Origin: Chrysomallon squamiferum
Taxonomy: Eukaryota > Animalia > Mollusca
Direction: 5' to 3'
DNA length: 64,000 nucleotides
NCBI GenBank assembly: GCA_012295275.1
Contig: CM022670.1
Coordinates: forward strand, 29,884,001-29,948,000
The first letter of the stretch is position 1. Every line of letters starts with the position of its first letter. The notes below the pieces were generated by a model. The model saw nothing but the letters and a program-made list of their open reading frames with translations. It was not told the DNA's origin and did no database searches. Shown here piece by piece: positions 1-64,000 of the stretch. A program made the position numbers and the translations under genes.

Positions 1-837
1 TTTGATGGCTATCCAGGTATTTAACAAGCCAGTGACGAATTATCTATCCTATAACATTAATAATATTCCAATACATGAAAATTTCTGTGGCTTCTTTTTG
101 TAACTTAACAGCTTTTTAAAAAAAAAATTTATGTTATTAAATTATTTAAATTGATTTTATTTATATATTAATATTATTTTTTATTATTTTTATTGAGTTA
201 TTTGTTAAATTTTGTATGCCTTTGATGTTTAACAGTTTTTAAGGTGTATCTTTCGTCTCTTGACCATACTGTGAAAATATTTAACATTCTGAGTTAGGTT
301 TGCTCACAGAAAGATTATAGTTAGAACAAACTGTATTGAATATAATAATTGTAAACTTAATTTGTAACATTTTAACTAGTTCTAAAAGGTAAATCCCACT
401 CCACCATAATAACAATAATAATGATTTATGACAAAAAAGAAAAAAGGAATGTCTTGAAAACTGCTACTTTAGAATAACCCTTTGATGGGGTGAAAATAAA
501 AGCAAAATAATTATGAAACATATCTTGTTTTATTTATTTATATTTTCATAATGGGAATACCCCTTCTGCTTAAAAGTGATTTTTAAAAAAATTCCATCCA
601 AAGCCCATTTTATTCAGAAATATAATTTGTAATATTTTATTAATGTTTTTGTTTTTTTCAATTTTTTCAGGTGAACCAGATGCTCAGCTCAATCCAAAGA
701 AAAAAATATGGGAAAGTCTGAAACCATTTGTTAGAACAGATGACAACAAAGTTGCTACGTTCAAAGGAGTTCCTTTCAAAGTGGAAGGCAAAGGAATAGT
801 TGTAACTGAAACTTTGGCAAATGCACAAATTTCTTGA
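1..837 (+). CDS. AIMP1: Aminoacyl-tRNA synthetase complex-interacting multifunctional protein 1 (EMAP-II/tRNA-binding domain), 3' end only
   Basis: Exon tail 1-16 (FDGYP, GT at 17) splices in phase to last exon 671-837: [55 protein letters not shown]. This closely resembles the AIMP1 C-terminus ([15 protein letters not shown]...ATYKGVPFEVKGKG). An EMAP-II domain fused to MetRS/TyrRS cannot be fully excluded. Confidence 0.85.
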
Positions 838-1847
838 GTTTCTATTTAAACAAGTGAAATAATAGACACTCATATGTTTTTATTAACATATCCAATTAAA
901 GTACTAAAATAAAGTTTCTCATTTTTTTTAATTATATATTTTTAACAGGTTGTAATAATAAAACATAACTAGACATTATTTATTTCTTTATTTTTACATC
1001 TAATCTACTTGGATTCTACAAAACCACCAATAAATACATTTTTAAAATTTAGAATGACTCGGGGCCATGCTTTTCTCTATTTGAGAACACAGAACAAAGA
1101 ATGTTTTGAAAGTGACTCCAACATTTTTTATACAGCACATATTTTGTCAGTAATAACAAATCATAATTCTGATTAGTAAACAGGTATTTTTTCATCCATG
1201 GTTTACATCATTTTTAGTACACTTATTTATTCATTTATCTTTCCTAAATAATTTTGAAGATGCAGTAATATGAAAAATAAAGTGTTTTACTTGGGAAGGG
1301 TATTAAGTATAAAATACTATTAATAAAAATAACAAAGATAAATGTGTAAACAATATTTTTTTTTTAGTGGAACAAAATATTCTCAATAAATTAGGCGGAA
1401 ACAAAATACATTTTTATCCAACTTTCTCAAGCCACTCTAAAATAACCAAAATAAATAATAAATGATTAACATAAATCAAGACACTTATCTCTGCTACAGT
1501 TTGAGCAGAATATTTCTGCTTTCTTTGACTGATGCACACTCAGTCTTACTATACTTGTCAGAAAAAGAAATTTTAAATGAAGGAGTCAACACTGGTTTCA
1601 TTTGCACATTCTGCATTAGCTTGATCTGACTGAAACAACATTTCTGATTTATGATTATTTTTATTATTTTTAAAACAAAAATTTCCAAACAACTGGCTCA
1701 TGCTAAAACATATTGTCTAATGTAACAAGTGCTGAAATAACAATTATCCATTCTTGTGTTTTGTTTGGATCTAATCCATTTCCAGTATCCAATTTTGTAC
1801 TTATTTATAAAATTAAAATACAACTCTTGCAGACTGCTTTTCAAATC

Positions 1848-4800
1848 TCAAAACTGTATTAATGTTTCAAGCAATTTACATCTGACAATTCCTGCTTTTT
1901 CCCATCTTGGATGTGGCCTGCAATGTAAATGAAAATATTATATTTATTTAATAAATAATTTTATCTATATGGTATAAAAAATATATTGGTAATAATTGTG
2001 ATATAGTTTTATAATTTATAATTTATAATTTAAAATGATGAAAAGGTATCTTAACTAACAAAACCTTTATCTATGGACTTGTGACAAAAGAAATTTTATC
2101 TTAGTATTATGATTAAGATAATAATAATCTGAAAGTCTGTTAATAATAAAATGAATTTTTCGTGAACTTTATCTGATTACAGTGCTACCTTGACTTATGA
2201 GTGCCCCATCTTACGAGTGTTTCAAGTTATGAGCAGTCGCCCTGTCAATTTTTTGCTTTGAGTTATGAATGAGCTTCAGATACGCCGCCACTAGTTGGCG
2301 TAACTAACAACACAACCTCTGACCAGCATCCCGCATTTTACTCTTTTGCTTCACGAGACTACCTTGCCATGGAAGCATCTCTGTTATGTTGTGCTCGCGT
2401 TTTGTGCAGTATTTTGCCAAATTTCTTTTTTCTGGCCATGATCCTAAGAAAGTGAGTGCAAAGGACAGTGCTGAGAAGAAGAAGTGGATGATGTCCATTG
2501 AATTAAAGCTTGAATTCTCAAAAAAAAAAAAACAAGAGCGAGGTGTGCATATAGTTGACATGGCTAGGCAGTATGAGTATAGTACTTTTACGATATGTAC
2601 CATACTGAAACTGAAGGAGTCAATAAAGGCTGTAACTCCAGCCAAAGGCATTCAAATAATGTCTGATCTCCAAGAAAAATACACTTTCCAAAACCAATTT
2701 ATATCTTTACATTCTCTTTTATTTTGTTTTTTATACAATATTTGTCATTTATAAATACATTTTTCTTATTTAAAAACACATCAAAAAAAAAAAAAAAATG
2801 GATTGGTTTTTGGGGGGCTGGAACTGATTAATGGTATTTCAATTAATTTCATTTGGGAAAATATATTTGATATATGAGCTTGGTAACAGAATGAATTAAA
2901 CTTGTAAGTCGAGGTACCACTCTATATTATTTGAAGAATTTACTCTGATACGATTATTGGATTTTAATTAAGATCATCAAATAACATGAGCAACTAACAA
3001 TTCACATAACAAAACTTAAAAACAATTTATGATGACAATGACAATGATGACTGTGATAAGAACAAAAAGGAACAATATTACAAACATACTTATTTACAAA
3101 GGCTAGAAGAATTTCTCTGGCAGATTTGGGAAAGTATGACTGCTGTACTGCATGTTCTAAGACTACCAGTGGTCCAGTGACATCACTGATTGGTTTGAAA
3201 TGTTTGTCTTCACCCTGCAGTGTGGAAAATAAATAAGTGTGAAAAAGTTTGGAACATAAATCAAATATTTACTTTTAAAAAGTGGAATAAACCAGAGAGA
3301 CTATAAATAAATAAATAAATAAATAAAATTATTAAGTGGAATTATTTAAAAAAAAAAGAAAATTAAAATTAAAAAAAAGAATTTGAAGCAATAAATTCAT
3401 TTATATCAAATCTCGGTTATAAAATTTATTTAATCAGTAATCTTATTATTTAACCAAAAAAACATTATCATCCTCTTCTTACCTTTATTATTCCCATGTG
3501 AACAAGTAATACATTTACTGCAACTGATATATTTTCTGGAATTTTAAATAGACCTTCCAACAGATTATCTGTATTAAAAAAAAGAAAAATGTAGTGATGA
3601 TATAAACATAGCAGATGCAGTGCATTTTCGCAAATAGGACTTGGAAATGTGATGTACTGCTGGTCTTTTTTTGATAGATATTTTATTGTTTCTGTAAGTT
3701 GTGAAGTTTATTTTGAAATGACATTTCATTTCATATTATATTTATCATTAGTGCTCTATAATGTTACTTGAAGCCAAAAATAATAATGATAATAAAATGT
3801 ATTACAATTTTAGAGAATGTTTTAGGTATCAGAAAACTAATGAATGTGTTTTATATAATAACAATAATATTAATGTAGTTTTGTCTGTATGTGATAATTG
3901 AGGTGGTAAGCCAGAACACACGGACACACACACATATACTTACATTAAAAACAGTCTTAATTTATGTTAAAAGAAAATAATTTAAAAACAAAAAGGACAA
4001 ACTTGATATTTAACAGTTTGTGAATGGACCAAGTATAAACTGTTTCTATTAAACTTTGAGAAGCAAGAGATCCTGAATGTAATAGTTATCAATATATTTA
4101 ATTTTGTATAAGTGTCTTTACCTGCACATTCACATGCAGCACGTTTTGTTTTCTCATCATCGTTTGTTACAACTGTTGATATCTGTAAGTAAACCAAACA
4201 GTTATTACATCTGTAGGCCATTAAAATTTACATCATGTCTAATATATTATTTATTATGGTATCTAGAATTACTTTTTAAACATTTTCTAAAGCTATAGTA
4301 TAACAAAATATTCTTGATTCAATAAGAAAATAAATTCATATTTTATTTCACACAGATAATCAGCAAGATAAAATGGAAGCAAGCTTTCTCTTCCTGCATA
4401 CATTTGAAAAAATAAAAAAATAAAAATAAAAATAATAATAATAAATAAATAAAACAAAAAATCTCAAATAATTAAAATTTTTGCTGCTTTTAACCTGTGA
4501 CAATCATTATTTTATATGTCATGGTATTTAATATATCTTTTCCATTAACCAGAAAGAGAAAAGTGTCAATCTGACAAAAATTCATCTTTCATGGCTTAAC
4601 ATACATATAAACCAAACAATATTCAATTCTTACCCGTATTACTGTTTCAACCACTTTATCAATATCAGTGACATCACTCTGAAAGAAAAAGACATATTTA
4701 ATTACTATTATAATCTTTTTCTTTGTTTTTTTCTGTTATAGTAAACTTCATAATTATTAAAATTTTATGAAATATAGTTTATTAGTCCATATCTTTTTTT

Positions 4801-7800
4801 TTTTTGTGTGTGTTTTGTGCAGAGGCCATTGGAAATTTTTTTGGTATTTACTAACAAAATCATTTTAAAACTGACAAATAACAATCATTAATTAATCGAG
4901 TTAAAATATAGACATTTCTCTCAATGATATATCACTTTAAAAAACACACCAAAAAACGCCATAAACCTGATATATTACTGTATTCTTTATTAACACAGGC
5001 TGATGTAAAAAACCTAAACTTTAGAATGAAACAAACAGCTATTTGTAACACTACATTTACAGTTTGACTCAACTCATACCCCAAGTTCTTCTTTTATTGC
5101 TGCAGCTCGTTGCTGACCCAGCTGAAGTAGTTTAGTTGGAGATGGGAAAGAAAGGAAATCTTTAGCTGTTACTTCCTGAAAAAACAAAACACTTCAGTAG
5201 TATATATCATGAATCATTCATTTCTGTAATATGTGTTTCTGTTACAATAAAATATAATGCTGTATTGTTCTTTGTGTATGTTTGTGTTTGTTTAGCAAGT
5301 AGCAAAAATATAATAAACTGAATGAAAACTTTACAGCTGATTTTATTGATAATTAATGGGAAAAAAATATATATATGTAGAGAGAGAGAGAGAATATGAG
5401 GAAAAAATGTGCCAAGTGAGAGAATACATGTGTCTGTGTGTACTTGTGTTTTCTTCACACACACAAACTATCAAAATAAAACTCAATGAAAGACCAACAC
5501 TGTATATTTATTATAAATTAAAACAACTAAAACATTGGCAAAAGAATGCATAATGAAACATTATCCTTATATATAATGTAATTTATAAAATTAATGATAT
5601 AAGAAAAAAGTATATTTTTAAAAAGTCAAATGAGTATAAAATATCTAAAATATTGTGTGCAATAATTATATAAAATAATACATTTTCTTAAATTAAAAAG
5701 GTTTATATAATGACATGTGTTCACAATAAATATTCAGTGCCAAAAAAATATTGAGGTAACTGAGTAAATGCTTTGTTTTCTTCCAATTAAAAAAGACAAA
5801 AATAATATTAAGTGTAATTAAATACTAACACAGACCTAATGAATGTTTATATATGTAAATGAGTGTAATTAAAGTTTTTAAATACAATGATGCACATATT
5901 ATTGTAATTAAAAACAGGTAAATATATAGTTATTGATATAAATTTGACAAAATAAAAATGAGACTATTTAAAATTTTGATGTGCAAATACTACAATTACT
6001 ATTAGATATTTAACATTTATATAGTAATAAAGCTTTAGCTTTAACAATGTAGCACCATGTGAAATGTGATAAATCATTATTATGTTACAGTAAACAGATA
6101 ACACAAAATTTGTGTATATCTAAATGGATAAACATATATATAATGTAAATGTTTTATATTTTTTAATATATATATAAGTGAAAAATATCAGTCAGATTTA
6201 TGCCTTTATAGTTATAACTGTTTTCTTCACGCACGCACGCACACGCACGCACACACACACACACACACACAAACACTAAATTCTATCTATAAAATATCTG
6301 GGTTAGATTTTAGCCTAAAATTTGTGCAGGTAAATTAAGCCAACTTTCCAAAATTAAAGGACTTGTGATGATTCACAGATTAACATGTAAAACTGCCATA
6401 TAATCAACACAGTGTTGAAATGCATCATACACATTTTTACAAGCTCAAGTCTTGTATTATCACTTATACTGAGCAAGATTTGGCAATTATTGAACAGCAT
6501 CACGGTCCTTCAAGGTAAAAAAATAATTAATATATTCTATTTTACAAAACCTTCTGTAGTAATACCTGCATTATGCAACGAGATAGGTGAATGGGGCAAT
6601 TTTTTATTCTCCCCAGTGTTTTATATGTAATATAATCTGAACTAAATGACATAATCAACTATCTTAAAATAAATATATGATAATTATTTTTGATGACTGT
6701 TTAATGAATCTTGGATCAATTTGTCTTTTTTTTTAAATTTACAATTAAATATTCAGTCACCTTATTAATTACTGCTAATTAAGTTTCCATCAAACTGAAT
6801 CCTCTTCAGAAACAAGCTAGCATATTTATTATTTATAAAGAATAATAGTAAATATACAAAAAATGACTTAGATCTGCCATATGTACCAGAATACATTGAC
6901 AGATTTAAAGAAAAAAGGTTTTGATACTTTTTTGTTAAATTAAGGATTGCTTCATAAACATTGTAATATAAAGTTTTCAAATTCTAATACAAATTAATAA
7001 TTCTGTCATTATAAATATGCTGTTTCTATGTTCAGATTTATAGATTTGAGTAATCAAATTTTGTTTTAAGCAGCATATTCCATTGGAGAATTTTATAACT
7101 GTTAGCCAATCTCTCCATTATTAAATAAGCAGTTTATATAAGCAGTGTTATCTTTCATTTTTATTTTTATAATCCTGATATAATCCCTCCATTACAAAAC
7201 AGGAGTTTATGTAAGTAGTTTTATGAATGTGGATTGTATAAATTTTGAGAAACTTCCTCCTTTATTAAATGACAAATTCATAATTGTAAACAATGTTATC
7301 TGTCTGTGGAATTTTATTACTTTTGAGACAATCCCTTCTATATAAACCAAGCAGTTTTATGTCAATATGGAATTGTATGAATTTCTGATACACAATACAA
7401 GCAATTTCATCAGTCACTATGAAGTTTTATAAATTTTGAGACAACCCCTCCTTTATAATAATAAAAAAATTTCCAACGAAGAATTTTATAATTTTTTTTA
7501 GGAAATCCTTTCTTTATAAAACAGTTTACATAAGCAGAATGTTTCTGTAGTTTAAAAAATCTGACACAATCCCTCCACTCTAAATATTATAGATCATGTT
7601 CATGTTTTTCAACTTCTCTCCTGTCATGATAAATTCAGCTTGCCCATTTCATCAGCAATGTCTAGTGAGGTGGCTTCAATCTGCAAAAATGTCAAACACA
7701 TTTTGTTTAGAATTTGACAAGAAATAAACAGAAGAAGCCACCACACTAAGCCAAAAAAAATAATGATATGATGTGAAAATGTAATGTAAGTAATGTTATA

Positions 7801-10800
7801 TAATGTAATATTCACCATTTACAAAAGTAACTGTGTACTCTATTATTATTGTTAGACAAAAAGTCTGGGGTCTCCAACTGAAAATTACAAATAAAAATAG
7901 ACAATCCTGTGGTAATTAATTATGATTTAGTTTACCCTTTTAGTTTTTTTTAAATATTCTATATCTTTTTTGTGTTATAAAGCATTATTAAAATTATTAT
8001 AAAGAAAAAGATATAAAAATGATTATGTGAATTATGTAAATGTTAAAATACTGTAGGTAAACTTTGAATGCATTATCCCTGAAAATGCATTTCAGTCACA
8101 TCTTCTTAAAGAATAAGAATCATTTTGTCTGTTTCACACAGATTGTAAAGATAAAAAATAAATTCTTGATAAAATATTGTTTATAACATAAAATATAAGA
8201 TTACATTTTTGTTAATTCATAATATAAAAAGTAATAAAAACAAATGTATTAATTAAACAAAGTTAAGTAATACACACACTTACATAAACAAAATAATGTA
8301 CCTGTCTGGGTGATGTAATGGCTTCACCTTTGACCCGAAGGGCAGGGTCATCAACAATATCACCTTCTTCATCATCTTCCTCTTCCTTCAAGACATCAGA
8401 ACATTTTTATTAATTAAATCTAAATATTTTATGTTTTATTTCTTGTCTTAATAACTGCTTCATTTGGTATACTAGTTCAAAAGTTATAGAGCTTCACATA
8501 CATAAATGTGTATATATGGTGCATTCATGCTTTATTTTTATTTATCACTATGTATACATAAATGAAGTATTAAATGTTATAAACAAATCTATAAAACAAA
8601 AGGTAAATTAAGTAATTTTAACTCTCACAAAATGAAAACCAGAAAGCATCCTACATATATAACAAGAGACTAAAATTTGCATTAAAAATAATTTAATAAC
8701 AAGACCTGCACATTAACTTAAAAGCTGCTAATAAACACTGGTGGATCTGAGATGTATATGACAATAAAGTGTTGGTTTAGAAATCAATAGGCCCACATTA
8801 TGTACAACACAATTACCTCTTCATCTTCCTCACCCTCCTCTTCTTGATCTTCTTCCTCACTGCCTTCATCATCACTGAGACATGAAACCACAATTTAATT
8901 GAAATAAAAACTGAGTTTTATTAAGTTTTAGCTTAAAACAAAATCTCAGTTTAAATATTAACATTCAGTGGAAAACTAAATTATTGTTGTTGCTGACAAG
9001 CTGTCTTAAATTTAAATGAAAACATTTATATAAAATATAAAGAAGTAACTTCAGATAATTTATCTCGTTAGTGGAGGCCTATTTCACATTGATATATTTT
9101 TTAATAGTAAAGAAAATAACTATTAGGCCTGCAATAAAATAATAATTTTTTAAAATGATTTAAAGATTTGTACCAAAAATCTTTAAAAAATTAAATAAAT
9201 AAATATTTTTAATAATAATAAAATAAATCAGGAGATAAAAAAAAAATATTAAAAGGTCAGTCACCTTAAACTAGCTAAAGCATCAAGTTTATCTATTGCC
9301 TCCATTGCTGCCTGCACCAACTCTACACCTTCCTTACCGAGCATGTTTTCTACAAATTAAAATAACATGGTGAAAATAAACAATGATAAAAAACTAGTTT
9401 TAGATTTTTTAAATCTCAGTTTAACTGTAGATAATCCAAGTAATTATAATTACTTTTTAAATTATAATAAGCAGTATATAAATATCCTTTGATTATTTCT
9501 GAATGTTCAGCATATTATATAGAATATAAATCATTTATTTTTCAAAAATTAATTTACAGTAAAGGAATTTATTCCACAATAAATCCTTTATATGGCTACT
9601 CTGTTTCAAATTTTTTAATTTTTACAATTTTTTATTCCACAGTCGAGAAACTACAATTAGTTTTTCAGCCATTACATCTTACATGTAATAATTACCATTA
9701 AGATCAAGTTTCTGTAAGTGTCTTTTGTTTTCCAGGCATCCAGTGATTGCACTTGTTCCAGATTTGGTGATTTCATTTCCTGACAGAATGAGTTCCTACA
9801 AAATTAAAATACAACATAATATTTCATATAATAACACTTACATCTGACCACAGCAATCACTAGAACCATGAAGAATGCTGCATAACATATTTGTTTTCTT
9901 TTCATGTGGATTATATTCATATTTTATATATTTAAATTATTTTTTTTTAAAACAGACTTGTCCAAAGAAATACTTCAACACTATTTTTCTGCATAATTAA
10001 TTACTAACATTGTAAAATAAAAAAAGTCTTAAAATCTATAACTTCAAGAAGTATTGATATTACATTTTTGTAACTGAAAATGTTGTTCTCTTTATCACTG
10101 GCTTTTCACCCTGAAACTTTGCAAAATTTTACATTACTGACAACTTAAAGGAGGGAATAATAATAACCTTGTGTTTATTTCATCAACATCAGAATGTTTA
10201 AAATCTGAAGATGAAAAGTAAAAAACGATATTTTGTGAAGAAAACAATTAAAATTACTGTCTTACCCTCAGTTTTTCATGACCTTTGTCTAGGGCATCAG
10301 CAATAGCTGTAGAACCTTCTGTTTTCATCAAACAGTCAGCAAAATTAATCACTTCTAAATTCTGAAGATGTGGCAAAGCCTGAATTATAAATAAAATCAC
10401 ATACATATTGCTTAAACCAAAAACACATTTCAGTAAAATTATACTGACTAATTTCAGTACTTTTTCTCCTTGATTTTGTACTTCTGTTTTCTACATATTT
10501 GAACACTGTGTAAATATGTCTTTGACAGATAGTCATGATAACATTTCAAACTGTGGCTAAAAGTTGTCATTTTATTTGCAGGTAATATTTTATGGGGTAC
10601 AGAATAAAAATATATTTTCAATATGGATATATTTCAGTTCTGTAGGTATACTCAGTATAAATAAAGAAAATGCAGAAACATTATGATTAATTAAAATTAA
10701 ATTTAAATTATTATTATTATAAACATTTTAGATTTAAAAAATAATTATAAAAGAAAAAAGGGTTATTCTGGAAAATATACATTTTTAAATTTACAAAATA

Positions 10801-13800
10801 AAATTAGAATAATAAATATATGCAGTGCAAAGATCTATGAATAACTGGACACTATTTTATCATTAACCTTTTTACTACTGAGATGGGTTCTGCCATATAA
10901 AAGCAATAATAGAAGTATGTCAAAGTATTATATTATGTTCTACCAGTGAAATATATGTTATATGGTACACCAGAGTTATAACTCATCATATGAAGACTAC
11001 AAAAGTGATCACTAGAGGTTCACAGGAATCCAAAGCTGTGAGTAATGTAGCAGTCAAAAATGATACTCAGGAAATTAAAGATAAAAAAACCTATAATAAA
11101 ACATTAAATTGATTAATACATAAATATAAATATGTAATAACTAAATATCATATGATAACCTGGTTATGATTTAAGACAAACAAGAAATAACAGATACCTT
11201 TGCAATGGCCTGTGCCCCTATTTTAGTAAATGTGTTATCACTGAGATTTAGAACTCTCAATTCTTTGTTCACAGCCAGAGCATCAGCCAGGGCGGAGATC
11301 CCTTCATGTACAATTCCATTCTGAGGCATGGCAACTTCTTCAAGAGTTCCTATTGCCTGTTTTAGGAAAAACAACACTGTCTTATTTATTCTTATTAAAC
11401 TAATTCCAAATATTTTAACTGATCAAATTCATCAAAATGATGAATACTGACTTTCTGCACTTGTTGGAGCATAGTAAATGTAGTTCTAGTCTACCACACA
11501 GACAAAACAACAGTTACTGGTTAATGAATTATCCAAGGAATAAGCCATAACACACATTGGTGAATATCTTAAACAAAGTGACTTTCATTAATTTAAGCAT
11601 TAGTAAGTAACTAAGTAAAAAAAAAAAACATGAGCTACATTATATCTGAAAATAACACTTACTTTGAAAGCTTGAGACAGAGCGGTAGCACCTGCATTTT
11701 CTAACCGACCTCGTCCAGAAACAAACACTCGCAGTGAGAGAGGTTTACCAGCAGCACAGCTCTTTCTGTGACACTCCAGTAAACTTTCTGCTAGCATCTG
11801 CAATAAAAACAACAGCAGTTCTTCTGTTATTTCCAAAGATTTGTAATAAAGCACAGTAAATACTGTTATATTAAATATATGTTTTTTATATGTTATACAG
11901 TAAACAGCTTCTTCTGTGTCCTTCCATTTAAGTTTATCCTAACATCTACATTAACAACAGCAGTTCTTCATTGATTTGTAGACAGTATAATATAAGGTAT
12001 GGTAACAGAGCAGTGTACAGTCTGTAATATTTGACTAAACACTACATGTTTTTTTCTGTTAAAATGTACATTATAAATTTATATCAATATTTATAATATT
12101 TTTTTGTTCAAGTCATAAAGAAATCAAAAAGAAATAATAATTCTGTAACATTATTCAGTAAGGATAAAATTTATAGTGATGGTGACATAAATATAGAAAA
12201 ATGGAAAATTGTGTATATGAGTAATAAAGAAATCAAAAAAAAAATCTATTACAATAAAATAATGATAAATGTAAAAGAAAAAGAAAAGAATTCAAATAAT
12301 ACATGGTATATGAATCTAAAATATAAACCAAACAAACATAAACACATCAGTGATCTGAAGTGAAAAAATGAACAACACTTACCTTTCCCCCTGTGATACC
12401 TAAACCATTATTATTCAATCTGAGTTCTTTTAAACTGTAGCAACTTTCACTTTTGAGAAGTTCCACCAAGCCCTCCATGCCATTTGGACCAAAAGCATTA
12501 TCACTCAAATCCAATTCTACAAGTTGTGCCTGTGCTTTCATTACACCCAATCCTAAGCTTTTCTAAAAAGACGCCAATAAAAAATGCTGTAAATAAAAAC
12601 TAACAGGCATTATGACATTTATAAACAGAGGTGATAATCTTAAGAAAACACATCATTTAAAATCAAATTTACATAATTAATATTCATATACTTTATAGTA
12701 ATTTATTATAATAAACATATTCATTTACTGGTCTAGGTCATAATCAAAAGACATGCTATAAATAAAATTTACAATATTCATATAGTAATTCATTGTTAAG
12801 TGTTTGTGATATGTTAAAAATAAAGATTATAAAATTTATCTTCTTCATATTTGTTTGTTTGTGTATATTATAGGTATATACATGAACAAAATTGTCTTAA
12901 CATATGTGTATGTATGACCATTGACTGTGTTATGTTAATATCAGCATCTCTGCAGTGTCTTTTCTTTTTCCTGACTTGAACAAGAGACAGAACTTACGAG
13001 AGCCATTGGAATTTCTGATTTTAGTCGACCTGTGAACATGTCACTCCACCGTGCATGCTAAAAATAAAAAATCATTAAATATTAATGTAAAAAAATATAT
13101 TTTGCGTAAAATACTGATCTGATTAATTTTACAAATATGACATTGATTCAAAATAAACAGTGGCTACTGAAGCAATAGAACTAAATGCATTACAATATAT
13201 TTTATTAAAATGTCAAAATCCTAAACAAAATATTTAATGAATCTTCAATAAGGGGTTTATTTTGAAAATGATAAATCATGTCAAGAAAAAAGATATATGT
13301 TAAACCTATATTCATGACTTAATAAATAAATACACTGACCAGTTATAATTTATCATCTTAATAAATACAATAAAATATGTTTAACAAAAAGTTTTTTTTG
13401 AGAATTTGACTTGAAAAAGAAAATATACAGTTGTAGAAAAGAAAGAAACAAATACCTGAAATTCTGAATGTTTAGACAACGCTTTTCCAATTGCTTCAGC
13501 AGCTTTCACCCCTAATGTATTTCCTTCCATCTGCAGAGATTTCATATCTTCACATTTTTCTATTGCCTCAACAATTTCCTGGGCTAGAGTAAAAAATAAA
13601 TATAAAGTTTTATTACTGCTTCCATAATACAAAATATATTTTAAAAATCATTTGAAAACACATTATCTCTGATCATTCTATTTTCTAGAATTCTATTTTA
13701 CTTTTAATATTTTTTTTTATTGATTTAGCATTAAAATTACTTTCAAGATTAAAGAATGACTGAATCAAATAATATTTTGAATTATATAACTTGAATGATT

Positions 13801-14065
13801 TCTTTCAAACTGTTAATGTTAATAATTTCTTATTTATATATAAAATAAAATTTTACATTACTGAGACAATGAGAAGCGTACTTATCATCTTATTGAAATT
13901 ATGATTATAATGAAATCACGTAAGTCTGGACTAGAAGATACATCGTTTCTTACCATCATCTTCTGTATTTAATTTCAGTCCTCTTCCTTCGAAACTTAAT
14001 TCCTTTGAAACATCAACTTTCGTTCGAGCAAGTTGATTTGTTAGTTCATCCACTTGTGAAGACAT
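1848..14065 (-). CDS. RANGAP1: Ran GTPase-activating protein 1, full-length isoform (~565 aa)
   Basis: Exons (minus): 14065-13954, 13583-13456, 13057-12998, 12562-12383, 11797-11663, 11356-11198, 10379-10266, 9795-9696, 9349-9265, 8874-8817, 8385-8302, 5175-5080, 4678-4634, 4182-4122, 3568-3483, 3214-3090, 1917-1848. All are GT-AG and in phase. Motifs: [32 protein letters not shown], an acidic tract, C-domain [14 protein letters not shown], and SUMO site HMGIIKGE (human HMGLLKSE). Confidence 0.96.
2180..2922 (+). mobile_element. Non-autonomous Tigger/pogo-like DNA transposon (internal deletion derivative) in the last RanGAP1 intron
   Basis: TA-flanked TIRs CAGTGCTACCTTGACTTATGAG ... CTTGTAAGTCGAGGTACCACTC. 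Carries a decayed N-terminal HTH fragment ([22 protein letters not shown]...[18 protein letters not shown]). A second copy lies at 42819-43591. Confidence 0.88.
7030..7585. repeat. Degenerate ~60-70 bp tandem repeat array in a RanGAP1 intron
   Basis: About 8 diverged copies of a core like GAATTTTATAAATTTTGAGACAATCCCTCC..ATAAA..GCAGTTT, e.g. near 7088, 7231, 7308, 7421, 7481. Confidence 0.65.
7624..7680 (-). CDS. RANGAP1: Candidate alternative terminal exon of RanGAP1 ([18 protein letters not shown])
   Basis: Strong acceptor (TTTTTGCAG) at 7681-7689 on the minus strand. Phase 0 matches the upstream exon 8385-8302. Encodes 18 codons then TGA, and the peptide fits an NES consensus. Confidence 0.55.
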   Translation of the reverse strand: MEATSLDIADEMGKLNLS

Positions 14066-14400
14066 ATTTAATGCGTCCGAATTACTTGTTGACAAATATC
14101 TTCGCGGCTTTTTCTAAAAGTATTTCCGGCACGTGAAAAAATATAAAATGAAATGAAAACGAAATATGTAAGACGTGGTCTTCACTGATTAATATATTTT
14201 TCATGAAATGTAAATTAATGTTTTGACTGTGTGTCAGTCTGAATACTTTTCAGGGTATGGGTCGTCTTTTTTCATTTTATTTGGTGTACATTTTACATGC
14301 TTTAAAAACAATAATAATGTTGATGGGATTTACAAAATGCTTTTTAATCTATGAGTAATCTCCCTTGACAAAATGGCACCCTAGCAGCAAGTAAACAAGA
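14066..14400. promoter_or_regulatory. Probable bidirectional promoter between RanGAP1 and the LRR gene
   Basis: Head-to-head start codons at 14065(-) and 15430(+). Local CpG-containing island in AT-rich DNA with TTTCCGG (ETS-like) abutting CACGTG (E-box) at ~14123-14135. Confidence 0.55.
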
Positions 14401-14440
14401 AAAATTTAATTTTATACTAGAAGGAAAATAAATACTTTGA

Positions 14441-15165
14441 ATTTTAAATGCTAATAAAATCATTAAAAGTGTTTGATATTAAAAACTATTATGCCATTCA
14501 TTGCAATTTAAATAGTGATCATTTAAAAATGATAAGTAGACCATCATAATGATGATGAATATGAACCAGTTTTCAAATTTAATCAATGAATTATTGCACG
14601 CAAAAATTATTTAATTTTTTAATTTTAAATAAAAAAGCAAAAGAAACTAAGAAAATTAATGTTCTATATTTATTTTATAATTAGAAATAAATATTATTCC
14701 ATTTACTACTATTTAAACAGTGGTCATTTTAAATGTTAATAAAATCATTAAAAGTGTTTGATATTAAAAACTATTATTCCATTCATTGCAATTTAAATAG
14801 TGATCATTTAAAAATGATAAGTAGACCATCATAATGATGATGAATATGAACCAGTTTTCAAATTTAATCAATGAATTATTGCACGCTAAAATTATTTAAT
14901 TTTTTAATTTTAAATAAAAAAGCAAAAGAAACTAAGAAAATTAATGTTCTATATTTATTTTATAATTAGAAATAAATATTATTCCATTTACTACTATTTA
15001 AACAGTGGTCATTTAGAAATGATAAGAAGACCATAATGATTATGAATATGAACCAGTTTTCAATTGTATTCAGTGAATTATTTAATTTTTTAATTTTAAA
15101 TAAAAATTAAAAAGAATGTAAGACAATTAATGTTATATATTTGTTTTATGATTAGAAATAAATAA
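14441..15165. repeat. 285-bp tandem duplication (two near-identical copies plus a diverged partial third)
   Basis: ATTTTAAATG(C/T)TAATAAAATCATTAAAAGTG starts at 14441 and at 14726. The third, diverged partial copy runs from ~14992 to ~15165. Confidence 0.9.
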
Positions 15166-15429
15166 CAACAAATAAAAAATCTCTCGTGAAAATAAATGTT
15201 TCCACACCCACTAAAATCAATCAAAACCAAACAAAATTACCAAACACAGGTATCAGGTAATGTTTAATTCATTAGTGGAAATTACCCCTTTAACAGCAGT
15301 AAAATTAATTAATTATATTTAAGCTTGTAATGGAAATAATTTTCTTTCTTCTTTTATTTATTTGTATTGTGAAATTGTATTGTTCTGTAGGTTTGGTAAG
15401 TTTGATTAAGTGTGACGAACGTCCTCATA

Positions 15430-18400
15430 ATGGAAACACTGCTGGCACCAGAGTTTGTGGAGCACAGGATATCAACTCTTCCAACTCTTGTTGAAGGATG
15501 GGATGTCAAACATTCTACACACTACTATCAGCTAGACTTGAAAATGTGTCACATTAAAACACTCACCTACAGCTTTGAATGGGGAAAAGAAATGTAAATA
15601 TATATATTTTTTTTATTATTTCTTTCTTTTATTTCGTAATCATGAGCACAAAGATATCTTTTATATACATCTTCCCAAAGATAGAAGAGCTCATACTATT
15701 GTCATTAGCATCAGATCTAATACACTGTGCTAAAGAAAATTTCTATTACATATTGCGTAGATTGTTCAGTTGAATAGAACTGTTCAATTTTTTGAAAGAA
15801 TTTATGCTTACATGCCACACTAAATGGAGAATATTAACATTTTAATTTTGTTATTGACATATAATTTCTGTCATTATTTATTTAATTATTTATTTTAACT
15901 GAAATATAATTGAATTTTTTGTTGTTGATGTCTCACCCTTATATATATATATATATATATATTTTCATTATATTGATTTATTGATTTAATTATTACCAAT
16001 ATTTTGTAATTGTCAGATTTTATTATTTATCATATTTGTTAGCAGTTCATCTTGATTTTTATTTGATAGCATGCCACAGTTTCGACTAGCTTCAGTTCTA
16101 GAAATGCCATCAAAAATTTTACGGTTGGACTTAAGTCTTAATGAACTGGTCAGTTTGTCTCGTGATGGACTTTCCCCATTCCGCAATCTTAGATCACTTG
16201 ATGCTTCTTTGAATCAGATTAGCAAGTGGGTAGTATTTTTCTTAATTAATATTTATTAGGTATCGAGATTTCACTACATACTACTGTAAAAGACTGTGGG
16301 TCTGGCATTACTTACAGCTTACAACAAGTTCACCTGCCATTCATAGGCAACAGCAGCAATATCTGCCACCTGGTTATTTAGTGAACTTCGTTTTGTATAA
16401 TAAATTAAACAGACACTTCGATTTTATTTAATCGCTTGTAAAATAAACTTGTTAATAGTTAATGCATTTGATGCAATTATTTATAGGAGTATTTTTGATA
16501 AACAAGTAATTTGAACATTGTTCAAAGTACTTATATCCTGAATATTTTCTGTACCATCCTTTCATTTAACTCGCACCAGTTATGCTGATTCCCGACATCC
16601 CTTTCACAAATGCTGGGGAGACCACTTATGTATTTGCCTGCTTAATTAGTTAACTTTTTATATTTTTAATATTGTAATGGATATAGCTTAAAAATGTGTT
16701 CTGTATTTAATTTTTTCTGTTTTGTTTAAATGATTTGTGAAAATGAAGATTTAAGAAGAAAATATTTTTTATTATTTTTTTTATTCATAAGCTCATCACT
16801 ATGTCAAGAATATAATTGGTTAATGATTTTTTTTTTTAAAGGGTTTTAGAGTTATTTATACCATTTATTATTGTTGTTATTACTAATTGATTTTATATAT
16901 ATGTTTGCACATGTATTCACTTATATATATATGTTTTTTTTTTTTTAATTTCTATAATTTTTGAAATACATGATTTCATTGTGCATTTTCAGTTTTCAAG
17001 GCATAGAAGCTCTAAAACATCTGTATTCACTGAATTTAGCTCATAATTTCATCAAGCATGTTGATTCTCTGAGTAACAGCATATCACTGGTGGAGTTAAA
17101 TCTCAGTATGAATGAAATAGAAAGTATTTCTGCCATGCCAAGCCTCATCAGTTTACGTGTGTTGAATATCAGTAACAACAAGGTGAGAAAATGATACAGA
17201 AATCATTTAGAAATGTAAAATGTTATAAAATAAAATTAGATGTTTGAAATTTGAAATTATATTTTTTGTTTTAAATAAAAGAAAAATATTGAAATAAAAA
17301 TGAAATATGATTTAATAAAACAACAATAATAAAAACAACAACAAAAATAATAATAACAATAACAAAAATAATAGTAACAATAACAATAATAATAAAAATA
17401 ATAAATAAATAAATAAATCAAAATGTTAGTTAAATTAAGGGATTTAATATTTTGTACTGTATAATTCAGTCTGTATTCTTAACTTCAAAATAACTGTTTT
17501 ATGCAGTTTTTTTAATTTGTCTCCTATGATTGGTTTATTTCTGAAAAGGAAAATAGAAAACTTTAATTTAAATTAAATAATTAATGAGAAAAAAAAGACG
17601 TTTTTTATCAGATGATAAAAATTTTTTATTTAGAAATAAATAAACTCCATTTAAGCTATTAATTTTTTCATATCGTTATCCTGTCTTTAATGCTATGTGT
17701 TCTGGACTGATGATTTTTCATTCTGTTTTATTTTTTACTTTTTTATGTTTTAATAGTTGATGAGTTTGGAAGGTATCTCAGCACTGCATAAACTGGAAGA
17801 GCTGTATGTTCAAAGAAATAAACTGGTATACTTACCCATGAGACAATAGATCTTTATCATTACAAATCCTAGGATTTGTTGACACATCTATTAATAGATG
17901 GGAAAATTAACTTTAATATTTTTAGATGTAGCAAAAACAGAGAATATTAATTTTATACCAGTGATTAATTTTATCTGTGATGTCACTGTTGAATATTTCT
18001 TTAATATATGCATTTATGTTATTAATCATATTTGTTTTATTAATATTTCAAATAAAATTATATAAATTATATAACTTTTTGTGCAAGGTACCTCCTACTT
18101 GTTTCTGCTTTATATATATTTCAGTATGACATTGTTCCAGTAACCAGTCTCATTCATCTCCGAATTCTGAATGCCTCTGACAACAAAATTATGAACTTTG
18201 ATGATGTACTGAAAGTTCTCCAGAAAGTAAAATGGTTGCAAGTTCTTTGTCTGCATGTGAGTTAAAAAAACCAACAAAAAAAACACCCACAAAATTATTG
18301 TGAGTTATTTGCTGATAAAAAAATTACATCTAAAATAAATATGTGTAAAAATAATTATGTGTTTGACATCTGTACTATTTAGAGCAGGAAAACATTGTCA

Positions 18401-20746
18401 TTTCTAGAAATTAGAGTAGGAAAATATATATAAAAATAAAAGGGCATCTGAGATGATATTGCATTTAACATAGAAGAACATACTTAAATAAAGTGAACTA
18501 ACATGTACTGTGAGATGTTTTATTGCTACCAGGGTAATCCTGTTGACAGAGAGCCCCACTACGAAGCTGACATACTGCGAGCATCAAATGTCATGACACT
18601 CGACAATGTGTCAGTGCGTCCACTGCCAAAGAAAAGTGTAAGTCTTTAAATAATATTATAGTATTAGTATTGTCTTGCTTTTCAGTTTTGTATTCATCTT
18701 ACCTTGTGAATAACATGCTAAAGTTGTTGGGTTTGGAATTGTTAATGTGTGGCAGTGTATGCAAATGCATGTTTATACCTGTGTGTTCATTTATGTTTCA
18801 GTTTTCGTATGTATCTGGTTTTTATATGTTTGAATTTGATTAAATGTTATTAAGAGTGTTTATGTTTAAGTTTGTATTGCCTCTGTATGTCTATATTGTG
18901 AAATACCTTTTCATAAGGTAATGAAAAAAACTTACATTATTTCACTTTCAGTTTGTTTGCTTGCAGGTTGATAACCAACGACATACTGAAAATATTCTCA
19001 CTCTCAAAGATGCTGCCAGGCAGGTTTTTGAAGAGAGAATGAGAGCATCAAGAAACAGTATGGAAGAAAATGTTAATTTTTTACAGAGAAGGATCTTGTA
19101 AATACCCTTTTTTGCTGTTTTCTTTCTTTATTATTATTATCAATAAATAAAAGAATATCTTTCTTAAAATGTTGAGCTGCAGTTCTGAACTGAATTTATT
19201 TTAGGTCATTACAAGATGAACATAAAGAATTTGAACAGAAAATGAAAAATGACTTGGAAGTGTGTTTGAGGTATTTATTTATTTGTTTTTATTTTATTAT
19301 TATTACTATATTATTTATTTTATTTTATTTTATTTTATTTTATTTTACTATTTTAAATTACTTTTTTGCAATATTCTGCTTTTATTTAAAAACATTATTT
19401 TTACAAATTTATTTTGACCAAATATTTTTTTTAAAGTTATCAGAACTGAAATCTATTTTCAGTTTTTTATCTTTAATTTTTTAGGAAAAATCTTGTATTA
19501 TTTTCTCAAATTTGTTGTCATTTCTGCTTTAAAATTGAGTTAAACTCAATTAATCCATTTTTTTTCTATAGAAATATAGTTTATATTTGTATTTTTACAG
19601 CTGCAGTCATAGTTTTTAATAAATGTTTAATATATATATATACAGCATAACAAATAGCTTTATATATATATATTAAAAGATATATTATTTTATTATTGTT
19701 AATAAATTCAGTAATACATTTAGCATATGAAAACTCCTGAAGTTAATAAATATGAATTTGTTTATAAATTACATTTAAAATGTTTGATGTTTTACAGGTA
19801 TTTGGATTCATTAACCTCAGGGGAGATTGGTTATGTTGAAAAAAATGCTCTGAAATTTCCACCTGGAACCCCAATACCATGGGAAATGGTATCTTTTTTC
19901 TTTTCTTTTTTGACTCCTAACATATACATTTAATATTTTTAATAAATGTATTATTAATAATTGAACACTAACAATAATAAAAAATAAGAATAATAAAAAT
20001 AAGAACAAAATGTTTTCCTGTTTATACTCTGTTGTTACATACTTAAGCATACACAGAGAGGCAGTGAGTGCATTAGACAATTACAAAAGTAAAAATTTAG
20101 AAAGGAACGTTATCCCTGACATCTACTGAGCTACAGTTTTTTAACTGATATTTCATTTGCACATTACCATGGACAATAAATAACTTAGATTTGATCTTTA
20201 AAAACCAGTAATACGGATTAAAAACACAACAGAAGCATTAAGCAAAACTGATTCTATGACTACTTATGAATGGGCCAGGACTCCAGCACTTGAGTAGAGT
20301 CCACTTCTTACTGTCTTAAAAGTGAAAGAAAAGTAAAATAAAAAAGAATATCCTGTAAAAAATGTTTAATTTTTATATAGATAAATGTTCAAAAATGAGT
20401 ATAAAATTTGTTTTATCTGTATACATTATTTTATCTTACAGCAGTGTGTTGCACCAAGTAGAGCAGAAGGGAAAAAGGATTACAGTAATGTTAAAGACAC
20501 AGATGAGGTATGGATGAATTAAACAAAATTATTTTCAAATATTATCTTCTGTTAATAGTTAAATTTATTAATTTTAAAATTCATGTTTTATAATTTAGAT
20601 TTTTAATTCACTAAATAAAATTATGAAGGAATAACAAAATCATATATTTTTATGAATTTTATTTTTTTTAATTTTTTTTTTCACAGTTACTGACTTGTGC
20701 CTACATGGAACTTGCTAAGGAAAAAGACAATCTACAAAATATTTGA
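15430..20746 (+). CDS. SDS22-like leucine-rich repeat protein with LRRcap and C-terminal coiled coil (~409 aa)
   Basis: Exons: 15430-15593, 16070-16225, 16993-17182, 17757-17825, 18125-18256, 18533-18637, 18967-19097, 19205-19270, 19798-19888, 20442-20507, 20687-20746, all in phase. LRRs include LRLDLSLNEL, LRSLDASLNQI, LYSLNLAHNFI, LEELYVQRNKL. The cap reads LHGNPV..PHYEADILR..VMTLDN, followed by a heptad-like LQRRILSLQDEHKEFEQKM. Confidence 0.88.
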
Positions 20747-22496
20747 AAAAAAGAAAAACAATTTCAGTAAACTGAATAACTGACCAGTGTGATGCAATAT
20801 TAGAAAAGCATACAAGTTTAGAATTTAGTGTATTTCTTATTCATATAAATGGAGACAATTTTAAATATTGTGCTACTGCATTCATGAATTAATTTGAAGA
20901 TGAATAACAAATGAAAATATGAACAGTCCTCTCTTTTAGCAAAGAACACTGCTTTTAAAAGAATTCTAAAAAATGTAATTGTTTTCCATTATCCCAAATT
21001 TATAGGATACAATGCCTGTACATATTTTCTATAGTTACCGTATATTTTCTATAAATATTATTTATTATTAATCAAAACTATTTATAAATGCTAATGGTGC
21101 CCTACTTGGAGAATAATTTCTGTGAATTCTTTTTACACATTACAATGACAAAATCATTAAAGGAGAAAAAAATATATATATACATACATGTATTTATTTT
21201 CCATTATTTGTGACAAATCGGTCATTAAGTACCAAAGAGGTCATGTTAAATACTTAAATTTTTCAAAGAATAGAGTGACTTGTGAAAGAACATTTCATAT
21301 TTTTATGTTATCTCTAAAATTATTTTTCAAACATCTTGAATATATGGTTATGACTACACCAGATTAGCCAAATTCAGATGTTAACAATATAATGAAAAAA
21401 CCCAACAACCAGCAATTAATGTTTTATTTTCCAAATATTTTGTTAACAAAAAAGAAAAAAGAAAATTAGTTACAGATAACAAACATAAATTTGACAAAGA
21501 TACTTACAATGGTATCTGCTGAAGCAAATTAATAACAATACTGTGATTTTATTTTTTTATAGTCTTTTATTTTTATAGATGGACACTTTATTTTATATTA
21601 CTGAAAACAAAAAAAGAAAAGAAACATAACACAGAGTCTGTGATAACTGTTTACTTCTTATCTTTAGAATATTTTTATTTAATAAAAATATGTATTCCTC
21701 TAATTGGTAAATGTGTTTGTTCTGTGCAATATACATTTGAGTAATATCTTGAAAATATGATGTTTATTCCTAATTACCCAACAAAAAAGAAAAATTTATA
21801 TATATGTAAAGGAGAGAAACCATGAAGAAAATTAAAATATATATATATAAAGACAAAATAGTAAATAAAAAAAAATGAAAGAATAGGAAGAGAATGCTGT
21901 CATGCTTTGTTTTGTGGATCTTTTCTTTAACATAATGTCAAGCAGCATAATCATGATATTTCAAACCAAGCTGTCAACTGCACACATACCATTCCGCTTT
22001 TTCATTTACTAATCTGCAGTTCTTTCTCACTTGTATCTCTCCTTCTTGTTATAACCGAAACATGAAAGACAAATAAGGATTAGTGATGTGGTATGATAGA
22101 GTAATTACTAACCTTGTCAGACTAATTATATTTTGCAATATGTGACTGAATTTAAAGCAGAAATCATCAACTGACATTTTTTACAGTTTTAAGAATAAAA
22201 AACAAGTAGAAATATACCCACTGAAAAATTGAAACAAATATTCCCATAGCCAGTTTATTCTAAAGTATAGTAATCTACATAAAAACAGAAATACAATTAC
22301 ATATTCAAAAAGCTGTAAACATTTTCAATTTGTCTAATTTGGGATTTCCTCTTCAGCTCATAACAATGTAAAAAAACAAATCACATTGAAAAAAAAAAAA
22401 TCATTTGGTGTTTTGTTACAATTATTACGTTTCTCAAAACGTCCATAATATTAATACACTTTTTAAACTATTCATCTCATCTTCCCTCCAAACTGA

Positions 22497-22807
22497 TTAG
22501 AAATCCCAGTAGTCCAAAAAGCTAAATATATCTGGCTTCCTTCTCTTCCTCGGCAGCAGCACTCTGCTGATTTCATGGACAAGACCATTGGTAGCAGTAT
22601 TGTCACACTTGTTCACCTCAGCATGGCCAACCCTGATGCCATTGCGATAACGATCAAGAGAGAAAGTTTCTCCAGACATTGACTTAACTTTGGGGTTTCC
22701 AAACCAATTACTTTCAAAGATTCCAGCACAGCAAAGAAAACCTGAATTTAAAAAATAAATATGATAAAATAATAACAATAATTAATATTAAATTACAAAA
22801 CAAAAGA

Positions 22808-22841
<34 letters not shown>

Positions 22842-24377
22842 ACACACATATATATACAACAAGATTATTCAGGATATTTGTGAAATAAAAATAAAATTAA
22901 AAAAATATAAGATAAACATTCCTTTTTTTTTCTTCAATTTATTCATTTTTATGAAAGCATATTAAAATGAATTAATGTAATTTTCACAATATTACGAACT
23001 ATTTTAAATCATCAGTCAGTAGCTGTTAGCTGTGTCTTTTTTGTACGATCAAGGGATACTCTTAACAGTTAGCAGCCAGGAATCTTTTTATGCACACCTT
23101 CCCACAGAACGGGGAAAAACACACAATTTAGCATTTGATAAACCAATCAGAGGCATTGTCTAGAACTAAAAGTATATTTCAGTGTAGCATCATATTCAAG
23201 TTTAAAGTGTTCCTTTTTAGTTAGCCTACTGGCTTTAGTACTTAGATATTATATTTAGTTGAATTAAATGATCTGTATAAATAGTAATGTTTCTTACCCT
23301 GTACTATGTGGTTGTTCAACATGGATCTCAGTTTATCAGTGTTGTTTTCCAGTTTTTCAATCTCTTTGCTGTCTACATCTTCAAATGCCTAAATATCAAA
23401 TACAGTATTTAAAATAAAAATACAATAAATAAAAAATAAAACAATCTTGGAAGCACTATTTAACATACAAAATGTACAGGAATCACAAGAAACTGAATTA
23501 ACAGATATTTCTATTTGTCTATGTTTTATATAGATTCCATCAACAGTGGTATTCTATAACTAGTATGTTATTATTATTATTATTTAGTCCACATACATCC
23601 TGAGTGGATTAATGACTTTTAATAATATATTAAGAAAATGAAAGAAAAAGACTGTCATGCATGTGTATGTACATGAAAAGTGAATTAACTGAAGTTGAAA
23701 TAAAGAAAAAAAAGAAATCTTACAGAATGATCATAAATGATTCTGTTCTGTATATTTTAAACTTTGAGCACTGAAAGGTTTAAAATTATTTCCTGCAGGC
23801 AATGAAGATATGACTCATTTTAAAATTCAATTAATACATACATATTTTTTTTTTCTTCTTCTTCTTTTCTTTTCCTTTATTTTGGACTTTTTCAATTGAT
23901 AAACTTGTTTACACATTCACCTTATCAGTAGGAGCAAATACAGTAAAGGGTCCATTTTCCTGCAAAGTATCAGCCAGGCCAGCCTTCTTTAACAAAGCAA
24001 CCATGCGAGAAAATCTCTTATCATTAGACAATATGTCAATCACATTTCCCATTGGTGGGAACATCATCTGAAATAAAGTAAGCTTACAGTCACTGTATTA
24101 TATGTGTCATGGGAATGTTCACTCAAACTCTATTAATTTATTAGCTGACTGATGTTGTGTTCTTTTTATTGAACCTCTTTTCATCTTAGCAGTTATACAC
24201 ACCAGACTGATGAATCTGTCTTTTTTTAAATCCCAGACCCAGCAATGTGCCTCTACATCTGATGAGGTTTGTATTTGATGTGTTAACAGAAACTTTTATA
24301 GCTCATGAGAAATTTATTCTAAATAATACTCTGTCATTATTTAAAATATATGTAAGCTATGTGATGAATATGTTGGT

Positions 24378-24408
<31 letters not shown>

Positions 24409-26043
24409 TTACATGTGTACATTTGAATTTGTGTATGTATGTTCATGTGAGCTGTAAGAAAATAACTAAAACAGTCATCTTTCATTATTAATCTTTATTA
24501 GGTAAATTCAAATCCTTCTATTTTTTTAATTATTACCCTCTTCTTAATGAAAAACATTTACTATCCCTTAATTATATTTTCTTAAATGTATTCAGTGACT
24601 AAAGCCACACTTTCAAAATTTCATGTTAACCTAATACAGCATCATTTAGCTGTATTTTGGATTTGTCTACTGTTAATAAAAACATTACTCACAGCATCAA
24701 TGACATTGATAATGCCATTACATGATTCAAGGCTACGACGTTTGATTGGCACACACTGTGCTGTCTGCACCCTGTACTGGCTAAATGGAAACTGAAAAAC
24801 AACAAAGTACACTGAAAATATTAACACACATTTTAACATAACAGTGAGTATATTTCCATAAATTGTAGAACTGACAAACTACAAATATTATTGAAAATAT
24901 TGATATTTTTACGTTAAGGTAACATCATCAAGAGTACACATCTGTGAACTGCAGAATGAGAAAATATGGAAACATCATGCATCAAGCAAAAATGTTATTA
25001 AGCCTATAAATTACACACGGCTAGTACACGAGGTACTTAATGTAGGTTTCAGAGAATAGTTTATGTTATCAATGATCAGCATGAAGAAAACATAAAAAAT
25101 GATGCTGTGAATTACCATTCAAAGTATATGAGCTATGTTGTTTATTGTAAATTGCAAATTTATTTCATATCATGTCAACTTTTATTCAATATGAATTTAG
25201 GTGTATAGATTTTTGCTAAATATTATATAATGGACTGATACGTATTTTCTGTTGCTGGGACAATACATACGGAGGAGTACTCATTGATTCTGATCTTCTT
25301 GTCTGGTAATAGTGTGTCCAGTTGGTAGTTGTTATAGAGACGGCTGCAGGTCACTGCTGGCTTCACAATGTGGTACGACAGCAGCTTTCTCATTTCTTCT
25401 TGATTATTTTCTAGCATCTGTTTTGTCTTTTCTGGCAGATCCTTCAGTATAAGAACATATAATAAATTTGTTTAGCTTCACATACACACACACACAAATC
25501 AACCTGATAAAATATCTAATAAAAGAAATATAATTTTTATATATTTCTTTGTGACTTGCCAAAATTAAGCTCTTGATCTTTGATAGATTTGCTTATTAGA
25601 AACATGGATTTGATTTGAATTAATATAACTATACACTGATAATGTAATTTTCTTGTTATCAAACTAATTTATTCAGCAGTGAATCCTCTCAGCAGTAACC
25701 TAAAATGTTATTATCAAAATATTAAAGGGTAGAGAAATATAATAGTGTCAGTGAAACAGTATTACCTCTATAGCCTTATTTGTGGGTGCAAAGAATGTGA
25801 TGTTATCATTCTCAATGTCATGTATGCGACTGCTTTGTTTAAGGAGACCTAACACTTTGCTATAACCGTTCTTCTTAGCAAGATCAATGATATCCAGTGC
25901 TAAAATAGTAAAAATAATAATAATAATCATTTCAACAACAGCAATAGCAACAACTACAACAACAACAACATAAACAACATAATCCTCCTATCAACATAAG
26001 AGAGTTTTTATGAAAAAGTTTATATATTTTACTAGTCTTATCT

Positions 26044-26098
<55 letters not shown>

Positions 26099-26245
26099 CT
26101 CTCTCTCTCTCTGTCAAAGTAATATACCAGTAATTAGACTGAAGATAATGATAAAAATAAATATGGTAAAATGGAATTAAAATAGATTTAAAAAAGTAAA
26201 AAGAAAGAAACAAACAAACAAACAAACAATAAAACAAACAAATAA

Positions 26246-26280
<35 letters not shown>

Positions 26281-29200
26281 AATAAAATAAAACAAAATAA
26301 TATAATAATTAATTTACAACAATTCATAGTTATAATGACACTTTAACCAGTTTTTAAATTCAGATACCTTCATCTGGAACTAGCACATCATCAATGATGT
26401 AGAAGACACCATTTGTTGCCATGATGTCTTTTGCAGTGACCTGTGATCCTTCAACAAACAGCTTATCATTTTTGTCTCGTGTCAGGTTCAGGTACCTGTC
26501 CAGCAGATTGGGTGATTTAGCCTTTCCTTGGATTATTTGTGAGCAAATGACATTTGAAAGGATGTGATTCTTCAAAATCTCTGTAATGTTCAATAAAAAG
26601 AGAGAGAGAAAAAATTTATTAACATTTTAAAATCCCTAGCAGTGAAAGTAGAATTTTTCCAAAGGTATATGTTAGTATCTCACAGAATAAAACTCTTTTA
26701 AAATTTTCAGTTTTAAATGTTCTAAAAAATAGGAGAAAAAATTAATAAAATAAAATCATTTCTGTTACAAACACAAAATAAATATTTCTATTTATACTAA
26801 CTCCCAAGACATTCAGTGTCACCACTCAGAAGCCGGTCTCGAAATCTTGCACTAAGTTTCTGGAAGGCCTTGTCAGATGGTGCAAATACAGTCAACTGTC
26901 CTTCCTTTCTCAACAGCTGGGCCAGGCTGCTTCGTCCAAGAACTGTGAGAAAGTGGACAATGGTTTAAACATTTCTAAATAGCAATATTTAATATATGTG
27001 ATAGTGCTGTCAAAACCATTTTACAGTTACCTTTCATTTTTCACTAATCCTTTAATAAATGTGTAAATTGTTGTGTTTTCTTTAAAACAAGTATCTATAT
27101 GTTTTTCATAATTTATTTCACTGTTACCATTCAGGAAATAATTCTAAGAATAAAGATAAATTAGAATTAAAAAAAAGAGAAAGAATGAAAGAAAGAAAGA
27201 ATGAAAAAAGAGAAAAAAAAGAAGATCATGTTCAAAATGTAACCTGTTTTGAAAAAGCTCAGTTCTGGATTCTTGCTAACTATATCCATGAGGGACAACG
27301 TCACAGGCTGCAAAATGCCATCTACTGTATGAATGACACCATTGGTTGCCTCATTGTCTGTGGATATCAGTGGTAGACAGTTAGCTGTTACCAGCTGCAA
27401 GTAATAATAATATTAAATGTAAATGAAAAAAATCACTAATAATAATTAGAAGAACAAGACGAAGAAGAAAAAGAACATCAACAACAAGAATAACAAGAAA
27501 AACAAGAAAAATTTAAAATAAATAAGAAAAACTAATATCTTTATTTACAAATATATCAAAACTAAATATCTGTAATAAGAAACAATGCAATGTTTCAAAT
27601 TCATAGAATTCATCTGATGATTTGTCTCTGATGTCTTATATCAATTATCTACTATTAAATGATGAAACAGTTTCCAGTCTAGCCAGTTTCAGTTAAGTTG
27701 TATGTGTGCAAATAACTACTTATATAAACAAACAAATGAGCATAGACACACAAAAAAACAAAAACAAAACAAGGACAACAGAGATTATGAAACAAATTAT
27801 GATTTCTAATTATAGTCTACTTTTACCAATTAGCAGCAAATTATTGTTTTTGTGCATGTTCTCACAGGCAGAAATTTTTCTAGTGAGAATACTGAGGATT
27901 GATCTCAAACCAATGCACTGTGCCGTAGCCCTGAGTTATAATAACAACAACAATAATAATGATAATGATGATCATGTTAATAATGATGATAATTATGTTG
28001 TTGTTGATGATTATGATATTAATAATAAAATGTTAATAACGGTGCAGCTTGTATGACAACTACATGTGTATTATTACAATTGTTAACATTACTTTTTGTG
28101 GCTGATTGTAGAAGTTGACTCTGATGTGAGCTTTGTAAGGACTTCCAGTTTCAATCAGCTGTTCATCCTGCATGGAACTTGTCTTCAAGGTTCCCACTAC
28201 CAGATGCCCCAGCAACAGGTGACGCATGTCAGAAACAACTAGGTCACTTATTGGCTGCGACACCATGACAACGTTATTCTTGTATGTTCGCATATATGGC
28301 ACATCCTGAAATAATTGACAGACAAGAAAAATTTAATTCATTTTAGTCTAAATGTGTAATATGAAGCGAATATAATTTAAAGTGAATAACTAATTGGCCT
28401 GTCACTTTTGATGAATTCAATAGAACACAATAAAAAGATGTGTAATGACATTTATAGGAAGAAAGATATTTTACCTCAGCTGTTTATTTTAATTCTTTTT
28501 TTGTATTTTCTTCTTTTTTTAAATGATGTTAATTTTCTTTTTTTTTTTTAATTGTTTTATAATTACTATTGATTAATATATAATTACATGGAAGTGATAA
28601 AATAATAATAAAAATCTCTGTAATTTATATTTTTGTTTGTTTTAATTACTTTTACTTATACTTTATAAAAGAGGAGAAATCATAATAGTAATTAGTATCA
28701 TTACAAATAAATAAACAAACAAAACAAACGAGCTAAACAATAAGTTAAAGATAAAAATGTATTCCTTATTCATTTAAATGAACATAAACTACATAACAGA
28801 CCTGGGGCATCAGAGCTGGCAAGATGGGAGAAATAGTAGCTTCATCTTTCCATGCAGAGTTTACTGGGGCAAATACAGTAAAGTTGCCTTCCCGAAGCTC
28901 TTCAGTCATGTCCACGCTATTTGTAGCACGAAGGAACTCAGTCAGACCTAGTTTCTGCGCAGTATCCACGAGATTTAGAAGTTTCAGTTCTAATTTTTAA
29001 ACAATAAAATAAAATAAACAAAACTTTATATTCACGCATTTACTATAAAGATTTAACATAATTTTCTTTAGTTTTTTCAAGCATGCAAAAATTAATATTG
29101 AGAGATTTAAAATCTCTTATCACATTAAAAAGGCATTATAAAGAAATTTCCAGTTATAAGCAGTGAATCAAATAATGGTAGATTGAATGCATTAAAGTCT

Positions 29201-30244
29201 TTTATACATAATGCATGTAACATCTTAATAGAAAAATAAATATATAAATAATAATAAAACAAAAAGGTTATCGGGGGAAAAAATTAATTACAAAAATGTA
29301 TTTAAACGAAAAAAAAAAATAATAATAACATAAACAGTACAATATTAGCCTATGTCGTATCTATTTTAATTTAATAGAAGCACGTGCATGCCAGTAAGGG
29401 GTTATTTATTTAATAATGACAACACCAGCAAACATCATCCCAACAAAAAAACCAACAAAAAAATGTAGCTTATTAACACACGTAATTAAAAACAAGAATA
29501 CAACTTGCTGTGAACTGAAACAATTGTACATTTTGTTTGGCAGTCATTGTAGTCCTGTGTAATGATGTCATTGATATCATTATCTGCTTTAACGTCTGTT
29601 TTGTGCTTGACTCTAATACTATAATTAACGTATCGATATTTTGCTGACATTGGCTGTCGTTCCTGAGTTGATTTAAATTAATCTCTTTTAACTTAAATTT
29701 TACATGCTTTATTAACCATTTCAAAACGATATTAGCCTCAGTTTCCATTACTTATCAATATGTCCAAATACGTAAAATATATTTTATTTGTTGGTTTCAA
29801 TAGTCAGTTATTTATCTATCCAGTTGCTCAGATTATAAAAGTAGCAGGAGTATATTGGAAACATAGTGGATGAAGTACCTTCTGATCTGTACCAATTTCT
29901 TTGGAAATTTTTGGGTCAGTTAAAGTATCTGTTAGGTTTACATTTTATGTAAGCTGATTGTGAACCAAATAATTTTTACACAGAATAAAATTTGTCTAAT
30001 CTCAATACATAACAAACGTTATAAATATTGCGTCTGATCTTACAGATATTTCATTATGTGCTATGATTGTGGATTCATACAATATGGTGATATTCATGCG
30101 TATCCTGATTTTAATAATCATGAAACAAAAAACAAAAAAAAAGAACCGTCTTGAAATAGGTTAGACATTCCGTTGGAGATCCCAATTATTATAAGTCCAG
30201 AAAGCAATAATATAATAATTATTATCAATTGTTATTTTGTTAAC

Positions 30245-30275
<31 letters not shown>

Positions 30276-30496
30276 ATTTTGAAGAAGAAGAAAGAAAACA
30301 AAATATACATTGTTCACATACAGTAAATCTGTTAAGTATATTATTTTTCACCTCTTGGACATCCATATTCTATCTCCTTTCTAGTGTAACCATGGCAACA
30401 TTCAAAGACTTCTATAACTTTTTTCTCCTTGTTTCCAATTCGTGATCTATGAAGAGTTAAGTTAAAAAAACACAGCAATAAAGTACGTTTATATAT

Positions 30497-30537
<41 letters not shown>

Positions 30538-31264
30538 AGTTCACCTGTAAGTCAATTATATTTAGTAGTAAAAATAAAAATAAAATAATAAAATAACACA
30601 CACACACACAAAATTACTGCCTTCGGTAGTTTTAAAATTTTGTTTACTTAAAACCAATCAAAACTATAGGTTAGACCATAGTTAAGTCTGTTTTTGTCAA
30701 GTTCTCTAATTAATGTTAATTAAAACAAATTTTAAATTTTGTGCACTCTTTTCTCTCAGACATAAAACAGACACACTTCTTCAAAATAATAATAGTAAAA
30801 TATGAGTTAAAATTTTGGTTACAAATCAGCAAGACTGCAACTACCAAAAGAAGCAGATGGTAAACTTACGTTGTAGTGCATTTGTACGCAGATTCGGTTT
30901 GATCACATATGTGACTCTGATAGCTGAAATGGCGCGAAATCGTGTTATCTTGAACATCCGTTAAGTTTGTTTCAGTGACGGTTCGACTTTTACACACATT
31001 CGGGCTGTTGATAGAAGAAATAGTAAAACTTTATTCTTGGAATTATCCAGGCAATTAATAACAACGAATAATCAAATAATTAGGAACCGTATGTAGAAGC
31101 ATCAGACTTTAACTGGCTCCAGATCTCACTGACCCACTGCAACATCATCAATAACAAACAATCTAGAAAGGACAAATGTATAAGTTATCCTTTGGCCTCT
31201 GTCTTCTCAGTCTGTATTTTTCATTACATTTCCTGCCAAAGAATTCTTGGATATGTGTTGTTTT

Positions 31265-31308
<44 letters not shown>

Positions 31309-34300
31309 TACGAAAGTTTTATTACCCAGTCCACCACAGCTGCCTGTCTCCACCGCGACCGAAGCTCCATCCCACACCCATGTTAAACCATTTGTTATGA
31401 GGGGGTCCAAGCGCAAACTGAAACCTGCGACGCAAATGGCTGGAAGAAAAAATAATAATAATTGTTATTTTTATAAATCATGTAACATTCTATGGTTTTA
31501 CTTATCTGTAAATAATAATAGCCAATGAAACAATACAAATGGTTAATAAGACTTTATTTAACTGAATGTTCTATGTAATTTTCAACAAAACTGCTTCTGC
31601 GATTTTTCTAGAAATACGCCATTTCCAGCAATTAGAACTTTCGGTCTACAAGTTTCAACTAATATTTTAGAGTAATATTTTAACAATGAAAAGGACCAGA
31701 TATGTACTTTTTGTGCCTGAATTAATGGATATTTTTATAATCTTTGGTCTGTGGAAGCTAAATTGATGAATTATTATTTCTCCCCCATCCCAGCTATTAG
31801 ATAAGTAGCTATATATTTTATTTCAGTAGTGAATATGAATGCTACTGAAGAAAATCATTTTCCTCTGAAATAAAATTAGTTTGATCTCTGCAGATATTCG
31901 GTTTTAAAGTGTCCAGATTTATTGATTTATTTATTTAATTTTATTATTGTATTATTTCTGTTTCTAACAGTCCCAGTATTATTATATTTGGTAAAACAAA
32001 CAGAAAGGGATTGCATCAGAAACTTGTTCACAGTATTTTTTTTTCTTCTATTTTTCGTGATGATTAATTAGATATATGTGTACTGGCATATCCTTGCTCT
32101 TGTTAAAGACCCCATGCTAAAAAAAAAAAAAAAAATTGGAACATAACCCATTAATCATGACAGAACATGCAGAACATATGTAAGAACATAAATACAACAC
32201 ACAGATAAAGATAAATCAACAAATAAAATAAAATGAAATTAAAAGAACCAATGAACTGACATCAAAATATTACAAAACATTATGGAAAAGCGCACATGTC
32301 AGAAACATGTGATATATATAACGTCAAGTTTGTCACGTCACAATAGACCTAAACTTTATTCTGGAAAATATTACAAACAGCTAGGAAGTGCATTTACCTT
32401 TTGTTATACACACTCTAAGCCTGTACAGGAAGTTTGGTACTTTACTGTATCAGTGAAAGCAGTGGAATCAATCACACACACTACACTGGCTGATAAAAAT
32501 CAGTTTGGTAGAATATACGGAAGTTATTTCAGGATAAAACAGTTTTAAAAATTCAGTTATGGATCCCCTTTTTACTGCTGGAATTAACATTTTGGCGAGT
32601 GGTTCATAAAAATATTATATTTCAATAGGTCTCATTCAAAGAAAAAAAAAGAAAAAAATATTAATAAGGAATTTCATGGGAATTTAAAAAAATTGTGTTA
32701 TATTGCTCAAAATCCGTTCTTGCATTATATATAGAAGTGCATTAATTATTTTATTTTATTTTTTTTATTTTTTTTGAAACATTCAACCAATTACAGATAT
32801 AACCTAGAAATCTTAGAAATAACAAAAATCATTTATAGCATTGAAAGTAAATCACAAATTATTTGATCAAGCTGGAACAAGGAGGTAACCTATGAACTGG
32901 CCCACCGGTTCTGAACAAATTATATCTATCGATCCTAGAGTACTTCGATAATTATGGCAATTTATAAATTTTAGCACCGTGAGTTATAAGGTTTATACTA
33001 TTACAAATAATTACAATAATTATTTCTTAAATTATTTTTTTATATTTATGATAGATACTGCTTTTTTCAATAAACCAATGAAAATAAAATTAAAATATTA
33101 AATTGAGAAATAAATAAATAATAATAATAATAATAATACATTTCTATTTATAACTTTAGCCAAGTATAGAATGTATGTTGATTTTTACCGTCTTTAAGAA
33201 AATGGAACTGTAATAAATTTGCTGATTTCTTTATTTCATCGACTAGTACTGCTTCTATCACACTGATGACATAATCTTTTGTGAATCGATTCTAAGAGTT
33301 AAGAGAAAGCAAAAAACAAAAGAAGAAGTGAAGAAAGCAATAAAACAATATTACTCTTTGGACTTCGAGATGTACTCTACAGTCTCTGCACTCAGTCAAC
33401 ATAATAAAGTTGTCTGCTGAGCAGTGTGATGATACATGCAACTTTCAGTTTCCGCAAGCAGAAAAGGCTGTCGATATATTCAGTAATTAAAACTTGGTGC
33501 TTTTTATAATTTGATGTGTTGTGGTCCCAGTATGTACATGTTAATATATCAATGTTAATTAACTTTATTGTTTCAGTTTTCTTTTTCTTTTGAAACAAAC
33601 TTGGGCCTTTGACATATTTATTTTACCCAACTTTTATCCACTTTTGATCATGGTTCCTATTTTATATATAACATACAGGGAAAGATGACAAAATACCAGT
33701 TCCTATATTCATTTTATCTCTGTGTTTTACAGATTTGATTTCATGGTTGAATAATAACGGAATCAATCAACTGTATCATTTATTTTCTCTTTATTACTAA
33801 CGAAATAATATATACAGGGTGTCCCAGAAGTCACGCAGCATGAAGATTTTTATTTAGATACACATAAATTAGTAGCGAAACCCTCAACAGAGTAAAAAAC
33901 AGTTTTATAAAGAGAATTGAAGTATGTATCAATGCAGAGGGCAAGCAATTTGAGCATTTGTTATGATTATTATTAATGAAATTTTTATTCATATGTATCT
34001 AAATAAAAATCTTCATGGTGCGTGACTTCTGGGACACCCTGTATAATGTGAACAAACACAACAGAATAGCAGTTATAATCGCCTTGTGTGCTTATAGATT
34101 CATATTCATGTTAATGATATGAAAATGGTTACTGCAACTTGGGTCCACGTAGGACCTTAACCCTACCAATGTTACCACTGTATCTAATGTTTGACTGATG
34201 AGCCTTAATTCTGAAAATTACGTTAAAGGTGCGCATTCTATAATCGACTTAAAAAAAATATTTGTAGCTTGTAATCTCTACTATGAAATAATTTAAAAAC

Positions 34301-34934
34301 CTTTCATTCTAATTTAAAACTGATGTTTTAATATCATTTTCATACTTCACACTACGAGTTACAAATCCTTATCTGAAGTCATATCAGGAAAGATTATCTT
34401 TTGTGTAATTTTCTTTGCTAAATCTCGAAATCTGAGCTTGTCGATTTGCAAATGCAAGAAAAAACGGAAGAACAATTTAAACAATTGGAAAAGAAATATA
34501 ATAAAAAATGAATAAGTAATTATTTGTTACCAGCTGGTGTAAAAATGCGTATGCAGTGATTTTAGTGTCATTCTGCATAATTCTCAACTTTTTAAATAAA
34601 TGCAACAACAGTGATGAACAACACACAAACAAAAACACACACACACACACACACACACTCTCTCTCTCTCTCACCAAAAAACTAAATTAAAAAATTGTCA
34701 CATAATATTTTTATGTTATTTTCACATACGCTGGTTCTCACAGCCGAACTACGTGGAGCTTAACGAGTTTCCTCATATGGTATTTTCAGCATGTGATCAT
34801 TGAAAACAAATTTAGTTCAATCTATTAAAAGTAACAACAACAGCAGCAATAATAATAACTAATGTTTATTCAGATTTTGTTTTCTTTATTTCTTCCCTTA
34901 TTTTTTGGTTTAATTATAATCTTTTATTATTCTT

Positions 34935-34978
<44 letters not shown>

Positions 34979-35408
34979 ATTTCATATCATTATTTTATTT
35001 AGTCAAAAAAAAGAAGAAAAAAAAAAGAAAAGAATGGATGAATGAATAAATATTTCTGTTTAAAGATCAGGCTTATATGAATGGTTAATTCCGATATTAC
35101 TTATTAGGCCTTACATTTTTGTTATATAATGATATTAGAGACGAAACCTTTATCCATAACCTGCTCTTGCTGATACTCATTAGCATCAAAGGATATTAAA
35201 TATGCACCTTCCACGACAGGAATGCACATACCAAATAGCCAAAGTTAAAACATTCTTTAGATAATGGCTGAACGGGAAATAAATAAATCATCTCAGCAAA
35301 CACAATAGATCCCGTGAACCATTACATCTCATGTAGTCTTTTAACTTGCTCTAACGTTAAAAATAATTAAGAAAATTATTAATAATATAATAGCAGATCT
35401 TTATCATC

Positions 35409-35456
<48 letters not shown>

Positions 35457-35656
35457 AAAATAAAATAAAATTACCGTTTTGTTAATCCATCCCAAAACGA
35501 TGGCTTGGCAAAATCGAAACCGAAGATTTCTGATTCCATGTCTCGCTGCATTTGATTTTTATTCTTATGCTTTTTTCTTTTATTCTTTCGACATTCCGAG
35601 TTTGAGATAAGAACTGCAACAATTAAAACCAGCACAAGGAGAAACTGTATCTTCAT
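22497..35656 (-). CDS. TGFBI: Secreted EMI + four fasciclin-1 domain protein, TGFBI/periostin-like (~772 aa)
   Basis: Exons (minus): 35656-35475, 31439-31326, 31004-30870, 30446-30352, 28989-28802, 28305-28093, 27394-27244, 26942-26802, 26580-26368, 25899-25766, 25441-25271, 24791-24693, 24067-23921, 23388-23298, 22741-22497, all in phase. Signal peptide, EMI motifs GPNVC and ECCHGY...GCP, four T(V/F)FAP H1 motifs, and ATNG(V/L)xH-type H2 motifs. The symbol denotes the family, not strict orthology. Confidence 0.92.
26046..26112. repeat. (CA)n(CT)n compound microsatellite
   Basis: Directly visible, within a fasciclin-gene intron. Confidence 0.9.
33815..34041 (+). mobile_element. Tc1/mariner-superfamily MITE with ~50-bp TIRs and a transposase C-terminal remnant
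   Basis: TA|CAGGGTGTCCCAGAAGTCACGCA.CATGAAGATTTTTATTTAGATAC ... GTATCTAAATAAAAATCTTCATG.TGCGTGACTTCTGGGACACCCTG|TA. The interior 33868-33966 encodes ISSETLNRVKNSFIKRIEVCINAEGKQFEHLL*. Confidence 0.9.
35180..35233. mobile_element. Degenerate SINE-like interspersed repeat core
   Basis: TTAGCATCAAAGGATATTAAATATGCACCTTCCACGACAGGAATGCACATACCA. Related copies occur at ~23069-23110, at 56911-56960 (reverse) and at ~45062-45108 (reverse). It resembles molluscan Nin/Deu-domain SINE cores, recalled from memory and unverified. Confidence 0.5.
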
Positions 35657-36173
35657 TTTGTCGTTTAAAATAAAATTTCTCTGTCAGCGTGTTGTTGCAA
35701 CCACTTGCAAATTGTTCAATATATGCACAACCAACTGCACAAAATATCGTCTGCAGTCTGCAGCTGAATCTGAAAGAAATGGTGACTGTTACTGTGGTGT
35801 TCTTGTTTTTATTTCGACAAATAATTCATGTGACCTGAGATAGAAACAGGATGTAATATTACTGTAACTGTTCGGTGAGTGGAATGTTCCAGAATGTTCT
35901 CTCAAAGAGAGTTGACACTGTCACGTTTTAATAATGCCTTGTTTTACGACGCTCATAGGAAACAACATAGGTTTTCAATGAATACTTTAATGGCGATTTA
36001 TCAGTCGAGATTTAAGAATAACTGCGCTGCCAATATAAATTATTCGATTTTTCCCTTCGATCGCAAGAACTGAACTATCAAAAGCGAATACAGAAAATTA
36101 ACAGAAATAATGTACGATTTAACGAAACGATAAAGCATGAGTTAAAAATACATATGCCTAAACACTAGAAATA

Positions 36174-36180
<7 letters not shown>

Positions 36181-36245
<65 letters not shown>
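36181..36245. repeat. (GA)n microsatellite upstream of the fasciclin gene
   Basis: About 32 perfect GA units. Confidence 0.95.
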
Positions 36246-36247
<2 letters not shown>

Positions 36248-36654
36248 GTTATTAAATGAAGAACAATGGTAATTTGTATTAAACGTATTTAAAAACAATA
36301 CTGTCAAAATATTGTCAATCTATTTTGTGCAATAATGTTGTGCAAGGTAAATCAAATAAATAATACAGTTATGTATACAAATTTAATTTATAATATTAAA
36401 AAACCAAAAATAAATAAATAAATAAATAATAATAAATGAAACGACTTTATAAATTGTACTTCGAAGTTAGCGGAGGATTCGTGCCTGATTCAGAGAGGTT
36501 TATCCAAGAAATAATACAGCAGGTGATTTGTGATTTTAAACTCTATCACTCTGCCAGTGTAAAGTCCTTTTATTAGTGTTATTCTGCATTAAACCGCATG
36601 TGGTGTTAAAGAGCAGTTTAGCAATAATCAGAGTGCTTACTATCATGGCTTGCT

Positions 36655-36696
<42 letters not shown>

Positions 36697-37208
36697 ACTT
36701 CGTTGACCAACATCAACAGTTGAACATTTTCGTAAAAGTAACTGACGCTTGGAATATCTTCCGGTGGACCATGCATATACTCAAACAGATGACAGAAATA
36801 AGTTTTAAGTCTTCTGTTTAATCATATATGAGACTTTATAGTTAATAACTTAATTTAAATATTGCTTACATTTTATGTAGTTTAAACTAGGCGCAGAAAA
36901 AAAATGACCTTAAACCTTACGCTTGGCGATTACGTTCCTATGACGTCAGTTAAAGAAATGATACAGTAGCGGGGGGAAAACTAAAAGAAAGAGAAAAAAG
37001 ATGCTCATGGAAACGGGTTTTAGTAACTAGGTATATGTTAAACCCCTCCGTTATAATTTATTTATTTATTTGTTTATTTATTTTTGAAACATGGTATATT
37101 TCATGATCATTTTGTGCTAACATGCTTACATTAAGCGCGCGTGTGTGTGTTATTTATTTTTGTAACATGGTAAATCTTAGGGTCATTTTGAACTAAGATG
37201 CTAACATG

Positions 37209-37241
<33 letters not shown>

Positions 37242-37245
<4 letters not shown>

Positions 37246-37973
37246 CATTCCGTGTCAAATCACCCAATGGTTTAAACCCGACCGTCTCAGATTTTTATGA
37301 AACTTGGTATACTTGTTGACTGGGATCCCACAGCACCAAATCTGAAATGTTAGCTCAATCAGACCAGTGGTGTGGGAGATACGGCCCACCGAATTTTGAG
37401 ATTTTTGCCAAAAATGGGTGTGACCATCAACCTTAGAACCCTCATATCTCAGGAACTACTGGGCCAATCTTCATAAAATTGGTATTGTTAGAAAGGCAAA
37501 ATGACAAGGATACCAAATCTGCCATTTTTGTTTAGTTTGGAAAATATTGGAGTACCTTGACCTTTTGACCTTTGCTATGACCTTGAAATTGACCGTGTGG
37601 ATCACGTGATCTTGAGATGACCTTTATTGAAATTTAATCTCCCACATGTTAACTAAAACATATAAAAATTTCCTGGGTGTAATATTTTTTGTTTAGCCAC
37701 AATATAGATTTAAAAAATGCACATACATGAAAATAACACCTTTTCAGCCATTAACATCTGATTAACTAAAACCTGAATGATCAATTCTGGATGCTAGGAA
37801 TCACCATCTCTCTTGATCATCGAGTAAGAACAAAGTCAGTGCTTTCCTAATATAACAAAGTCAGTGCTTTCCTAAATAATAAATCAAATCCTGAAAACCT
37901 TAGAAATTTTAGAAATCTGAGACGGGCGGGTTTAAATTTTTTTTTTTTTGTGTGATTTGACACGGAATGACCC
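37242..37973. mobile_element. Non-autonomous DNA transposon, Sola2-like
   Basis: Perfect 22-bp TIR GGGTCATTCCGTGTCAAATCAC / GTGATTTGACACGGAATGACCC, inserted in a (TA)n run with TATA on both flanks. Related to 48724-50319. GGG termini plus a 4-bp TSD fit Sola2; the superfamily is inferred. Confidence 0.8.
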
Positions 37974-38214
37974 TATATATATATTGCATTATCTGTTATA
38001 TACTCTAATTCATACCTGTTATTACAATTTCTAATTCAAAACTATGATTTAGCCACATGTACTGATTCACATGTACATGATGTGCATAATAAATAAGCAG
38101 TTATATGACAAAATAAAATAAAATAAAAATAACGTGCTTTAAAATTTATTTGAAACATTAAAATATTATTTTTGTCATCATCATCATAGCCGCTATTATT
38201 AGTAGTAGTATGGT

Positions 38215-38252
<38 letters not shown>

Positions 38253-38448
38253 TAGAAGTAGTAGTAGTATTGAAGCTCAAGACAAAACGTTCTGCCTATC
38301 GTCATAACAAAACGATACCTAATACACTGAAGATTTTGCTATAAACAAACAAACAAATACCTGAAACCATTTTTTTTTTTATGCCATCACTTCAAGCTAA
38401 AGCAAATTTACAAATAACAACATACATAAATCACATATAAACAAAAAA

Positions 38449-38479
<31 letters not shown>

Positions 38480-39085
38480 GATATATAGATACGTGTTCTA
38501 ACTGTTAAATTATATATTTTATGTAATCAAAAATGTTAGTGGTAACAGCTGGTAATATATTTAAACATTTTCTTTTCAAGGTATCATTATGCGTAAAATA
38601 AAACATATCGAATTATATTTATTGTTAATATTAAAATAAAATGAATCAACAATTATAGTAAAAATGCTTCTTAAAATTATTGTATTTTATTTTGTATTCA
38701 AACGCACACAAAAACATAAAACAAAAGAAATAAATAATGAAATAGAAATAAATATATAGAAGTATTTTTAATTTTGTCACTTGTTCCTTTAAATGATGTA
38801 ACAACAACAGCAGCAACAACAACAACAATAATAATAATAATGGAAGCAATGACGGTACATATTCTGTAAGCAGCATTGTGATGGGTAGTGATCAGATTAG
38901 AGTAAGGACACGTATGTAACAAAATTAGAAATCTGTTTGGAAAAGGAGCCGTTTTAAAAAAAGATACGAATGCATGTGTCTGTGTGTCTGCATCTGCGTA
39001 TGTATGATGAGGTTGCTTCACTTAGATAATGAGTATGGTTAAGATTTGCAGTAGTTACGTCTTAGTATACAGACATGGAACACTC

Positions 39086-39133
<48 letters not shown>

Positions 39134-39349
39134 TTATTATTATTATTATTATTGTTATTATTATTATTATTATAGTTTTTGTTGTAATTGTTCATTGTCA
39201 TAAAAATTCAGCTACGTTATATACATGTATTATTATTGTTGTTGATGTTACTATTATTACAAAATGTTATTTTTGTATTTGTTTCATCGTTAATATTATT
39301 TAGTTATTGCTGATGTTGCTGTTTGTGTTGTTTTTTGTCGTCGTCGTCG

Positions 39350-39380
<31 letters not shown>

Positions 39381-39402
39381 GATTATTATTATTATTATTA
39401 TT
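39086..39402. repeat. (TTA)n microsatellite cluster
   Basis: Long TAT/TTA runs at ~39086-39172 and ~39352-39402. Similar (TAA)n runs occur at 40426-40480 and 44721-44772. Confidence 0.9.
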
Positions 39403-40424
39403 ACTGCATCACTTAAAGGAGCAATTAATATGTCCATTTAAACTGTCACACATGCACCTGATACACACTTGAATTTTCCGGTATCATTAAGATACAGAGC
39501 ATCCGTGCGGAAGGCTATGTGTAAAAACGGTGACGAGTTCAGGAAACAGAACGACATCGAATACACCGAGGAGAAAGTCTGCACTGTTCTGATAACGAAT
39601 GAAGAAAGAACAATAGAAGCTATTTCTCATTAGTAATTTATCACCAGATATTTATTTTAGGACATATTATTCTCATGTACATCTGACCATTTTAGCAGGA
39701 TTAAAAGATGAAAAAGTTTGGGGACGAAGACGTTAGGGTTGTGTAACTGATGAAATAAATAACTTAATAAGGGAAAACAAAATAAATTATCTGATATTTC
39801 AAACTGCTTCTCCTTAAATTCAGTGTCGCTAGAAATTTGTAATTTAATAATAAATTATACATATTAAATATTTTACATTAATAAAGATAAAGAAGGACGT
39901 AAGGGATAATTACAGTAGTATTAACATTTAAAATACATATATCTATTATATCTCTATTTTACATACCTGGACCGCATAGTCATTATGACATTATATATAA
40001 AAAGCAACAACGACAACAAAACTAACAACAACAACACAACAATAACAATAATAATAATTATGTCAATGTTGATGACGATGAGAATGATGATACACGATAA
40101 CTGAAGTTTCATCATGGATATGTATATTTCAAAGAATACTGATAATAAAATATACTGAAATAAACTTCTTTTTTTTTTTTTTTTTTTTTTTTCAAATATT
40201 AATATATGTATTAATATCATTTACTCCAGTAAAAGTGTTTTCTGTTATTTTAACTACAGCTGATGACTTTATGTATCTTTATTCTTTGCACATAATACAC
40301 ATACGCACACGCACACACACACGTGTGAGTTTATACTAATTATAAAAACGAATTAAATAATGGCGACGATAATAATATAAAAATGACTAATCCATGAACG
40401 ACCTAGTACATTGTGTCAAAACCA

Positions 40425-40481
<57 letters not shown>

Positions 40482-41290
40482 TCTTTTTTAAAATACCTGT
40501 AAGATAATAACAATGGACAACAACAGCGTAACATAGCATCATCATCATCAATAACAACAACAATAGTAATGAAAATAATGATTCAGTTGAACATGATTAT
40601 TTTCATTTGCATTAATAGATAAGTAATTACAATCATCATCATCTTTTTCATCTTAATAATCATACTTATTAAACTAACCACCTAACTAAATAAATGATGA
40701 TGAGGTGAATAATTCAGAAACTGGCGACGAATTAGAAAATAATCGCCTTTTGACCGCAATCGATAATGCGATATGGATGACTGGTTGCTAGGAAGCAATT
40801 ATCTCCCTTGTGTTTGTTTACGATATCGCCACTAATCGCTTACCCTGGTTACGGTGTTTTCGGTACTTCCCATAACGGATTCATAAAGCTGCACTTACTA
40901 ATTCGGTATGCCATAATTTCTTTCTATTTGCTATTGATACCCAAAGTGTAATAAGTAAGCCTGGATATTAATGTCAGCTTGATTTAACATAACTGGCTTA
41001 CGGAGATTAAGCAGTTTTATTTGAATAATCTTAGATGCTACTTCTCAAATCGTGAGATCTTTACTTTCGATTTAAGAACTTAAGATAAAGAGATAAGATT
41101 TTTAAAAATGATAAAATTCCTCATACTTTTTTTACAGTAAATTACTCGATTTAAATGTACACTGTTTGGTTATTTAATGTGCCAATCCATACTCAGCATT
41201 CACTCCAGATTAATAATTAAAAATGTGATTGGAATTATTTATTTATTTATTTATTATTTAGTTAATTATTAATACATGCATTTACTTATG

Positions 41291-41324
<34 letters not shown>

Positions 41325-41424
41325 TTTGCTGTTACTGTTAGTGTTATTGTCGTTATTGTTGTTATTGTTATTGTTATTGTTATTATTGTTGTTGTTATTA
41401 TTATTGGTTTTGACAGAATACACT

Positions 41425-41898
41425 ATGTCATATAACGTGGGATACACACTTGATCGCCCTCACAATAAAAGTCTGTACAGCACCATCCCACCGAGGTTGG
41501 ACAAGATGTCTGCCGTGTCAACTCTGAACAGAATCGCCATCGTTGCCTGTGAACGGATAATGTTACTCATGAACAACACGGAGATGACTAAACACAGAAG
41601 AATGGCAACCATGGATGATGTCTTATTGTTTCTCAGCGGCAATCACGATGACGTTGGCTTATGCGGCGACAGAGGCGATTTCTACCGCCGTAAATTGGCC
41701 GAAGAATTGTATGCAGCATTTTCAGTACATGGTGTAACCCATGAAAATATCATGGGAGTGGTTTCGGGAGCCATCGATTTAGAACGTGAAACCAGACTTA
41801 TACTTCAGTGCAGCGGATGTGTGAGAGATCAAGCCCCTCGTGTAAATATTGATAATACAGTGCTGGACATTTTAGCTCGCATTGCCAATTTGCATTAA
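41425..41898 (+). CDS. Uncharacterised 157-aa protein, single coding exon
   Basis: Acceptor TTTTGACAG at ~41408-41416 and ATG at 41425. The ORF is GC-richer than its flanks with non-repetitive globular composition (MSYNVGYTLDRPHNK...DILARIANLH*). A candidate upstream non-coding exon donor CG|GTATGC is at ~40906. No family was recognised. Confidence 0.75.
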   Translation: MSYNVGYTLDRPHNKSLYSTIPPRLDKMSAVSTLNRIAIVACERIMLLMNNTEMTKHRRMATMDDVLLFLSGNHDDVGLCGDRGDFYRRKLAEELYAAFSVHGVTHENIMGVVSGAIDLERETRLILQCSGCVRDQAPRVNIDNTVLDILARIANLH

Positions 41899-42818
41899 CA
41901 TTCTGAACTTAATTTTTGGGAATAGTTTATAATAATTGTGATTAAACAATTTCGGATGGATTAGTTTTGATATATTTGTATTAATATATTAATTTTGTTT
42001 TTCAATGTTTAAAGCAGAAATAAGAAGCAAAAATATAATGATGTATTTTTAGATTTGATAATGATTTTATAAATAATTTGTTCGGTTATAATTATTATTT
42101 TGTTATACATTTTTTTTTTTTAATTCTTATTTTACAGATAGTATAATTTATTATATTATACTAATGAAATAAGTGCAACTATAAATACTAAAGCAGCTAT
42201 ATTTAAATCATATAAATTTGTGATACATATTCTTTTGTTGTTATGTCAAAAACGGACTTTAATGGAAATATATCATAACTGCTACATCGGTGGTTTTTCT
42301 GTTTTGTTTTTCTGTTTATATGTATATATATTAAGATTAGTTCACATTTTCAAATGTCATTATTGCTATCCATCGAACATCTGTCTGCATCAATATATAG
42401 TTCTTTTTTGTTCTTTTTTTCTTAATGAAAGATGTCGGCTTTAGCTTATATAATTTATTAAAAATAAGCAGTAACAATAACAGGAATGACAACAGTGACA
42501 GGATGACCACAACATGACCATTCTCTATAAAGTGAAGCTTCACCAGTTTGTTAATTTAAATTGTTACCGGGGTAGTTAAACTTCACTAAACTGAATGACA
42601 CAATCAGTAAGTTTGGTGAAGTTAACAGAAGGTAGTAATAAGTGATATAAATCTCTATTCCGACAGAAGCGATATCCACTGAATGAATTCGGCCCCCAGA
42701 CTCCTCGCCCAATTTTTTTTTGCCCCGCCCCTCTCTGTGATTAAACGTTTTATCTCATTTCAAAAAGAGTCTAGTTACGGCCATATATGTACGTTGTTCC
42801 AAAACGAATTAGGAAATA

Positions 42819-43591
42819 CAGTGGTACCTCGAGTTACGAATCCTCCAAATAATGAGTTTCTCGTGTTACGAGCAGCTGCCCTGTCGATCTGTTGCGAGCC
42901 AAAATCCGATTTACCAGCGAGCTTCAGATACACCTCCACTAATTGGTGCGACGAACAACACAACATCCGTCCCAGCATTCCGCGTCTTACTCGTTTGCTT
43001 CACGTGGTTACCTCGCCGCGGAAGCATCTCTGTTGTGTTGTGCTTGTGCTTTGTGCAGTATTTTGACAAATTTTCATGGATCCTAAGAAAGTGAGTGCAA
43101 AGGACAATGCTGAGAAAAAGAAGCGGATGATGTCCATTGAAATAAAGCATGAAATCATAGAAAAACCATGAGCGAGTTGTGCGTTTAGTCAACATGGCTA
43201 GGCAGTATGAGCGTAGTACTTTTACAATATGTACCATACCGAAGCAGGAGTCGATAAAGGCTGTAACTCCAGCCAAAGGCGTTAAAATAATTTCTAAGCT
43301 GCGTACCTCTGTCCATGAAAAGATGGAGAAACCCTAACCTTGTAAACTTTACAAAACCAATTTATTTCTTTACATTCTCTTTGATTTTGTTTTTATACAA
43401 TATATGTCATTTATAAATACATTTTTATTATTTAAAATCACGTTAAAAAAATTGGGGTATTTTTGGGGGGCTGGAATGGATTAATGGTATTTCAATTAAT
43501 TTCATTTGGGAAAACTGATTTGATATACGAGCAAATTGAGTTACGAGCTCGGTCACGGACTGAATTAAACTCGTAAGTCAAGGTACCACTA
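42819..43591 (+). mobile_element. Non-autonomous Tigger/pogo-like DNA transposon (second copy)
   Basis: TA|CAGTGGTACCTCGAGTTACGA ... TCGTAAGTCAAGGTACCACTA|TA. Carries a frameshifted CENP-B/psq-type HTH N-terminus ([30 protein letters not shown]...AKGVKIISKLRTSVHEKMEK). Confidence 0.9.
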
Positions 43592-44719
43592 TAGTTTGAA
43601 AGATTTATAATGTAATGCAGTGTAATGTAATATAAATATCATCGAGTATCAGATGCTTAGCTCATTAGGATGCATAGTTATCCATCTATCAATAGGAATG
43701 GTAATAACATTAATTATTATAATCATATTGATGTTTACACAGCACGATTTCTATTAATAATGTTCAAATGCACTTAACAGTAGAGTTAAACTAACACAGT
43801 ATAATAAAAAAATTTAATGCACAGAGGAATATGACAACTTTAGACTGCTTGTGTGTACATTTTGAAAAGGTAAGTTTCAAATCTTGCAATTGCACCGGAG
43901 ATGTCAAAAGCCATATATGTACATTGTATAATTAGGTAAAATTGTAATATGTACCTATGGAGATATGAAAAATAGTATAAATATAATTTGCATTCTTCCA
44001 AGTTGTGTTTCATTTGTTTCCTGCAGTCCACTCTTTAGCAAAAAAGAAATTCAAAACAAATACGTTTCAAAAAATCTTGATGTAATCATTGTTTTGTAAT
44101 AGTGACATCATCGCGTACAGGATATATCTGTTGTTTTATTGTAATGCTTGGTTATGACTAATGGTAGATCGCCTAAAATAATACAACAGTAGCTTGAAAG
44201 CATGAAAAATTATATTAGACGATTTATTTAGATTCGCTTTAATGTGTGCGTGTGTGCGCGCCTGTGTTTTAGAGAGAGTTTTAGAGTGAAGAACACATGT
44301 ACTCCCACTATCATACTATAAGAAGTATGATTAACATGTTCCTTTTACCATTCATTCAAACAAATCCGATGGAAACGTATAGAGGAAAAGTTAATAATAA
44401 TGATAATGTCTCTATAATCATAACAGCAACCACAATAATAAAAATAACACTAAATATTTTTCAATTCATATAATAATTTCCACAGTAATTATTTAATTTT
44501 ATATTTATACAGAAATAATTAAAAGTTTGATAGGTATTAATAATTTTGGTGATACGAAAATATACTGGCTATATAAATTTTGCTGTCATCAAGTCATTGC
44601 TGTATTATTTCTGGCGGTGAGCTAACATTTCTAATAACAAAATAAAACATTTACAGAGATGATATTTCTCTGGAGTACCATTATATATTATGTGATGAAA
44701 GTTAAGCAAAAAGTATATC

Positions 44720-44775
<56 letters not shown>

Positions 44776-45419
44776 TCTTGATGAAAACATTTCCCCTTCA
44801 TTTGATTTTATTGCAACCTAAAACCCTGTAATAATTTTATTCACGTTAGGGTGATCCATTCACTAGTCAAGAAACAATGACCTAATGCGTCGCTGAATGA
44901 ATCCTTATAAAGAATGCCATGTGTCATTAGGCAGATGTAAAGCAATCATAAGTCAGATCAAAATAAGAATGAAGGGCCTGAAGCAATTATATAATAATGT
45001 TTAAAAGTTAAACTTACATGTAGTTTTTCGCTGCAGCAAATGCGCCTGACGGAATTATCAAAGGTCGTGGTATGTACTTACCTAAATGGCTGTGGGAGTA
45101 GTACATAGCATGGGAGAAATGTGTATCAACTCCTTTTATCGAGATGTCTAATTAGACGAATGGCGTCACATAAAAATGTTTTTGTCATATGTTTCATCTA
45201 CGAAGTGAAATATATTAAATTGCTGGATGATCCAAATAGATTTATGGTAAGTTTACAATCATTTTATTTTATTTAACAGTAGAATGATAAGGATGATGAT
45301 GATGATGATGACGATGATAACATTTTATAGATTGTGGTCGAAATAATAATTATATTGTTAACACTATTTCCAAACTATTAAAATAACTTAACAAAACACC
45401 CCCCCACAAATAATAATAA

Positions 45420-45450
<31 letters not shown>

Positions 45451-46819
45451 AATAATAACGATTAGTACCGATTTTATAAGGCAATAGTAATACTTGTACC
45501 AGTCAATAGAACCTGTCGAAGCGCAACACATTTTAAAATATCAGTTGTCTTTTTTTGTTTTTTTTGTTCTATCTCTGAAATATAAGTTCCTGTTTTCAAA
45601 CAGGAAAAACCCACCAAAAGTTCCACTTTAAAAACATTTTTATGGCGTTTCGATTATTCTAACTGAAAGGTAAATAGATTCTATATTACTATTAAATTAG
45701 TTTTATATGCTAAATGATATCACTGTTGGTGTTACTGTAAAAGTATTTTACAATCTATTATTCTTCCTATAAAGTATAATCTATGCCTATGCCATGGCGG
45801 CCTAAACGGCTAAAGTCATATTCACAGTCATTGCCATTGGTGAGAACTTGAGAAGGTTATTATGTTAGTTAAGCGATCTGTCACAAACTAACAAATATTT
45901 CATTATCTTTTATGTTTATTATAAGTATATATATATGTTTTTACTATGTCGTTATGAATTTGTAAATAAAAAAATAAAAATAAAAAAAATAAAAAATAAG
46001 TATGGAGTGTAGAAGATAGATAACAATGTAACGAGTGTTAACATTAAAGTGGGTCAAACTGCTTTACGCCTACTGACTTTTGACTTAAGTTTTAATAGTT
46101 TTAAGCTACATTATTTTGTGACATACTCTATAAGATTATAAAGTGTTATTCCTTTCGCTTTTTTTTTTTTTTCCTTTTGTATGTCAGATATCATGAGATA
46201 TGTGCCAGTAAAAAGAAGTGGTTTAATAACTAAATAAATATCCAGTTATATTTATAAACAATAAAACATGCTGTCCAATGTTGCATCACATCAGTTTCAC
46301 AAAAGTGTGTTGTTTCAAGTCTGGATCTAGATTCTTACAGGTGTCCATTTGAAAATAACTGCCAACAGCAAAACACTGTTTTGGGTTCAGTCTTTGAGGA
46401 TTAAACTTTTGGAATAATTCCTTTTGAAGAAGTATTGTTAAACTAAGTATCTTCATATGTCATACTTTCTTTTACAAAATTAGTATAAAATGTGTTCTAC
46501 ATGTAAATTACAGTGAAATATATACAAGCAGGTTGGCTGTGAAAATGACATGGTGGGCACAACAGTGCAGTTTTACTGTGTAAACAAATGAATTAATACT
46601 GCTGTTTAATATGCACATTGATATAAAAATAAAACTTTGCAGAAACCTTTAATTTCCATCAGTATCTTTTTAAAAATGGCAAAATCAGACAATTCTAATT
46701 TGAAATAATATGTTTGAAAATACATAACATTCTTCCTAACAAACTTGGGAAAATATTTTAAGAATCACTGAATTGAGAAAATAAAGTTTTACTTGGATTC
46801 CACCCATTTCCTTCAGTTG

Positions 46820-46867
<48 letters not shown>

Positions 46868-47266
46868 AAGAAGAAATTCATCTTGGAATACATGCAAATA
46901 TAGAACACAGTTTATTTAATTATTATTTGATAATTGGATTAGTTTACAATACATAACAAAAAAATTATAAAAAACAAAACCACTTAACTAAAAATAAACG
47001 GTTATGAAAATATTATTTTTTATTTTTTATAGCTCATTTAATCAATATCTTTGACATCTTTTGATATAAAATAATTAAATTTAAGTAAAAATAGTAAAAT
47101 TGCATATATAATTATATAATAATATATAAAAAAAAGAAAAAATGCATTTATGACTCTGTGTGTGTGTGTGTGTGTGTATATTTTTGTGCGTGTATGTTTG
47201 TTTAGTTCACTTTATTAATTTTGTGTTTTTGTTATTCACTAGCCTAATACTGATAAACACAGCAGC

Positions 47267-50200
47267 ATGAAGGCAGTCACCATAACATATTCACATAACA
47301 TCTGTGGAATGCAGTACTTTTTTCTTCAAGCAGTCTGTCTTTTCACAGTATCGTCTAGTTTTCTGTTCAGTAAGTTAGATTATTAATATATTGTATTGTG
47401 ACTATTAATGCACACAGAGTAAAGCATATTAAATTTCAGTTTCAAAAAGAAGGGACAAACCTAATTTTCTTAGCCTGAGATAATTAAACAATCAGTATCT
47501 TTGTGTATGTATAAAAAACTATCTCATAATTATTTTATTCACTAATAATGACATATTATTTATATTAACCAGATACGATTTCAGAGGATCCATACGTATT
47601 CTATGGGAGCCAGCTTACTTTAAATTGTTCTCTTGGTGACAAATATAAAGACTATAATGCATCACAAATTTACTTTACATATGGCAAGGACAAACATGTT
47701 CCTCCTGAGAATGTGACTGTAATGTCGGAGCAAACTGCAACGATGAATCTGACAGTGTATAATATGACTGATTTCCAAAATGTCATGTATAATTGCTTTG
47801 TAGCAAAAAGAACTAATCTTGTTCAATCTTGGGTAATTACAGTTGAATGTGAGTACTGCTGTGCTTATTTTATAGATAAATCTCAGTGTTAAGCTGAATT
47901 TGATTTATTATTTAATTTTTATTCTTAGCTTTCTATTAAACATATCATTTGGTCTTTTAATTATTTTAAAATCTTTTCTAATAGTATAATAGTAACTTTT
48001 TTCTTTCTTTTGAATCAGGATATATTCACAATGATTCTGGTAATATAAAATAAAAATATTATATATTTTTTTGTTAAATTAAAAGTTACACAAGTATTAA
48101 TTTTGAAATATTTAATTTTATAGTTATAAATATATATCTCCTAAATTATTTGATTTAGTGGAATTTGTGTTAAAAATTTTACTTTACAATTTAATTACAA
48201 ATATCTGCTCAATTATTGGACATAGCTCAATTTGAGTTCTGAAATAGTTATTTGACAGTCATTTATAAATGTTTGGATCACTGCTTCACTGGTGAAAATG
48301 AGTTACCGAGAAACTCTTTAACTTACACTTATTACATAAAGTGAATTTTAATTATTTAATTTTACAGCTAACTTCAAATTAAATGCAGTAATTATGCAAT
48401 ATACCATTAAGCAGAATAATACACTGATAATGTTAAGTAAAATTATAATATTAATTTATATATATAAATATATGTTTTGTACTTTATTTATTGTGGGTTG
48501 TTCGTTTATATTTTTCAGACCCTTCTCGACCTGTCTCGGATTTTCATTGTGTAGTCAACAACTGGGATACAATGCAATGTGATTGGAAACTAGGCAAATA
48601 TGAAAATCTGAATAACATAGATGTTACATTTAATTGGATTTCAACTGCAGCTAGTGGGTTAGTAAAATATGTATGTTAGGAGTTAAATCCTGAAAAGACA
48701 GTTTGAAGAAACATTTTAATATGGGGTCATTCCGTATCAAATCACCCCCCCCCCAAAAAAATGTATTTAAACCCGACTCTCAGATCCAAAATTTTAGGTG
48801 AATTGGACCAGTGGTTTGGTAGATATGGCCCCTGAATTCTGAGAATTTTGACCACCAACCTTTGAACCCTCATATCTCAGTAATTCTACTGGGCTAATCT
48901 TCATAAAATTGGTATTGTTGAAAAGGCAATATGACAAGGTTTCCAAATCTGCCATTATTGTTCATTTTGGAGAATGTTAGGGTACACTAACCGTTTGACC
49001 TTTGTTATGACCTTGAAATTGACCTTGTGGATCACGTGACCTTGAGATAACCTTTCTTGAAATTTAATCTTCCATAAAAAACTAAAACATATAAAGGTTT
49101 CAGGGGTGTAATATTTTTTGTTTAGCCACAATATAGATTTAAAAAATGCATGTCCAGGTAAATATCACCTTTTCTGCCATTAACATCTGATTAGCTAAAA
49201 CCTGAATGACCAATTCCTGATGCTAGGAATCACCAACTCTCTTAATCACCAAGTAATACATTGTAGGCCTACATGCTGTGATCATTTGATATCAAACTAC
49301 TTCCCTCATTGCCTTCTCACCAGTTTAGCAGTCACAGAATTATTCGCTCACCCACTTCCCCCATATTCTTGCAATTCTAGCATCATCCTTTTTACAAGTA
49401 GTAGTAGAAATCGTGGAAGTAGTCTTATAGATGTAGTAGTTGTAGTAGTGGCAGTAGGTAGTAGAAGATATAATAGTAATGTAGAGGGAGTGTTAGTACA
49501 ATTAGTAGTACTTGAAGAAGTGGTAGGATTAATTTTAGTGCTAGTAGTAGAAGAAGTAGTGTCAGCAAAATAAATAGCTATTTTAGCAGTAGTAGTGGTA
49601 GTAACAGTATTTGTGATAATAAAAGTAGCAGTAGTGGCGATGATGGTGACAGTAGTAGTTGTTCTAATAATAAAAGTAGTAACAGTAGTAATTGTAGAAG
49701 TACTGGTGATGATAGAAGTAATACTAGTGGTGGTAATAGTAGTAGTCTAGAGGGAATTATAATAGTGATATAATTGCCATGTGATCAATGGGGATTTCAA
49801 GGAGTTCCTGACATGCCTGAAACCCTTTGGGCCTGATTGTGTAGAACATGTCATGCCATTTGGTATCTTTTCATATCCTCCAGGCATTCTTTCAGACTTG
49901 TCAGATGGATTTTTTTGGTCTCAGAGAAGTGTATACATGTAGAAAATGTACATTGTAATGCATTGTATCAATCATCTGTGCAGGTATGCACTTTTTAAAT
50001 CTATATTGTGGCTAAACAAAAAACATTACACCTCTGAAACTTTTATATGTTTTAGTTAACATGTGGGAGATTAAATTTTAAGAAAGCTTATCTCCAGGTC
50101 ACGTGATCCACAAGGTCATAACAAAGGTCAAAAGGTCAATGTACCCCAACCAAAATACCAATTTTATGAAGATTGGCCCAGTAGTTCCTGAGATATGAGG

Positions 50201-53200
50201 GTTCAAAGGTTGGTGGTCACACCCATGCTGTGGGATCCCACTCAAAAAGTATACCAAGTTTTGTAAAAATCTGAGACAGTCACGTTTAACCCATTGGATG
50301 ATTTGACACAGAATGACCCTATGTATAACTTGTATATAATTACATTTTAGTCCATATTGATACAAATTAAGCAAAACTAAATGCAAAATAGGTTAAAGCA
50401 GCAATTTAAATACTTGAGTTTTTTGATTATCAATTTTTGGTGACATATATTTCAGTAATACTTTAATGTTTGAAGCTAAAATTTTGAATGAAAAGTTTTT
50501 TTCAGCTAATAGTATACTTGAGTATAAATGTATTATTAATGTTTTGTTGATTAACAAAATTATCAATAATCTTATATTTTGAGAAATATATTTTTAAAGA
50601 TAATAACATAATTAAAATTAGATTATCATTTTAAAAAGGTACAAAAATAAAAAATAATTTCATTAAAACAAAAAATGTAGATGGGGCCTCTGCAAGAACT
50701 TAACCAAAACTTCATGTCTGTTGACAAGATTAGAGTTTCCTGGGTTGAATGTGTTCCAGATAAACATAACAGTCAACAATACAAAGAAAATGAGTACAGC
50801 AGTCACGTCATATCAAGTCAATGCCCAGGATATTGGTATGTATAAAAGTATTTGCATGCTAATTTTTACTACTGATGACATTTCACAATTTTTTATTTCA
50901 TATCTAAATGTTCTTTAGATAACAACTTTGCAAAACAGCTATACTGGAAACAGAAAACCTCTGTTTTGAATATATAAAGTAATGAAATGTACCTTGCTTA
51001 TGGCATGCCATAATAAACAGTTTTAAGAAGGTATCAGTTTGGGGAAATTATTTGGTATTAATCCATCTTGCAATATGTGGATAGTTCAGAACATATCATT
51101 TAATTGGGTGAATATAGAGATTGTTTATTATTGTTGTTTTAAATGTTTTAACATATTAACAATGATGCTACAATGCTTTGTTTTATTAATAATGTAGCTA
51201 CAGATGTTTAGATATGTTAAAAAATTCTATCTTGAAACAGTAAAACCTGCCCCAGTGAAAGACTTCATTTCTGACTTTCAAAACAGTACATGTGTACATT
51301 TGAAGTGGATGCACAAACAGCTTACCAAGGGTCTCAGATTTCAAATAAATTACACAGATGGAAAATCTTATAATGTAAGTGTATCTTGGATAATATTTTT
51401 CTAATATTTATTGACATCATTTCATAAATAGACACAATAAAACAATAACAAAAACTTGGGAAACTGATTATGAAGCTGAATGCTGACAAGACCAAAGTGA
51501 TGATTTTCACTTCTAAACATAACTCAGACGATGTTGACACCATGTCAGTTACTGTGGCTGATGTCTCCATAACTTCAGTACCATGTGTGAGAAATCTTGG
51601 TGTTACATGTGATTCTACAATGTGTGTGGAGCATCAAGTGAATGCAATATGCATGTCAGGCTATGCTCAGCTACAGAATATCAGCTGAATCAGGCAATAT
51701 CTGATCAGTGATACCACAAAGACACTGGTGAATGGACTTGTGATGTCACAACTGTACTATTGCAATGGACTACTATACTGTTTGCCTAACAGCTTGCTCA
51801 AAAAGCTGCAATGGGTCCACAATACAACAGAATGCATTGTGACCAGAACATCACATCACATTCACATGTCGCCAGTACTTTAGGAGCTCCGCTGGTTGCC
51901 TGTCCACTGTAGAATTAAGTACAAGCTCCAACTCCATACAAGCAACACCTTGAACAGTTGTTCCTCAAAGTACACCAAGAACATGCTGGAAGTGTACACG
52001 TCAAGTAGGACTCCACAATTACAGAGTTCATTAAGATTAGTAACACCAAGAATAAGAGCAACTACATACAGCCAGAGATGTTTCAGTTAAGCTGCTCTGA
52101 CTTTGTAGAATTCACTCCCAAGTAATATCAAGGAGGTTGAAACAAAACACTATTAAAGACCCATTTCTTTCAAATCCACTTTGTTGGTACATAATTACGT
52201 TTTATTTTTCCAATTTTAAAATGTTCAAGCTAGACAGTTAATTTATCTCATACAATTTTGAAATGTGACATTTATTTTTACTACCATTTTAACATGTTCA
52301 CCATTATGTTTACATTTATTTTAATATCTTTATGTTCAAGTCTTTTTATATTTTAGTTCATTAGTTTACACTGTAAAACAACCTTGCACTTACTTAGTAT
52401 GGAAAAGATGCTATATAAATAAGGTCACCTGTGCATACAAAACAAAACAAGTAGACTTAGTAAATCATTTATAACACACTGTACCCCCACTTGTTAGAAG
52501 ATTCATATTTTTTTATCTATGAGATAATATCACAAACAAAAATGTTAGCTTTTGGTATCATCATTGAATTGTTATTTTATTCCTACACTTTGATATAAGT
52601 AAAAATTAGAGAAAAAAAAAAAAAAAAAAAAATAAATAATGTGCTCAGAAAAGATATTTGGAACTATTCAAAAGGATCTGTCAGCAGTTATGAGGGACAG
52701 TTTAATTTTATAATTAAGCATTCTGATTATTTTCATATAATAAATAATATAATAGCTTTTACAGTAAATCTCTGTTATTTATTGTGTTACTGTTATATTT
52801 ACATTGGTAACATGTAAGTTTTAATTTTAGTTATAAATAGATTCATTAATGTGTTCATATGTTTATCTCTGTATGACACCTAAGAACTAAAGTAATTTTA
52901 TGCTGAGCTGTTGATAAACATTCATTCATTCCTTCAGTTAGGGCATTCCATGTTAAATTACCCAGTGGGCATAACCCCACCACTTAAATTTTGCTCTGAC
53001 TTTGTATTTTGGAAAAGTGAAGTGTTAAATATTTCTTGCATTGATCAATAGTTTTAAGAGACCCCTAAGATGTAAAGGTCAAGATCATAAACATTTAATA
53101 CATGATAATGTAAAAAGAAATAAGGACAGACTACAAATCAAAAGTTTGGAGTGTTATTTTTTATAAATACTGATACAATTCAAGAAATATATTGACATTT

Positions 53201-56200
53201 CTAGTCCATGGTAAACAAATTAGCCAAGTTACAGGAAAATCAAGGGGTTGGGATTAATATATTTTGTTTTGTATATGACATGAAATGAATGACATTTAGT
53301 TTGTAGTGTATATATATGACTGGATGTGGTCTATCTTTCAGGCTGTTACAACACAACAGGAGTACACTATGTGTGGTCTGCTACCATTCAGAAATTACAC
53401 TTTCTATGTGAGAGCTCATCCAGTAAACACTGGTGGCTTTTGGAGTGATGCTGTTCCAACATCCATAAAGACAGCAGAAGATGGTAAAAATAAAACTGCA
53501 AATTACATCTGCCATTAATTTTTCTGAGATTTTGTAAAAATGCAGTTTCTCAGTTTTGAAATAAACAAAATATGAGTATAGTTGTGTTCTTATTTGGCAG
53601 ATTTTAAATTTTCATTTTGTTATAAATTAAATAATAATAATTTCCTAGCATATGTTAACTTAATATTTGATTTTCAACTCTGTATTAATAAAATAAATTA
53701 TTTTGCTCATGGAATTATGGGTATACAAACATTCTACTGGATGAGTTATAGCCCTTTCTTTTCTTTTTTTAAATTTATATTTTATCTCCATATATTTTGG
53801 TGATGTCTACTCCGATATGTCATTTAATTGTAACTTTTATCTTTGAATGACACCCTGTAGCCATTTATATTTTTTTATTTTGGAGTGACTTTAAACAAAC
53901 ATACAAACAAATCAATATTTCAGATTTTCCTCATATTTGTATTCTGTTTTCTAACAACATATGTTAGAAATGTGTTTACTTTTTTTCCCTATGGTTTACA
54001 TAATCAAATGTTTGTGAAATATTATTACTATGTTGAACAGTATTTGCTACAATTAATTTTTCATTCCAGCCATCTTAATGTTTTGTTTCCCTAAATATAT
54101 TTGGAAATAATTTTTTTATTTTCCTGAGAAACTATTGTAGGTCTGATTTTTAGACATGAACATAACCTGTAAAAATAGAAGTTATAATTAGATTTTTGTT
54201 TTGGGTAATGATTTTCAACTTCTTTTAGTCTGTTTCAACTGTTATCTTGATCTTTTGACTATAAAGATAATATGAATATACTCACGGAATCAGTAAATGT
54301 ATAGCTAGATATCAAATAGCCAGTCAACAAATATTTAAAAAAAAAATAAAAAAAATGGTTCTGTCCATACTGTACCCAAATGTCAGTTTTTTTACCAGTT
54401 ACTTTTTGTGAATTTGTTTACCTGCATAATGAAAACAATATAAAAATTATGCTTAAAATGTTTATAAAACTTTGAAACGATTATTTATATTTAGAAGTTG
54501 TTTTTCTTTTTTTGGTTTTTATTATTAATGAAAGAAAGAAAGAAAAGAAAAAAAAAAATCAAATTCACCCCAAATTAAAAATTATGTACATTTTGAGATA
54601 TTTTCCATGCAGATATTTGTTTAAAAAGTTACATGTAAGCACATATGAACAAAGAAATTAAAATACAAAAAAGAAAGCCAATATATATATATAAAAGAAC
54701 ATTTGACATTTCTGCTCTTTAAAAAGAGTTTATTTTTAACATACACAGTATGGCATTTATTTTTATTTTTTCTATTCATCATTTACCAATTTCTATTAAA
54801 TCTGTGACAGTGTTTTCATTATGTGGATTTGAATAATCTAAAAAATTCCTCCTGCTTATAATTGTTAATAACATAGTAAAATATTTGAAAGCTGTCATTT
54901 TTCCCTTTCACAAAAACTTTAACAGCTGTTTGTTAAAAAAAACTTCTTAAAACAATAAAAAAAAAAAAAAAAAAAATAACCACAGTGTTTGTTATGTTTA
55001 TATCTCTAAAAAAATGTATTGCTTTTCAGTACCTTCAGTGGGTCCTAATGTAACCAGTGGAAGTTATTTTGATAATTGTGACAGTGGAAACAGAAGCACT
55101 GTGCTGTATTTTAAGGTTGGATTATTACTGTTGATTTAGATAATATAATATTTGTAAGAAAAATCTTTATGCTGTCTGAAAATCTATAACTGAAAACCTT
55201 CACTCAAAACATTTTGTCAAACAGCACCTGAGATGGTGACTATTGACACTTTAGATGATTTAGGGTGCATAAACTTTATTTCATGCCCTATAGTATTAAA
55301 GATAATACGTAAATATATCTGAAAGCTACATGTTTAGGATGTATATATATAACACAAAGGCGTATCTTATTATTTTCCTAATTAGCGACTTCCGACACCA
55401 AGGATGTTGGATAAAGGATTCTCAATCTGTAATATATATTCAGATGTTTTATTTTATTTTTTTTTCCAGCCACCAAAAGAAGAATACAGAAATGGAATTC
55501 TCACTGGGTATAACTTAACAGTTGAGGAGAGAGAAACAGGTCACTCATTTCCAGTGTTGGTAGATGCTGAAAAGACATCAGCAGTAATAAAGGGCAAATG
55601 TAAATCAAGTTATAATGTTCTATTATTTGCAATGACATCAGTTGGCTTGTCAACAAAACCAAGTTCTGTCACAATTAACAGATATCATTCAGGTATGTAG
55701 TTTCTTACTTTTAGTAAGTTCACTAATAATTTATCCTTAGGTGAGCTTATTTAAAATACATAAATTTATACAGGACAATACGCAATACTAATATATACAA
55801 ATGAAGGTAACATGTCTAAACAAATTTATTGGTACTGTTACATTAACTTGACACTCCCATGTTTCTAAATAATAAATTTACATAATTAAGAAGTGGGTTA
55901 AATAAACTTGGTATTAAGAAACAATTCATAAGTTGTATCGAATGACTCAAATGAATATTGTTAAGGTATAATGGGTTTGTTTTTATTTTCAAACAATAAC
56001 CAAAATCTTCATTTAATTATTTTCTATGCTTAAGTGACTTGAGAAAAACAGTCCTCCTGAAAATCCACCCCGATCATTCCTTTAATGACCTTTTAAGTTT
56101 AGTTAAAAATTAGACTAAAATAAAAAGAAACTTGACTATTCCACATATACATATCCTCCTCCTGTTAAATATTAAAAAATTAATTTAAAAAAAAAGATTA

Positions 56201-59200
56201 CTTTTACTCTGAAAAGCATTATTATTAACTGATGACATGCCTAAATTAATTATTTAATTGTGACATAATTTCAGTGAAAGTGCCTGGATATTTCCGAATA
56301 GAAATTAGAAACCGGCCTACATCAAGTGTCATTGCTAAATGGGATGCTTTAGAAGATGTGGATGACACTTACACAGTGTACTGGTGCCAGGGATCTGCAT
56401 TCACTCTGAACTACTGCAAGGTTGAATTTTTCTGTCCATTGATAATTTGATTTGTTTTGTTAATTATTAACAGTAGTATTTAGATTTAAGGTGTTTATTA
56501 TTATAATTTTTTTTATATATTTCCTTTGAAACATTTTCACAGAGATTTGTATATATGTATTCCTTTTTTTTTGTTTTCTGAAAGCACACAAACACCACTA
56601 TTCTTCTAGTATTGGACATTTATGTGACATATCTATTACTCTGATAGAATACATCAATAAAAATATTTTTTGTTTCAGAATGCTGTTGAATGGTTAACAG
56701 TAAGGAAAAAGAACTCCGTCTTACTGCCTGTTAATGTTGATGATGTTGACAATTACATGTTCGCAATTTCTCGTGATACATCAACAGGTTCAAGTGGTTT
56801 GACAAGGAGTGAGTGTGTCTACAAACACGACACAAGTAAGTTCAAAAATGTTTTTCTTTCTTCTATGTTTTATTTATAGTTTGTTACAACAACAAGTTTA
56901 TCATACTATTGTATGTGCATATTGTCCATGGGATGGTGCATATAAAGATCACTTGTTTCTCAAATCCAAAATATATCAGAAGTTGCATGTAAAATATTCC
57001 TTAATCAATAAATACATTCCTTTAGCAAGTGATTTCCTCTCATTTCATTAAACCTCTAAAATAATGTTAATCTATGAATCACTCATTATCATTTTATCTG
57101 CATGAATTTAATATTTTTATTATGAAAGAAGAAAAAAGATTTCTCTTACTTCAGTTGTCATCATTAAACTATTTTATTAATCAAAACTAATTATTTTATT
57201 TGTTTGTTCATTTATCCTTTGTTTATTAATTTATTTTAAAATAACAGATCTAAAATCAGTTAATGTTTTCTACAGGGCCTGATGCTCCTGGAAACATAGA
57301 GATAGCAGAGAGCAGTTCTGACTTAACATTGAATGTTTTATGGAACAACAGAAGGTGTGACATGGATAAAAAGTCACTGTTATCTAAATACATAATACAC
57401 TACAGTCATGTTGGCAACTCAGGTAAACTGCATTTACAGTTTAATGTTTGTTTTTTTTATTTTTTTTATTTGTAGTCTGTGGGTGGTAAAACAAATTGTT
57501 TAATGACACTGGAGAAATAAAAATTAGTTGGGTTAAATGTTGTTAAGAATATTGTAAATGTTTAAGTATTTTAAAAATATAAAACCTTACAAAAACAATT
57601 CATAATAGTAAAAGTTTGAAAATGTTCTGACATAAAAAAGTACTACGTGTTTTCTATTGTTATGATGTTAATATGTTGGGTTGCTTAATATAAGAGTGTC
57701 AGATATCAGCGTCATCCTGAATAACTTGTCATGTCTGTTTAGTTTGTAAGAAGTTATATTTTATAATTAGACTAAGTCTAAAGTATCATCACATCATCTA
57801 TTTTTTCAGGGTCCAATAAATCAGTAAAAGTCAACAGCTCTGCAAACAGTTACCAACTGACTGGTCTGGAACAAGGAAACTACAGTGTTGTGATGCAAGC
57901 TGAGTCAGAAAGTGGAATTCTCAGTCCTTTCAGCAGACCTGTGTTTGGAGTTGTTGTAGATAACAGTACGTATTCTACCTTGAGTCTGAAGATTTCTTTT
58001 TTTTTTTAAATAATAAAATACTTCTTACTCTTAGAATAATGCAGTGTTGCTACAGTGAAATTTCTCAAAACCAAAACCCCACCAAATTTGAATTCCCCAA
58101 AACCTTAATAATTTCTCCAGTCCAGTTACTTATCATGTACTAAAATGTGATATCTCATTAGAAGAAAGACCCTTCCAAACTGATCTTGTTCCCCACAAGA
58201 AAAACTATTCAGAACTTTAGTTCAATAATTTTTAAGTCAAATGATATCAAACACAAAATAATGTTTTTGAAGAGAAAAATCATGCTTATAATCTCAGTTA
58301 ATATTCAGGGATAGTATCATTCATCTGTGTCTTAAAGTATACTTTTGGTGAAGTGAAAAAATTAGTCTAAATATATTCTCCATATTAGTAAGTTTTGTTT
58401 GTTTTGCTGTCCAATCTTAATAAAGAAGTACATTAACAAAGAGTATATTAAAAAGTATCTGAATGCTGCTAGTTTTCTACCATTGTGATATCATCATTTA
58501 CAGTGTGAACGAGTTTCTTTAAATTTTCATCTACAGCTGTCATGTTTTCAGTGACTTCACAAACCCAGTTTTGATAAAATGTCAGCATTTAAAGTTTTCT
58601 GAATTTATTACTTTGTCATGCTTTGTTATTAACTAAGATAAGTCACTCAAAACAATAAAATGATAACTTGGAAGTATTAAGAATTTTGTTCAGACCATTT
58701 ATATATATATATATAATTTTAATATTTTTGTTATAATACTTTCAGGCCTGACTAATGGAGAGATATTTGGCATTGTATTTGGTTCTCTGTTTGCACTGAT
58801 TTTTGTTGGAGCTCTCATATTTTTTCTGTGCCGGTAATCAGAATTATCTTAATTTTTACACAACTGTTTCTGATGTATTTTAGTAACATAACATTATACT
58901 GTTGTTAATTTGAAATCTGTTGATATGTGGTATATCTAGACACTCCTGTGAACGATTTGGTAGACATGATTGAAACTGGTGTATTTCTTAAGTTTGGTAC
59001 TGACAGCAAAGATGGAAATGGATGCATACCAATGGCTGATAGTTATTTGCACAGTCATCATGCATCTCTGAAAGGTTACATAGTTTTTCATGTTAGTTGC
59101 ACCAATTATCATGAAACCAAGTGAACAGTTGTTTATATTCTGATTAAATTTATTGAAATGTCCAACACTGTTAATAGTATTTAGAATTGCTTATAAAACT

Positions 59201-62007
59201 TGATAATGTTAATAATTAGTTAATATTAATGAGACACGATTTTCCATAATATAATTTTTAAAGAATTTGTTTGATTCTTAATTTTTGTTTGATAAAGTAG
59301 TATCTGTTTGTTCACACATTGATCTCTTTTATTCCTCATCTATTTCATTATTTTTATTATTTCATTACATTTTATTTTTCAGAAATTGTAAAATATTTAA
59401 AAAAGATAAAATTGAACTGCCATCTCATACAAAGGTGAGTCACAAAAAAATAATAAAATATAAATTAATGTAATTGATTTTGATGGCTTTATTTTATTTA
59501 ACAGGCTAAACTAGTTAGTCAGTGTGAAACTACTGTTGTGTAAAAGTAGACTGAGCATTACAGCATTTTTGTGGTTATTAAAATGTTAAAGATAGTTTGT
59601 TTTGTATACTTTAATGATCTGTAGGACTCTTTGTAATGCTGAAAAAATCATTTTTGTTTAATATAAAGCATTTTATCATTAAGTTTTTGAAAATTTTATC
59701 ATTAATAAAGAAATATAAACTAAAACTTACATGCTTATAATTCTAATATTAAGTGTATCATTTCATTTATTTTTATTTATTATTTAAATTGTATTTCAGA
59801 CACTGTTTGATGAACACTATGAAAAGGTTAGTGTAATTTTAAAAGATGACTACGTCTGTGAGCAGAGGTGTATAATTTATATTTTATTTATTTTTTTATT
59901 AATCGTATCTCAGATTTGAAACAATTAAAATTAGTTTTTCTACCAATTTCCTGTCTGAAATTACTTAAAGAGCTTTGGTATGGTATGAACAGAATTAAAT
60001 TTTTTGTCTAGCAACAAAATGAAGTAACAAAATGTCATAACCATTCTCATGATATGTTTTTGTTGAATCATCATTTGAGATCTTGCAGTTTTTGTGTTGA
60101 GCACATGCTATAAACTTTATATTTACTTGAAAAAATTATACATACATTTCTTTTTTGTTTCTACATGTTACTAAATAAATTGACTGTTTAAGTTAACTAT
60201 TTTTGATTAGAAGTTATATAATAACTTTCTGAAACAATATAATTTTAAAATCTTGTGTTATTTTAGATTGATGAAACTAAAGAAACTCTGACGTTTCCTG
60301 AAGAAATAGTCTCAAAAGAGAAGGTAAGATTTTTATTTTTATTTTACATTTACTGATATGTTTTAGTGAAGTTAAACAAAGTGTTGCAGCTATGTGTATT
60401 CCATTGTTATTAATGTGTGTGTGTGTGTGTGGTAACAGATTATATCAGTAAATGACCACAAGAAAAAAAAAAGAAAACATTGTAAATTCTAGAAAAGATG
60501 AATTGATTTATGCATAGATTTAGGTTTATCTGGCACATTTATGTGCAGTTTAACTATTACATTTATTTAGTTTTCTTTACATCTTTATATACATTTTTCC
60601 TACTATATTCATTTACAGTCTTCCTAATACATTTATTTACATTTTCTAAGGATGGTCCTACTACATTTATTTACAGTTTTCCTCCTACATTTATTTACAG
60701 TTTTTCTTTCACCTTTATTTACAGTTTTCCTACTATATTTATTTACAATTTCCCTACTACGTTTATTTACAGTTTTCTTACTACATTTATTCAGTTTTCC
60801 TTGCACCTTTATTTACAGTTTTCCTAGTCCATAAGCCTTAATTTAAAATTTACCTGCTAAATTTAAAACTGCTTATTTAAAAATATTGTTTCTTTTACAG
60901 ATCTCTGTTGACACAGGGAAAACAATGAACAGACATAGAAGTGCAATCAGTACAGACAGTGGACGTGGGAGCTCAGAAGAGAGCAAAAATAATGGTACAC
61001 CAAGTCCTATGTCCTCCACCTCCAACCACTTTGAAACTGTAAAAGAAGAAGATGGCTTTGAGAAAATAACAGACAATGAACCAGCTGATAGCAGCAGACC
61101 TCCAGATTATTCTAAATTTGCCAAAGCTTATGAACCATTTCAGTTAGAACAGAGAAATGGAACTGTTGAGGTATGTTTAGGTAACATTCAGCCAGGAATC
61201 TTCCGCTCTGCTGAATCGGAGAAAAATGCCAAAATAAATTTAATTCCTCCAACAGATCAACCAGTTTCAGGACAGACCATATCATCCTATGTAACAGTGG
61301 GAACAAGTGGCATAGATTGCAATCAAAACATGGATGGTTTTGTACCAGTCATAAATAATGATGGTTATGTAGAAAATGCACAACCTGAAACAGACAGAGA
61401 AATCAGTACTACCTCTTCAATAAAATCAAGACACAGAGTCCAGGATTATGATGTATCATCATCTCATCTCAGAGTACCATCAGTGGGTTATATTGAAGAA
61501 AATGCTCAGATATCAGCCAGGTTTGGTGAATCTCTAAATTGCCAATCCAGTACTGTGAACTGTGACATAAGTCCTGATTATGTTGGGATCTGTAATGTCA
61601 TGACTGCTCAAGGCTATGTAGATCTGCCATTTACCGTTCATGAAAGCCAGAATCTTCAGTCAGGAAAGACAGAATCATTCAGTGAATCTCTTACTTCTGA
61701 ATTTCATAATGGTCCTGAAGTTTCAAATGATAATGTCATTTCTGCTCAAGGCTATGTGGATATGCCACCTAATGGAGTCTGTGCTCCATCTGGTGTTGAA
61801 AACCAGGTGCTGTTTGGTGGCAGATTTACTAAGAATCCGGAAGACACTGTTTTACTCAGTAGTCAGAGTGGAAAATCATCTTGTATTGAAGATGCTCAGT
61901 TATCAACTGATGATGAAGTTGAACCACCATGTGCTCAGTCATGTGAATCTTCTTCCTTTCATAATTCTGTCTTTTCCAATATTAGCAATTCTGATCCGAA
62001 ATGCTAA
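47267..62007 (+). CDS. dome: Class I cytokine receptor, gp130/Domeless-like: signal peptide, Ig-like domain, cytokine-binding module, FN3 repeats, TM, long Tyr-motif tail (~1064 aa)
   Basis: Exons: 47267-47369, 47573-47848, 48519-48657, 50681-50835, 51241-51374, 53342-53483, 55030-55115, 55470-55692, 56275-56420, 56679-56835, 57276-57422, 57810-57965, 58746-58833 (TM IFGIVFGSLFALIFVGALIFFLC), 59383-59434, 59800-59826, 60267-60323, 60901-62007, all in phase. Motifs: CVVNNWDTMQCDW, VKPAP, GGFWSDA (degenerate WSxWS), NGILTGY, YTVYWC, Box1-like KIELP. The symbol denotes the family. Confidence 0.88.
48724..50319. mobile_element. Sola2-like non-autonomous transposon with long inverted arms, in a receptor intron
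   Basis: TSD TATG on both sides; termini GGGTCATTCCGTATCAAATCAC ... GATTTGACACAGAATGACCC. The arms ~48724-49151 and ~49986-50319 are inverted copies. A (GTA)-rich low-complexity interior spans ~49398-49747. Confidence 0.85.
51455..52422 (+). mobile_element. 5'-truncated, degenerate L2/CR1-group LINE (C-terminal part of ORF2 plus 3' UTR)
   Basis: Peptide fragments MKLNADKTKVMIF, VRNLGV..DS, IRQYL...TKTLVNGLVMSQLYYCN, SPVL.ELRWLPVHCRIKYKL with in-frame stops. The AT-rich 3' UTR ends near GCTATATAAATAA. Confidence 0.88.
60575..60825. repeat. 24-bp minisatellite in the last receptor intron
   Basis: About 10 copies of CCTACTACATTTATTTACAGTTTT and variants. Confidence 0.9.
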
Positions 62008-64000
62008 TTCCATTGATTCTCCATATGTTCAGAATACTGATCTACCTTATGTACAGAAAGCTGAATCTATTGATCCACCGTATGTTCAGATTACTTAAAT
62101 CACTGTCTGAATTGACTATTTTTCTGACTTCTGTCCTATCTAGTATTCAGAATAATGATTCTTTAAAATAATAAAACTGTTTAAATTGCTTTTGTGTATG
62201 AGATCACAGTTATCACTGGTTGTTTCACTTATTTTTATCTGTTATATATCTTATATATATATAAACAGATAAAAATAAGTATATATATAAACTATTTTCT
62301 TTAAAACTACTTTTACAGACATTTAGTATTATGCTAAATATTTGAGTACTGTAGATTTTTTATATGATACAGTATATAAATAAGTTTTTATATGAATTCA
62401 GGAGGTACAGTTTGAAAATACAGTTTGAGATAAAATTTTGGAATAATTCCCATCAACTGTATATCTGACCTTATTTGTCCTATAATTTCTTTCATTTTTA
62501 CCCACTTATCAGCAACTCTAACTGCAGAATGGCTAGATCTGTCAGGGATGAGATTGCAGACCACCTCCTTGTTGAAGACTGGTAACTGCAGGTCAGTTAA
62601 TTTTAGACAGAGGTGGACATCTACAAGTATTTATAAAAAAAATAAAGTGAATGTTTCACCTTTATAATCAGTGATGAAAATGGGGAGAGTGTCTGCAAGG
62701 GTGGGGGCAGTACTTACCTTCTTTTTAGTTTACAGTTTGTCCTGTTTCTGTGCTAGATGAGTCGCAGATTATAATTTAGCCTTTGTCATGTTCCTAACAG
62801 TTAACATTAAATTACTTATTTTCTGTAGTTACATTTACATATTTTACTCACCTTTCATAAATAACACATATATTAAGATAAAAAAATCAAAAACAAAATC
62901 TTTCTTTAATGAATTAATAACTTTTTATACATTGTTAGAAATTAGAAATTGTTATGACATGCCCAAATTAGGGTAGGTAAAATATAAGTCAGTACTTTTT
63001 TCTGTCAACTAACCTTAATGAAAAACTGATTTATAGACCAGGTTTTTTTTTTAAATGGAATTACTTACAGCATTTAACCCCCACCTTCCTTCTCATCCTT
63101 AGCATCATGGACTTAGTGTATCGCAAGTTCCTAAAACATTTCCATCACTTCATAATACTATCTTTCATTTTTATATTTCATTTGTTGATAAACATATTTA
63201 CTTGTTTGTGTTGAACAAGGATTTATATCATTTTATCTTTTTAACTGAAAATTACAAAATTTTGAATCATGTATTGTAAACCAGTTGTTCAGATTATTGT
63301 TTGTATAAATTATGGATGAAATTTGGAGGATATTTTTTTGTCTTCCATTAGTAAATGTTCTGTGCATATTTTTGAGATGATTTTAAAATGTTTATAACTA
63401 AAATGTTGCTGTTGCATAAATGTATATATAGCTTGAATTTATAAATTATAATTAAAATTGTTTTTGTGATGTAAAGTTGTTATTATATTTGTTTGTATAT
63501 AATGTATGTAGGTAATATTCATGTTAAATTTAAACTGAATAATGCTAAGAAAATATTTAAATACCTACAACTTGCATATTGTTAAATTTAACAGATCCAA
63601 GTTTTAAAATACACAATTCAAAAATATAATTTAATTATAAAAAAAAATTAAATATGGAATTAAATTTTTAAATTTTGTTTTTACATATTTTGAGCTAATT
63701 TGTCTTCCTAAGGCTGAAACTGAAGAATAGGTTCTGCTTTTTTTTTAAATTTGAAATGACAGTTCATAGAAGTATAATTTTATACTTACGCTGTTGTATG
63801 GATCTGCAACTTGGAAATTTTGTTGTTGCACATTAGGTTATCTTTATAGAAAAGAGTGTCTGTAGCACTGGATGTATGATAGAGATTTCTATATTATATA
63901 TATTGTGGATTCTGCATTTCAGAATCATTTTCTTGTACATGAACTTTATTTTTAATTTTTTTTTTTTTAAATCTCCTTTTCTTATTTCAAATTATGAATG

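What the first reader, a model, noticed from the sequence alone, without database searches (positions are those of the whole stretch)
61987..62098. Cytokine receptor tail is frameshifted: three PYVQ tyrosine motifs stranded in the +1 frame
Seen: the ORF ends ...SNSDPKC* (TAA 62005-62007), but the +1 frame continues NANSIDSPYVQNTDLPYVQKAESIDPPYVQIT*. The DNA is a tandem duplication: unit 2 (62033-62089) is 57 nt and unit 1 (61987-62032) is 46 nt, lacking 11 nt exactly where a fourth PYVQ would be. The PYVQ copies differ at synonymous positions (CCA TAT GTT CAG / CCT TAT GTA CAG / CCG TAT GTT CAG), which suggests protein-level selection. Inference: the ancestral receptor ended in 3-4 pY docking repeats. 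This sequence is either a truncating allele (11-nt deletion or 1-nt insertion at GAAATG), an assembly error, or, least likely, a +1 recoding site producing two signalling tails.
Basis: partly seen in the sequence, partly recalled or inferred. Interest (0 to 1): 0.72.

Follow-up and report, generated by a model that had tools for sequence, protein, structure and literature searches.

The report
Mollusc cytokine receptor loses tyrosine tail
An expressed gp130-like signalling receptor gene, likely from a mollusc, stops just before three repeated tyrosine motifs that lie out of frame in every sample checked, likely because a small recent deletion cut off a docking array resembling one that a second species still carries.

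Summary
A 17-exon, 1064-aa gp130/LIFR/Domeless-like receptor ends SNSDPKC* (TAA 62005-62007). Three PYVQ motifs follow in the +1 frame. All 6 organism-A runs laid (three studies; four spliced transcript contigs, two genomic) match the window here with no gap.

A second organism (B) holds a single-copy-depth array matching 62014-62052 at 33-35 of 39 letters. It has a 24-nt period and ends ...DPPYV* in the PYV frame, while nothing upstream in the exon aligns at 80%. The receptor's own frame enters the array as N-S-D-P, matching B's unit start N-T-D-P.

Best reading (0.72): a young, probably fixed net +1 deletion (11 nt fits best) moved an old tyrosine array into the 3' UTR. Six Y-[V/I] motifs stay in frame.

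Caveats: B's array is not shown to be in B's receptor. PYVQ is not a YxxQ STAT3 site. The shift site is unlike antizyme sites.

Unexplained: the +1 frame is open for 127 codons upstream (68 of 5000 shuffles), which leaves a minor PYVQ isoform possible (about 0.1).

The parts
47267..47369 (+). First coding exon (ATG at 47267), signal-peptide-like
   Evidence: ATG, hydrophobic run and phase-1 GT donor; inferred, not listed among contig pieces
47573..47848 (+). Ig-like exon
   Evidence: Spliced contig piece in X1, X7, X8; Pfam Lep_receptor_Ig E 2.5e-4, below the curated cut-off
48519..53483 (+). Four exons of the cytokine-binding module (48519-48657, 50681-50835, 51241-51374, 53342-53483): C-x9-C-x-W, second Cys pair, degenerate F-W-S-D motif
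   Evidence: Exon lengths sum to contig X1 coordinates; weak IL6Ra-bind and fn3 hits
55030..57965 (+). Six exons of the membrane-proximal FN3 region
   Evidence: about 27% identity over about 700 aa to Patella receptors
58746..58833 (+). Transmembrane exon
   Evidence: Hydrophobic run; exon length fits the contig arithmetic
59383..60323 (+). Three short intracellular exons (59383-59434 with Box1-like KIELP, 59800-59826, 60267-60323)
   Evidence: Together with the TM exon they give exactly the 224 nt required by contigs X1 and X8
60901..62007 (+). Coding part of the last exon, frame 0, ending SNSDPKC*
   Evidence: Contigs X1, X7, X8 and X2 show 0 other letters and 0 gaps
61288..61755 (+). Six in-frame Y-[V/I] motifs; Tyr codons at 61288, 61366, 61489, 61579, 61615, 61753. 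The last two (QGYVD) are a duplication at offset 138
   Evidence: 33 of 37 letters, score 27
61879..61938 (+). Two in-frame look-alikes with Cys in place of Tyr: SCIEDAQ (like GYIEENAQ) and EPPCAQ (like DPPYVQ)
   Evidence: 0 of 300 and 15 of 300 shuffles reach the score; the first is borderline in the exon-wide ungapped scan
61987..61998 (+). Start of the broken unit, read in frame 0 as N-S-D-P; inferred site of the net +1 deletion
   Evidence: matches the unit start N-T-D-P read from organism B's letters
62005..62007 (+). Present stop codon TAA
62015..62098 (+). Stranded array in the +1 frame: PYVQ at 62021-62032, 62045-62056 and 62078-62089, stop at 62096-62098
   Evidence: 62014-62052 is matched by organism B contigs
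62122..62172 (+). Decayed further copy of the unit behind the +1 stop
   Evidence: Local alignment reached by 2 of 300 shuffles; within the null in the ungapped scan
61622..62098 (+). Open +1 frame of 158 codons overlapping the end of the ORF; hydrophobic, no Pfam hit

Best explanation
This expressed gp130/LIFR/Domeless-like receptor gene stops just inside a tandem tyrosine-motif array, likely because a young net +1 deletion (about 11 nt, removing one P-Y-V core) shifted the frame and left three intact PYVQ copies in the 3' UTR. Shown: the sequence, its splicing, the stop, identity across six runs, and a matching array in a second organism ending in a stop in the PYV frame. Inferred: the array was the coding C-terminus in the common ancestor; the allele is at or near fixation; the mRNA escapes nonsense-mediated decay because the stop lies in the last exon (established knowledge, recalled). 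Predicted function: JAK would phosphorylate the tail's Y-V motifs, which resemble STAT5's own DGpYVKP site and would dock a STAT5-like or other SH2 protein. The shortened receptor would keep six of nine or ten such sites and signal with changed strength or duration. The tail gains motifs by duplication (QGYVD twice) and loses them by Tyr-to-Cys change and frameshift.
For: Real and expressed: transcript contigs X1 (60899-62336), X7 (to 62221), X8 (to 62314) and X2 have 0 other letters and 0 gaps. Genomic contigs X5 and X9 have no gap in the exon. X9 is from another study and differs elsewhere (58791, 61210, an 18-nt intron gap), so it is another haplotype. The 16 exons from 47573 plus 226 nt upstream give exactly X1's 3647 nt, so the main transcript has no hidden intron. 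Old array: organism B contigs of 99 and about 2350 nt, depth 13-17, match 62014-62052 at 35 and 33 of 39 letters; the chance expectation for 35 of 39 at any offset is 0.0003. The extra letters shown read by eye as Y-V-K-N-T-D-P-L-Y-V and Y-V-H-N-G-D-P-P-Y-V-stop in the PYV frame. Frame link: A's frame 0 enters the unit as N-S-D-P. Constraint: nothing of B aligns over 61300-62002; simulation puts B's exon at about 70% identity or less if it is there, against 85-90% in the array. Family motif: Patella tails carry NGYV and a C-terminal SPYVK/SAYVK. STAT5 peptide DGpYVKP, with Val at pY+1 in a hydrophobic pocket (PMC5067585, passages).
Against: No contig shows B's array joined to B's receptor exon, so orthology and frame in B are inferred. 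B's X10 and X11 are one sample. The 33-of-39 match alone has a chance expectation of 0.12 at any offset. Both Patella receptors lack an array. The selection signal within A is weak (3 of 8 differences synonymous). Tolerance is not a given: in human gp130, gnomAD and UK Biobank tail truncations were loss-of-function in the assay except the two at the very end, and p.E899 was dominant-negative (PMC12288962 section 15). Contigs drop rare variants, and three of the six runs (X1, X2, X5) are flagged as possible sources of this DNA, so fixation is not proven. The long open +1 frame is not explained. No binding partner was tested.
Confidence: 0.72

Rival explanations
1. Two tails from one gene: a minor alternative 3' splice site or internal intron in the last exon, or +1 ribosomal slippage at the TGC-TAA stop, would put some ribosomes in the +1 frame and give a PYVQ-bearing receptor, which would keep the array under selection.
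For: The +1 frame has 17 stops in the first 240 codons and none in the last 127; 68 of 5000 synonymous shuffles and 1 of 5000 codon-order shuffles do as well. 0 of 8 at-risk sites make a +1 stop there, against 17 of 28 upstream (boundary chosen after the fact). Phase-compatible AG sites at 61751 and 61892 score 4.6 and 7.1, in the range of the gene's true acceptors, and a phase-0 donor-like site lies at 61171. All three Tyr are intact, and the array is closer to B than the coding exon is.
Against: No joint and flat depth in transcript-like run X2 over 61300-62187. The joint table showed none here, but 234 rows were hidden. The splice matrix came from 16 sites and is crude. Third positions turn T-rich in that half of the exon (66 of 128 against 85 of 240), which itself removes +1 stops. 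The +1 peptide upstream is hydrophobic and unlike the tail. UGC is not among the seven antizyme P-site codons, and about 97% of antizyme sites use UGA (PMC1874602, passages). The downstream fold is unremarkable (z -1.58); no Rfam match.
Confidence: 0.1
2. The array never coded in this lineage: it is a 3' UTR minisatellite, and B's array is a non-orthologous or non-coding relative.
For: No flank of B aligns at 80%. Patella has no array. Synonymous bias vanishes outside the chosen cores. A third frame is also open through the repeats.
Against: Frame 0 runs into the unit in register (N-S-D-P). An in-frame EPPCAQ look-alike lies 94 nt upstream of the first copy. B's array ends with a stop directly after P-Y-V. 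The listed contigs show one locus each in A (X5) and B. A neutral UTR repeat should not be better conserved than the coding exon beside it.
Confidence: 0.1
3. A common but still segregating truncating allele; an in-frame allele persists in the species.
For: Only contigs were available; they collapse heterozygous sites and drop rare variants. Three of the six runs may be the source of the window.
Against: 6 of 6 runs laid, from six samples and three studies, agree. Eight of the nine holders have word share 1.00 and one has 0.98. X9 carries other differences but the same junction.
Confidence: 0.07
4. Assembly or polishing error in the window.
For: Two earlier unchecked notes on this genome report frameshifts or missing bases, one of them called a possible sequencing error.
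Against: Independent Illumina RNA contigs (X7, X8) and a genomic contig from another study (X9) reproduce the junction letter for letter.
Confidence: 0.01

Closest known systems
Patella vulgata 'leukemia inhibitory factor receptor' (XP_050401234.2, P0019), Patella caerulea KAK6188231.1 (P0018), Lottia gigantea XP_009047873.1 (P0005)
   Same: Same ectodomain order; 27-31% identity, E 1e-47 to 1e-63 against the window's spliced protein; long low-complexity tail with NGYV and a C-terminal xYVK motif
   Different: No tandem array and no stranded frame in the two Patella proteins; the tails do not align; the Lottia model lacks the tail
Vertebrate gp130 (IL6ST), LIFR and Drosophila Domeless
   Same: Ig, cytokine-binding module, FN3 region, TM and a tail with several Tyr; P0019 hits the gp130 chains 1bqu, 8upa and 1pvh at E 3e-9 to 9e-9; architecture as described for molluscan 'IL6R' (PMC13203501, passages)
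   Different: No YxxQ in either frame, whereas YXXQ is the consensus STAT site cited for Dome/Lat (PMC2914635, passages); degenerate WSxWS and Box1; the motifs are Y-V type
Human tail-truncating receptor alleles: IL6ST in hyper-IgE syndrome (PMC12288962), EPOR in familial polycythaemia (PMC5865417)
   Same: A nonsense or frameshift change removes the distal tail; the effect can be loss, dominant-negative or gain of signalling (abstracts; sections 13 and 15 of the first)
   Different: Those are rare disease alleles. Here the short form is the only one seen in the species, adds only two new residues and keeps six Y-[V/I] motifs
Antizyme-type +1 programmed frameshifting (PMC1874602)
   Same: A stop codon ends frame 0 with a useful-looking +1 frame beyond it
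   Different: The site is UGC-UAA, not a listed P-site codon with UGA; no stimulator found; the offset is not shown conserved in another species

Membership tests
Tall class I cytokine receptor (gp130/LIFR/Domeless-like) | N-terminal Ig-like domain | tested here: met
   Pfam Lep_receptor_Ig E 2.5e-4, 21.4 bits, below the 28.8 cut-off; Ig-like atlas hits
Tall class I cytokine receptor (gp130/LIFR/Domeless-like) | Cytokine-binding module with four Cys and C-x9-C-x-W (pattern recalled) | tested here: met
   Read in the spliced protein; weak IL6Ra-bind hit, E 0.026; the Lottia relative hits at E 8e-5
Tall class I cytokine receptor (gp130/LIFR/Domeless-like) | WSxWS motif (recalled) | tested here: inconclusive
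   Only G-F-W-S-D at the expected place; the limpet proteins have G-Y-W-S
Tall class I cytokine receptor (gp130/LIFR/Domeless-like) | Membrane-proximal FN3 domains and one TM helix | tested here: met
   fn3 hits in single exons, below the cut-off; colinear with Patella over about 700 aa; TM exon 58746-58833
Tall class I cytokine receptor (gp130/LIFR/Domeless-like) | Proline-rich Box1 for JAK (recalled) | tested here: inconclusive
   K-I-E-L-P-S at the expected place, one Pro only
Tall class I cytokine receptor (gp130/LIFR/Domeless-like) | YxxQ STAT site as in gp130 and Dome | tested here: not met
   None in frame 0 or in the +1 tail; so filed as gp130-like, not as a gp130 orthologue
Tall class I cytokine receptor (gp130/LIFR/Domeless-like) | JAK/STAT activation by a ligand | not testable with these tools
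   Needs cell assays
Antizyme-type +1 frameshift site | [quoted passage not shown] | tested here: not met
   The codon is UGC; list from Table 1 of PMC1874602
Antizyme-type +1 frameshift site | UGA stop (about 97% of cases) | tested here: not met
   The stop is UAA
Antizyme-type +1 frameshift site | 3' stimulatory structure | tested here: inconclusive
   z -1.58, 14 of 200 shuffles fold as well; no Rfam match; pseudoknots not modelled
Antizyme-type +1 frameshift site | Frame offset conserved across species | not testable with these tools
   B's junction with its upstream exon was not shown

The most novel reading that the evidence does not exclude
The last exon is dual-coding: a minor splice choice or +1 slippage makes a second receptor form ending in three PYVQ docking sites, so one cytokine-receptor gene switches between two signalling tails. 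This would explain the 127-codon open +1 frame and why the stranded array is better conserved between species than the coding exon beside it.
Probability: 0.1. Interest if true: 0.78.

Novelty: new variant of a known kind. Interest (0 to 1): 0.42.

Why it matters
It appears to be a natural, species-wide truncation of a core JAK/STAT-type receptor, of a kind known in humans as disease alleles, caught before the lost tail has decayed. It points to Y-V rather than YxxQ as the docking motif of molluscan gp130-like receptors, and suggests that the number of motifs changes by duplication, Tyr-to-Cys change and frameshift. The A and B tails make a ready pair for testing how docking-site number tunes signalling. 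If the dual-tail reading holds, it would be a rare case of dual coding in an animal receptor gene.

Tried and rejected
No whole genome is held, so paralogues and STAT/JAK genes of organism A were not examined.

Homologue searches:
- The last exon found nothing among longer proteins.
- The Ig exon gave 7 hits in the representative library, of which one Lottia protein and one 120-aa fragment look related.
- Lottia as query gave two Patella proteins.
- The search with alignment A1 gave the same two. A1 was a poor alignment of exon pieces with only 121 profile positions, so searches are weak negatives.
- No closer named relative was found.

Other searches:
- Two pattern scans of metagenome contigs found nothing.
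- The atlas gave no usable hit for the distal tail.
- Pfam gave nothing for the last exon, the +1 tail or the +1 ORF.
- Earlier findings gave nothing by sequence, words, near or relatives.

Ideas rejected:
- A pyrimidine-rich AG at 61984-61985 looked like an acceptor but scored -0.4 and needs a phase-1 donor.
- A 22-nt repeat at 61638-61683 looked like an older compensated frameshift but scores 12, inside the null.
- Organism B's matches at 62221-62400 are AT-rich noise.

Literature: nine paper searches ran. The four aimed at molluscan receptors or PYVQ (23, 38, 57, 66) listed no paper that by title or abstract describes this array. The library lacks most subscription journals, and no supplements were read. 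The bioRxiv STAT5B preprint 10.1101/2024.09.09.612134 and PMC13204663 (passages) gave no motif sequence. No fold or complex job was run; neither could test a phosphotyrosine site.
Full report
Setting. The window is AT-rich (GC 25-33%) animal DNA with many introns. No whole genome is held. The nearest named relatives of the gene are limpet proteins at 27-31% identity, so the source is likely a mollusc. I cite the sequencing runs by handle only.

The observation. Frame 0 of the last exon ends SNSDPKC at TAA 62005-62007, and the +1 frame holds three PYVQ motifs and stops at 62096-62098. The 57-nt duplication is significant (31 of 39 letters; score 19 against a null maximum of 13.5 at the 95th percentile). 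A 24-nt period underlies it. Unit 1 aligns to unit 2 best with one 11-nt gap over the first P-Y-V core (score 41.0); a differently bounded alignment with a 1-nt insertion scores 36.5, so the exact event is favoured, not proven. The cores differ only synonymously (0.016 by simple count) but were chosen for identical amino acids, and over the full aligned stretch 3 of 8 differences are synonymous, against about 2 expected.

The gene. Sixteen exons from 47573 to the last exon, each with an AG acceptor and all but the last with a GT donor, reproduce the coordinates of transcript contig X1 and its length of 3647 nt exactly, given 226 nt upstream. With an inferred signal exon (47267-47369) the ORF is 1064 aa. 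It has an Ig-like domain, a cytokine-binding module, an FN3 region, a TM helix and a 414-residue tail. Pfam hits on single exons are weak and below cut-off. The spliced protein matches two Patella receptors over about 700 aa at E about 1e-63, and one of them hits gp130 chains in the PDB at E 3e-9, behind two contactin-2 chains. It is gp130/LIFR/Domeless-like; WSxWS and Box1 are degenerate and there is no YxxQ.

Is the frameshift real? Nine runs of organism A hold the stretch and I laid six of them. Spliced contigs X1, X7 and X8 cover the junction with 0 other letters and 0 gaps. X9, from a different study, has one 9153-nt contig with two other letters (58791, 61210) and an 18-nt intron gap, but no gap in the exon. 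X2 (spliced, by its length: 2606 nt upstream against 2610 predicted) and X5 (genomic) are identical over the region, with no joints. Some rows of these tables were hidden, but the per-contig counts cover the junction. Assembly error is refuted. Fixation is likely but unproven, since contigs drop rare variants and X1, X2 and X5 may be the window's source.

Was the array once the coding tail? Runs X10 and X11 (one sample of organism B) share none of the indexed words. At 80% likeness two contigs of depth 13-17 match 62014-62052 at 35 and 33 of 39 letters. Chance expectation at any offset is 0.0003 for the first and 0.12 for the second. The further letters shown continue the repeat with a 24-nt period. 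Read by eye in the PYV frame they give Y-V-K-N-T-D-P-L-Y-V and, at the end, Y-V-H-N-G-D-P-P-Y-V-stop. That is about six units if the two contigs abut (inferred). In A, frame 0 enters the broken unit as N-S-D-P, matching B's N-T-D-P, which ties the PYV frame to the receptor's frame. Nothing of B aligns over 61300-62002. A no-indel simulation says this needs about 70% identity or less (no window found in 8-23% of trials at 70%, 0.05-1.5% at 75%), so the array is better conserved than the coding exon beside it, if B's locus is the orthologue. That condition was not shown: no contig joins B's array to receptor sequence. If the array has been neutral since the shift, intact cores bound its age only loosely, at under about 0.11 changes per site.

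What remains in frame. Nine tyrosines remain. Six are Y-[V/I] motifs (SSYVT, DGYVE, VGYIE, PDYVG, QGYVDL, QGYVDM), the last two from a duplication at offset 138 (33 of 37 letters). Two distal look-alikes have Cys in place of Tyr: SCIEDAQ (0 of 300 shuffles in a pairwise test, borderline exon-wide) and EPPCAQ (14 of 18 letters, 15 of 300). Patella tails have NGYV and one C-terminal SPYVK or SAYVK but no array. STAT5's own site is DGpYVKP with Val at +1 in a hydrophobic pocket (PMC5067585, passages), and invertebrate STATs group with STAT5/6 (PMC13203501, passages). A STAT5-like partner is therefore my inference; it was not tested.

Mechanism. Most likely (0.72) a net +1 deletion near 61997 removed one core and exposed a stop two codons later. 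The transcript survives because the stop is in the last exon (recalled rule), and the receptor signals through the six remaining motifs. Evidence against easy tolerance: most tail truncations of human gp130 tested were loss-of-function and one late stop was dominant-negative (PMC12288962, abstract and sections 13 and 15). EPOR tail frameshifts raise signalling (PMC5865417, abstract). The direction of the effect here is open.

The loose end. The +1 frame has 17 stops in the first 240 codons of the exon and none in the last 127. This is matched by 68 of 5000 synonymous shuffles; 0 of 8 at-risk sites against 17 of 28 upstream, with the boundary chosen after the fact. A shift to T-ending codons may explain it. 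Two phase-compatible AG sites score like true acceptors in a crude matrix, but no contig shows their use (partly hidden). The stop context UGC-UAA fits no antizyme site (PMC1874602, passages), the downstream fold is ordinary and Rfam finds nothing. I give a second, PYVQ-bearing isoform 0.1.

Verdict. The feature is real: a known kind of receptor with an unusual and probably recent loss of a tandem tyrosine tail. Searches listed nothing describing it. Interest 0.42; 0.78 if the dual tail is shown.

Noticed in passing
window 58791 and 61210: Run X9 differs from the window at two coding sites, both changing the residue (Phe to Ser in the TM helix, Ala to Pro in the tail), and by an 18-nt intron gap at 60507.
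   Followed up: partly
window 48900-50300: A very high-copy repeat lies in an intron of the receptor; summed depth about 60,000 in X9 against about 54 for unique DNA.
   Followed up: no
window 41425-41898 (+): An intron-free ORF of 157 aa with no Pfam hit at E 0.01.
   Followed up: partly
window about 7600-14140 (-), 16050-19930 (+), 22500-35700 (-): Exon peptides that look like a RanGAP1-like gene, a leucine-rich-repeat gene and a fasciclin/periostin-like gene; named by eye from recall, not searched.
   Followed up: no
window 14441-15014: A near-perfect 285-nt tandem duplication, 98% match; could be recent or an assembly artefact.
   Followed up: no
window 2300-2750 and 42680-43330; 51450-52120: Two similar broken transposon-like pieces, and a broken reverse-transcriptase-like piece in a receptor intron; named by eye from recall.
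   Followed up: no
window 60535-60826: A 24-nt minisatellite of about seven copies in the last intron; its consensus does not resemble the PYV unit by eye.
   Followed up: no
window 59800-59867: The 27-nt exon has an open frame to a second GT at 59868; contig arithmetic shows the first donor (59827) is the one used.
   Followed up: partly
window 61638-61683: A 22-nt repeat inside the coding exon whose copies lie in different frames; its score is within the shuffle null.
   Followed up: yes
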